Below, one piece after another: positions 1 through 64,000 of a stretch of 64,000 nucleotides of DNA (positions are counted from its first letter, which is position 1; each line of letters opens with the position of its first letter). Below the pieces are notes generated by a model, which did not search any database, was not told the origin of the DNA, and saw only the letters and a program-made list of their open reading frames with translations. This DNA is from Monocercomonoides exilis PA203 (taxonomy: Eukaryota; Protista; Preaxostyla): assembly GCA_001643675.2 (NCBI GenBank), contig LSRY02000012.1, positions 1,736,001-1,800,000 of the forward strand. Direction: 5' to 3'. Position numbers and translations under genes: made by a program.

Positions 1-7
1 TGCTAAC

Positions 8-241
8 ATGGGGTACAATTACTGTTTATTTTTTTATTTTGTTTTACGCCGATTGAAAGAAGAAGAGAAAGAGGAAATTGTCAAAGTGAAAAGAAATGCA
101 GCAAGAATGGAGACATTTGGAAAGATGGAAGAAGAAGGATACGAAGATTGCATTATCGGATTGCTGCTGTTAAACGCTGAGGAGATGATTAGAGATGGCT
201 ATTTAATAACAAATGTTGAAGATCTTTTTGTGCGTCCATAA
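8..241 (+). pseudogene. 3' end (fragment or last exon) of a multicopy oxymonad 'KMEEEG(Y)ED' family gene
   Basis: Translation ...RRLKEEEKEE...METFGKMEEEGYEDCIIG...EDLFVRP*. A similar C-terminus recurs at 1832-2107. The family is recalled from Monocercomonoides proteomes. The 5' part lies outside the window, so intactness cannot be judged. Confidence 0.5.
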
Positions 242-515
242 AGCGAATGCTCTTTTCTATTCTATTCATCATTGAAATCTCAGAAAAATTATCAAAAGAA
301 TGAATTTTGATTGAAATAAAGAATCAGAAGAGGCAGATGGCAGCAAATGAACTCAGAAAAAAAAATGAGAAAATGAAGAAAAAAGAAAAGACATCATCCT
401 GAAATAAGATCTTCAACTTAACAACATGAATATTCAAGACAAATGGTGAATTCTTCATTCATTTCAATTTGTCTTCCCATTATCGTCTTCTTCATCTGCT
501 TCTGCTTCAATCTCT

Positions 516-520
<5 letters not shown>

Positions 521-577
<57 letters not shown>

Positions 578-578
578 C
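521..578. repeat. 12-bp tandem repeat (ACTTTCACTCTC) x ~4.8
   Basis: Directly visible. It produces the TFTL/RVKV/ESES periodic translations in the overlapping ORFs. Confidence 0.95.
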
Positions 579-1831
579 GCATTGTATCAATCGACATTTC
601 ATCAATGAATTCGTCGCCTTTTTCTTCTGTTAATTTTGTAATGTCACACAAACCAATTAATTCCAGCAAATCTCAAAATGTTTTGAAGAATCCTTCATCG
701 CTTCGCTTTGGATGAAATATAACTACAATATTCACTATCACGTGTCTTCCACTTCTTCATTCTTATCGTCTATGTCTTCTTCTTCGCATCTTTATTCTAT
801 TTTAAAAATGTTTCAATAAGAATGGAAACTCTTTTCTCGGATAAAATTATGTTCTATTTTTTTTGGGCAATACAGACAAAAGAAAGAAAAAACATTTTGA
901 AACAAGATTTATATGAATTTCACAGACCAAAATTAACGAAACAAAAATAGAAAAAAGATGGACGAAGAGGAAGGGAAAGCTGATTTCTCCCTGAAGAGCC
1001 TAATGCATTCAATTTACGAGTTGTTTACTTCAAACTCAAAACGATGGTCCTTTTGAAGAGAACTATTTTGGAGATCAATAGAGACTTTTGCAGGAGCATC
1101 GATGAATGAAACAAGAGAGGACGGCAAACAACTTTAAAAAGTTGCACAGAGAAGGCAAGGAAATCCTGCAATAATCAACTGCCCATCCGAAAAATGGGAA
1201 AAGCTGCTTCACAAAAGTGAATTTTGTAATTCCCACAGCTTTAGCAACTGCCTTGAGAGCACAGGAAAAGGAAATAAAATCATATGTGAAGTTGACTACC
1301 AACATATCTTCCAGTCCAAAGCATCATGTTAATAAGGAGTGAATTGTTGGTTTTTTTGATTATTTTATTTATATTTATTTTTGTTCTTTTTATTTTTGAA
1401 AACCACAGTCAGAAGCATTTATTTCTTAACCTTATTGATCTAGGAAATTCTTGAAAATCATGAAAATTCAAGGAAAAAAGAAGAAATAACAGGAAAAGCA
1501 TGAAAACAAAGCTCACGAGCATAGAAAGGAGCTGTTGGAAATTATCAATGAATGAAAGAAATGCGAATTCGGAAAGAATTTCAAAGAAAAAAGTGAAAGA
1601 AGAATATGTTATATTGAGATGACTTCAAACGTTGGAGAATTACTTTCTCTTCCTTTAATTTGAAAAAGAGGAATGTTCTGAGCTTTTGAACAACCTTGAG
1701 GAAACATTTCGAATAGCAAAGGAGAATAATAGAGAAATAAGCAAACTGTGCATTTATCCATTTATTGAAGCAGCAAAAAATAAAGTAACAGAAATTGATG
1801 ACTCTCCGATAAGTTTGCTGTTAATCTATAT

Positions 1832-2107
1832 TTGAAGGAAATGAATCAATCAACTTTGAACAACAATATTGCATATCAATGCTTTGTGTTTTTAATAACA
1901 ATATCAAGACGATTGAATGAAGAGAAGAATGAAGCAAATGGAAAAGAGGCAAAAAGAAAATCTGCAAAATGGAATATGTTTGAGAAGATGGAGGAAGAAG
2001 GATGCGAAGATGCGATCACAAGTTTTCAAGAAAGATTAGATTATCTTCACAAATATTCTTTTTTTTATATATTATCAAACATTTTCGATGATTTTGTGGA
2101 TGTTTGA
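1832..2107 (+). pseudogene. Degenerate second copy of the 'KMEEEG' family C-terminus
   Basis: ...RRLNEEKNE...MFEKMEEEGCEDAITSF...DDFVDV*. No ATG start, and the upstream 1600-1830 region is broken by stops. Confidence 0.55.
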
Positions 2108-2519
2108 AAAGAAAACGTTTCACATGAATGCATTTATAAAACCTCTGAAAAATCTGTAAATTCGTGTTTTCTTTCGCTTCAAATCTTGACGATCTTCAAA
2201 GCCAAAAAAGTTCGAAAAAAATGTTTTTTTTTACATTTTTTCTCTTTTAAAGGATTTGTATTGGATGAAAGATTATATGTTATTGCGAAATTCACACTTG
2301 TCTCACTTGAAATTTATTCTCTTTCTTTGTGCGCTTTATTTCCAATAAAAATAAAACACAAATAAGATGATATGTTTTATATTAATTGTTATTGAATTTT
2401 GCTACATAAAATTGATCAATAAATAATTACATATTATAAAAGTGGACACGAATGTAAAATCAAAATTTTACATCACACAACAAATAAAATAACTACAGTA
2501 TTTTGTTTTAAACTTTTTT

Positions 2520-5500
2520 ATGGTGATTTATCTTTGTTTAATTTTTGCTGCATCATGTACTCCATTTATTACTGATGTCGCATTTGATCCCCAATTTCCA
2601 GAAATCACCGCTTTGTGCCAGCTTCGTCAGCATAATATTGGTCATTATTCTTTATCAATAACTATTTCTGATGAGACTAGTTGGAAGATATCTCGTGTAT
2701 TTTTGCGATTTAGTTCAGGTTTCATTTGAATTTTTATGTGACATTTTCATCGCAAACATTTTTCCAAAAGATATTGCGCTTAAAAACATTGTTTCATATG
2801 AGTCTTTTATTTCTTCCATTATTATAAAGAATGAAAATGAGGCTCAGTTTCCAAATTTCCCAGAAATTAATCCAAATGACGTAATAGTGACATTTGGGCC
2901 AATGCAACAGATAAATAATCATAAACGAACAGAACTTCACTTACTGTGCGATGAAGCACAGGATTTATTTGAAAATATACGATTGGTTTAAATATGCTTC
3001 AAGATTAGATTTTTATTATCTCATTTTTTTTTCTAAAATTCTGTTGTAATAGCGCTGCTTTATTGAAATTGTATCTAACAATGAAACAAGAATGCTTCAA
3101 GTGTATCTGAAACATGGAATTACAAAAGATGTGTGCAGTTTTTATAGTTGTTAATAATGAGGGGGAAATTGATAAATGAATACAATTAAAATTTTCTTTT
3201 TCAGTTTCACATTGAAGTCACTCCATTTGCATTTTGCTTGGCACGATCTGGACTGAAAGACACATGTTCTGTTATGGGATTTATGGATGCTGCACGAAAT
3301 TTTGCTTTTAATAATACATCGAAATTCAATGAAACAGAAATTCGTGGGTTTTTATCTTTGAATGGAATTCAATACAAAGAAGCAAATTTAACACGTGGAA
3401 GTTTTGAATGGGATGTAGATGATCCGGGTGAATATAACGTGCGTATCGTTCGCAACGAGCGTTCAATAAAAGAATTGAAAGTTAAGGTGACGCCAATGGA
3501 ACCATATTCGATTACTTTTGTTCACTTTTCTCTTCCTCAGTCGATGGATGTGTGTCTGAACGAAGAAAAGCTTAGACTCTTAGAAAAAAGTAAAGAAAAG
3601 TCAGAAATAAATGGCTCTTTTTTAACTGGAAGTGATTCTTCTCAGGTTTCTGAAAAGAGAGAAAGAGAAAGCACGATGCAAAACATGATTTTAGTCGAGT
3701 CATGTTTGAGTTGCGATGGAGGTTTGGCATTTGATTTTATATTATGACATGTTTGACACTTTTCTGTTTTTGCATTGACATTCATTTTTATCTATTAAAT
3801 TCCAATTTTGATTGAAAACTTTATCACTCGTGTACACTCTTTTTCTGAAAGGCGACGAATGCAACGCATTTTCTCTGCCAACACGAAGAGGCGAAGTGAC
3901 TGTTACTCTTCTCGACGCGCCAAAGGCGAAATCTCGGTATAAGCTGTTTCCCTTGTCTCAACAGCAGCAGAGCAAGTATTCTCAAACGAAGCAGCTGAAA
4001 GGCGGATTTGTTTTGTTCGATCGTCTTCCCCACTCAAATTTGGCTAATTTGACAGAATCTGCCATGTCATGCCCATCGCCTGCAAATCCAGTCAGATACA
4101 AAGTTGAGATTGCAGTGGGACAAAATGCAGGCTCGTTGCAGGAACAAAAAGTCCATCAACACTCAATCATTGTGTCTCTGACATCACCGTCGCAGATATC
4201 ACATGTCGTACTCGCCATGAAGGAAGACGAAGAAGGCGATGAAGATGAAAATGCTGAAGGATTGCCTGAATTCAATGGGGCTGCAGGTTTAAAAGCTGAT
4301 TCATCGAAACAAGAAATAGACAGTTATTCATCAGAAGATCACGACAAAGAAAGACATTGTCCATTATCAATGCAAGAAATAAGAGAACTTTCATTAAAAA
4401 TTGGAAGGTATCCGACAATTGAAGAGGCGAATGGGAAGGAAAACGGTCATTCAAGCAGAAAGACTCAGACGGGCAAGAATTCAACAGCAGAAGCTCATTC
4501 AAAAAGGAAAATTGTTGTTTTCAACGAAAACGAAGGAGAAAACGGAGCAAACGAAAGCATGTCGCGTATTCCGCACAAAAACAGCAGTTTTGCAGCTGAG
4601 CAGAACCAAATGCTTTCATCAATGGCTTCTGAAATGAATGTTCCCAAACGATGTTTGGCCAGTCTTTCTGGTGTGGCGTGTGCTGATCCGCAGCGGCGAG
4701 GGAAATGCAACAGAAACGAAATGAATAAAATGAATGAGAGAAAATTGGATGCAAACAACGGTGAGAAATTGCATTTGAATGGACAAAATCTGCCTGTGGA
4801 ACGAGCAACTTTGCATTTGAAGCGTCAGCAAACTTTGTCCGCTCTGAAGAACACTGCAAATACTTCTTCTGGAAATTCACCAGAATTTGCTGAATATTTC
4901 ATCACTCCGACTGACAACGGCACTTTTAACATCTCTTCACTGCGCCCTGGGCGATACCAGCTGTCTGTCTGTGGAAATGTTCACAGCACAACACTCAACT
5001 GCCTCTCACACGACAACAGATGCGATCACACTCCAATTGAGAAGTCACATTCTGATAGCATTGGCGAAAGAGGAATGGGCAAAAATACGATGGAAATGAT
5101 GCAAAACAAAATGAGACTGAGAAACGAAAGACCAAAAGTGGCACACCAAAATGAGAGAGAAATGGCTGAAGCAAATGAATTTGATGAAAGCGCATTTTTG
5201 GCAGATCCTCAAATGTCCTCGCATTTTTATGATTATTCCAATTCTGCCTCTCCTTTCCAGACAGCAAATGCTGACTCATCCTTTTTATCACAAAACGCTG
5301 TTTCTGAACATCATTTTTCAGCACAGAGCTGCCCTCTTTCATTTCCATACGACATTTATGTGTTTCCAGGGAGAGACAAAGAATTGTCTTTGCCTCTTTT
5401 CCACCCTTCATTGTCTGAACACACTTTTCACTCAGTCAGTGTTCTGGTTAAAACATGCGCTGATGTGAAGTCATTGGAGCAAAATGGGAAAATTAATTCA

Positions 5501-8500
5501 GATAAAATTTTCAGTCAAAGTCATCCAGCTCATCGATCCTGCATTCCTGTTCCGAACGTCTCTTTGCTGCTGATTCCGATGGAGGACAAGAGAGAAAGCG
5601 ATGGAATCCATTCGACCCCTTCTGTTGTCTCTGTTGGCTCTTCCTCCTTTTCTTCTTCAGTCTCGTTGAATTCTGCTGCTAAAAGTGCCAAACAAAAAGA
5701 AGAATCCAAAAATCTCGTCTCTTCTTTTGGACGCTTTACAACAGACAGCAAAGGAGTTGCTCAGATCACTTTGGAACACGGCAGAAAATATCATATTCGG
5801 CAGATGAAGAGCTTGGATGATAAACTCAATGAAAATGAAAATGAAAAGAAAATGACAAAAGAAGATGAACAAAAAGAGAAGCAACACAATCCAAAAACAG
5901 GAGAAAAACAAGAAATACAACAACAAATAGACGATAGCGTGTTGTCTTCTATCACTTTTGTTGCTGGCCAAACTGATTCAAACACAATTGCTTTGCCAAT
6001 TGTTGTGGGAAGTGTACCAAAAGAAGCAGAATTTGACAAAAAATCAGAAGAAAAAGAACAACAAATGAACAATGGCAACTCACAAAATGAAAAAGGAATT
6101 GAAAAAGCAGAAGAGAAACAGAATGAGCCATCAATTAAAGCGGAGAAACAAGAGATGACATATTCAGTTATCGATTTGGAGAACAATGTTCCATATCGCA
6201 CTTCCTCACAATCTTCACCTTCTTCTTCTTCTTCTCTTTTGTCGAATCCTTTGATGTATTCACGCCAGCTCCAATCTCAGCCTTCCTCTGCTTCAGCCAC
6301 ACCGCAAAAGCACCGCACTCCAAATCTTGTGCTCGAAATGTGCAGAAGCTGTGCAAGACGGACAAGTTGCGATATTCCCTTTCAGCCGGTGAGTGATCTG
6401 TTTGTTCTGCTTAGAGATTTTGAACAAGACAAAACAGAAGAAGATGATGAAAGAGGAGAAAGAAGAGGAAATAGTTCATCTAAAACATCTTCTCCACAAA
6501 CACCAGTCGCATCTGAATTGTCTTCACCATTGTCGACTCCAATCACAACTGTGCCAATTCAACCTGATCATCTGTCATCATCTCAATCATCATCATCCTC
6601 TTCTTCTTCTTCTTCTTCTCAGCCTCATCTTCAGCCTCAACCGCTGCTCTTCCGAACAGATAAAACAGGCATTGCTTCGTTTTCTGATGTTCCGCCTGGA
6701 AAATATCATGTCTTTTCGTACTCTTTGCAGCAAGAAAAAGACCCGTATTATCAGCTTCCTCACATTCAGCTGCTAAACAACAACGCGAAAGAAGGAATAT
6801 CCAAAGGCGATGAAGCCAAAAGAAATGCTTCTTCTGCTCATTTATCCGAAGAAGCAAAACAATCATCCCTTTCTACTGACAAGGATTCAAGCGATGCAAA
6901 TGCTGATAATTCTGAATCAAATGAGCTGCTAAATCCACTCATGTCAGTTCCATCTTCCTCCTCCTCTTCTTCTTCGTATTTGCGATCTGCTCAAAAGCAG
7001 AACTCGCCTCTTTCGTTCCTCTTTGCTCCGTTCAACAAGAAAGATGCCCTTACCACTGTGACTGTTTCGTCTGTCTTTCCGGCCTTTCAGCAAGTGCCTG
7101 TATTCGAAGAAGCAATCTGCCGAGGCACCGACACAGATGCCAAAGCAGAAGAAGCAAAGAAGACGATGATTGGGCTGAGCGGGACAGTCGACAGAGACAG
7201 TGAGTCAAACAGCAGAAGAAACACACTGCCATTCACAGTGATTGAAGGAGTGCTTGTGAATGATTGCGAGCAGTGGGTTGAAGATGAGCTGGAGGAAGAG
7301 GAGGAAGAGGAAAGTGAACACGAAGGCATTTTGTATGGGAAAACCGATCCAAACGAGCAAAATAGCGAGGCGAATGTGGTTGTTGATGAAAATGGCAACA
7401 AATACATTCCGATTCTTCAGTCTGACGGGTCGCTTCATTGGATCCCCAAGCCAGACGAATCGTCCAACAAGGCCTCGCTTTCTGCTCATTCGTCGCTGCA
7501 CAAGCAGAAGAGAATGTGCAAACAGCAACCGATTCCGTTCCACCCAGTTCTTGTGACGCTATTTCCGAATGGGAAGAGCGAGACGCTCATCACAAACAGC
7601 ACAGGAGGGTTTACATCTGGCCCCATTTTGGAAGAAGGAAGGTTTGTGATTTCAGCAAGTGTTCCGTGTCTTTTAGAGGAGAAAGCAGAAGAAGGGAAAA
7701 GGAAGGGAATTCAGCCGATGAAGAACTCGAAAATTGGAGCAAGCGATCGATATGAACAGAGCGAAGAAAGTTTCTTGTCTGAAGCTGAGAATGAGGATGA
7801 AGAAAGCGAAAGCGAAAATGAAAGATATGAAAAAGCGAAAAGAAGATTTGGTAAAAAAGATGAAAAAGATGGAAATTTTGTTAAAGGCGCAAAACGCTTG
7901 AGTTTTAAGAACATTATCAAAAAAATGAAGAATGCAAGCAAAACACCAAAGCAAACTGAGCAGGCAAACAAATCCGATAAGCCTAAGCAGTTGAAAGCGA
8001 AGAACATAACAGTGTTTACGACTGTTGTCATTTCTTCCGTTCCTTCGCAGAGTTTACAGTCGTCTCAGCTATCTTCTCTTTCGCCGTCTCTCACACTGAC
8101 ACACCCACCGCCTCTGAAGCTGGTTGTGAATTGTTCTCATTTCTGCTTTGGATCAATCACAGGAATTGCACAACTTGGCTGTTTTGAAGACATTCTGCTT
8201 TTGAATGGAACTGTTGTGCTGACAAAGGCCAGCGAATATGTTGAAACAGAAGGCAAAGAGAAAGAGAACGAAAGGGACAAACAGAACGGCAGCCAGCCGT
8301 CTGTCAATTTTGTGATGAAGACGCATTCTCCGCTGTCTGATCCTCATTCCACACAGCGCTCGCCGTCTGCATCAAGCAAAGTGTCTCTTTCAGCTTCGTA
8401 TGCGCCAGACTTCCACAGAGTGCTGAATGGCTCTTTCTTCATCCCCAAAGTGTATCCTGGTTCGTATCACGTTCGCTTCAGTGGCGTCTTGCCGAATGGA

Positions 8501-11500
8501 AAACAAGTGTCAAAAGGCACTTTTGTTGAAGTTGGGCAAAATGAGACGGGATTTGTGGAGTTTCTGTTTGGCAGGAAATCGATGGTGGCGAAGGAGAGAA
8601 GAATAAACAAGGAAAATGCGATGTTTTCAAAGAAGCAAAATGAGAAAGTTGGAGGAATCCACTCAAAATATGGACACAACATTGTTATTCACTCCTCAGA
8701 AGAAGACGAAAATGAGGAGACGAATGAAGAAGCTGAACTGTGTGAGGCTGTTGTTGATGGTGTTGTGTGTCTGGATTGCACTGGTACAGGCGTCTGCCAA
8801 GACAGTCGCACACACACACTGCTTCCTTCTGTGCAAGTGACAGCGACACCTGTCTTGTCCTCTTCATTTGGTGCTGCCTCATCCAATCTGCAGGAGCCAA
8901 GTGCAGATGCTGTGACAACAGAGACATCGCCACTCGGCGCATTCACGCTGACTCTTCCGCCTCGTCTGCATTCGCTGACTGTCGGGCCGATCTGCCGCGA
9001 AGGTTCCTATTTCACTCTGTCGCTGTCTTTGCGCCCAGCCTCTCATTTGTCGATTGAGGTGCCTGCACTTTGCTCAGACGAGTGCTTCTCTGCTGACTAT
9101 TCGTGGCAGGAAGACGCAGAGCTGATTGAGAGAGAGAAGGCACAAGAGAAAGCAGAGAGCGAAAAGGGCAGAGAAGACATCAACAAACTGTCATCTTCAG
9201 TGAAGAGCCCTGGAGACAGTGTGGAATATCGTGCTGTGCCTCCTCTACGCGATGGACTGGGTGCCAATTTGAGTGTTGTTGTGTGTCTCGACTGCGACGG
9301 CGACAGCATTTGTGACACGCCTTTCTCACCCCTCAAAGGAACAACCATCCAACTCACTTCTGCCTCAGATGCTGCGCCATACATCCAAAATGCTGATGCA
9401 GCCAATGCAAACATTCGCTATCCGCTGGCATCGCAGGCATCTGGCAAGCGTCCACCGGCTGTTCTCTTCTCAACAGCCACAAACAGCAGAGGAGTCGCTC
9501 TGTTTTCGCGCATTCCGCCTGGTCAATACAACATTCTGCTGGCATCTCCTTCGACTCCACCTGCATCATCAACAACATCAGCAACAGCAACATCGAGATA
9601 TGTTCAGTCATCTTCGTCATCAGCCACAAGACGTGTTGTTGAAAAGATGGTGTTTGCATCGACTGTGCTGCTTTCGAAGGGCTCTTCTCTTTCGATGGAG
9701 CTGGCTGTGGAAGACGCATCGGTGTGTGCCAACTCGAATGCAAAGCAGACACAAACAGAAACATCAATGAACAGTGCAAACGACGAAATGAGCGAGATTC
9801 TGCTGCAGCTCAACCCGAATGCTGTGAAAAAGGAGAGAGTGGTCGAGAAAGCACCTCCTCCTCCAATCAAACACCCCACAATTATTTCTATTAGCGATGA
9901 GAATCCTTCAACTACCACTACAACCACATCCACAACTTATTCTGTTTATCCCCCTTCTCTTTCTCCGTCATCATCATCATCCTCCTCTTCTTCTGATCCT
10001 GTCAATGCTAAGCAAAGTCTGATAACAGATTTGCCGCCTTCTCCAAAACAGCAGCGTTTGCACACAATCCGCGGAAAAGTGAGCGAACTCTGCACTTCGA
10101 AGCCTCTTCTGTCTAATCCTCATTCTTCTTCTGCTTCTTCTTCAGCTTTTGCATCATCAGCAGACGAGTTTCCTTCTCAAACAGCAATTCTTCCAAGGAC
10201 AATCACTTCGATCAAGCTGCTCAATCAATTGCTTACACCATCTCAGCCGTCTTCTCTTCAGATTCCATTTGCCCCTCCTTCGACATTTGCTGCTCCTTCT
10301 CCTTCTCCTTCCTCTTCTAATCCTTCTCAGCGAATTGTCACCGAAGAAACTGTCACTCGAACTGTTCGTCATTCAACAGCTCCTCCAACTTCTGCCTCCT
10401 CTTTTGCAAAACCTCCGCAATCGCCCTCAATTTCATCTGTTTCATCTGTTTCTCCGCCTCTTCCTCCTCCCTCAGCTGCATCACCATATACAACAAGCAT
10501 TCCTGCTGGAATAGAAAGAGATCTGGAGAGAGAAACAGGAAGAGAAATAGGAAGAGAAATAGGAAGAGAGATGGAACCGCGTTATGAGTGGATTGAGAGA
10601 GAAAGAATGGACAGCATCGAACGAGGCAGCAGATATCCAACAATTGACATCGACAGAATGATGCCCCCAACTCAAATTTCTGTCTCTCCACCGCCAACTT
10701 TTGCTCCGTCAAGTGCTTCCTCTTCTTCTCCGTCGAAATCGCCTCAGCCACAGCCAATACCTTCTTCTCAGTCTATTCCTTCGCCATCTTCCCAATCATT
10801 TGATCCATTTGATCCATCTTTGCAGATTCCGCAGTTGAGATATCCAATCTCTTCGTCTGGTGCATCGCCAGCTGTTCAGCCAAAAACAGCTTCTTCGACA
10901 GTGACTACAACAACAACCACAACCACAAAATCATCTTCGCCTGCTTCTTCGCAGGGAAGATATCCTTCTCTCTCTCCATCTCCCTCATCTCCCTCATCTT
11001 CATTGTCTTCTTCTTCTCCATCAATGTTGTCTGGCTCAACAACAGTGACACTCCTCTTCCCCGACAAACAGAAGACGCTGGTGACCACTCCCTCTTCTGA
11101 TGGGTCATATTCGTTCTCTGGTTTGGCAGCTGGCGAATATGTTGTCATTGCGCAGTCATCGGAATGCCCTGCAGACACACAGACAGCAGTGGTGGTTGTG
11201 TCTGACGATGGAGAGAAGGAAAGAGAAAGAGAAAGAGAAAGAAGAAGAGAAGAGAAAACAATGTTGAGGGGAATGATGGGAACAATCAATGAAGAGGAAA
11301 TAAATTCGTTTGAGAATCAGAATGATTTGGATAATGAAAAAGAGCAGAAAGAAAACGGATCATCACAAACGACAGAGGCAGCAGAAAAAGAGACAGATGC
11401 AACAACAGAACTTAACTTCCCTCTGCAAGTGATGATAGACACGATCGACTTTTATGGAACAGTCTTTTGGGATTACGGAATCTCACCATATTCCTCTTCC

Positions 11501-14500
11501 TCTTCTTCGTCTTCATCCTCCACAACAATAACACCATACATTTACCCACCGATTTTCCAGCCCATTCCCTTTGTGCTTGTTCGTGTGTACTACGAAGACA
11601 CTCTGATGGCAGAAGAATACACCACTTCGCAGGGCTCCTTCAACATCCGTGTTTCTGGGCGCTTCTGGAGCAACAGCATCATCCAGCCAAGATACTCGCA
11701 ATATGAAGAGCTGTTCAATCCATACATCAACCCACTCCCTGGTGTTGTCAGGCAAATACCCTTTTTGTTTGTTGTAGGGCCTCTTCCAGACAGACCTGTT
11801 ATGTGGAGCACTTATCCATACTCATCCTCGTCCTCTTCCACAGCCGGGTACAATCCATACAGCCAGGGCTACTACAACCCATCCAACACAAATCCTTTCT
11901 TTGAGCAGCGTGTTTGGGTCAGCGTTGGAGAGACCAATGTGCGTGTGGACATTCCCGTCGAGCAAGGCAGCAATCCCACTCCGTCTGGCTCATATTCACT
12001 TGGAGGAGAAGTCAACTTGGTGTGCGTGTTCTGCCCATACGCACACTACTGCACAGGCAACAGCAACAGCAACAGCGACATCTACCAGCCAAACATCATC
12101 CAGCCGTACAATCCGTATTCGTCTCCGTATGTTCCGCCAAACCCAGTTCCTAATCCATACACTGACCCTTATACATACCCTTACACAAATCCTTATACAA
12201 ATCCATATTCAAATCCTTATACCAGCCCATATACCAATCCATATACCAATCCTTACACTTATCCTTATAGCTCTCCATATTCATCGCCTTACTCGTCGTC
12301 TTACAGTCAGCCTGGCTCCTTTTACCAGCATTCATCGACAAGCTATTCATCCAGCCAATCAGAAGAGGCATTTGATCAGTCGTCCACCACTCGCGCCAAT
12401 TCATCGCCTTATGAAGGAATATACCCGTATGCTAATCCGTATGCACTCAACACATCGCCTCTTCTTGTTCCTGAATCTTCCACAACACTCGGTTCAAGTG
12501 CAAGTGACGGCTCTTTCTCATCTTCCCTTCCGTCGTCTTTGTCTTCAAAGTCTTCTGACGGCTCGTCCTCTTCAAATGCACAAAAAGCAGCAGATTCCAC
12601 TTATCAGCCTGCGTATTATAAGTCTTCATCTGCAACAACATCTGCATATTCATCGACTCGTCCAAGCACTCAGCAAAAGAGCGGACCTTCAAAAAGCGGA
12701 GGCGTTGGAATGTCGCCTCAGCAGATTGAGATGGAAAAGAAGGCAACGACGATGCCTTCCTCTCTGCTCAATCCTTCTTCGCCTGGTTCTTCTTCTTCCT
12801 CATCAACAGCATCGTCTCAAGGGAAGCAAGCCATTGGATATCAACCTTTGACACAGCAGCACTTGGCACAGCAACATCAACAAGCCAATCAAAAGCCTCT
12901 AATGAGCAATGATCCATCAACTGGTTCAGACTCTTCATCTTCTTCTTCGTCTTCATCTTCATTGAATAAGCCTCTTTCACACAACCCGTCTCAAACAAAC
13001 AATCCGATGTGTTCTTCATCCACCAGAACGGTTCCTCTGTCTGGCATCGAAATCTCTCTTATGAACAGCAACCTCCAAGTCCTCCAAACGACTTACACGT
13101 CTTATCCGCCTTGGTCTCCGTACTCTTCCTCATCTTCTAGTTCGATCCCCATTTATCCGCCTACTCTGAATCCATACTGTTCATCCCAAGGCAGCTCCAA
13201 TTATTTGCGTGCGGGCAGATTCTCCTTCACCAACTTGAGAGAAGGATGGTACTATCTGCGTCTGCGGCTGCCTCGCGGAGCACGACTGCTGAGCGATGTG
13301 AACAGCATTGTTCGTGCAGCTCAGTCTGGACAGACGAGAAACACAATGCTGAAAGGAGAGCTGAAGAAGGAAGGAGAAGCAGAAAAGGAAGTTATGAAGA
13401 GAGGAGAAGAGGATGTGAATGACTTGAATCAAAGATATGAGAGAAGGCAGAATGAAGCGATTCACCAGCAACAGCAGGACAAGAGAGCAGATGGACTGAC
13501 ATCTCTTCAATCACGTCCTTCATCCATTTCTCAAGATGCCTTTCGGATGAATGAAAGGGTGGATCCTCTGTTTGACCCCTATTTGGAGCGTCCGATGCAT
13601 CAGGCAATCGACTGCGAGCGATTGTTTGATTTGCGATACGGTGCATCTCCGTCTTCTCAGCCAGCACACACGCACAGAAGCCATTCTCCTCTATCAGCCG
13701 CCTCTTTCGTTGAAGAAGAGGAGACAGGAGGAAGTCAAGAAAAGCAACACTTGACTAAATCTTCTCCTCTCATTGCTGATGTGGTGGGAGATGGAAGTGA
13801 CTCTCACAACTCTTCTGGAAATGCTTTGGAATCAAACAGTATCAAATCCCTTCCTCTCACAAATCAAGCTGTGTCTCCGTCAATCTACCCTCCAATTACA
13901 CAAGTTCCGAACGGCAACACGTCTCCAACAATTCTCATTGGGCCGTTTTACGTTTCTTCAACATCAAGAAATCCTTATGCGATTATCGACATCTTTAGCA
14001 CACTTCTGTGTCGTGCTTATTTTCCTGACTTTCCCTGCGGCTCTGGCTCTTCATTTGGCTGCCCATTGTGCAGCAAACTTGCCGAAGGAGAAGAAGACTT
14101 CAGAATTGCACTTGAAGAAGGAAGGAAGCGCGAAGAGGGAGGAAGAAGTGAAATGAGAGGATTGAGTGTGGTTGTGGAAAGCGAAGATAGTGTTCATGGT
14201 GATGGAAGCAAAGAAGGAAGGAATGAAGCAATTGAACAGAAGCCATTGCACAAAGAAAATGAAGAAGAAGATGTGTATCAGAAGCAATATGAAGCAAGAT
14301 TGTTGCAGGCAATAAAAGAAATGAAGGAAAAAGAACGAGAAATGCAATTAGCAGAGCTTCAACAGCAAAGTCAACAAGCACAGCAAGATTCGAAGAACAC
14401 CCAAAATTCAAGAGCAGATCCTGATGAAGAATCGATTCCTCAGATGAAAATAACATCAGCATCTCCGTCTTCATACATCTTCCATTCTCAGCCATCGCAA

Positions 14501-16606
14501 CAATCGCAACAGGATGAATACAAACAAGAAATAGTTCAATACGAAAATGAAGTTCCACAAAGTTACGACAGCCAGCAGAGATATCCGAAAAAAGATTCAA
14601 CGCGAAATAAGGATGGCAAAGCGCCTTCTCTTCAGACATCTCAAATGGGCCTATCTCCTTATCCTTGTGCAGTTTGGGGCACATCACAGCTCACAAATGA
14701 GCCAGTCTGCCTTCGTTTTGCCTCAAAGCAATCAAAAGAGCAACAACAAACTTCTCAATCTCCAATCCGCTCTGAAGATTCTTTGTCAGCAGCTCGTTTT
14801 TATACTCCCCTGCAGAATCATCAAAAGTTTGTGTCACCTCAATTCAAAGAAGAAAACTTGGAAGAGGCTGAGATCAAAGAAGACAGATATGAGAAGCGTG
14901 ATTCTACAGGCATTATTTCAACCTCCAGTTCGCCATTTCTTTCAAAAGAAAGATTTGATAGAAGATTTGAAAAAGTGTCAAGTATACCAAAGGATCCATT
15001 TATGGGGAAAACTCAAAATGTTGGCTTGCATGGCGAGGTATCAGATGATTTCTCGGAGGAAGCATCTGCAAAAGAAATAAATGATTCAATGAATGCTGAC
15101 AGTATGTCTGCGTTCGTGCAAATAGACGAGAACAAATTGAATGAAAATGAAACTGTTTCAATTCAATTTCAACCTCAGCCAGGGCCTTTCCAGCCTCAGC
15201 CAGGTCCATCCCCTGGCCCCTTCCAGCCGCAGCCTGGACCTGGTCCATCACCTGGGCCATTCTCTCCACAACCTGGTCCCTCGCCTGGCCCGTTTTCTCC
15301 TCAGCCTGGTCCCTCGCCTGGTCCATCGCCTGGTCCATTCTCCCCACAACCTGGTCCATCTCCAGGTCCGTACTCTCCTCAACCTGGGCCTTCTCCTGGA
15401 CCATTCCAGCCCCAGCCAGGACCAGGACCAGGACCATCTCCAGGTCCGTTTTCTCCCCAGCCTGGGCCTTCGCCAGGACCATTCTCACCACAACCAGGTC
15501 CATCCCCTGGTCCCTTCCAGCCACAGCCTGGGCCTTTCTCACCTCAACCTGGTCCTTCTCCAGGCCCTTCACCTGGCCCGTTTACTCCTCAACCTGGTCC
15601 ATCGCCAGGTCCATTCTCTCCACAGCCTGGACCATCTCCTGGCCCTTTTTCACCACAGCCTGGCCCGTCTCCTGGGCCTTTCCAGCCTCAGCCAGGGCCT
15701 GGCCCGTCTCCTGGCCCATTTTCTCCCCAACCTTCTGATCCATTTTCTCCACAGCCATTTTCCCCAAATATGATTCCAGGTAATGAAATGTTGCCATTGT
15801 CTCTAACTGAAAAAGCGAAGCATTCAGATTACAATAAAGATGCAGACCAAAAAGAAGACGAGCCTAATGATGCAATAAAAAATGAAGAAATGACAGAGTT
15901 TGAAAGAGGAGATTCAACCCAACGCGATAGAGAAATTCTCATTGGAGAAAACATAACAATTGATGAAACAACAACTGTTGCTGAGTTATCTCAATCGAAT
16001 ACAGATGAAAATTTGAATGAAATATATGAACAAGATGCTCGATATCCTCAACCGCATCATCCGCATCATCCGCATCATCCGCCTCACGATGATGAACACA
16101 AACCCAGACCTCCACAACCTCATCATCCTGATAGGCCAAATCCCAAGCCACCTCATGGCCCTCACAATCCAAAACCATCTCCGCACGACCCAGATAGGCC
16201 AAAGCCTCCATCACATGAACCAGACAGGCCAAGACCCCCGCCATATGAGCCTGATCGACCAAGACCACCGCCACATAAGCCAGACGATCCGAGACCTCCT
16301 CCATACGAGCCAGACAGACCAAGGCCTCCGCCTCACAAGCCAGATAGGCCAAATCCATCTCCTCCAGATAATCCTCACAAGCCAAGGCCTCCTCCTCCGC
16401 ATCATCCTTCAAAACCAACAAACCCACACTATCCAATTAAACCAGTCTCACCTCCCCATCGTGAACCTCCACTGCGATATCCATCTCCACAAGCATCAAA
16501 TATCATAAAGCAAAGTCAGGATAATACGATCTATTCGAGATATCCCCAAACAAACAAAGAGAAAATTGATGAGACTCATGTTGAAGAAAGATACCCTTCA
16601 TTCTGA
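2520..16606 (+). CDS. Giant secreted modular protein (~4,587 aa) with repeated SdrD-B/Cna-B (prealbumin-like) domains and Tyr/Pro-rich repeats. Exons 2520-2718, 2771-2985, 3053-3130, 3205-3721, 3852-16606
   Basis: Four GT-AG introns join the ORFs in frame (13,764 nt CDS). Hydrophobic N-terminus MVIYLCLIFAASC. Recurrent T(D/N)xxGxxxFxxLxPGxYxV motifs and CL(D/S)CxGxxxC motifs; one of the latter is completed only across the exon 4/5 junction. Confidence 0.85.
12105..12305 (+). repeat. Coding Tyr-rich tetrapeptide repeat (YTNP/YSSP)n
   Basis: PYTDPYTYPYTNPYTNPYSNPYTSPYTNPYTNPYTYPYSSPYSSPYSSSY in the giant ORF. Confidence 0.9.
15168..15770 (+). repeat. Coding Pro/Gly-rich repeat, ~200 aa of (PGPSPGPF[S/Q]PQ)n
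   Basis: Directly visible in the translation. Synonymous codons differ between units. Confidence 0.95.
16040..16470 (+). repeat. Coding Pro/His/Arg-rich repeat (PHH)n then (PPxx[E/K]PDRPR)n
   Basis: PHHPHHPHHPPH...EPDRPRPPPYEPDRPRPPPHKPDDPRPPPYEPDRPRPPPHKPDRP near the C-terminus. Confidence 0.9.
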
Positions 16607-17164
16607 ACTTAGCCTGATTAAGTTTTACAAATTATTTTTTCTTATTTTAAGCAAAATTGACTTTGCAAATTTCATTTCATTTTTAACAATCATTAAAAAC
16701 AAAACTCTTCATCTTTCTATTTATGAACTCAAACGTCCGACATATTGCTATTGTATGAGTTTCAGCTTATTCAGAACCTAAACATTTTGTTCGGAATTGA
16801 TCGAACCAATGAATTGTTGCATCAACACTTTTTTATTTTTCCAATTCTTTGTTTTATATCAATGAGTGTTGAAAAAGAAATTCACGAGTTGCAATTTATC
16901 AAACTTCACACAAACTGACTTTTCTCTTTTTCATTAATTAATGAGTATCCAAAAAATGATCTATCCTTCTCGAATAACTGTTTCCTCTCGAAACTTCATT
17001 TTCAAAACACTTGACAGAAATCTGTGAAAATATTTATGTCTCAATTCTTCTCAACTTTTCTTGTCCTCATGAAAAAGGGTTGGAAATCTGTATTCATATC
17101 ATACCTTGAAGCCACACAAGATCCAGCTTAGTGGATACAAATTGTCAAGCATTTTTGTTCTGAT

Positions 17165-18196
17165 TCATTTTTTTTCTCCAAACTCCCAAAACGGGATCTT
17201 GAGTGTCAGACACTCCCACAGCATCATCCCAATTGAGAATGCCACTGACTCCTTGGTTGCTCCCATCTTCTTGTTGATAAACAATTCAGGTGCCTTCCAC
17301 CTTAAACACTCTTTTCTGTTGTCATCTTCATCCTCAAATGCTGATGAAGGAAGAGAGTCACTATCATCATCATCCTCCTCCTCACTGGCTGACGTAACAA
17401 CAGTTGATGAAGAGATGGATGACGAATCTGAATCATCAGATGAGAAGTCAGAGTGCATGACGATGCAGATGACCATGTGCTCTGAAAACAACACAATGTG
17501 TGGGCTCAGATTGGCTAAAGATTGAAGTGGATTTTCCATTTCATCAAATGAGTAGAGTGCAAGGTTAGCCACCCAAAACAGAATTTGAGCAGCTGTTTGT
17601 TCTCTCTCCTGGAGAGTTCCGATTGCCATCTCTTTCTTCTCGTTCCTTCCGTGAAGCAACATGAACAACGAATCCCTCAGATCCACTATCAGCTTCTCAT
17701 GAGGAGATGAGCAGGCCATTGCATCCACCAGATTCGACATCGACGAGGTAGTTGGGCACAAACTCTCCGATCGAACAAACGTGGATTCTGTGTCTGAAGT
17801 GTCTGTTGTTGAAGTGGATGAAATAGAAGGAGAAGGTGTTCTCTTTCTAATCTCTTCTTCTTCAACCTTTTCCAATGCCCATTCAGGAATCTTGTCTGAA
17901 TCTCTCCCCAATATGTATTCAGTGGAACCACTCTCACTCAACAAATGCTCCGATGACTCTGAATGTACCAAGCTTTTCGCATACACCCTCTTCTTTATCC
18001 TCTCTTCATTCTTCTTCTCAGCCTCCTTCCCCGCTCTTCTCCACTGATCTTCAGGAGACATCTCCATCGTCACCATCTCAAACGCCTTCGGATCTTTTCT
18101 GATATTATCGTTCACAATCTCTTGCAATTCATCATTTCTTTCCTTCACCTTTCTCCACCGAACTGCAAGAATAAAGGTTTCTTTAATCAAAATCAA
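17165..18196 (-). pseudogene. Truncated copy of a multicopy receptor-like (TKL-type) pseudokinase family
   Basis: Kinase C-lobe remnants LRWKAPEL (subdomain VIII) and ESVAFSIGMMLWECLTLKIPF (IX). No HRD or DFG. Begins abruptly at a juxtamembrane-like AVRWRK without ATG and ends right after IPF in an A-run. Confidence 0.7.
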
Positions 18197-18504
18197 TTTT
18201 TTTTAAATAATGTTGCAGGCAACAATAAAATCATTTTTTCTATGAATTTTTTTTTTTTTTGATTTTTTTCCATTACAAAAATTTCTTTCAGAGCATCAAA
18301 AAAATGCGGAAATCATATGTCGTAATATTTTTCATTGTTATTGTTATGAAATCATTTTTGAAAAAAAAGTTTTCATTAAAAAAACTGAAAATTGAATCAT
18401 GTTCTTTTTTTCACCTAATTGAAAATGAAAACCATAAAATAATTGATTAGAAATAATAAATCTTGTAACTGGTAAATAATAACATTGTGAAGGATGAAAC
18501 AGTA

Positions 18505-21485
18505 ATGAATAGAATGAAGGTGTTATAACTTATTTTATGCAGTGAGCTTTTACTTTTTGGTGCTTGGGGGATATGAAAAAACTTCAGGAATATTCTTACA
18601 GCGCTAATTTTTCAGATTTGAGCTATCTGACGTCCTGTGCAAAATCAAGCACTTCTACACGCTCGTCAGCTGTTTTGCTGGAGATGGAGTCGTCAACATG
18701 CGGCTCACCGAGATATGAACCGTTTTTTGAATCCACAGTTCAATTACAGCATGGTGGTCAAAAAGTTCGCAGTAAAAGATTAGATAGCGTGATTTGTTCA
18801 TCTATCATATGCAGTGGAAAAGAAACAACTAGTAATTTTGAAAGTGATAAGCATGTCGATAGTTTTTTACATAGGCCATCTGATGTTTCAAACGATTGGA
18901 ATTCTTGTAGAGGGCATACGATTGCGCAGTTAGCACGCATGGACGTAAAACTATGTGATGCGTCATCAGCTACATTTTCTTCTGATTCATGGAAAGAAAT
19001 GGAATCAAAACATTCTGAGCTTTCAAAGCCGATTGCTTTCGATGATTCAGAAAAGCTAATTCTAAGCTCGAAAGAAATGGGGGGAAAAAACGAACTCAAC
19101 GAATTTCACGATTACAGATTACGACAATTTTCAAGTTTTGCCAAGGATTTCAAGAACAAAGAGCATTATTTGCCGTTTTCATCTGAGTTAAAGAACCAAA
19201 GCATTGATGCGGTTCAAAAATCTGTGGGAATATACAGCTTGGGGCCTTTCGGAGCAAAACTAGATATAAGCAATGCATCTGCGTTGAATACAGGCTTGAC
19301 TGAACCTGCTTTAGCAAAATGGAGATCCTTCAGCAGGAAAGAGCACATTCAGTTTCCACTTCAGCACATAGCCGAATCTCATTCAGAAGGGAACATTAAT
19401 GCAATAATTGATGAGGACAGAGGGGATAGAATCGTTTGTGCATCAACTGGAAGCAGAAGCGCTTCGGAGAAAAACTCAAATGAGAAGTCAGATAGCATCA
19501 ATGATTTGCGGAAAGAAAATGAATTCAAAGAAGAGGATCATCTTCTTGTTGAGGATGTTTTAAATGGACGATCAAAAGGTAAAAAAGAGATACAAAAATT
19601 TAATTTCGACTCTTCTTCTTCTTTAGATTTGTTGTCTTCTCGTGGTTGCTCTGTTTTCTCAGAGGAAATAGATAATTTGTGTGAAACTGTATTGACTGAA
19701 CATCGTCCGAAGTTAATAACAGCAGGGAAGCCTATCCAAGATATGGAAATTGTGGTGGACGGGCGTGTGACATGCTCTATCGCGGAATTCCGCAAGGAAT
19801 GGATGAGAAGGAAGTGGAGCAGTGAAGATGTGAAAAGGGTAAACTATGCGCAATCATCTTTTAGGCATGAAGCTGCAAACGAGGTGATAGGACTCATTGC
19901 GCGCAGTTCGAATGATATTAAAGAAGGTGCACAAACATGCGATACATCTGGAGATGGAGTGATGGGCCAGACGAGCATGAAAACAGAGAGCATTCAAAAC
20001 AGAAAGAGACATTTGGAGCTGACAAAGCGGCAAATAAAAGAGGCGAAATTGCATATGAAGTTGTTTGGAGAGTGGGTGAAGAAAGAGAGGTTTATGGATG
20101 ATGAGGAAGAGGAATTGTGGACGGAGGCGGAAAGAAGGATGATTGAAAAGGAAAAGAAGAAAAATGGTGGAGAAATAGGGGAAGGATTGGACCTGACAAT
20201 TGAGGAGATGAAAAATCTTGTGACTGCCGAAAATGTTAATGGCTTTCAATTGGAAACTCGAGAAGAATTGATTGAGAGGATCAGAAGAATTGAATGGCAG
20301 CGTTCGAGAAAGGAGAGCCGAGAAAATATCAGTGACTTGATGCGACTGTGGCAAAAAGAAGACCAGAAGAAAGCGGCAAAAGCAAGAAAGCAAGGGAGTT
20401 GTCAGCAGACTAATGAGTCAAACAATAGAAGAGATGAAACAATGTTGCTGAAAGAAGATGCAGCTGGAATGAATACATATTTGAGGAAAAATAAAACAGG
20501 TATCATCCAGAGTGAGGATGATGAAGATTCTGAAACGATTTTCCGAAATTCATCCAGCTATGTTCCTGATTTTCGAAAGAGTGAATTTTTACTTGAAAAA
20601 GATGGCATTTCTGTGAATTTATCTGTTTGCAACGAACCGAAATTTGAAACGCAAATACCATCACATACCTCATTTTTGTTTGAGAAAAGTTCGGTTTGTG
20701 GTGATACTGAGCTTAAAAATCCGAAACAGGGGAATGCTGAAATGAAAAGGTCGATTGATGGGCGCTTAGAAGCTTTCCCTTTAAAGACAGGTAGTTTTTT
20801 GATGAATGGGCATTGTTCACTTCTTTTATCAAACCCTTTCCAACACACAAATAGCGATGAAGCCTCAAGACCTGTTTTCATTTCTTCGCTTTTTTTCACA
20901 AACGGAATGAACAAAGCATCCCAAGAATCAAAAAGCAATTCTTCATTGAGGGAGCATGAAAGTATTCTTCGCCAATTTATTATTTCTTCTTCTCATCCGC
21001 TTGAGCTGTCTTTCCGCAAACATCTTTCTTCAATGTCAGACGAGTTATTCTCCTCTTTATCAAGCTCAAATATATCAAAAGTTAATTCTTCCCGTGAAGA
21101 GTGTGTTACTGAAAGGGGTCATTCTGATGAGGGAAAAGATAAGCATAGAATTGATGGATTAGAATGGAAAATGCAGAGCTGTCAAGAAAATTGTGATGCA
21201 GACGAGATAAACAATATTCACAGTTTGGGAGATGTAATATTTGACAGTGAAGAATTTCTTGGAAGATATAACGATACATTTTTTAACATTACAAAGATGA
21301 AGCGACTGAAAAGATGGGGAAAGATACCGTTGGAACAGATAATTAGCGAAGCTATGATGTTCAAAGAAATTGAAGTTTACGGATACTTAGTTAGTTGGTT
21401 TTGCAGCGGATATTCATCAAATATTGGTCCTTCCAGGAAAATATGTATGCTTTTAGCTTATTTGAGAATATTAAGGTTTATTTGA
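18505..21485 (+). CDS. Hypothetical protein (~970+ aa, charged/coiled-coil central part); probable short first exon and further 3' exons
   Basis: 973-codon open frame. A plausible micro-exon ATG at 18505 (MNRMK|GT) splices in frame at CAG|GAA. A GTATG donor near 21445 suggests the gene continues. No domain recognised. Confidence 0.65.
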
Positions 21486-22655
21486 TACTTTTGGTTTGGA
21501 TTTGTTAAATTTTTCATTGCATCTGATGTTATTCTATTTTATTTGTTGCTTTGAAATGTTATTGCAGACAAAAATACTCGAATATCACTCAGTTGCTATT
21601 CAAAAAGCGAAAGAGACACGAAAATAGCACTTCACAGGAAAAGCCGAAAGGCAGATTGCGAATCCTTTTGCTCCTTTGGTAATTAACTTGAATTGTTTGA
21701 TCAATTTTTCAAGATTTGAAATATTTCTGAAAAGGAGAGCGCAACAACACGCATTTGCTTGTCTGAATCGAAAAAGTTGCTCAAAGTATTTGTTCTCTCA
21801 ATCTATCTATCATTTTTTTACGAGCCTATGACAGATATGTGAAAGACATATTTTAATTAAAGAGAGATAGATAATAAAACATTTTATGTGAAGAAGTTTT
21901 TGGTTTGATGCAGGATAAAACGAAAAGCACATGCTTTACAATTTGCAAAACCAAAAGACAATTAAAATGAAAGAAGTGGAAAAAGATAAAATTGCGAATT
22001 GATGGAAACAAGGATAAATGATAATTATTAAAGAAGGATAAGAATGGAGCGGATGGAGCCGGATGAATGATGCATCGTTCTTCTGGAACGTTTTTCATCG
22101 GTGAAGGACACAATTTGAGTTGAGCGGGAAATAAAAATAGAGGTAATCATTATTCGACAGAAATAATGTGCCTTAACCAGAATGAATCTATTTGAGTTGA
22201 AAAATAATACGCTGTTGATAATACGACTTCACATGAAAGTAGTGCTGATGAGGAAGATCCTCTCTTTGTTTCTGAACGATATGTTTAGGTGTTTTATGCG
22301 TTCATTTTTTTCTATTTTAATGAAAAGGTTCTTTTCGTATTTATAATAACCTATTCTATGAAATTAAAACATCATAAGTAATGATTTGAAGGTTTTTTTA
22401 TTTTTCTTTATTTATTTTTAAAAAAAAAACTGAAAGCAACAGAAGCATGATGCATTGATCTTTTTTTGCTTTTGTGGGCGGAAAAAAAAAGAAAATTGTT
22501 GGCATGAAAATAAGTTCAGTGCTCCACAAATGACTGCCTGCACATCCTCAGCCCTTCCAATCCCCGAAGGATTCTCCAAAACTGCGATTGTGTTCTGCTC
22601 ACTTGGATAAACAATAACGTGCCTGGTTCTTTGCTGAAAAGAAATCACTTCATTC

Positions 22656-24963
22656 TCAATAATCTCCTGAAAATAACTCGTCTTCTGAGCCTTCGTTGCT
22701 GCAGCTTGCTTCCTCTTCTCCAAAAAGAATCGACCCATCGAGTCCATCTTCCTCTTCTGCCTGCAGCTCATGGCGAGCAGGGCGAGGTGGTGGTGGTGTG
22801 TCCGTCTGTCAGAAACACAACACAGAAACATTTCAAAATATGATGCACAATTCACAGAATAAATTCACACAACAAAAAAGTTCTGAAAAACTTGCATGTC
22901 AAAACAACAATTGCCCAGCCCTTCCAAACTCTCTTCCCCTCTTTCCACACATACCAGCACTCGCCCTTTCAGCATGCCCATCAAATCGTGCACCTCCTCG
23001 ACAGAATGTGCATCCATCATTTTCTCTCGAACATCCCAGTGTGTTTCAAGCAGCGACCGCGTCTTCTCCTCTTCCTTCCCTTTTGCCCAGTGCCTTCTTC
23101 CTCGCTTTGTGTCAAAGCTCTTGAATGTCGCTGCTGGTGTGGTCAGACTGCACACAGCATGCAGCACACATCCCACACGCCCCACACCCCACACCCAACC
23201 AGCAGTCGCACAAGCACAATCCAGGAGTCACAGCAACATGGGGGAATACGCAACAACAGAAATGCAAAACAAACGAATGAGGGGGGGAAAGAATCCAAAA
23301 ATACACACTCGCTCAGCAGCATCCGATGCACATGCTCTTTCACAACATCCAAAGGCGTGCAATACTTCCCACACAAATCCAGATACTCCAACGCATAGCC
23401 AATCCCGCGTGTGTGGCCATTTCTTGCTTCTGAAAACGGCTTTCCAACAGACCAACAAATAGATGATGAAGACGGAGAATCGATGTCACTCAAACTCGAA
23501 GGCGAATAAAACAATGCTGGACATCGACGAAGACCCTCTGAAAAAACATATTTGTTCATCAAAGCAGAAACAATTAAAAAAAAAAACAGATAAAAAAACA
23601 TTAAAAATGAAAGAGAAAGAAAACTCAAATGATAATCATAAAAACACAGTAAATTCATTGCGTCTCGTCGCTTTCTGCTCTCCCCATTCCATTCACACCG
23701 CCACTCATCACAGCATCTGCCTTCGTGATTCTCAGACACTCCTCCGCATCTTCCAGTGAACGAATGCTTCCGTTTGCAATGAACGGGACATGCACAGCCT
23801 CCCTTCAGCACACAAACGCATCAATCGCATGTTTCATGTTGCCAACAAAAGACAGAAAATGAAAATTTCGTTAAAAAATACCTCAAAATATCATGAAGAA
23901 AAAACAAAAATAACAAAAGAATATTAACGATGACTTTTCTGCCTTTCAGTGAAAAAAAAAAGCTTCTCTTTCTTGCATTTTCTGACGAAAACAGAGAAGC
24001 ACCTGTTGTTGTGAAAGCGCGCATGGTCATCTTTTTTGACTCTTCTTTCGCTGCTCTCCCAACTCCACAGACAAACATCTCTGAGATCCTCCCTCAGCCA
24101 CACCGTGCAATTCGTATCTCTTCCCAATCTGCTTCTCCTGTCTTTGCTCCTTTCTGCTTTCGCGTTCTTCCGTGCATGCAAATCACTTGCGCCCCTGATT
24201 CTTCCAGAAGCCGCGCCAGCCCAACTGTCCGGTCTGTGCTGAACTGCTTCCTGAACTTCGCTGTCACAGGAACCTCCAGGCAGCTGTGCAGCGTCGACAC
24301 TGCACACCAGCCCCAAATGCCAACAGTCATCATTTGCCCCCATGTGCAGTTTTGAGAAATCAAAAATTAAAAATGAAGTTAAAAAAAGCTCTTCAAGATT
24401 TCTTCTTTTTTCTATTCATCGATTAAACCTATCTTCCGAATCAGATCCCACTCGTCCTGAACATACGCCCCGTAATGCGCCCGCTTCGCGTATTTCTGCA
24501 TTGCAAAAGCCCGTAAGTAATATTCTTTTTTTCAAAAAAAAATAAAGCATCCACACCTGTGGACAGCCAAAATTCACATCCACTGCATCACACGACTTCT
24601 CAATCGTTTTGGCAACCTTCACCATCGCCTCCACATCGTCCCCGCATATCTGCGCAAACAGCGGCTTGTCCTCTTCCGCTGTCCCAAACACCTCCTCGCG
24701 GTAGGCGGAGTCCCAAAGAAACGAGCTCGCCACAATCCTTTGTTCCCAAACAAAGCAAACCAAAAAACTTCCTTTAAGGGCTCCACGCCCGCAAACATAT
24801 AAAAAAAGAACGTATACATGGGCGTGTAGCACAGCGTCACCCCGTACCGTCTGCACAGCATGCGATACGAAACATCTGAACCGTCCACCATCGGCGCCAG
24901 CACGTATCTCGGCGCACCTATCCACTTCCAGAATTCGTACCCTTCGAGCTTTCCGCGCGCCAT
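22656..24963 (-). CDS. DUS1: tRNA-dihydrouridine synthase 1-like (multi-exon)
   Basis: Spliced motifs [10 protein letters not shown]...CYTPM|[25 protein letters not shown]|[49 protein letters not shown]|[10 protein letters not shown] match the Dus1 family in order. GT-AG junctions are in frame. Confidence 0.93.
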
Positions 24964-25162
24964 CCCTGAAACAGTGTTCTCCGAAGCTTCGCTGCCTCAC
25001 AAAACACTTATTCTGCAAAATGTGACAAACATGATGGCATTATTGATCATGTCTTTTTTTTCTTTTTTTTTCCTTTTTTCTTTTCAAAACATTCAACAAA
25101 CACAAAAAGACGGGTGAAGTGGAACTGAAAACACAAAAAAAAACGGTGCCTGCCCCCGCCGC

Positions 25163-25843
25163 TTATTTCTTCTTCTTCTTCTTCTTTTTCTTCTTCTTGG
25201 GCGGGTTGAAAAGCATCGTCACAAGCCCAGGAACATCTATCTTCCCGATTCCTGCCGGGTCCCCCAGCTTGATGAGCGAGTTCACCTGCACAAAAAAGCA
25301 AAAGGAAAAAAAAATGTGGAAATCACCACCCCAAAACCCGCCAAAGCAAAACACACATCCTCTTCGCTCAGCTTTTCGCCTGTGCACATCAGCTTCATCC
25401 GGAACTCGTCCGCTGAATAGAAGTCTCCCCCGTTCGGGTCCAGCGAAAACAGCGCATTCCGTATCACCTGCTCGTCCGTGTACCCGCCCTCTGCCCGCTC
25501 AGCCTTCTTTTTCGCAACTGCTGGAACAAGCGACTCCACGTCAATCCCGCCTTTGTCCCGCGCCCCCATGTCAAACAGCATCAGCTGCGCAGTTTATTTT
25601 TCCAATGTTTTCACAGGTGCCCACACGCGGTGTAAGCAAGCCGTTCCCCCAAAAATAAAATAAAACACAAACTTCTATTTCGCTCGTCGTGATGCTGTCG
25701 AACCCAAGCGACCTCATGAGCGGAAGAAGGGCCTCTGGCGTGGGCGGCAGTTTTCCTTCCTTCTTGACATCGAACACATTGAACGCAGCCACCACCTCGT
25801 CGTGGACAAAGTGGGCTGTTGGATCCTCTGGCTCCTCCGCCAT
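25163..25843 (-). CDS. Calmodulin/centrin-like EF-hand protein (EFCAB2/DRC8-like), 3 exons, C-terminal K11
   Basis: AFNVFD..., LMRSLGF...SEIE|LML, ALFSLDPNGGDFYSADEFRMKLMCTGEKLSEED|VNSLIKLGDPAGIGKID follow calmodulin helix/loop spacing. Introns at 25672-25585 and ~25357-25287. Confidence 0.85.
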
Positions 25844-26083
25844 TTGCTATGGTTCTGATCACAAACTCAAAAGCCTCTTTTTCGTCTTCTGTTCTTGCGC
25901 TTTTCAGCCGGGCTGCACCTCAGATCGAACAGAAAAAATAGTGCCCGGCACTGCACATGGCCCAATTTCTTTTTGACGTGTTTTTTTCGTGGATTATGCA
26001 ATGAAGTGAATAACTTCAATTTAAAAAAAAAAGCTAATTTATAAAAAACATGTTAAACTTGTCTCATGCATGGCAACTGGTGT

Positions 26084-29005
26084 TCAGGGAGAGCTCGCTT
26101 CTTGCTTTGCTCTGTCTTGCTTGAGCGATGCGTGCTTTGACATTTCTTGGTGATAGTTCAGATACCCAATCTTTGCCCTCACAATCATTTCTGCCGTAAT
26201 CTCACTCCTCGCCCCATCTTCGCCTTCTGCTGCTGCTTTTGCTGATTCTGCTTCAACGCTGTCTCCTCTTTCTGTCTCTTTTCTGTCTTTCCTGCTGCCC
26301 TCCCTTTCGCTCGCTCTTCTGCTCTTTTCTCGCTTCTTCTCAGCAATCGCCACCTGCGCTGCAAGAAACTTCTCCCTCACAACAGAAAGTGTCGAGTCCA
26401 CGCAAAAGCCTGCCCCTTCCCACAGTCGATACTCCCCGCGTGTCAAAGGGATCGAAAGGGGAAGGGCAGGAGATGAGGCAGATGAGGCAGATGAGGCAGA
26501 TGAGGCAGATGAGGCTGTTATGTGTGTGATTATCTCGTCTTCTTCATCTCCACTTAGCTCGCTGTTGATTCGGCTTTTCCGTTGCTTGTTGCGAAGTTTC
26601 GTGGGAAGATACTCCAAAAGTTCAGAAGAAGATGAGGAGGAAGATGCAATTGCCCCATCAGCAGCAGAAGCTGCCAAATCGTCTGCTTTCTTGCATCCAC
26701 TTTCATTCTCACTCTCACTCTCACTCTCATCCTCATCCTCATTTTCATTCTCATTCTCATTCTCATTCTCATTCTCTTGTCTTTCCATTTCTCCCTTTTC
26801 TTTTTCATTCGTGCAGACTTTTCTGTCTTCTGCCTTTTCCTTCTTTCTGCTTCCTCCAGCTTCGTTTGCCTCGTGCCTCCTCTTCTCCTTTGCAGCTGTC
26901 TCTTTTATCTTCAGCTCCTTCTCCTCTTCTTTCAGCCGCCGCTTCAGCAGATAGAAGAAGCACGACTGCAGCAGCCTCTCCGTCGGCTGCATGCAGAAGC
27001 TCAGCCGGTGCAGCTCCAAAAGACACTCCGCCCAGCCAGCTGCTGCAGCCACTCCAGACGCTGTGTGAGACACCTCTCGGCAGCACTCCCCAACACAGCC
27101 ACACTCAAAGGCACTCAATCCGTCTGTGCTTGTTGTGGGTGAAGTGGAATGTGAAGAAAATGAGGAAGAAGAAGAAGAAGTTGATGATGATGATGATGAT
27201 GAAGGCAAGCAGACAGATGAGCCATCAGCAGGGTGATGTGCATCGAACAAGTCGAGTGCTTTCTTGTCTTCTTCACAAAGTGCAACTGTTCGTGTTTTCC
27301 TGTTTTGTTTTGAGATGCCGTCGAATGAGCAGAAGGCCCAGTTTAACACCAGGACGTTCGAGTGTTGCAGCGAAGGGGATGGAAGCAATCAATTTGAAGA
27401 ATTCAAAAAAGAAAAGAAAAGAAAAGAAAAAAAAGAACAGAAAAGCAAATCGAAATAAAAACAGGCAGTTTGCATGAACAGAAAATGGAATGCTTTCTTG
27501 GCTGCACACAAACCTGAACACTGCCTGCAGCCATTTCCGATCCATCTCTGTTTTGTTTTGCCTGTTTTCCACATGCTTCTCCACAACCACTGCCCGCACC
27601 TTTTCAAACCCTGCCTCTTCTGCAATCTTGGTCAGCTCCTCTGTTTGCGAGCATGTTCATGTCAATGTTCATATCGATGTTCATGTCGATGTATTATTCA
27701 TCAATGGATGCAGAAGCATTGATTGTGCAACAGAAATAGCAAATCAAATAAGAAATGAAATGAAAAGAAAAGAAATGAAATGAAATGAAATGAAACACAA
27801 CAACAACAACAGAAATAGCAGCAAGAGTAAAAAAGCTCCCCCACAAAATGTCCCTCTCCATCTCTGTCTCCAAACCCTCGCTCCAGAACTTCGTGGTTGT
27901 CCCGTCGCCTCTCCGGTGGTAGTTTTCGCCCAGCCGGTGTCCTTTCCCAAAGCGCAGCTGCGAGTGGTCTCCAGGATAATAGTCGCGATACAGCAGCAGC
28001 CCTCCCACCTTCAACAGCCGGCTCAGCCGCACAAACACACCCCCGATGTGCTGCGGCGCAATCGCAGACAGAACAAAAATGCACGTCATCAGATCTGCCC
28101 CTTCGCTCTGCCCCAATCCCAATCCCAATCCCAATCCCAATCCCAATCCCAATCCCAATCCCAAATGCAAAATCATCAACCCCACAACAGCCAAATAAAA
28201 ATAAAATAAAATAAATATTTTTGCATTCAAAAAAAAAAAGCTCTCGTCTGGCTTGGCTGCCATTTCATTCAGAAAAAACAGAACCATGAACCTCAAAACA
28301 AAAATCGCTTCTCTCCCCAAAGTGCCTTTCGCAGGACCCAACACTCAACATACCGGCACCTTCATCATCGACGGAACAGGCGCTTTTGCGATGTCCCACA
28401 CAAACGCATTGACCCGATCCTTCGAATAGCGCCGATGGGTCTGCCACAGAAACACACAAAAAAACAGAAAAAATCAAAAAAAAAATCAAAAAAAATTCAT
28501 ATTTTTTTAATTAATTTTAAAATTATTGTTTGCATGAAACTTGCATGTGCAAGAACGAAAATGGAAACCTTCACAAACGTCACGGCTCTGGTGGACAAAT
28601 CAAATGCATGGACAAACAAGCTCGGGTTTCTCTTTATCAAAGGGTATATCCTGAGAAAAAAAATATAACTTTCCTGCTCCTCCAATAACTTAGAAACAGC
28701 ACACGTGCTTCCTGTCCCGCACCCGACCTCGACCAGCACCTTCAAAGCCCCTTTTTCGCTGCCCAGAAGCTCGGGAAACTCCCGCGTCAGCCAGTGGCGC
28801 TCTTTGAAAAAGTTCACCGAGTTTTTCTTGCATAATTGCCCAACCCCGTCAAAACAAAAAAACTTTTATATCTTGCCCAAACATGATAGAACTTGTCCCA
28901 CGATATCTGAAACCGCTCCTCCAGGTGCTCCCGCTCCGCCACCGGCAGCGGGTCCTCGTTCACATAGTTCGCTTCTTTCAGCACGTCTGTTCCCACCCTT
29001 CGCAT
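26084..29005 (-). CDS. METTL6: tRNA N3-methylcytidine methyltransferase (METTL6/METTL2/Trm140 family) with a long C-terminal extension
   Basis: WDKFYH|KNSVNFFKERHWLTREFPEL, VEVGCGTGST (SAM motif I), HAFDLS, IFVLSAI, GGLLLYRDY, LRFGKGHRLGENYHRRGDGT, ENRQNKTEMDRKWLQAVFR. The last intron (27513-27300) joins in frame to the 27299-26084 exon. Confidence 0.9.
28112..28164. repeat. (CCCAAT)8 microsatellite, i.e. (TTGGGA)n on the transcribed strand, at the 3' end of a METTL6-like intron
   Basis: Directly visible. The intron is 28353-28108 on the minus strand. Confidence 0.95.
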
Positions 29006-29202
29006 CAGCCTGTCCTCTTCCTGTCTCTCGGTATCCCCAAATTACCGATCCTCAGATCACACGAAACGCATAATAAAAGTGCTTCCTTGTTCATATCGCC
29101 TGACGATATAGAGGTGCATGCGGGCAACAGAATGGCACGAAAATGAGAAATCAGATCTGCAGACCCTATATCGCGTATTGCAAGTTGTGTGAAAGAAAAA
29201 GA

Positions 29203-30375
29203 ATGTTGTTCATCGCGTTAATGGTGGTTGCTGGATGGCAGCGTGTCATCTGTGCAGGAACAAGTTCGTTGAATTCGGACAGGAAGGGTGCCGAGCGGCA
29301 AAATGCCAGGCAGTCGAATAGCGATCGGGACAAATTTGTGCTTGAGCTGTCGACGCCGGGTATTTCTGAGATTGGATATCCTTCGCTAAAATATACACAA
29401 TTTACTAAATATCCAACGGAGAATCCGTGGACAAAGGAGAGTTCAAGTTCAAAGTCATTTTCAGTGATTTCATACGACAGACTGAGAAAGCTTCAGATTT
29501 CACACAAGTTTTCTTATACAGCAACATACACATGCAACCTTGTCGGACAATTGGATCGTGGAAACATCAGACTGTATACTTTGGGTGCGCATGCGAGAGA
29601 TAAATCGATGGATACGTTTCCATCTCTGCCTGGCATCCTGTCTTGCGTGCCGGAGATGCGTTCGGGCCCCGATGCAGGATATGTCCCCATCGGATGTAAT
29701 TCATCTGATCAGCCATATGAATACGGTTATGATATTATTTCAGATGGACCGTTGTTTACTGGTATTGTTGGGGTAGATTGTGTGGATGCTGATGCATCAG
29801 TTCCAGAATCGTGCCCAAGCTGCAAGCGTTATGCACCTGGCATGGGTAAGGGGTATGCAACAATCAAATCTCATGAAGATCTAAGAAAGCTTCTTGTAAC
29901 GTTTGGGCCGGTTTCTGTAGAGGGGGATGCGGCATTTTATGGATCTGATTGGAGCAACTTTATCACATCATGGGATGACTCAAAGGTCTACAAGTCAGAT
30001 ATCTATTCGAGAGGAAACATGTTATATGTGCTTGGCTGGGGTGTTGAAGGGGATGAGCGTTATTATTTGGTCTTGTCTGAATACCAGTGCATCAACGAGC
30101 CAGCTGCCGCTTCGTCTTCATCTTCATCTTCTGCTACGAAAAGACAATTGGGGAGCATCAGAGGGATTGACTACAACGAGAATATGAATTGTGTGTTCAA
30201 AATAGAAGAGAGCACTTTAATGCGCTTTAAGGAGAGAAGTGAATATACAGCAACTTTGGTGGATCTGAGATATGCGTCTGGGGCATTTGGATGGAGACCT
30301 TTGTGGAGCAAGGCGGGTGGGCGGCTGTTTGTGGCGCTGGTGTCTGTTTTGACTCTGGCAATGCAATTTTTGTAA
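29203..30375 (+). CDS. Papain-family (C1A, cathepsin B-like) homolog, probably non-catalytic, with signal peptide and GPI-like C-terminus
   Basis: SLPGILSC, GCNSS, LLVTFGPVSV and GNMLYVLGWGVEGDERYYLV parallel cathepsin motifs (GCNGG, GPV, GHAxxxxGWG, YWLVANSW). Both termini are hydrophobic. Intronless. An in-frame upstream ATG also exists at 29143. Confidence 0.75.
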   Translation: MLFIALMVVAGWQRVICAGTSSLNSDRKGAERQNARQSNSDRDKFVLELSTPGISEIGYPSLKYTQFTKYPTENPWTKESSSSKSFSVISYDRLRKLQISHKFSYTATYTCNLVGQLDRGNIRLYTLGAHARDKSMDTFPSLPGILSCVPEMRSGPDAGYVPIGCNSSDQPYEYGYDIISDGPLFTGIVGVDCVDADASVPESCPSCKRYAPGMGKGYATIKSHEDLRKLLVTFGPVSVEGDAAFYGSDWSNFITSWDDSKVYKSDIYSRGNMLYVLGWGVEGDERYYLVLSEYQCINEPAAASSSSSSSATKRQLGSIRGIDYNENMNCVFKIEESTLMRFKERSEYTATLVDLRYASGAFGWRPLWSKAGGRLFVALVSVLTLAMQFL

Positions 30376-31559
30376 AAAAAGGGGGGAACAAAGGAAAGAA
30401 GGCAGAGGGAGTGACGAAAAGGCTCAGAATCGTATTTTGCATAAAAATGCGATGGATGGAATAAAATTAATTGAGAGTGTATGGTGAGCGTATTGGAGCG
30501 AGAGTTCAAATGGGAAAATCTGAAAAAAACTTCGCGGGCTTTTGGAGACTGCTGGAAAGCAAAGGAACCTTTCTTCTAAAATGTTCGCATCACATGTGGA
30601 GTTATGCTTGCTGGTAAATTGGATACCAGAATTTTTTTTTGAAATTTTTGACAGATGATATGTTAAGCGTCGCGTTTTGTGTTTTTTTAATAATATTCTT
30701 ACATTATGAAATTATCTTATATCAAATTTAAATGCTGTTTACATGACACTTTATTTCAGGCATCTTCTTTTCATTTCTTTGTTACGTTACTCATCCGAGC
30801 ACTTGTAAATTGAATGACTTATAAACATTAAGTTATTTCCAAGTAACAAGTGATTTACAAGAAAGTTATTTTGTTCTGAATTTTATATTTTACAAATGCA
30901 ACTACATATTGTAAGTGCAGATATCTTTTATTCAAAATTATTTCCTATTTTTACAATATTTTTCAAGTTGTTGTAGTCATGTATTCTTAATTTGGTGTTT
31001 TATTGAAAGTTGTTGAAGAAAAACTCGAAATTTTTTTAAAATTTTCTCTTTTTTTAAGAATTGAAGAGGAACAACCATCAAAAATAATTTAACATAATTT
31101 TATTATTCTTCAATACTGTACAACTTTATTAAACATAATAAACATTTGTTTTCAATGCAAAATCATAAAAGTGAAAATGTTCGACTGATGAAAGGATTAA
31201 ATTAGAATGAAATTCGTGCAGTCACTCACCATTCATGCTTTTTGATAAATGGAGACAACAGTTATTCATTTATTACTATGCTTGTTTCAGTCAAAATCAA
31301 TTTGTTTATTTTTTCACAGGAAATGCCTTCGGTATTATCAACTTTAATAATATCTTCTTTTGAAACGGTTTCAACCGGATTTACACCAAAATTAGACAAA
31401 CACTTTATTTCATCATTCTTATCTAGAATCACTGCAAAAACAAAAGTTTTATTAATTAGTTCCTTTTTCGACGCATGCAAAATGAGAAAAGTCAAAATTC
31501 CTTCAAACGAAGGAAATGCAAAGGCACTCAACTGAACGCCGAGTCTTGTCTGCCAGATT

Positions 31560-32940
31560 CAGACCGGATATAAAAGGAAAAAAATACCTGAGAAAAAGAA
31601 CATGTTGATGACTCGGAAACAAGGAGAACGAGTCATAGAACTACTGAAAATTTTGAGAGATTAAAGAAAGCAAATCACACCGAAAACGCTAAGAGCTGTT
31701 GTTGCGAAAGTTTGTCATAAAACGCCTTCTCACAATTTTCATTCTTCATTCATAAAAAGGCATAGCGAGGAATTGATGATCGTTCCTTCAAGCGAAAGAG
31801 AAGAAAAAAGAATGAAAATATCGTAACAAAGCATTATCATCTGGAAAAATCATTTGATTCTATATGTGCGTGGAAAATATTCTTCAATGACCTTCTGTGC
31901 TGATGAATCATGTTATCATTCCCATGAAGATACAAGAAATGTGAACTAAATAATGTGAACAAATGAACATCGTGAAATTGATCACACGCCTGTTGACAAA
32001 GTAGAAAAAAGGATATGTGTGATTATTTTTGAAATCATATCTTCTTTCGGGGTGTTGACTGTTCAATGATTGTTGGTTTTTTGAAAGAAAATTTTAATTC
32101 AAAAGAGAAAAAGCATGATAATTGTATTTTGAAACAAATGTTTTTTCCGAATTGAAGATTAAAATGTGTTCAATAAACCTTTTCACTTTTCAAATTATTT
32201 TTCATTGATATTCAAGCAATATTTTTGCACCGAATTTTTTGAATGAAGAAACATGATTTCAAAAATAATCACCCATATCATTGCTCCACTGCGTTTCACT
32301 TGATAAAACTATTGTTCCTCCTTGTTTTCTGGTGCAAAAACCATTCAATATTAAATTACTTCAGTCGCTGGGCTATCAAACAGGAATTCATGGTTGTGTG
32401 GAAATCAAAAATTCGTCATATTTCTCAAAGGAGTTGTTTGAAAACTGGTTAGAGATAATTTTCATTCCTCATGTTTTCCTGAAAAGAATGATTTTGCAAG
32501 ATGCATATACACTATATGTGTTAATGTTTGACGGTTACTGAAACAATCTATCGGATAATGAATTGACTCGATTTGCAAATGAAAACATTATTCTTTTGGT
32601 TTTCACTCCGAATACAACACATTTGCTGCAATTCGTGGATTTGTCAATTTTCTCATTATGAAAGCTTCAAATTCAACAGGTTGAGTCTGATTCAACACAC
32701 GACATCGTGGAACAACTTTTTCAGGTATCAATGAATGTGATTTTTCAAGTATCTTTATCAATAAGTATTATTCTGCTTTTATAGAAGTGGTCTTGTCAAA
32801 GATTTTCACAAGACTCCCTCAACAGTGCAGATCTTATAAAAAAGCTTCGAAAAAGTGAACCATTTCTTGAAATTGGAAAACAAATCATTCCCGTTATCAT
32901 GTGCAAGAAAAACAAAACTCACAAAAGGAGATGAATGAGG
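31560..32940 (+). mobile_element. Decayed pogo/Tigger-like (DDE_1) DNA transposase relic
   Basis: Interrupted frames give a CENP-B-like HTH region (LMTRKQGERVIELL...FHSSFIKRH), FCADES (first D), LFENWLEIIFIP, VLMFDGY* (second D) and IILLVFTPNTTHLLQFVDLSIF (cf. PPHTTHLLQPLDV). Multiple stops and frameshifts. Terminal inverted repeats not identified. Confidence 0.8.
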
Positions 32941-34099
32941 AATAATGAACATCGATAAAGTGCCAGTTTATTTTGGAATTCTGCAGTAGATGATAAACTG
33001 CGAACAATTGATATGTTGATATGTTTTTAATTTTTTCATTCGTATACAATCACGAACTTTCAGAAAAGAAATGATTAAATAAATTATGCATTCATTGAAT
33101 TATTGTTTTTCAAAATTCTAATAATTCCAAAAGAATTAACAATTAACAAAAGCAGTGAATAATAGTATAAAAAATGTCAAAAATAAAAAATTATCCGTTT
33201 TTTTTCATTATTTGTGAATATTTTATTGTTTCATAAGAACAATAATTCTTTTTAAATTGGAATAACGCATCATTTTCTCTTCAAATTAATATTTTGTCAT
33301 TTAAAAAAATATTAGTTTTATTTGAAAAATCATCAAAAAATCGAAAATACATTAAGCGTGAGCGATTTTTATTGAAAGTTTGTTTCAAATCAATCAGCTG
33401 CTTTTTGAAATCAGAATAAATAAACAGATAAAATAAAATTTAAAAAAAATTGAAAGTAATTACCAAATCAGACAACGGAAATTTTTATATTTATTTTCTA
33501 CACAATATGCATCATTTTCATTTTGCATCATAATTTAGCTGTATTAAAAAAAAGAAAAATTAGTTTTAAACGATAAATTTTAAGATCATTATAACCATTT
33601 TAAAAAGGAATTAAATATTGATTATTTGATAACTTTTTCTGTTTTTCCTTTCCAACAGAAAAATAGTGTAAAAAAAGTTCTGCAATAGCATATTTGAACC
33701 TTAGAGTCGTTTTGGAACATTTATAAAATTTACAGAAATGAAGAAATACAGACTTATTTTAAAAACAGAAAAAGGGATTCAATTCATAAATTTGACATCT
33801 TCAGCACATAAAAGTTATTCTATTCAGTATGAAATTTTAATTTCATTTGATATTTAAAAATATCAATGATGTATGAATTTTGTTTTTTCTGATTTATTTT
33901 ATGAACAATTGGATATCGTGTTCTTATTCATTGGTAACAAATTTTAACAAAAATTTGACAAAAATAAAGACAAGAATTACCTTCAAAATTTAGGAGAAAA
34001 GAAACAGCAGTAAAACATGACAATTTCACACTGAATACATTGCCTTTTTCAAAATCATTGTCAAGCGGAGCATCAAACGAAATTAATAATATTTTTCAA

Positions 34100-35950
34100 A
34101 TGTATTCAGATAAAATTAAGAACGCTACGGATTCCTTTAAGGCTAAGCTGAGTGATTTAAACAAACAATTTCTCCCATCATATGAGCGAGCCACTTTTAG
34201 AAATAAAACAAAATTATCTTCATCAACAAAGAGAAATTCCAAAAGTTTCGAAAGTTGCGAAGCGGAAAATTTATGTCCAATATCGTCAACTCATTCAAAG
34301 CTCATCTCAGTTGTAGATAAACAACTTCCTCAAAGTGTTTTATCTTCCATTATTGAAAGTGAAGCTGGATTATTACGACCTATTCCACTTAGGGAACATA
34401 AAATATCAGTTCCCCCACCTGTTACTACAATTGGTGATGGAAGAATGTTTCTTGAACCAAGAAGCAAATGGTGGGAAGATGAAGAAGTAATTGTAACTTC
34501 AAAAATGAAAAGAAAACATAAAGATGCTTTTGAGGAGAATGAGACGGAAATAAATGATAAATATTGTCAACAACATTTCACAAGAAGTCAAGAGGAAACT
34601 AAGATGCTATGCAATGAAAAAGAAGAGCAAAGATACGTTTCTGTGGGAAATAAGCGAATTAAATACAATGACTCTCCAGATGTAGCTATAGGAAGTGCAA
34701 ACGATTTCACTGAAGAGAATATGTCTCTTTTATCTCCATTTCTCTATTCTTTCGATGATATGAAGAAAATTTTGGGCGCAAAAGACCCAGCAAAAGTTAA
34801 AAATAACGACTTAAAATTTCTTTCTTCGAAATCAGAGCTTCCATTTTCATCTGCATCATCTTCTTCAGATGCTCCATCGGCAATGTTGATTTCTGCATCA
34901 CCTTTAACGAGCACTTCTGCTATTGCAAGACAGTCGCTTTGCTCAATGTCTGAATTGGACGTCACATCACATGAAAGCAAAGAGACTGAGAGAGGAGATG
35001 AAAAGAAGCAAGAGAGTACAGACACTCCCAGAAAAGAGCAGACTCTTCCGTCTTCGCCTGTGTTGCGTGATCTGGTTGCGTCGAACAACAGAAAGAGAGA
35101 TCAGATCAATGTGCTTCTTTCCAAGTGGAATGAGCAGTGCGAAGCGAGCTTGGGAGAAAAGTGGCAGGAGCAGCTGCACAAAATGGAAGAAGATAAACAG
35201 ATGAAAGCACTTAGCTCAGCAAATTCAACGTTAAATGAGGAAACAGCAACCGTGGAATCACTTGTTCCATTCTGGCGCGATCCATACCGCTCGAATGCAA
35301 TGTTTGATCTTGCATTCTATTACTTTTCAACAATCCAAACATTCTTCCCAAAATTCAATGAGGTTTGTCATAATTGCTTTTTATTCAATGAATTTTTGAT
35401 TAATTATATATTTTTCTTTTCATATTCATTAAATATTTTCCTTTAGAATTTGAAAGAAATACATTCCATGTTGACTGCAAAGACGAGCTCTCCGATGCCA
35501 AATGCACTGACAAGTTTGTATGCAACACAGGCTACATTCCATTCTCCAACACAGCCAATTCTTCACCAGACGAATAAAGAAGATCCTTCTGATTGTTCTG
35601 CAATGCTTGCACAGCCAGAGTCTTCGTTTGCAGATGCCTCGTCTCCTCATCAGCTGTCGATTGTTCCTTATTTGCCTCTGATTATTGCTCAGAATGAAAA
35701 AGCATACGAAAACCATGTTGCGCAGCAAAGACAACTGGAAAACGAAACAGAAAAGGAGGTAGCAGTTTTTAAGCAGAAAGAACAGGAAGAAGCAGAAGGA
35801 AGCGAAGCAAAGAGTATTGAAAAGAGCGAAATGACTGATGAGTCGCACGGCGGGATGGAAGCGAAGCTTCTTCCAAAAATCAGCAGTCCTTATTATCACT
35901 TCAACTATCTTCGATACACAATCGCTAATATTAAGAAAAAGAAAGGATGA
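34100..35950 (+). CDS. Hypothetical protein, 2 exons (intron 35363-35446), possible INCENP IN-box-like motif
   Basis: The two ORFs join in frame through GAG|GT...TAG|AAT. First in-frame ATG is at 34100; an upstream exon is possible. Confidence 0.7.
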
Positions 35951-36879
35951 AATTGCTTTTAGTTAAGTTTATGAAAATTTCACTTTTTTCAGTACAAAAA
36001 TGTCTTTTTTGAAGCTAATTCCGAGTTATATTTCAGTTTTTCAAAGCAAAATGTACAATAATTGATGAAATAAAATTATAAAGGCAATGAGATCATAAAT
36101 AACTTGAGTGTGCGTTGAGAAGAAAGTGTCAAAGCACAAAAAAATTAAAAGAAGCAATCATTAAAATATAAGCAGTTGTAATGTAACATAACAGAAATAG
36201 CAAAAATTGGTATTATAACAATCATAATTGCGAAAATAACATCAAAAATTAAAAAGAAACCAAATATGTACAACAATTCCAAAACATAGGATTCTAGAAA
36301 AAAATAAAAAAATTAGTAAAAATTGAAAACTGCGAATAGAATGCTCTCACAATATTAGAGCACGCAAATTGTAAAGAAATAACTAAGAGCGCGTCTCCAA
36401 AGAAGACTGGCCACGAAAACAGGATGGATGTGACAAAATTAATAAATGGAATTAACACAATCAAGATAAAGAGGAACATATACGACAAAAGAGTATATGT
36501 GATACAAAAAATGAGATGATAAACAGGCATATAAGTTAATGTTTGCAGTGATTGCAGTATTGTGTGTGTGCAATGTTTGTGAAGGTTTTCAGCCAAATTA
36601 AAGTTTGTGAAACAGAATAAGAATAATACATAACTAAACGTCTTATACAAGCCATGTCAATTAAAATGTTGTTGCTTTGCTGGGAATATACAATTAGCCA
36701 AACAAATTGTTTTGGAAAAAGCAGTCAGATAAATTAAAAAGAAATATGAGTTGGATGGATATAAATCCAAAATGAAATACAGGAATTGACATTATAAACT
36801 AATGTTGTAAGATTTTTCTTCAGTTCTTTCTATAAATTGAAAACAATAACAGAAACAAAAAATATGCAAATTCCAATCA

Positions 36880-39800
36880 TTAATTAAATCGATCACACCT
36901 CTTATTGAAAAGGAAACCACAACATCCTTGTGCCTCCTTTTCTTCTTCTTCGTCAAGTTCTGTGATGCTGTTCCTTTTGCTTTTTTGAATGTCTTTTGTC
37001 TCACTTTCATTTCTCTTGCTCTCTTCCTCTTCATATTCATCTTCCACATCTTCTCCTTCCTCCTCTTCCTCTTCCTCTTCTTCGTCTAAGCTCATGTTAT
37101 CACTACTAATTTCTTCATACGAACCATTTCTCAATCGACTATTCCCAAATTCAGATGGTTTACTTGTGTCTTCCAAATAATACTCCTCATCTTCTTCTTC
37201 CACTTCATCTTCTCTTTCCGATGGAGACAACGCATTCACTCCACCAAACTGTCCTCTTCTTTTGCCTTTCTCAGCACTGTCTCTGATGCTGTCTTCTTTT
37301 CCTCTCACAAGCATTCCATTCACAACTTCATTCCCAATCGCTTCTGTCTGCTCCACAACTTGCTTCCTCTTCTTTGCTTTCCTTCTTCGCGCGATGCTGC
37401 TGTTCTTCTGCTTGGCACTCCTGCCGCTGCTTCCGTCTTTCCTGAACTGCTCTGGAATGTCCAGCGGTTGACATGCCAGCGCATTCTGCTGAGGACGCAT
37501 CTGCGACAATGATGTTATGCTGCGTCTGTGCAGAGGATGTTGTGCACATTCTGGCAGCTTGTCGTGTGTGCCATGCTGGTGGAGCTCCTGGAAAGAGGTG
37601 GAAGACGCAGAGCGCTGCTCAGAAATCTCCGAAAGATCGTCCACCCACCCGTCAGATATCTGGATGTGCCGATAGGATGGCTTGATGTCCACATTTGTGT
37701 CTGCTCCAAACGCCTCGTCTGCTCTCCGCCTCGCTCTCTTCGAAAGAAACGATCTGTTGTTGCGCTTCGGCGGCTGCTGTTGCAACAAGTTTGGCTGCTC
37801 TTCGTCTTCGTCGTCGTCGAGGAAGAAGTTGTCGTCAATTGCATCCATCTCGTATTCTCCGCTAGCACCTGAACGAGAATTGCTTTCTGAGTCTTCGTTG
37901 GCTTCGACAGATAGCCCAGTTTTCAGTCTTGTCATTTCCTCGTCTTCTGCATGTCTCATCATCGCTTCTTCGTTTTCCTCGTCTTCCATCTCTTCTCTTC
38001 CGCTGATCTCTTCGTCTCCCACAGACGATGTGAATGACATGACCTGCGCATTCTCAAAGTCGTCATCTTCATCGTCGTCTTCTCCCATCGCAAGCGGATC
38101 ATCCAAACGCCCTGAATACTTTTCATTCCCCATCTCGTCTATCCTCCGCACAATGCTCAGATTCTCTCTCAGCTCTCGCTCTCTTTCGAGTTCTTCTTCT
38201 GCTTCCAGTTCTCTTCTGTCACTTTCACTCAGATTCATCCGTCTTCTCCGCTTCGCCTTTGCCTCGGCATCGTCTTCTGCTGAGCTGCTTTCAAACTCAC
38301 TCCACACAGTTCGTCTTTCTTCTTTCTCTTGCTCCTTCTCCAGCTCCTTCTCCTTCTGCAGTGCCAGCACTTTCCTCTTGTTCTCTTCGATAATCCTCTC
38401 CTTTTTTGTCATCCGCATTGATGTTGTTGCTGACAGTGTGGGAAACGGGCAGAGAGGTGGTTTTGTCTGGTGCTTCATCGGAGTGCCTGCGTTGCGTGCG
38501 CTTTCAGCGCTGATGGTCACCCAGCCAGCTGCCTTCTGCTGCAGCGGCGACGGCAGCTGTTGTGTGCCCTGGATGTGGTGCTGTTGTGTCCATGGCCGAC
38601 TCCTCATTCCATTCTGCGACGGAGGCGAAAGAGGCAGCAAGCTCTGCCACACCTTCTTCTTCTTCTCCTCGCGCCAGTCGTGCACTGAATATGTGTTTGC
38701 ATCATCTTCACCGTCTGACTCACCGTCGATGAGTGAGGCACCAGCAGCAGGTGGAAGAGAGGAGAGCGAAGAAGGACAGGACGGTGTGTGTGCAGTGGAA
38801 GTGTTTGACGGATGGGAAATGAGAACTGCATGAGGAGAGCCATTTGCAGAGGATGTGGGAGAATTGAAAGGGAAGTGTGTGGATGAGCTGTGTGTGGCTG
38901 TGGTTTGTGTGGCTGGATTCATCGTGACATTCGAAGGGACTGTTGAGGCATACATCGACTCAGAGGAAGACGATGTTGACTGCGATGGAACAGGCGAAAA
39001 ACAGTTCATTGCTGTTATTTGTGCAGCTGCAGGTGATGAAGATGAAGAGGAGGCAGCAGGAGAAGAAGAGGAAGAGGCCGAAGAGGATGATGATGAGCCT
39101 TGTAATGAATGTGTTGAATGCTTTGCCAAATACATAAAACTCGAATGTTTCTTTTCCAATTCTGGTGTTGAAGAAGATGGCTTGTGCGTGTTGTTCCGTG
39201 ACATAGCAACAGCATCTGTCATTTTGTCCATTCGCGACTTTTCTGGCGAAATGGAGTGGTTGTCGTTGATCGCTGGTGAGTCCATTTTGTTTTCCTGCTG
39301 CAAAAGAGCTGCTTGTATGTCATTCATCACACTCTCGTTCTTCATCTGCGATCGTCTCAGCATTTCCTTCCGCTTTCGTCGCAGCTTCCTCTTCAGCTTG
39401 CTCTCCTTCCTCAATCTTTCTTCTTCGGAGTCTGTCCCATCGTCTGAAATGTCGTTCAGATCCAGCTCGTCTTCCCCGCCTTGAAAGAGCACATTTCGAT
39501 GCTGCTGAAACTGGAAGAAGTGAGGCAGTGAAGACGAATGCGATCGATACAGCAGATGCGGATGTGCAATGTCATTCGGCTCGTCAAATACAAACGGGTC
39601 GCCTGAGTCGTGTGGTTGGTTCTCCTCCCCCGCCTTATCCTCGCTTCCCTGCTCGTTCCTGCCGCTCGACGACTCTTCCTCAGCTTCCACACTTTCTTCC
39701 TCGCTCTCGTCAGAGTAGAGTTCATACATTCTTCGTGACCGTCTCGAAAGTAGCTCTTCCTGTGGAGTCATTGGCGGGCGAAGGAGTGCAGGCTTTTTGC

Positions 39801-42800
39801 CAGCAGAGCCTGCGGGTGTGATGGAAGAGAGGGGCTGAGTGCAGGAGTGGGGCACAGGAGAGGACGATGTAGTGGGTGCAAAGGAGCTGGCAGCAGAGAC
39901 AGTTGTGTGCAGCTCGTCGAGTGCTCCTTTGGTGTTTGGGGTGTCCTGAATGAAACTGGGCTTCGTGATGATGCTGAGGTTGGCATGGGCAGCATTTGGG
40001 TGGCTGATCATTTGGTCGAGCTGCCCATCAAACTCATCCAACATCGACGACACATGATCAGCATCTGTCACATTCTCACTCTTTTGGTCAGGCCCTTCGT
40101 CGACTGTGCTCGTGTGCTGCACTTCAATCCCATCGTCAAACATCATCAGCCTCTTCACTGCCCCTCCTTCACTCTGCCGACGCTGATAAAGACCATTCAT
40201 CCCCGGCTTCTTCACGCCAGCGCCTTTGCCTCCTTTTTGCTGTGCTGCATTTTCACTCTTTGGCTCAGTCACAATTTCGTATTTTTCTGAATTTGACGTC
40301 TTTTCAGTGTGTTCTGCTGATTCATTCTTCTTTTTATTCATTTGCTGCTGTTCTTGTTCCTGTTCACTTGTCGGTTTTTCTCCATCTTTCTCTCCATCTT
40401 CTGCTTTCTTTGTTAAAATTCCTTCATTCCCTCCTTTCCCATCTGTTGTTGAAGCAACAGACAGCTGCATCCCAATCTCCTCCAATTGCTGCCCAAAATT
40501 CGACTGGTTTGCTTTCATCATCTTCGCTTTCGAGTTTATTCTCGAATTGAGCTTCGACTTCCTCCCCTTTTTAGCCTTCTTTCTGTACTTTTCTGCATTA
40601 TGTCTGTGGAAGTTCGCTCTCAACCCATCGATGTATGCCTCCAAATCACCATGTCTCTTTTTGTACTTTGCAAAGAACACAGTGAACAGCCTGTGCTGCA
40701 GCAGAAGCTTCTTCTCTTCCTCTTCCTCTTCTGCTGCCTGGTCTTCTTCGTGTTCTAATTCTTCTTTCACTTTTGCCAAGTCTTCGAGAGTGCCGTGTGT
40801 GTTTGCAGCAAACGGGGCAAGGAGAGCAGAAGAAGTGTTTGTGGAAGGGAGGGAAAGAGGGAAGAGTTGGTGGGCAGGGCTTGAGAGAGAACCCAAGGGA
40901 GACAGATAGAAGGAAGAGGTGGAGGGCATGCTGGATGAGTGGGAAGAGGAGTATTTGGGAAAATTGAGAGAATCCTTCTGAATAAGCGAAAGGGCAGCAT
41001 TTGTGGCATTGAATGAAGTCTGAGCAGATGTTGGAGAGAGGACAGGAGAGGTGATTGGAGAGGGAGAGAAGGAAAAGCTGTTCATAGGGCAGATGGAAGA
41101 GAGCTCGGGTGAGAAAGGAGAGGAGAGAGAAGGAAGAGGAGGAGATGTGGGAGACAGGAAAGATGCCTTTGGGGAGATGCTGGGTGAATGCTGTGCTTTT
41201 CGCACTTTGGTCGAGTCATTGGCTGAAGACAGGTCATTCAACAAGGGCAATTTCTGGTTCTGTTCAGAAGAGGCAGAGTCAGCTGAGCTGAAAGGAGGGG
41301 AAAAGGGAGGAGAGAAAGGGGCGTGCTCAGAGAAGGAGGCAGATGGAGAGGCAGCAGCTGTCAAGCCAGGTGACATTGGAGAAGGTGTCTTCGTCTCCAT
41401 CGGCACAGAAAACGAGTAAAGAGACGTCGAAGAGAACTTCCTTTTGCTGTCAGACGATACATTCTCCTTTCCCTTTTTGTACTGCCATCTATTCGCATTG
41501 ATTGCCTCTTCCTCGTCTTCGTCTATCAGCTCATCTGCCTCTTCGCCTATTCCCATCATCCTCTCTCTCCTCTTCTCTCTCTCTCTGTCCCTCTGCTTCC
41601 TCCGCTCTTCTATGCCCCACCCGTCAAATGAATAGCCATCCCAGTTGGCTCCTTCGTGATTGTTTCGCTCGTGTTCTTTGTGTGCCCTCAACGACGTCTT
41701 ATGCTTCTCTTTCTCCTTTTCCTTTTCCTTTTCCTTCTCTCTCTCAGCCTCTTTTTCTTTTTCTTTCTCTTTCTCGATATGATCGCTGTGGTGTGTTGAT
41801 GTACTTGTTGAGTGTGTTGAAGAAGGAAGTGATGTTTTTGGTGCAGAAGAAGCAGAAGCTTGCTGTTGAATTGCTGTTTGTTGACTGAATGGCACTTGAT
41901 TAGATGAATATGATGAAACTGTTGTATTTGTTAATTCTGTCGTGGAAGAAGAAGAAGAAGAAGAAGAAGAGGCTGATGATGATGAGGAGGATAACGGAAC
42001 TGGTTTGACTTCAGAAAACAGTATTTTTGCGGGGAAATCAGCAAAAGAAAGAGAGGAGAAGGCAGAAGCGGTTGATGATTTTACAACATTTGAATTGGCA
42101 GGCATTTGAGAATCAGCAGAAATAATTGAAGAAGACGAGGAGGAGGAGGAGGAGGAGGAAGAAGAAGAATGTGTTTTCTGAGAATTATGTTGAATTTGAG
42201 TAGAATTGTCTGTATTTGACTGGCTGTTGTAAGTGAGGAAAGCAGAAGTGTTTGAAGAGTTCAAAGGCAAATGTTGATTGCTTGGAATATCACTAACATT
42301 ATTCTCTTTCTCTTTCTCTTTCTCTTTCTCTTTTGTGTTGCAGTTTCCATCATTCAATGCATCACATAAGTTTGTTGTCATTCCATTCACTTGATTCATC
42401 TTTTGAGCAGATGATTCATTCTCTTCTTCAGCCAGCATGCCATTGATGCAACTGCTCTTCACTTTCATTTTCTCCCTCTCTCTTTCTCTCTCTCCCTTCG
42501 ACATCATACGCAGATGGAGTGACTCATCAAGTTTTCTGATCTTCTCCTTCTCTTCAAAGCCTTTCAGCTCAGACTCATCGACTTCTGCTATTTCGTCCAT
42601 CAGATTGGAGGACGGCAGCTGGGCGTGGCTGAGCGAGCCTCTTCGGCGCAGATGGCGGGCAGACGAGGCAGGCGACTGGGACGATTTGGGAGAGGTGATG
42701 AGAGAGAGGGAGGCAGAGGAGGTGCCTATGGGAGAGGAGGAGAAGGCAGAGGAGACGGATGATGATAGATTAGATGAGGAAGATGAGGAAGAGGAGGAAG

Positions 42801-45712
42801 AAGATGATGATGATCCATTGAGTGTTAATGGAAGAGGAGGAGATGTGGGAGAGGCAAGAATGTTAGCTATGCCATCTGATTGTGATGGAGAGAAAGGAAG
42901 AAGAGGAGACAGAGGAAGAAGGGGGAGAGGAATAGAAGAGTGTGATTGAGCCAAAGAAAGAGGAGAAACAGAAGCCAAATTGGAAGAAGAAGAAGAAGAA
43001 GATGATGATGATGAAGAGGAGGAGGATGAAAGAGAAGAAGAAGAAGAACACAAAGTTGTTCCGAGAGGAGCCAAAGGAAGAGGAGAGAAGGCATTTGTGG
43101 GAGTGATTGATGAAGGAGACAGGACAGGTGAGGGTGTGCCACTGCCTGAGTGTGTTGCAGTGATTGAGCCAATTCCATTGTTATTATTGTTATTTCCATT
43201 GTTATTATTGTTATTTCCATTGTTATTATTATTATTATTGTTGTTGTTGTTGTTGTTATTGTTGACAGAAGCTGTGCTTGTGATAGCACCAAAAGAGGAA
43301 GCGTTGAATGAAGAGGCAAAAGAGAAGGGCGTGCCAGTGGCAGTGGTGGAGAGAGAAGGAAGAGGAGGAGAGAAATAGGAAGAAGGCGGAGAAAGAGGAG
43401 AAGTGTACTGGGGGGAAGGAAAAGCCAATGTTTGTGCTGCACTGCTGCTGTTTGAGTGAAAAGAGGAGAGAGGCAGAGGAAACAGGACAGTTCCATCTTT
43501 GGCGTCAGGAGGAGAGAGAGAGATGTCTGGCAGTGAAGCTTTCCCAGCACTCGCTGAATATCTCGTCAGATCACTCAGAAGTGTGTCCATTTCATTCCCT
43601 TTTGCTGTTGCTGCTGTTGCTGTTGATGATGATGCTCCTAATTGTCCAACAGCACCTTCTCCTTCCAATGTCCCACCCTTCCCTCTCCCTCCCCTTCCTC
43701 CTCCTCCTCCATTCACACCTCCTCCATCCTCTTCCTCTGCATCATTGCCAAGTGAGTCACAATCATCTACATAGTCTGCTTTGCTCATTTCTGTCTCCAG
43801 CCTCATCTGCACCTCCTGCATCTCCAGCCCTTTCAGCATCTCCTTCCTCTCCTTCCTCCGCATCTCTCTTTGCATCCTCTTCTGCTCAATCATCTTCTCC
43901 TCTTCTGCAATCGCCTTCTCCTCTTCTGTGTACACCTGAAACTTCAGCTTCTCCTCCTCCTCTCGAAACAGCCCAGACAGCAAGTGGTAGAAGACGAGCG
44001 ACTGCATCAGCGACAGATAAGGCACAATGGAATGCACCTTCGCACACTCCACACTCCGCTCGCTCGCCAAACTCAACTGCGCTGAGCTCGTCTTGTGTCT
44101 GTTCTCTTCGGCTATTCGCTGGCTGATCGCACTTTCATACCGCTTCTTCGCCTCCACATTCGCAATCTCTGTCTCTCTCACTCTCTTCTCGTGCTCTCTC
44201 TTCTTTTCGCTCTTGATCTTCGCCCATTCCATTTTGAACCTCCTTTTCAGCTCTGTTTTCCTCATCTCTTTCTCTTCCCCTTTTCTTCCTCTTCCTTCTT
44301 TTCCTTCTTCTTCCTCTTCCTCCATCCTCTTAGCACCAGCAGCAGCAGCATTGTTCATCTGCTCCTCCAACATCTCATCCTCCTTCAGCCACTGAATCCA
44401 CTGTTTTTCTTCTCTCCTGTGCTTCTCATACCTCCTCAGCCAGTCCACATACATCATCTTCCGCTCAGCCTGCATCACTTTCCTCTGTCTCTGTGCGATG
44501 TGCTCTTGGCGATGGGGGCACAGCCGGAGATAAGGGAAGAGCAGGAAGGACATCACCAGGCACGACCCAGCCTCGCCGAAGACAGCAGACGGGAGGAGCT
44601 GAGTGGTTGAGCGGTGGATGGAGAAGATGGAGCTGCAGGGAGACGTCAGCCGAGAGAAGGTTTTGGTGTGGGCAATGCAGAGACGGCAGGACGGAGGATG
44701 GGAATTGGAGAATGAGGATGATGAAGAGGAAGAGGAGGAGGAGGAAGGGGATGTTGATGGATAAACACATTGAGAGGAATTTGGATGTGAAGAAGAAGTT
44801 GAATTAGATGAATTAGATGCATTTGAAGCATTTGAAGCATTTGCATTTGTGTTTGAAGAGTTATTTGAGGAGTTGTATGTGGAAGGAGCGATGACAGGGG
44901 CAGAGGAAGAGACAGGAAGAGAGGCTGTTGATGTTGCTGACTGAGAATATTCGAAGCTCTTTTGGACAGTCACAGTGCGAGCAGAGTTGAATGGCGGAGG
45001 AAAGATAGATTTGTTTGAAGAGGAGGAAGAGGAGGAAGGAGAAGAAGAAGGAGAAGAAGAAGGAGAAGAAGAAGGAGAAGAAGAAGGGTTTGTAGAGGAA
45101 GAGGAGGAAGCAGATGACAAAGAAGAGGAAGAAGCATTGAAAGAAGAAGAGGAAGTGGAGGAAGAGGAAGAAGAAGAAGATGATGATGAGGAGGAAGAAG
45201 AAGAGGATGAAGAAGAGGAAGAGGAGGAGGAGGAGGAAGAGATTGAGATTGCAGGAACATGAATAGAAGAGCCAGAGAGAGGGAAAGCAGCAACCAGATT
45301 GAGCTCTCCTTCGTCGAAGGCCGAGCGAGCGCTGTTTGTGCAGTCGTCGTCGATGCCTTTGCCTTCTGTCTCCAAATTGCCTTCCATCTCTTCTGAAATG
45401 GCATCACTCAAAAGATTGGCTGTGATGGCTGCCTCATTCCCTGTGTCACTTTTGGAGTTGAGGTGTTTCTGATTCATTTGATTCATTTGATTCATTTGAT
45501 TGATCTGGTTGAATTGGTTGGTGAGGTTAGAGAGAGGGAGGGGGATGGAGAAAGGAGGGGAGACAGGAGAGACAGGAGAGAAAGGGGAGAGGAGGAGATG
45601 ATGAGGAGAGAGGAGAGAGGAACGAGAGGAGTTGGCAGCAGAGACAGCAGAAGGAGAAAGTGTGGAAGGTGTCTGTTTGGATGAGTTGATTGAAGAAGAA
45701 GAAGAAGAAGAA

Positions 45713-45748
<36 letters not shown>

Positions 45749-48700
45749 TTGGAAGAAGAGAGAGAAGAAGGTGTTGTGGAGTGAGGAGATAGGAGTGAGT
45801 GAGGTGAATTGGATGAAGTGCGAAGAGGAGAAGGATAGGGAGACAGCAGCAGAGCAGAAGAGATGGGAGAGGAAGAAGGAACAGGATGATTAGCATTTGA
45901 AGAAGACGAAGAGGAGGAAGATGAAGAGGAAGAAAATAATGATGATGAAGATGAGGAGGAAGAAGAGGAAGAGGGATAAGAAGAAGGCAGATAAGGAGAT
46001 TGACAAGCAGAAGAGGCAGGGGATGAAGTGAATGAGGAGACAGCGATGGAAGAGTGTCTGTGTGGAATGAGCTGAAGAGAAGTGATGCTGTTTCCGTTGC
46101 ATTTGGAGGGGGTGTCACACGAAGAGACAGAAGAAGACGATGAAATCGGCTGAGGGGCAAAGAAATCAGATGTCTTTGATGAATTGTCTGTTGACTTTGA
46201 GGCAGGAATAGGAGCTGTTCCAAGTTGAATGTGGTGATTGTGAGATGAAAGTGATGAAGAGGCAGAGGAAGAGGCAGAGGAAGAAGAAGAAGAAGAAGAA
46301 GAAGAGACAGAAGAAGAAGGGGCAAGTGAAGAAGCAGCAAAAGTTCTTCTCACTTCGTCTTCGCAGGCGTTGACAGCGTCCATCACGAATGGCGGGAGGA
46401 GGAGGTGAGAGTAGCAGCAGTTGACGAAGGGATGGAGAAAGAGCTGGATGATGTTCTTCCGCTTGTCGACGTCGCGTGTGAGGAGCTGGAGGATGAAGTC
46501 GAAGAGGAGCTGTTCTTGTGAATGGGCAGAGAAGATGTTGGTGTGGGAGTGGGAGTGGGAGTGAGGGTGGGTGTGTGTGCGAGGGGTGGATGAGGCAGAG
46601 GCAGAAGAAGAGGCAGCAGTGAGTGGAGTGTGTTCACTGATGAGAGGGCGATAGGAGAAGAGGCTGGAAGAAGAAGAAGAAGATGTTGTGTCGTCGTTGG
46701 AGGAGTCTTCGTTGAGTGAGAGGGCAGACGAAGAGAGTGCCCAGTCACTCGAAGATGTCGTGTCCAAAAGAGAACTCAGCTCGTCCTCTTCCAAAAGTGC
46801 TGCGTGTGTTCCGTCTGCAGATGGACGGGAAGAGGATGCTGATGAAGAAGCTGAAGATGATGTTGTCTGAATGTTTGTGCTGTACTTCTCATTCAGATTG
46901 TTCAGCAGCATCTTCTTCTCGTTCATCCTCTTCTTCCTCCTCTCCTCCATCTTCTTCGTCCATCGCTTTTCTCTCCTCCGCTTCCTCTTCTTCTTCGCAT
47001 CCATCTTCCTCATAATCTTCCTCCTCCTCTCCTTCCACTCCTCTGGAAACCACACCACATCCATCTCATTGTCGCTCCAGCTGTTTGGCGTCTCATCCTC
47101 CTCCAAATCAGTCACCCCATCCGACTTCCCTCCGCTTTGCCCTTTCGATCTGCTGGCTGAGTTGTCTTCGTCGTCTTCGTCTTCCTCTGAGCAGCTGTTG
47201 GAAGACGATGACAACTCCTCCAAAAAGGACGATGAATCACTTTCTCCTTCTTCCCCTTTGTCACCATTTCCCCCTTCTTCGCCTCCTCCCTTTCTGCTCT
47301 CATTCTTGTTCGATGACCGCTTCCTCTTCTCGTTCGTCTTCAGCACATTCATCTGCCTTCTCCTCAGCTTTCTAAACTTCCTCTTCCTCTCTCTCTTCTT
47401 CTTCTGTCTGAGCGCTTTCCTTCTCAGCCTCTCCTTCTCTCTCTGCGTCTTCTTCATCATAAATGCCAGTTCCAACTCATTCTGTGCTGAAAAGGGGAAG
47501 AAGCCGAATGAGACATGGTAGACAAGCACACCCAGTGCCCAGACATCAATTGGGTGTGCCATGAATGCTGTTGGGAGTGACTGCTGAGACTGCTGGTGTG
47601 TCGGAGTGAGTGATGGGGTGGTGGCTGAACTGGATGGAAAGGGAGAGTTTTGAGAGGTGGAGGATGAGAAAGAAGAGCCGCTGTTGACTTTGCTGAGGCT
47701 GCTGTTGTTGTTCTGTGTCTGCACAGCGCTGCCAGGCAGAGCAGCAAAAGAAGAGTCCTTTGCTGAGTGAGAAGGCTGAACTTGGGAGAAAGTGGGGGTG
47801 GGAGTGGCTGTGATGGGCACTTGTGTGTGGGAGATGTGTGTGATTGTCTCAGGCGCATAAAAAAGAGGGGTGCCTTTGACTTCCGTCAGGAGCTGTGTGG
47901 GGAAGAGGGCAGAGGCGCTGAGGGGAGGGCGGGTGGAGTGGAGAGAGAGGGCAGAGGAGTGGGTGGAGTGGGTGGGTGTGGGCGAGGGGGAGGAGCTGGT
48001 GGAGGAAGGGGCGTGGGAGAGAGAAGAAGAGGGGAAGGGAGAAAAGGACTGGAAGGAGCGCTGAATGGGGAAGGAGTCGTATGAGACGCCAGAGAGAGAG
48101 ACGGAGTGGTTGTGTGAGGGAGACATGGGGAGTGAAATGAATGGAGGGCGATGAGAAGACATGTTGTGTTGCTGTTGTTGCTGTTGCTGCTGCTGTTGTT
48201 GTTGTTGTTGTGAGTGAGGAAGAGGAGAAAGATGAGGGAAAGGCGGAGAGCGCAGCACAGGAACAGGAGAAGGAGAAGGAGAGGCGCTGACAGAATCAGC
48301 AGGAGTGATCTCTCCTATTGGGGGGAATGAGACAGGAGAGAAGAGCTGTCTGTTGGGTAAGTCAGAATATCTGCCTTTGAGAGTGTCTTGTGGATATCTC
48401 TTTGTTTTTTGCTGTTTTTGCGCCTGTTCCACTCTCTCCAGTGCATTCGGGTGGAGGATGTCAGACATCCCAAAATCTGCTATTTTGGCATCGAGCATAG
48501 AAAGAGCATTGTTCACAGCGAGTGTGGCAGGGCTGGGGGAACAAGGGAAGGAGGTGTCAGAATTAGAGTGGGCATCAGATATTTGGTGAGATGAAGAAGA
48601 AGAAGAAGAAGAAGAGGATGATGATGATGATGTGGATGATGATGATGATGATGATGTGGATGAAGTGTTCTGTGAATGTGCAGGTGTGATGTGCATAGAA

Positions 48701-50500
48701 TGTGCAAGGCTGCTGTTCTGATAGAAGAAGCCGTAGTGTGATTGCACAAATGAGCAGGAAGGGTAGTAAGAAGAGGGATATTGCTGCAGATGGGGTGAAG
48801 ACGGGGTGTGTGGGAGAGCAGAATGAGACCCGTGGCTTGCTTCAGACTGAGTGTCGGATGAAGATGCAGTGTGGGATGACATGGCGAGTGAAGAGAGAGG
48901 TAGAGGGGGAGAGACAGGAGAGACAGGGAAGACAGGGGAGAGTGGGGAAAGAGGAGGAGTCGATGTGAAGTGTGCCAGGCGGCGGGAAGAGGACGATGGA
49001 TGGCTGACAATCAACACATTCTCGTCTTTGATGTCTCTGTGGACGATGCCGCGGGAGTGGAGGTACAACAGCGAGAGAAGGAGAGAGCGGATGAAAGTGC
49101 GCAGAAGAGTGAAGCGAAAGAGTGGGTTGAGATGTGGCTGTGATGTGATTGGTTGGAATGACAGTGGATTTGTGTATGGAGAACAGGGTGGGAGATAAGG
49201 AGATGAAGATGAAGAAGAGGAGGAGGATGAGGATGATGATGATTGTTCGACTGCTGCTGATCGATTTGAGTGTAGTGGTGCCTTTGGTGAATGGGCAGAG
49301 GGAGAAGGAAGAGCAGAGGCAGATGCTGACACAGACGATGACGCATTAGCCGTGACGTTGGCCAGAAGAGGCGATGATCTCATTGACAGAGAAGACGCTG
49401 ACTGTTCTCCTCTGCCCATTGCGAGTGTTGCAGCAGCTGCTGAGGACATTCCGAATGTGGATGAGTGTGATGATTGCAAGGGCGACAGAGGAGTCAGCCC
49501 AAGAGCTCCAGTTATTGAGGATGGATCGTTGTTTCGATATGATCCCGATCGCTGAATAAGAAGCTGTGATGCTGCACCAGGATTCATTTTACGTTCACTC
49601 ATAAGTCTGTATGCCTTTTGAAGGGCATCAAGGGAAGAACCCTGGGCCAAACAGGAGCGAGATGAAATTGGTGTTCTGGACCTCTGTGTGCTTTTGTTGA
49701 GAAGCGCAGGCGGCATTCCGCGAATCGATCCAGATGAAGTCAATGACCCACGCGAATGGAAGAGGGAAGATGAACCTTTCACTTGAGAATAATTTAGCTG
49801 CAAAAGTGGAGAAAAGGATGCTATCGTTCCAAAATCGGCAAATTCCAGAACTATAGAAATATAAATTTTAGCATGCAATGTCAAAAGTGTAAAAATTAAA
49901 AATCATACCTAGTATAAGTTTTTCACTTGATCTATCATCAATTATTTCATAAAGTTGGATGATATTCGGATGCTCAACTATTCTCATAACTGAAAGTTCT
50001 TTAGCCATCTGCTGATTATAAGGAGTTGCACCTATTTTCCTTTTTAATAGAAATCTTCGATTAATTATTTTAAGTGCCTGGAAAAAGAACAGAAAAGATT
50101 GAAAACAATAAAATAATATCCAAACGAAATAAAAATTACAAACCGCAAGCTGTCCATTGGTAAGGTCTCTTGACAACTTCACTTTAGAAAATGCTCCACG
50201 TCCCAGCAATTTTATAATTTCATACTGGTTCATTATCTTTTTTCCAGAAGGAGTGTTAACTACATTAAGTTTTGTTGTAACAATACAGCTATGCTCCGGA
50301 ATTAATTTTAATTTGGATAATATTTCATCTGAAGATTCAACTAACGATTTGAACACTTGTGGCGAAGTTGAAAATTCTATGAAAGGGGTTAACTGAACGT
50401 GTGAAGGAGGTGTTGGAGTCTTCCGAATAAGCGGAACAGGCTCATCGCCAGAATGAATCTTTTGTTGATCCTTTTGCTTTTTTGATGGCGTTTGTCCCAT
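36880..50500 (-). CDS. Giant (~4,498 aa) CaMKK/Ssp1/GRIK-like Ser/Thr kinase. Exons 50500-50144, 50077-49909, 49850-36880
   Basis: NQYEIIKLLGRGAFSKVKL, A|ALKII, KELSVM..HPNIIQLYEIIDD..KLIL|VLEF, HRDIKDEN, KIADFG, GTPLFYAPE, DVWALGV, QLLTRDVDKR..HPF all occur in order. Two in-frame GT-AG introns. Confidence 0.9.
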
Positions 50501-51043
50501 GTTTCTATGTTATTGCCGAAAAATGCATTAAATTAAAAGTCAATAAAAATCCCCATATCTTATATTTTGTTGATCAATAATCTCTTTGTCAGCCATCAAA
50601 AATAAATATGATAGAATACATCTGTTATGTTATTGTTAAACAATAAAATTAACGTTTGTTTTGAGTATTTTTGCACTTTGTATTTAATTTCATTCATTTT
50701 CAATTAACTTTAAATCAGTTGCTTCAAGCTAACTTCGACGAAATTTGAAATATTGTTGAAAATAGTTCTTTTCCCAAATATTTTGTTGAATATTATCCGA
50801 AAACACCTTTATCTTTCTTCTTTATGCAAATAATTCATTTCAAATAATCCGATCTCAGACTATTGGTCTTTGAAATGTCAATATGTCCTTTATATACTGT
50901 CCTTTGCATTAATTACATGAGAGCAATCAACGCGTTAGCTTTCTAAAAGCTAAAATCAACAAATCAAAAAGAAAATTAGTTTGTTTTAAAAGTTATTTGA
51001 ATGCACGGGAAATGTGTAGAAATAAAAGAGAAATGATTACATT

Positions 51044-51427
51044 TTACTTTGATTCTTCAATCTTTTTTGGCAGAAGATAGTGGAAACTTTTCACTGGAAC
51101 ATGTTTAACCAAGACGTAGTATTTATCCTTTGCGTCTTCGTCTTCAGACAATTTTCTCTCAAATGAAACACGAATGCGACGTGGGATGTTCTTAATTCCT
51201 GTTTTCCAGACATAGCTGTTAACTTTGGTATCAAGACGAACGTCACGGGTGCGCATGTATTTCTTAGCGAACTGTCTGATGGTTTTAATTGCGCGAGGAG
51301 CCTTCTTTTTGAAGGAGATAGCGTGGCATGCTTTGTGAAGATTTATCGTCATTTCAACTTCTTTTGGTCCCTTGTATCTGCGCTCATTCTGCTTCTTTTT
51401 TGATTGTTTCTTCAACTTTGGTGCCAT
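51044..51427 (-). CDS. RPL31: 60S ribosomal protein L31 (eL31), intronless
   Basis: MTINLHK...SFKKKAPRAIKTIRQFA.K.MRT.DVRLDTKVN.YVW..GIKNIPRRIRV is the eL31 signature. ATG taken at MAPK (51427). Confidence 0.97.
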   Translation of the reverse strand: MAPKLKKQSKKKQNERRYKGPKEVEMTINLHKACHAISFKKKAPRAIKTIRQFAKKYMRTRDVRLDTKVNSYVWKTGIKNIPRRIRVSFERKLSEDEDAKDKYYVLVKHVPVKSFHYLLPKKIEESK

Positions 51428-51639
51428 CTTAAAACAAATCAAAAATAATCCCAAAAAATCAATTTATATCCAAATAAACAATAATGCCATCAATTTTAAT
51501 CTATGATGATAATCTACTAACAAGACAAACTTCCCTTTTCAAAATGATCAAATGGATTAAATATTCCTCATTTGACAATATTTGTGAATGATGCGCAAGT
51601 TAGGGTCAGATCAGTTGTTTGTGGGATAACTACAACTTC

Positions 51640-54600
51640 ATGAGCGCTTGGTATGAAAAATGAACTATTGTTCAAATGCTGTGACTTTTTGTTTTCAAAT
51701 ATTTATTTTTGTTCATACGAATTTTGTTTTAATTGAAAATTATCGATGAATGAAAAAATTAAAAATTCTCTTTGACTTAAGGTCCGTTCGTCAACGCGAC
51801 TATGAGCTTGAGCGAAAGCTATATGCTTTAAATTTTTCTGAAACTGAAGCTCAACATCCATTGTTACAAGTTCCAGAAACAGCATCACCACAAAAATCAA
51901 AGGCATCAAAGAGTGCTTCTTCACAAGTTCTTGATTATGATCCGCTTAGTGGTGATTCTGGTCTTGGAGATGACCCTTTGACTTTTGGGATGAAAACTGT
52001 AACTACTTATGAGCAGGAAGATGAAGAAGACGATCCAATTGTAATGAATTTTAAATTTTTTTGTTGTAGTGATGTTTCTTTATTTGTTCAAACGCATTGG
52101 TTTTTCTAGATATTTTTCACGCCTAGTCATATGATTCGATATGCTGAAAAGGGTATTTTGAAAGTTTATTTTGATGTTCATGGGTCAAGAATTTATATTT
52201 GATTTTATCTCAAAACAGATATGCCTGCACGCTTCACAATCCGCTTAGAGAAGCTAAATAATTCAGATGCGAAGGAAATTGAAGAAGTGCATGAACTTTC
52301 ATTTCAAGGAGTGATTGAACTTGCTGATCAGCGAAAATCTGAACTTGCTGAAGCGTGGAAAAATGATGAGAAAGTGAAGGCTTTAAAAATTGTTATTCAA
52401 CTATGCAAGTTTTTGACAGATGTGACATATCCGTACTTGTACCCTCGTCTATTTGCGATTGTGTGTCAAGGTCTCGATATGTTTGGGGAAAAAGTGTTTG
52501 AGAGGCTTTCTGTGATGGCATTCAAAGTTCCACAGCCTGGAAAGTTTTCACCGGCAGAGGTTGATGCGAAGACAAAGGAGACTGCATTGAACTGGCTTTA
52601 CAAAGTGTCGTCTATTCGGGAGCTGATTCCGCGTATCTTCGTGGAAGCAGCACTTCTGAGGGTATTTTCCTTCCTTTTGGATGACCCATACACTGCAACA
52701 CTCGAAAGGCTTTTGCAGCAGACAAACGGAATCGGCCATCCGCTTGTGTCTGCATATGCCCGCAGCTACATCGCAAAAAAGGGACTCGAAACAGACCGCA
52801 CCATCCGCGAAACGAGCGACGTTTCGCTGATTTTCTCGTCTTCAGCTTTGTCGTCATCGTCCATTGCATCTTCTTCTGCATCTTCTTCTTCATCTACGTC
52901 GTATTCGGTGAGGAGCGGAAGAGGAAGGACGATGGAAGAGAAGGAGAAGGAGAAGGTTATCTTCAAAAACAACTTTGACGATTTCCTGTTCCAGCTGAAC
53001 AATGCTAAGAGCCAAAAGGTTTGTTTAAGAAAGCAAAAGATAATGTTAAGTTATCACTACTTTTTCAATGGAAATTTTTTGGGTCATTTTTGAATTGTTA
53101 AGTTTTGGGGATATTAGGAGATTTTATGTTCAATCAATTTATCACCCATTATTTTCTTCTCATTTATTTGTATTTGCAGCGTAAAGACGAGATGAAGCAG
53201 CTGGGCATTGACTTCTCAAAGTATCTTCGTGTGTATTCGCCTTGTATGCAGATGCTTATCACATCACTCGCTCGCTCAAACAAGCACGTATGCTCTTCAC
53301 ATTTAATATTATCCCTATTGTGATAAATCTTAATTTCATTTATTAATAAAATTTTCAACAATTGAATATTTTGTGTAATCACACGAATGTTGATATCTTT
53401 CTCCATCAGGATGATTTGTGTGCCACTCTGCTGCGTCTGCACTCCACAGCCTGTCCGGACTCTCTTCTTCTGTTCCATCTGATTGAGCTGTCTCCTGCAC
53501 CCCGCATCGTCTTTCACATCGACACCATTTTAGAGAGAATCAGAAAGGACCCAGCTGTTGCTCAGTTCTTGGGATCTGTTTGTGGCGTTTTCATCTGTTT
53601 TATCTGCTTTTATCTGTGTTATGTTTTATTATCTGTCTTTTATGTTTTTCTTCTCAAATTGCATCTGTTCAGGTGAAAAAGAAGTCCTCTTCATCTTCTT
53701 CTGCTGCTGCTGCTTCTGCTGAAGTGATTCCGTCTGCCTACAACTTGGCACGTCTTCTGAGTGAGCTGGGCAGGCGCCTTTGCGAAGCAGCACCCGACGA
53801 AAGCGACCGGCTCGTTCTGCTCAACACCGTCTGGAAGATGGCCACGAAGATCACAAATGTGCAGGAATATCTGCTTGTCACACGCACCTGGATCAAATAC
53901 CCCATTCTCTACTGCACTGTATGTTATTCTGATGGAGATTACATTATTGGAGAAATGAATTTATTTAATATTGCATTTTTGGTTTATTTATAAAAACAAC
54001 AATATTGAATTCATATGTTGGTTTTGAATGAATAACATTCTTTTATTTGCATCTTGTGTTATTTTCAGGATCAGCAAACAGACATCTTTTTGAAGGACAT
54101 AGCGAGGCATATTCAAGGCACACCAGAATTCACTCAGAAATCAGCAGCTGAGAAAGAGATGGAAGAAGTCGACAACGCGACAAAGAAAGACGAACAAGCA
54201 GAAGACTCGAAAGAAGGCGAAGGAGCGAAAGAGAAAGCGAAGAAAGAGGCAGAGCGAAGGGAAGAGCGGAGAAGAGAAAGAGCATCGCAGTCTCTTTCAT
54301 CTCCACCTCCAGCAATGCAGCTGCTGTGTGAGACGCTTTGTGCAGCAGCCACAGCCCATCCGTCGACAGGCACACTCATCGCAAACACGACCTTCCAGCA
54401 GCTGTCGAACCTTCTCTCAGAAGACGAGTCCAGAGAACTCGGAATGGTCATCATATCTGCTGTGGCACGGTGTGTTGTGAGGGAAAGAGAAAGAGAAAGA
54501 GATTGGCGAAAAGAGTGTTGTTGCATATGAATTATGATTGTGATAGAAGGATATGAAATTTGAAGAGTTTGAGGGAAAGAAAGAATTAGGTGGGAAGGAA

Positions 54601-56621
54601 TCGTTTGTGATGCTGACATAAAGAATTCATTTATTTGTAATCAGATTTATGCATATTGAGAAATGAGTCATTGTTTTATATTGAATATTCTTCAATTCAT
54701 TTTGCTTTTTTCTATTTGTTATTTGTTTGTTTTTGTTGTATGCTTATTGTTTCAGCCCATCTGTTCCACCGATCACAGACTCGGTGACTGTGTACTATTT
54801 GTTTGAGATGGCAAAGAAGGCCTTTTTGTGGGTGGACTCATTCACAGCAGAAGACGAGCTGAATCGAATGGACAAAATGTTGGTGCAGTTTGCTACGAAA
54901 GTCGATCTGGGAAGAGACATCGAGCAGCAGCTGACATTTTATGTGGATTTGCGACGAGTGTTCCCGAAATACGAGCTTCTGAAGACGAAAATTGTGCTTT
55001 TTGTGAATGGACTTGCAATGAAGGTATGCTAAAATATGGAAATATCAGAGAAAGAAATAATAGAAATATTGATTGACATAAAAAAATGGTTGATTGGAAG
55101 AGAGAAAGAAACAGTGAGACGTAATTTCAATTGCTTTTGATGATTAGAAATTAACTGGAAAAAATTTTTTTAAATTGAATTTTATAAATTAATATGTTCA
55201 TTTTGTTTATTGAATTCATTATGTATTGTATGATTGTGCAATTGCGTAATTGTAAACTTCTTTTATTTCCCTGACAGACATGTCGTTTTGTGAACTTCCA
55301 CCACACAAAGAGAACGTTGTCATTTGTGAAAGGATGTGTAGCCTTCAGCCATGTCACATGCCCCTCTGTTGCTGATGTTGGCGACAGAATTCGACTTCTC
55401 ATTGATTCTGCTTGTGTTGCCTTTGCGAACAATCTGATTGGACAGGCTGAGGTGCTTCTGAGGCTGATGATAACACAAATATTGGAGATGCCTGCTACAA
55501 AAAGTGTGTTCCATTTCATCCATTGAAACGAATTCTTCATTTATTGATATTCTCTATCATTTATATTACTATATCAATAATTTGATTAATACATGTGATA
55601 TTTCATTACCTTTTCCCAGCAATACGTTCAGAAACAGTGGACACAGAGCCAGAGCTTGTGGAGCTTGTGAGCGAGATGATGTCTCTTCTTGTGATTGCGC
55701 CTGGCCATCCAACATTTGGTGCATTTGTTCTGATTCGTGCTTTGATCAAAGTCATCAACGATTACAGCTGGAGGCCAGACACAGGCTCAAGGGGTATTTT
55801 GTTCTCTCGGATGGTCTGGCTGCTCGCAACACTCGGACAAAAGAGGCTTCCATTCAAAGCAAAAGACGGTATTGAACTTGAATTTTAATATTTGTGATAC
55901 AAATTTGATGAATTATCATATTCCATTTATTTTTTATTTGTGATGATTTTACAAATGATAATAACTTTCTATTATTTTTTTGTATTTTGTTGATGAAAAC
56001 AGTTGATAGCAATGATGCGCTGTATGCACAGATGCCTGAGTATATGGAAGAACTTGTTGGGCTGATGGTAGAAACAGTCAACCAAGCGTATGATGATGTC
56101 AGACGTCTTCGTGAATCAACAACAACTGAGGTTAGATTGAATGATAAAATAAATTCATTTCTTTATTCATATTATTTGATAACTAATTTTTTTCTCACAA
56201 ATTTAAAGGGGAAAAAGGCGCTTGCAATGGTCTGTATGTATTTAAGTGAGACACTCATGTTGGCGCCTGTTGTGAATCTTCCTGGTGCCACAATGGTTAC
56301 AAAATGTTTGGACCAGGCATCAAAAGCTATCCACGAAACAGAAAAAAGCGCTGCCATCTCAATTCTTGCACGGTATGACAAATAGAAGATTTTCTATTTT
56401 ATTTACTTAAAATAACTTTTTTTGTTTATTTCTTTGTATCTTTTACTTTTGTCTGAATTGATTGCATTTTCAAATGAAGCGCTGGAGGGAACCAACAGCA
56501 CTGGATTAATTTTGAAAAGAGACTTCGGTATTTGGTTGAGAAGGATGGAAATATTATCATTAAAAAACTTTGGGGGCATATATACGATCTTCAAAACCCA
56601 CAAAAAGTAGTAAAACAATAA
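51640..56621 (+). CDS. VPS35L: VPS35-like Retriever subunit (C16orf62), multi-exon
   Basis: AWKNDEKVKALKIVIQLCK, YPRLF...DMFGEKVFERL, KETALNWLYKVSSIRELIPRIFVEA, GIGHPLVSAYARSY, GRDIEQQLTFYVDLR, FVKGCVAFSHVTCPS, PGHP and VDSNDALY match VPS35L as I recall it. Micro-exon 51640-51650 gives MSAW|SVRQRDY. The last exon is inferred to end at 56621. Confidence 0.92.
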
Positions 56622-58444
56622 TGAAGAGAATAATTTTATAATATTTTTGTTATTGCATTGATTCTTAGGCTTTTCTTTATTTTTCTCACTTCTTTCATTT
56701 TATTGCTTCTATACTGAGGGATAATAAATTATAATTTTTATCTTTTCTCATTTCTGCCTATTATTTTACACTTCTGTGTATCTATGATGTTTTTGTTTAG
56801 AATATGACAACTATTTTTTGAGATTTACATGAAAATGATGTAATTTTCACCACAAAAGAGCAAATTTTCACAATAAGCAACAAAAATGTTCTTGAAAATG
56901 ATGTTCAACAAAAGATATTGGGACATGTCTTGTTTGCGAGTCTTTATTATCTTTTCCCATGACTGAAGCGACATTGTTTTGTTTCTGAAAAAATGAAAGA
57001 ATTATTGATTGTCCGATTTTTAACATTATATATTTTTCTTTTGAAAATTGTGTTGTTCTATAAGGAAATTTGTCAATGTCAAACTCACTGCATAAATCAA
57101 AAACTGATGGGAGATTAATTAAAAAATCATTTCTTTTATCGGAGAGTCTGTTATTATAAAAATTCATGGTCAATTGTGGGAAAATACGAAATTTCAAACT
57201 TTTTTTTGCATTTTGTGCAGAAAAAATGGCTTCACTCATAACTTTGATTTTCTATTTATAATTCCAAAAATGATTGGATTTCGTTATTAATAAACAAAAA
57301 TTATAAAAATATGGGTAATTCTTTTTGAAAAGTCGCAAATGTTTAATTTTCATATATATCAAAAGTTTCATATTTTGTTCAAAATTTCGTTTCCACTTAT
57401 GAATCTTCTTAAGAATGTTTGAAATTGCATTATCCAGAAATAGATTCCATTTTTGTGATGTTTGAAGTTCACGGACAAAAATTTCATAAAAATATGAAAA
57501 TTTTTATTTATTTGAAAATTTATCATTTGCGACTTTTCAAAAAGATTTACCCATATATTATAAAGTGCCATGGAACCAATCACGTATTTCAAAAAATGAA
57601 TTCATTTTCATTGTGTTTTTTTTATTACAAAAAGAAATTCAAAAGTGCTTCATTTTGAAATGAAAAAACCAAAAGTCCGATATTTTCCCACAATTGTTGA
57701 ATAATTTTCATTCTGTTGTTAAATGTTTATCTGTCGTTTCAAAACCCATTATTTTATTTAAAAAAATAGTGGAGACATTATAAAGGATCTTTCACTTTTT
57801 AAGGTTCATTCACAAATATTCATGACAAATACAAAAACCGAAATTTTCGTCAGAAAAAATAGGGTTTCAAAAATAATTGCTCATATTTGCATAAAAACTA
57901 ATCAAAAAAAGAAATTATTAAATAACATACGAAAGTGGAAGAATACAAATCTGAAATTATCATTTAATAGCTTGTTTATCTTTGTGATCAATCAGTAAAA
58001 CATAATAAAAAAGAAAAAAAAGCCAGGGAATTCAATGTTTTATTTTTTCTGTTTCAAAGAAGGAAAATTCAACACTTTATTTTGTTTATGTTCCTTTAAT
58101 GTGCAGTAAAATATCAGCTAATAAAAAAAAGATGATTGCATTTTTGACATATGATTTTATTAATTTGCGATTTTTCAATGTTCAATAAAATTTTTGAATG
58201 ATAATAATCATCGCCATTAAACATATATTTGAATGAAATTTTTTTTAATAAATTAGAACTGAAATTGAACTTCAATTTCACAATATTTGGATATAAATAA
58301 TTTTTTATGGTACAATTTTGATCAGTTTGAAAGAAAACAAAAACCGCTTTTATTTTGATTTTGAAATTTTCTTGAGTGAAAAAACGATAACAATTTAGCA
58401 TAAAAAAGAATCTTCCCCAAAAGAAGAACATTTTTTACTGACAG

Positions 58445-60673
58445 ATGGCATATTTGATGAAGCAATTTGAGGATGAAAATAAAATACAAACAGAAGCGAG
58501 TAGAACTTTTGTCAATATAAAATTTGTACCAAACGAAAATGACTGGAAATATCTTTGCAGTTGGGGATCAGAATCACTGTTGCAAAGGCAAAACGAGTCA
58601 ACTGTTGAAGGAGCATTACGGAGCGGAAGAAGTGAAGAACCATTTATGCCCTTATTAGAAAAATTCGAATGTTTCGGAGGAGATACTACGTTCTTGATTC
58701 CTTCAGTACATGAAGAAAATCAAAGCAAAGAAAATGAAGAGACTAGGAAACTTGAACAAATGAAACTTGATGAATTGCAAATCAAGAAAAGAGGAGAACC
58801 AAAAATAGAAAGAAACTCAATATTTATTAGATGCGATTACAACGATGCGTCTGGGATAAGTACTGGGCTTGAAATGTCTTCAAATGAGATTATCAATTTA
58901 CACAAAATATTTAAAGAAAAAGACAAAAAGAATTTTGATAAAGAAAACCATTGTATTATTAGTGAGAAAATGAGATTGGAACCATTAGTGGAAGAAATGC
59001 ACGAAAATTCATGTAAATTAACAAGCAATGAAAGAAATGACAAGCCAAAAGAAACGAATGATCTTAGATCTGCCAATTGTTATAGAAAAAAAACATGGAT
59101 ATGGCCTGAACGAATTGAAAATGAAATAGAATACGAAAAAGATGCGGATACGTTAGATTCGGAAGCTTTATGGAGGATTCGACGAGAAATGGCTCACAAA
59201 GTTTGGACAAACAATCTTAGAAAGGAAAGTGAAGAAATTACTGAAAGAGAAGGACATAAAGAACTAAACATTTACAATAAAAATGGACAAAAACAGGAAA
59301 CAATATATCCAGGCGAAATCAAAACAGAATATGCATTGAACATGAAGACCGAAACAGATTTCGAAGAAGCAACAGAAATAGAAGAAGAGGACGATATAAA
59401 TAGCTCTATTGCAGAAGGTCTAATGAGATGGTCTGTTGGAGAAGACAGAACTCGGAAGTTTGCGAGGGACATAGCAAGGAAGGTTAAAGAGGAATGGAGC
59501 AGAAAGGATTATGAAGCCGCATATACATTGCAAGGAATGGAAGATGAAGGAGCAAATTTGAAAGAAGAAGGAAAAGAAGAAATTAAAAATGAGAAAGAAA
59601 GATGTAAAAAGAAAATAGATGGCAACGAGAAAGTGACAGAGATAAAACACATAAACAGTAAAATGAGTGAAAAAGAACTTGGGATGAATAGAAATCCATA
59701 CTTGATAAACTGCAAAAAGGAAGATTTGACTCAAGAATTGAATGATACAAGCAATAATTTAGGAGCAGATGAAATGCATTTGTATTCAAGTCATTATCTG
59801 CAGATGCTTCAACAATCTTCTTCATTAACAAAATTGCATCATTCGACGTGCGGAGGAGAAAGTGAAGGTTCTTCGAAAGAGAATCATCTGCTTAGAATGG
59901 CTATTCAACCTACGTCTTATCACAGGGAATTAATTGAATACGATGAAAGACCTGAAAGAAACAGAAATAATGAGTTAACATTTTGCGATATTGATCACGT
60001 GAAATATGAAGAAATGAAAAAGAGAAAGGAAGACGGAAAAGAATCCAATGAATATGAAAGAGAGAAAAGAGATGTTATTCCGAAGAGAATGCAAGATATT
60101 AACTTGTATCAACTAAATGAATTTTATGAAAGGCCTTCAGATGACAGCAACAACTTGGCCAACTCCACTGGAATACAATTTGATGACACCTTCCATTCAA
60201 ATATTTATTGCATTCCTTTCTGTTCTTCTTATTTACCTCCTCAAAATCTTCAATATTCATTCCAAAATAGCATTCCTTTTTTACCAATATCTCACATTAG
60301 ATCTTCAATTCCTTCGCAAAACTTCTCTCTTTTATCTTCCTCCTTTTCAGAATCATTTTTTCCTTCTCCTTTTCCTTCTTCGACATCATCCTCAGCTGAA
60401 GAACCGTCACTTGTACTTTTATCTTCTCCATTAAAAATTGAAACAACTACATCTGAATTCAGACCGAATGTTGAATTGCCATTGCAAACGGGAAAGGAAA
60501 AGGAGAAAAGGACAACAACAGAAACAAGCGGTGCTCTTTTTGCGACTCCTCCTATTCGATACCCCTCTCCTGCTGTTCCAAATACAGGAACTTCTATTCT
60601 TGTGTTGCCGGCACAAAGAAACCCTCTTTTGGCTCTGCCACAGATTCAGAACAAGAAATTACAATTATCTTGA
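58445..60673 (+). CDS. Hypothetical protein (742 aa, Glu/Lys-rich, Ser/Pro-rich tail)
   Basis: Long open frame in AT-rich DNA. No recognisable domain. The ATG is preceded by a possible acceptor (ACAG), so an upstream exon is possible. Confidence 0.65.
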   Translation: MAYLMKQFEDENKIQTEASRTFVNIKFVPNENDWKYLCSWGSESLLQRQNESTVEGALRSGRSEEPFMPLLEKFECFGGDTTFLIPSVHEENQSKENEETRKLEQMKLDELQIKKRGEPKIERNSIFIRCDYNDASGISTGLEMSSNEIINLHKIFKEKDKKNFDKENHCIISEKMRLEPLVEEMHENSCKLTSNERNDKPKETNDLRSANCYRKKTWIWPERIENEIEYEKDADTLDSEALWRIRREMAHKVWTNNLRKESEEITEREGHKELNIYNKNGQKQETIYPGEIKTEYALNMKTETDFEEATEIEEEDDINSSIAEGLMRWSVGEDRTRKFARDIARKVKEEWSRKDYEAAYTLQGMEDEGANLKEEGKEEIKNEKERCKKKIDGNEKVTEIKHINSKMSEKELGMNRNPYLINCKKEDLTQELNDTSNNLGADEMHLYSSHYLQMLQQSSSLTKLHHSTCGGESEGSSKENHLLRMAIQPTSYHRELIEYDERPERNRNNELTFCDIDHVKYEEMKKRKEDGKESNEYEREKRDVIPKRMQDINLYQLNEFYERPSDDSNNLANSTGIQFDDTFHSNIYCIPFCSSYLPPQNLQYSFQNSIPFLPISHIRSSIPSQNFSLLSSSFSESFFPSPFPSSTSSSAEEPSLVLLSSPLKIETTTSEFRPNVELPLQTGKEKEKRTTTETSGALFATPPIRYPSPAVPNTGTSILVLPAQRNPLLALPQIQNKKLQLS

Positions 60674-61328
60674 TCAATGCAACTGCCTTTGAACTAATAA
60701 TTTCTATTTATTCTTCAGTTCGGTTAGTAAACATGAAATACTGATTTTATCTTCGAGAAGCAATAAACGAGTGAAGATTTTCAATTCAAAAAGGCGAATT
60801 CAGAAATCTTTATGAACAGTTTAGGAATGTTATTCATTTGACTTTCAAGATGATTATTTGAAAAATTAACAAAAAGTTAAAAAAAAAGTGCACAAACATT
60901 TTAGTGAAATCGAAAATATTATTGTTTTAAGAATATATTTTATGAATTTCAGTTTTTTGTTTTTTCCTTTTTTTTTAGACAATCATTACTTTATTGAAGA
61001 TGATTTCAAATTATTTTTGAGAAGCTTCTTTTTTTTTATTATTTTAAAGAGAAAATGTCCATCTTTTTTTTAAACTTTGCTTTCCATTTTATATCTTTAA
61101 TTGTCATATGAACTTAGGCGAATAAAAAAAGATTTATGTTAAAATGAATTGTTGCAATAAATATTTGAAACTCAAAAATGAAAATTACCGCAAAAAACGA
61201 GGGGGAAAAATTGATTCTGAAAAAGAAGAAAGAAAATATACATAGGAGGCAACAATCTTTGACAATAAGAATCAAAATTAATAACTTTTTTCAACACTCC
61301 AATCCAATAGGATTGTTCAATGTGAAGA

Positions 61329-63414
61329 TTACTGGTCAAAAATTATCACAAAAGAATTGCATTGCTCTTTTATCCATCTGATCAGGGGAGCAAAGCGACT
61401 AACACTTTCAGCAGAAGCAGAAGGAGTTGCAGAAGAAGATGGAAGAGAAGTCGAACTTGAAGGTGCACAACACATCTGAATAAGACGAGTTATTTCAATG
61501 AAGTTTTCATCAGCAAGCAACACGTCATCTTCAGGTTGTTTTTGGTCTTTTGATTCTTCTTCTTCTTTCTCTTCCACATCCATTTTGCTGTCGTCGCTTT
61601 TCTCTTCATCCATTTCGCATTCCATTTTCTCATCTGATTCGTCACCAAACATCCCATCGTCATCGTCCATCGTGGGAGATCCATACGAAATGTCGTTGAC
61701 TGCCTCAATCAGCGTCAGCTTCAGACAGAAAACTCGACCGTCCACTGAAATTCAATTCAAATAAATAAATAAAAAAGAAAGTTTAAAATATAAGCACAAA
61801 ATATTTCTATTCAAATGAATATAACATTTCTTTTCTTTTTTTTCCAAAATAACTTATATTACAATGCTCTTTCGCACACTCGTCATCCTCTCTTCTCATA
61901 CAACCTCCATCACACCTGTCAAAAGCATCAAGCCACCACGTGTAAATACCGAAGTCTTCAGTGCTGCAAGTTTAAATGGAAGTTTTCTCTCAAAAACAGG
62001 TGTCTTCATCTTCTCCACCTTTTCTATCACAGTGTTTCCGCTATCTGTCACCACGACTCTTCCATCATCGGTAAAGAAAGCCGTGTATCTTCCGCATTGG
62101 TCAACGTGGACGATGCTCTGGCAGTGAAAAAAGGTGGGCGGATGAATGGGAACAAATGCATCCTCAATGTATCGCGAAGGATCGTCAGAACATAAAATAA
62201 ATGGTACACCATCGGCTGCGACAATTATCATAAAAATATTACAAAAAATTGAAATGATATATTTTATTATATGAAGAATGAATGAAAAGTTTTAAAAGTT
62301 TAAAAAAAAACATATGAAATATTTACTGTCTAAATTTAGAACAAAACACACTTGTCAAAAGCATATTTTTCTCACCGTATATTTTTGATACAGTGAACGG
62401 GCCAAATATTCCATGTAATTCCCCCTTTCTCTTCAACAGCTCTTCTTTTGGATAAAGTGTTTCATTAAAGCGCGGATGGAACAGTTCATTCGAAGTCAGT
62501 TCAATAAGAGGCTCAGGTTCTGCAGTCATTTGAATACCCTCACTTTCAGATTCATTACTGCCATTATAGCTCGAAAGGAACCAATTTGAATCACCAAAGA
62601 ACATAACCTTCCCACTCTTTGTAACCCACACAGCGCTTTGAAACATTCCGCCAACTTCAATTATTTCCTCATTCTGCAGTGCTTCAATATTCTCTTTTCC
62701 ATTTACGGATATCCAACCTGGCAATGTTTCAAAACACGTGTTTCCTTTCGCATCAAGTCCATTAACTTTGACTTCATTTGTTTTATCCGTTACCAAAATT
62801 GTTAATCCTCGAATCCCTTTAAGAGTTTTAATGCAATTTTTAATTGTCAAGGGTTGCTTTTGTTTCCATGATTTTCCTTCTGATTTCTCAGAGCTATAAT
62901 CAAGAAACGTTGTTTTTAACTGATGATCTTCATTGAGGTAATACAATGGAAATAGTTGGCTTCCGCTGTCGTTATCGTACACTGATTGGAATGATATTGA
63001 CAAGACTGATATCGGACTATCAGTTGGAGCAGAAACTTCAGAAAGAGCACAACGAAGCGGAAGAGCTTCAATTGCACCAGATGCTATAACATTGTCGATT
63101 TCTCCTATATTTTCAATTATCATAACATCTGTTCCAACTGAATGATGAAGCACTAAAAATTAACATCCGAAAATTTACTCCGAAAATAACCGCATAAATA
63201 AAATCAAACTTCCGTTTAATGAATTCAAAAATAATTTGTGACTCATTAACGATTTGAATTTTCTTGAAATTGTCAAAAACTATCAGGAATAAATATCATA
63301 ACATAATTTGATTCAAACCGACTTGACATCTCGTAATGAATTCATTTCTTCTATTATTTTTAAACATAGTTCATCACTAATTTTATCCAGCGTAAGTTTT
63401 GAAAATTTACTCAT
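61329..63414 (-). CDS. F-box protein with degenerate RCC1-like repeats (multi-exon)
   Basis: Exons absent from the ORF track give MSKFSKLTLDKISDELCLKIIEEMNSLRDVKS|FLTISRKFKSLMSH, an F-box pattern. Downstream IIEVGGMFQSAVWVTKSGKVMFFG, IVHVDQCGRYTAFFTDDGRV and VDGRVFCL resemble RCC1 blades. Confidence 0.65.
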
Positions 63415-63600
63415 TGAAAACTCAGAAGCAAAACGAAAAATTTTATCACGAGATAATCAAAAAAATATAATGTATTTCCTTTTTAATTTGGAAAATTCAT
63501 ATGTTGCTCCAAACATACTCTATGGGCAAGGTTGGTTTCATTTCTATTTGGATTAAAAACTTTCAAAATCCCATAACCTTTATCCAATATTATCTGTTCA

Positions 63601-64000
63601 ATGTTTTCTATTTTTCCAATTGTCACTTTTTCACTTCTACTGTCTCCCTTGAGCGGCCTTTACGTGGAAATAATTAATAACGATCCAACATCGACTTGGG
63701 TTGCTGTTGAATATCCACCTTCAATAATGTCAATCGAGAAAGCAAAGCGCAGACTTGGGTCAATTGTGGACGACGACGAGCCATTTGAGCCTTACGTTGA
63801 ACCAAATGATGTACCAGATGAATTTGATGGAAGAGAAGAATGGAAAGGAATGCTTCCTCCAGTTATTGACCAAGGAGATTGTAATAGTTGCTATGCTTTA
63901 GCAACAGCAGAATCAACAGGGACAAGATTTGCCATCAAAGGATGCAATCATGGAACTTTATCTGCTCAAGATCTTGTTTCTTGCGATAAAACTGATAATG
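63601..64000 (+). CDS. Cathepsin B-like cysteine protease, 5' part (runs off the window)
   Basis: Hand translation: MFSIFPIVTFSLLLSPLSGLYVEIINNDPTSTWVAVEYP...EPNDVPDEFDGREEWKGMLPPVIDQGDCNSCYALATAESTGTRFAIKGCNHGTLSAQDLVSCDKTDN. It shows a signal peptide, propeptide, and the QxxCxSC catalytic motif. Confidence 0.92.
   Translation, partial: MFSIFPIVTFSLLLSPLSGLYVEIINNDPTSTWVAVEYPPSIMSIEKAKRRLGSIVDDDEPFEPYVEPNDVPDEFDGREEWKGMLPPVIDQGDCNSCYALATAESTGTRFAIKGCNHGTLSAQDLVSCDKTDN

What the first reader, a model, noticed from the sequence alone, without database searches (positions are those of the whole stretch)
2520..16606. Giant secreted protist protein built from Cys-modified SdrD-B/Cna-B-like modules: candidate cyst-wall or surface-coat scaffold
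Seen: a ~4,590-aa protein with a signal-like N-terminus, no C-terminal TM, and ~10-11 copies of a split module. First halves include CLSCDGGDEC, GVVCLDCTGTGVCQD (8768), VVVCLDCDGDSICD (9284), GTVFWDYG and GEVNLVCVFC. Second halves include TDNGTFNISSLRPGRYQL, TTDSKGVAQI, RTDKTGIASFSDVPPGKYHV, TNSTGGFT, NGSFFIPKVYPGSYHV, TNSRGVALFSRIPPGQYNI, SSDGSYSFSGLAAGEYVV and GRFSFTNLREGWYYL. Known: this matches the SdrD B-repeat pattern (GxVWxDxNGxGxxD...TTDxxGxYxFxxLxxGxYxV) of bacterial adhesin stalks. Inference: the Ca-binding DxNGxG loop has become a CxxCxGxxxC disulfide or metal loop, and the protein is an extracellular structural scaffold, possibly of horizontally acquired origin.
Basis: partly seen in the sequence, partly recalled or inferred. 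Interest (0 to 1): 0.8.

Follow-up and report, generated by a model that had tools for sequence, protein, structure and literature searches.

The report
Giant oxymonad protein of cysteine-braced SdrD-like modules
This is one expressed 4,587-residue gene of the mitochondrion-less gut flagellate Monocercomonoides exilis, built from about a dozen bacterial-adhesin-type beta-sandwich modules whose calcium loop carries three cysteines; it is probably a secreted structural protein, and neither that nor its function has been tested.

Summary
Window 2520-16606 (+) is one spliced, transcribed gene of Monocercomonoides exilis with five exons, four GT..AG introns and 4,587 aa.

- **Topology:** its only hydrophobic segment is a signal-like N-terminus, and there is no TM.
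- **Modules:** I count about 12-13 degenerate SdrD_B/CarboxypepD_reg-type modules, stretched apart by low-complexity sequence (59% of the protein). Five keep a C-x2-C-x5-C triad (0.01 expected by shuffling).
- **Triad position:** profile alignment to solved SdrD places the triad on the EF-hand-like Ca2+ site of the A-B loop. The Asp and Gly of that loop are kept.
- **Fold:** an AlphaFold model of one window module with no Pfam hit still gives a transthyretin/Cna-B-type sandwich.
- **Family:** the gene belongs to a four-gene family in this genome. Two paralogues are compact with rigid Cys patterns, and one shares the phase-1 intron that splits a triad.
- **Relatives:** no triad-bearing relative turned up elsewhere. 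The nearest relatives are Cys-poor bacterial SdrD_B giants, then dictyostelid colossin.

Four points remain unshown: secretion, disulfide versus metal, a cyst-wall role (no support) and horizontal origin (plausible, unresolved). Gigantism by low complexity is common in this window. The scan's first readers had already noted two paralogues on other DNA (s1-471750, s1-465552). Verdict: a new variant of a known kind, of moderate interest.

The parts
2520..2718 (+). Exon 1. ATG at 2520 is the first ATG after an in-frame stop. It encodes the signal-like N-terminus MVIYLCLIFAASC.
   Evidence: joint 2718/2771; Kyte-Doolittle mean 1.85 over 19 aa; the only such segment in the protein.
2719..2770 (+). 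Intron 1 (52 nt, GT..AG).
   Evidence: RNA contig joint in run X1.
2771..2985 (+). Exon 2.
2986..3052 (+). Intron 2 (67 nt, GT..AG).
   Evidence: joints in runs X2 and X3.
3053..3130 (+). Exon 3, a 78-nt microexon (26 codons).
   Evidence: joints 2985/3053 and 3130/3205. The frame stays open.
3131..3204 (+). Intron 3 (74 nt, GT..AG).
   Evidence: joints in three runs.
3205..3721 (+). Exon 4. It holds a degenerate N-terminal module (hairpin GSFEWDVDDPGEYNV at nt 3397) and ends inside the first Cys triad (CLSCDG|).
   Evidence: Single-sequence AF2 of this exon was poor (pLDDT 44), with strands only at aa 46-95.
3722..3851 (+). Intron 4 (130 nt, GT..AG, phase 1). It splits the first C-x2-C-x5-C triad. 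Paralogue C12 has an intron at the same position and phase.
   Evidence: joint in all four runs. C12 reads CIDCDE|TEHC with an intron at the same codon and phase.
3852..16606 (+). Exon 5 (12,755 nt including the stop). It holds modules M1-M12 and the low-complexity spacers.
   Evidence: contigs cover 3850 to about 11,240 with breaks only at repeats.
3703..4141 (+). Module M1, with triad CLSCDGGDEC interrupted by intron 4.
   Evidence: family module profile i-E 2.9e-4; collinear with module 0 of paralogue C2.
4652..5011 (+). Module M2 (variant Cys pattern; hairpin TDNGTFNISSLRPGRYQL).
   Evidence: fn3_3 best stretch at aa 361-386 (family E 8.6e-9 for the whole protein). CarboxypepD_reg 0.0067; i-E 0.008.
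5456..5821 (+). Module M3 (hairpin TTDSKGVAQI); weakly supported.
   Evidence: i-E 0.48 only. No Pfam hit. Placed by motif and order.
6323..6736 (+). Module M4. Triad CRSCARRTSC is separated from hairpin RTDKTGIASFSDVPPGKYHV by about 95 aa of low complexity.
   Evidence: SpaA best stretch at aa 948-967 (family E 5e-9 for the whole protein). (i-E 0.004); the triad stands alone.
7517..7711 (+). Module M5 (no triad; TNSTGGFT).
   Evidence: BLASTP to paralogue C12, E 2.8e-6. NOMO1-like_9th 0.049.
8132..8506 (+). Module M6 (variant C-x3-C-x11-C; hairpin NGSFFIPKVYPGSYHV); weakly supported.
   Evidence: motif; i-E 0.77. No Pfam hit.
8729..9106 (+). Module M7. This is a compact type-A module with triad CLDCTGTGVC that keeps all seven family-conserved cysteines.
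   Evidence: 95.3 bits to the type-A profile (M7 is itself a row of that profile). AF2 pLDDT 70 with six strands. VIA Z 7.5-8.7; 10/10 CarboxypepD_reg clusters by shape.
9254..9616 (+). Module M8 (type A'; triad CLDCDGDSIC; hairpin TNSRGVALFSRIPPGQYNI).
   Evidence: SdrD_B 6.9e-5; i-E 2.8e-9; positional match to C12, C2 and C69.
10994..11251 (+). Module M9 (triad lost; SSDGSYSFSGLAAGEYVV). It gives the best single Pfam hits in the protein.
   Evidence: CarboxypepD_reg 8e-7, SdrD_B 1.8e-5, NOMO_3rd 8.4e-5; matches the C12 module that still has CIDCQRRGIC.
11444..11731 (+). Module M10. GTVFWDYG stands where the paralogues have GTVCYDC, so the cysteines are lost.
   Evidence: TTR-52 0.0042; collinearity with the paralogues.
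11984..12091 (+). Module M11, first half (triad CVFCPYAHYC). It corresponds to the most SdrD-like module of the paralogues.
   Evidence: C12 E 1.8e-4..
13019..13100 (+). Module M11, presumed second half (VPLSGIEISLMNSNLQVL), about 330 aa downstream of its triad.
   Evidence: Inference from collinearity with C2 and C69. No statistical support.
13178..13336 (+). Module M12 (RAGRFSFTNLREGWYYL). It corresponds to the last module of the paralogues.
   Evidence: SdrD_B 0.002..
13868..14086 (+). Conserved post-module segment with four cysteines.
   Evidence: BLASTP to C12, E 1.2e-7.
12152..12283 (+). Tyr-rich (N/S)PYT tandem repeat inside the M11 insert.
15238..15723 (+). PGPSPGPF(S/Q)PQ tandem repeats (periods 33, 78 and 111 nt).
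16220..16352 (+). PDRPRPPP(H/Y)(K/E) proline-rich repeats near the C-terminus. The protein ends ...ERYPSF with no hydrophobic tail.
   Evidence: nothing exon-like downstream of the stop.

Best explanation
The stretch is a single expressed gene of Monocercomonoides exilis with five exons and 4,587 aa.

**What it encodes.** The product has a signal-like N-terminus and no membrane anchor. It is a 'beads-on-a-string' protein. About a dozen SdrD_B/CarboxypepD_reg-type (transthyretin/Cna-B-like) beta-sandwich modules are separated, and in several cases internally split, by long Ser/Pro/Thr/Glu/Tyr-rich disordered spacers.

**Family.** It is the most inflated member of a four-gene family. In that family's ancestral, compact form, the A-B loop of each module carries a cysteine triad (C-x2-C-x4/5/10-C) around the retained Asp and Gly. 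In SdrD this loop is the high-affinity EF-hand-like Ca2+ site that fixes the loop.

**Inferred mechanism.** The cysteines brace that loop covalently or through a bound metal. Module rigidity would then not depend on Ca2+. The protein enters the secretory pathway and serves as an extracellular or surface structural spacer, coat or matrix component.

**Shown.** The gene model, expression, module homology and fold class, the position of the triad on the SdrD Ca-loop, family size and collinearity, and the absence of a TM.

**Inferred.** Secretion, the chemistry of the cysteines, and the structural role.
For: **Gene and transcript.**

**Organism.**: paralogue C2 is MONOS_5551 (KAH7828170.1) of M. 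exilis, on a contig of the same length as G000:C2.

**Module homology.**
- Pfam CarboxypepD_reg 1.4e-15 and SdrD_B 3.5e-11.
- Per-module Pfam hits.
- Family-profile hits along the protein.

**Fold.** AF2 pLDDT 70 with six strands. VIA Z 7.5-8.7 to the CPD transthyretin-like domain, teneurin, SdrD B, UafA and Cna-B pilins. All 10 listed Atlas shape neighbours are CarboxypepD_reg clusters.

**Triad on the Ca-loop.**
- The type-A profile has its best PDB hit in SdrD (2.2e-4). Module D-C-x-x-x-G-x-C lies gaplessly over SdrD D-T-N-K-N-G-I-Q.
- The paralogue S module hits SdrD B at 9.2e-7.
- The B-I site is described as an EF-hand-like site in the A-B loop that fixes that loop (bioRxiv 10.64898/2026.05.01.722179).
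- In the model the triad sits at the end of strand A and in the A-B loop.

**Family.** All CarboxypepD_reg, SdrD_B and type-A matches in the 82-Mb genome fall in four genes. Cys patterns are fixed in the compact paralogues, and all seven type-A cysteines are kept in window M7. Paralogue C12 shares the phase-1 intron inside a triad.

**Secretory hints.** The only hydrophobic segment is aa 1-19. Paralogue C69 has 54 N-x-S/T sequons against 15.1 +/- 3.6 in shuffles.
Against: - No signal-peptide predictor was run.
- The annotated paralogue MONOS_5551 has no signal peptide at its annotated start, although that model may be 5'-incomplete.
- The window protein itself is not enriched in sequons: 34 observed against 44 expected.
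- Seven of about 12 modules have lost or altered the triad, and 59% of the protein is low-entropy. The modules may therefore be under relaxed constraint in this copy.
- Low-complexity gigantism also affects a neighbouring kinase ORF, which is 81% low-entropy. Size alone therefore says little about function.
- No anchor, ligand-binding head, localisation or proteomic evidence exists.
- The structure tool returns no coordinates, so Cys-Cys distances could not be read.
Confidence: 0.6

Rival explanations
1. The cysteine triad, with the conserved Asp, is a metal site (for example Zn2+ or Fe) rather than a disulfide brace. The module would have exchanged a Ca2+ EF-hand-like site for a thiolate metal site.
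For: - The triad is a self-contained unit of three cysteines. Type-A' modules of the compact paralogues contain only these three.
- In the window protein, triads M4 and M11 have no other cysteine within more than 250 residues, so they cannot be fully disulfide-bonded within the chain.
- Asp is invariant in type-A and type-Y modules.
- The site overlies a metal site of SdrD.
Against: - Thiolate metal sites are unusual in secreted proteins (general knowledge).
- Total cysteines in the compact module arrays are even: 26 in C69 and 68 in C2. This is compatible with all-disulfide pairing that includes inter-module bonds.
- Type-B modules lack the Asp (CYSC, CITC).
- A third, unpaired cysteine could instead make intermolecular cross-links.
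Confidence: 0.3
2. The protein is a cyst-wall-specific scaffold.
For: It carries Tyr-rich (NPYT)n and Pro-rich repeats that could be cross-linked, Cys-rich modules, and no anchor.
Against: - Spliced RNA is present in all four metatranscriptome runs. Their coded study is probably the M. exilis culture time course, which sampled exponential, stationary and decline phases (PMC12308965). This identification is unverified.
- The genome paper does not contain the words cyst or cysts (PMC6759080).
- There is no similarity to known protist cyst-wall protein families in Pfam.
Confidence: 0.1
3. The family is an ER-lumenal NOMO-like spacer, the oxymonad counterpart of the BOS-complex subunit NOMO, and not a secreted protein.
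For: - NOMO is a string of about 12 such sandwiches.
- NOMO_3rd scores 38.8 bits, above its cut-off of 27.
- NOMO2 is the second-best PDB sequence hit of a paralogue module, at 2.7e-4.
- Every CarboxypepD_reg match reported in the genome falls in this four-gene family. The scan scores only the best candidates and exons separately, so its counts are lower bounds.
Against: - There is no C-terminal TM.
- The NOMO-specific Pfam hits lie under stronger CarboxypepD_reg/SdrD_B hits and are not collinear with NOMO domain order. The 3rd-domain model hits M9, the 9th-domain model hits M5 and the 2nd-domain model hits M8.
- SdrD scores better than NOMO.
- NOMO has no Cys triads (from my knowledge; not tested here).
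Confidence: 0.07
4. This copy is a drifting, low-complexity-swamped paralogue whose beta-sandwich modules no longer matter. Whatever function it has resides in the disordered, mucin-like or proline-rich parts, or it has none beyond being tolerated.
For: - 59% of the protein is low-entropy.
- Triads are lost or altered in seven modules and cysteines are lost in M9 and M10.
- Several modules are undetectable by Pfam.
- The same kind of inflation occurs in an unrelated kinase ORF nearby.
- Ten RYP motifs are unique to this copy.
Against: - A 4,264-codon open frame is maintained, and the gene is spliced and transcribed.
- M7 keeps all seven conserved cysteines and folds in silico.
- Module order is fully collinear with the paralogues.
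Confidence: 0.15

Closest known systems
B repeats of Staphylococcus aureus SdrD (Pfam SdrD_B, PF17210; PDB 4jdz, 10ps) and UafA
   Same: - Tandem Cna-B-type sandwiches of about 110 aa.
- The same signature: G-x-V-(W)-x-D-x-N-x-N-G...G-x-x-G-V-x-V-x-L...T-T-D-x-x-G-x-Y-x-F-x-x-L-x-x-G-x-Y.
- SdrD is the best solved-structure sequence hit (9.2e-7 and 2.2e-4).
- Both are combined with long low-complexity spacer regions, the SD repeats in SdrD.
   Different: - The host is a eukaryote and the gene has introns.
- The window protein has no canonical D-x-N-x-N-G loop. Instead, three cysteines bracket the loop.
- There is no N2N3 ligand-binding head, no LPXTG anchor and no cell wall.
- Spacers are inserted inside and between modules rather than in one block.
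CarboxypepD_reg (PF13620) transthyretin-like domains, including eukaryotic NOMO, teneurin and carboxypeptidase D
   Same: - This is the highest Pfam score of the window protein (57.8 bits).
- It provides the best structural matches (Z 8.5 to duck CPD domain II, 7.9 to teneurin).
- All listed Atlas shape neighbours belong to it.
   Different: - Those domains are single accessory domains, or in NOMO a TM-anchored ER protein.
- None is known to me to carry a C-x2-C-x5-C triad on the A-B loop.
- The protein is not collinear with NOMO and has no TM.
Colossin A of dictyostelids (Cavenderia fasciculata XP_004357925.1, 7,796 aa) and an Ichthyophonus hoferi SdrD_B+EGF protein
   Same: Both are giant eukaryotic proteins made of many SdrD_B/Cna-B-type repeats. 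Both were recovered by the family profile (P0016 1.5e-95, P0130).
   Different: - They have no Cys triad in the loops.
- M. exilis modules score higher to bacterial modules than to these (ranks 29 to 167 of 124-178 hits, beyond 100 for the most SdrD-like module).
- They do not group with M. exilis modules in the module tree.
- To my knowledge their function is also unknown.
Paralogues in the same genome: MONOS_5551 (G000:C2), G000:C69 and G000:C12
   Same: - Same module order and same triad.
- C12 shares the triad-splitting phase-1 intron and the low-complexity inflation.
   Different: - C2 and C69 are compact, with modules about 105-115 aa apart, 41% identical to each other, and fixed Cys patterns of 7/5/3/6/5 per module type.
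- C69 is heavily enriched in N-glycosylation sequons.
- The window copy has lost many cysteines and gained RYP motifs and Tyr- and Pro-rich repeats.

Membership tests
SdrD_B (PF17210) | Match to the family HMM above the curated whole-protein cut-off (29.7 bits). | tested here: met
   43.7 bits, E 3.5e-11, summed over two stretches. Single modules are each below the cut-off (25.3, 23.4 and 18.7 bits). Paralogues score 87.7, 68.1 and 58 bits.
SdrD_B (PF17210) | Cna-B-type/prealbumin-like beta-sandwich fold. | tested here: met
   model pLDDT 70 with six strands. Z 7.9, 7.8 and 7.5 to SdrD entries 10ps, 8vdk and 4jdz, within a field made up only of this fold class. These Z values are middling, so the match establishes fold class and not the specific family.
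SdrD_B (PF17210) | EF-hand-like Ca2+ loop D-x-N-x-N-G-x-x-D after strand A (site B-I). | tested here: not met
   no canonical loop in the window protein, only D-C-T-G-T-G in M7; the loop's length, Asp and Gly are kept, but the liganding Asn positions vary and cysteines are added. Ca2+ binding itself cannot be tested here.
MSCRAMM Sdr adhesins | N2N3 ligand-binding region, SD-repeat region and LPXTG wall anchor. | tested here: not met
   no such Pfam domains. The C-terminus ...ERYPSF has no sorting signal. The organism is a eukaryote.
CarboxypepD_reg (PF13620) | HMM match above the cut-off (32.3 bits) and a transthyretin-like fold. | tested here: met
   57.8 bits, E 1.4e-15, three stretches. 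Z 8.5 to duck CPD domain II; 10/10 nearest Atlas shapes carry PF13620.
NOMO / BOS complex subunit | C-terminal transmembrane helix after about 12 sandwiches. | tested here: not met
   no hydrophobic segment except aa 1-19; no exon-like continuation after the stop.
NOMO / BOS complex subunit | Position-specific NOMO domain models matching in NOMO order. | tested here: not met
   NOMO_3rd hits M9, NOMO1-like_9th hits M5 and NOMO1-like_2nd hits M8. The order is wrong, and all lie under stronger generic hits.
Cna_B isopeptide domains (pilins) | Match to Cna_B (PF05738) and the Lys-Asn/Asp isopeptide triad. | tested here: inconclusive
   PF05738 was not among the hits; only the clan relative SpaA appeared (36.6 bits). 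Isopeptide residues were not examined. Structural similarity to pilin Cna-B domains is at Z 6.5-7.2.
M. exilis Cys-triad SdrD_B-like family (C2/C69/C12/window) | C-x2-C-x4/5/10-C triad at the end of strand A and in the A-B loop, plus collinear module order. | tested here: met
   window M7 scores 95.3 bits to the type-A profile, of which M7 is itself a row; shared intron.

The most novel reading that the evidence does not exclude
An oxymonad lineage captured a bacterial adhesin-stalk module (SdrD_B) and re-engineered its high-affinity Ca2+ site into a three-cysteine site. That site would be either a thiolate metal centre or a redox-switchable brace with one free thiol per module for intermolecular cross-linking. 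The four-gene family would then build a redox- or metal-hardened surface coat or matrix suited to an anaerobic gut. The window gene would be its mucin-like, Tyr/Pro cross-linkable giant member.
Probability: 0.2. Interest if true: 0.65.

Novelty: new variant of a known kind. Interest (0 to 1): 0.45.

Why it matters
SdrD_B/Cna-B stalk modules are a hallmark of bacterial surface adhesins, and their rigidity depends on Ca2+. Here a eukaryote without mitochondria carries a small private family in which the same loop is bracketed by conserved cysteines.

This is a natural experiment in replacing a Ca2+ clamp by covalent or thiolate chemistry. It is also a candidate case of a bacterial surface module domesticated into intron-bearing eukaryotic genes.

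The proteins are deposited only as hypothetical proteins. They are among the few leads to the unknown surface or extracellular biology of oxymonads.

The practical value is modest until localisation and cysteine chemistry are known. The window copy is the most degenerate member. The compact paralogues MONOS_5551 and the C69 gene are therefore the better experimental entry points.

Tried and rejected
1. **Word-index searches of 5.8 billion proteins**. Queries were the window modules, paralogue C69 and MONOS_5551. They returned nothing, or only Cys-poor bacterial SdrD_B proteins covering 6-41% of the query.
2. **Exhaustive profile search**. It gave 5,636 hits, but the 150 shown are dominated by many-repeat bacterial proteins. 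Weaker triad-bearing relatives, including the window protein itself, could be hidden below rank 150. None of the 178 non-M. exilis proteins fetched has the triad.
3. **Metagenome pattern scan**. 247 pattern matches were found, and none was confirmed.
4. **Supplement searches** for MONOS_5551, SdrD and the Pfam ids in the two genome papers. Nothing is held or found.
5. **Single-sequence AF2 of exon 4**. The model had pLDDT 44 and was not searched further.
6. **N-terminal 345 aa against the paralogue loci by tblastn**. No significant similarity, so a family-wide signal peptide could not be checked.
7. **Cysteine parity** as a test of disulfide versus metal. It was uninformative.
8. **Module phylogeny** (77 rows, 97 columns). 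It was unresolved apart from positional orthologue pairs.
9. **The RNA 'joint' 4246 to 7293** (GA..GG, 20-nt side). I rejected it as a low-complexity assembly artefact and not an intron.
10. **NOMO orthology.** Rejected; see the membership test.

The spliced protein was assembled only inside scripts, for frame, length and motif statistics and for a local profile scan. No database or fold search was made with the joined sequence. All such searches went exon by exon, by reference.

Full report
**1. What is there**

The window holds an uninterrupted 4,264-codon frame at 3812-16606 (+). It is preceded by short coding pieces in other frames.

Contigs from four metatranscriptome runs of one study lie on 2607-8200 without a single base difference. 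They show four GT..AG joints. These define five exons:
- 2520-2718
- 2771-2985
- 3053-3130 (a 78-nt microexon)
- 3205-3721
- 3852-16606

Joined inside a script only, the exons give 13,764 nt, or 4,587 aa, with one terminal stop. Three contigs of 4.2-4.7 kb run past 8200 by about 3.0 kb, so RNA continuity reaches about 11,240.

A further 'joint' from 4246 to 7293 (GA..GG, 20-nt side) is a repeat artefact.

The runs are coded. They probably derive from the M. exilis culture time course of PMC12308965, but I could not verify this.

**2. Organism and context**

The assembly has 82.3 Mb in 101 contigs. A paralogue on contig C2 is identical to MONOS_5551/KAH7828170.1 of Monocercomonoides exilis, on a contig of the same length.

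The protein is 14-15% Ser and 10% Pro, and 59% of it lies in low-entropy windows. A neighbouring 4,334-codon kinase ORF (36880-49884, minus strand) is 81% low-entropy. Size through low-complexity growth is therefore not special to this gene.

**3. The modules are real**

Pfam on the big exon gives the following, all above their curated cut-offs:

| Family | E-value | Bits |
|---|---|---|
| CarboxypepD_reg | 1.4e-15 | 57.8 |
| SdrD_B | 3.5e-11 | 43.7 |
| NOMO_3rd | 1.1e-9 | 38.8 |
| SpaA | 5e-9 | 36.6 |
| fn3_3 | 8.6e-9 | 35.5 |
| EMC7 beta-sandwich | 1.3e-6 | 29 |

Cut into pieces, seven of ten module segments give clan-consistent hits. The best are M9 (8e-7) and M8 (SdrD_B 6.9e-5). M3, M6 and M7 give none.

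Against 1,000 shuffles, the hairpin motif occurs 8 times against 0.85 expected. C-x2-C-x5-C occurs 5 times against 0.01 expected.

Module M7 (8729-9106) has no Pfam hit. Modelled with an alignment of seven paralogue modules, it gave pLDDT 70 and six strands. Its structural neighbours are exclusively transthyretin-like and Cna-B-type sandwiches:
- VIA Z 8.5 to duck carboxypeptidase D domain II
- Z 7.9 to teneurin and to SdrD entry 10ps
- Z 7.5 to SdrD entry 4jdz and to UafA
- Z 7.0-7.2 to Cna-B pilins

All ten listed Atlas shape neighbours are CarboxypepD_reg clusters, with TM 0.55-0.62. These scores establish fold class. They do not establish a particular family.

**4. A four-gene family explains the odd 'split module'**

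Every genomic match to CarboxypepD_reg, SdrD_B or the type-A module profile falls in four genes: the window gene and genes on contigs C2, C69 and C12.

C2 and C69 are compact. Their modules lie about 105-115 aa apart and the two are 41% identical over 846 aa. They score much higher than the window protein, at 100 and 75 bits for CarboxypepD_reg and 87.7 and 68.1 bits for SdrD_B. They show five module types with fixed cysteine patterns (A 7, B 5, A' 3, Y 6, S 5). Each begins with the triad C-x2-C-x4/5/10-C.

The window protein and C12 are collinear with them but inflated by low complexity. In the window copy:
- Five modules keep C-x2-C-x5-C (M1, M4, M7, M8, M11).
- Two have variant spacings (M2, M6).
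- The rest have lost the triad. For example, GTVFWDYG stands where the paralogues have GTVCYDC.
- M7 keeps all seven type-A cysteines.

C12 has CIDCDE|TEHC with a phase-1 intron at exactly the codon where the window gene has CLSCDG|GDEC. That intron therefore predates the duplication.

I count 12-13 modules (M0-M12). About six have individual statistical support. The others rest on motif and order.

**5. Where the cysteines sit**

A profile of type-A modules, including window M7, finds SdrD as its best solved-structure hit (2.2e-4). It aligns module D-C-x-x-x-G-x-C without gaps over SdrD D-T-N-K-N-G-I-Q, followed by G-I-S-G-V-T-V.

The most SdrD-like paralogue module (C-V-F-C-D-V-H-H-N-G-T-D-E-M-C) hits SdrD B at 9.2e-7 and NOMO2 at 2.7e-4.

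[quoted passage not shown] In the M7 model, the first Cys ends strand A and the other two lie in the A-B loop.

The loop is braced rather than replaced, because its length, Asp and Gly persist. In type-A modules the cysteines take the Trp position (-2) and positions +1 and +7 relative to the Asp. The window protein has no canonical D-x-N-x-N-G.

Whether the cysteines form disulfides or bind a metal is open. Three-cysteine units that stand alone speak for a metal site or for an unpaired, cross-linking thiol; these are the A' modules, and window M4 and M11, which have no other Cys within more than 250 aa. Even cysteine totals in the compact arrays (26 and 68) are compatible with all-disulfide pairing across modules. 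The structure tool returns no coordinates.

**6. Location and role**

The only hydrophobic segment is aa 1-19 (MVIYLCLIFAASC...), with small residues before a plausible cleavage site. There is no TM or hydrophobic tail, and nothing exon-like follows the stop.

Paralogue C69 carries 54 N-x-S/T sequons against 15.1 +/- 3.6 expected. This is strong indirect evidence that the family sees the secretory pathway. The window protein is not enriched, at 34 against 44.

The spacers include a Tyr-rich (N/S)PYT array, PGPSPGPF repeats and PDRPRPPP repeats.

I therefore favour a secreted or surface structural 'beads-on-a-string' protein. Nothing supports a specifically cyst-wall role. The RNA comes from metatranscriptomes that probably derive from growing culture, and the genome paper does not mention cysts. 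NOMO orthology fails on the missing TM and on domain order.

**7. Relatives and origin**

Word-index searches found no triad-bearing relative.

The exhaustive profile search gave 5,636 hits. The top hit is MONOS_5551 itself. The others are Cys-poor giants with canonical W-x-D-x-N-x-N-G loops. Those that carry a name are:
- **Bacterial:** Muricoccus, Desulfobacteraceae, and a 'fimbrial isopeptide formation D2' protein.
- **Eukaryotic:** colossin A of Cavenderia and an Ichthyophonus protein.

A metagenome pattern scan was blank.

M. exilis modules are up to 45-51% identical over about 60 aa to modules of bacterial-type SdrD_B proteins (few of which carry a taxonomic name). They rank colossin and Ichthyophonus well below the best bacterial-type hits (ranks 29 to 167 of 124-178; beyond 100 for the S module).

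In a 97-column module tree, positional orthologues pair at 95-99 SH-aLRT. The S module sits among bacterial modules, but the backbone is unresolved.

Horizontal acquisition followed by intron gain, duplication and 'cysteinisation' is plausible; I put it at roughly even odds. It is not demonstrated. Only 150 of the 5,636 hits could be inspected, and other Preaxostyla may be missing from the databases.

**8. Verdict**

This is a new variant of a known kind: a eukaryotic, lineage-restricted, cysteine-braced SdrD_B/CarboxypepD_reg module family. The window gene is its most degenerate, low-complexity-inflated member.

First-stage notes s1-471750 and s1-465552 had flagged SdrD-B-like tandem proteins with Cys-substituted loops on other pieces of this genome, presumably two of the compact paralogues.

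All database and fold searches were made exon by exon, by reference. The joined protein was used only inside scripts.

Noticed in passing
window 36880-49884 (-): A second giant open frame of 4,334 codons. It carries a protein kinase domain (Pkinase 9.1e-15), is 21% Ser and is 81% low-entropy. It shows that low-complexity gigantism also affects an unrelated gene in this window.
   Followed up: partly
window: full-protein aa 522, 2192, 2597, 2666, 2706, 3913, 4400, 4545, 4566, 4583: Ten R-Y-P tripeptides against 0.62 expected (none of 1,000 shuffles reached 10). One lies four residues from the C-terminus. None occurs in the three paralogues. Its meaning is unknown.
   Followed up: partly
window 3722-3851 and L014 (G000:C12), minus strand, near plus coordinate 2920: A phase-1 intron splits a Cys triad at the same codon in the window gene (CLSCDG|GDEC) and in paralogue C12 (CIDCDE|TEHC). 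The intron is older than the duplication.
   Followed up: yes
L011:584-4030 (G000:C69): Paralogue C69 has 54 N-x-S/T sequons in 1,149 aa against 15.1 +/- 3.6 in shuffles. This is far more than the other three family members and suggests a heavily N-glycosylated protein.
   Followed up: partly
window 12152-12283; 15238-15723; 16220-16352: Three coding tandem-repeat arrays: (N/S)PYT Tyr-rich repeats, PGPSPGPF(S/Q)PQ repeats and PDRPRPPP(H/Y)(K/E) repeats. They resemble cross-linkable or extensin-like sequence. No function was tested.
   Followed up: no
window 4246-7293: RNA contigs in all four runs show a 3,046-nt 'skip' with GA..GG ends and only 20 nt on one side, between GAA-rich stretches. 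I read it as an assembly artefact of low-complexity sequence and not as an intron.
   Followed up: partly
window 17165-18196 (-): A 343-codon frame with weak matches to the C-terminal part of protein kinase domains (E about 0.005). It is probably one exon of a kinase gene convergent with the giant gene.
   Followed up: no
P0130 (Ichthyophonus hoferi, EukProt) and P0016 (Cavenderia colossin A): Other eukaryotes also have giant SdrD_B-repeat proteins. The Ichthyophonus protein combines them with about 20 EGF-like C-x-C motifs. The patchy eukaryotic distribution of this bacterial-type module may deserve its own survey.
   Followed up: partly
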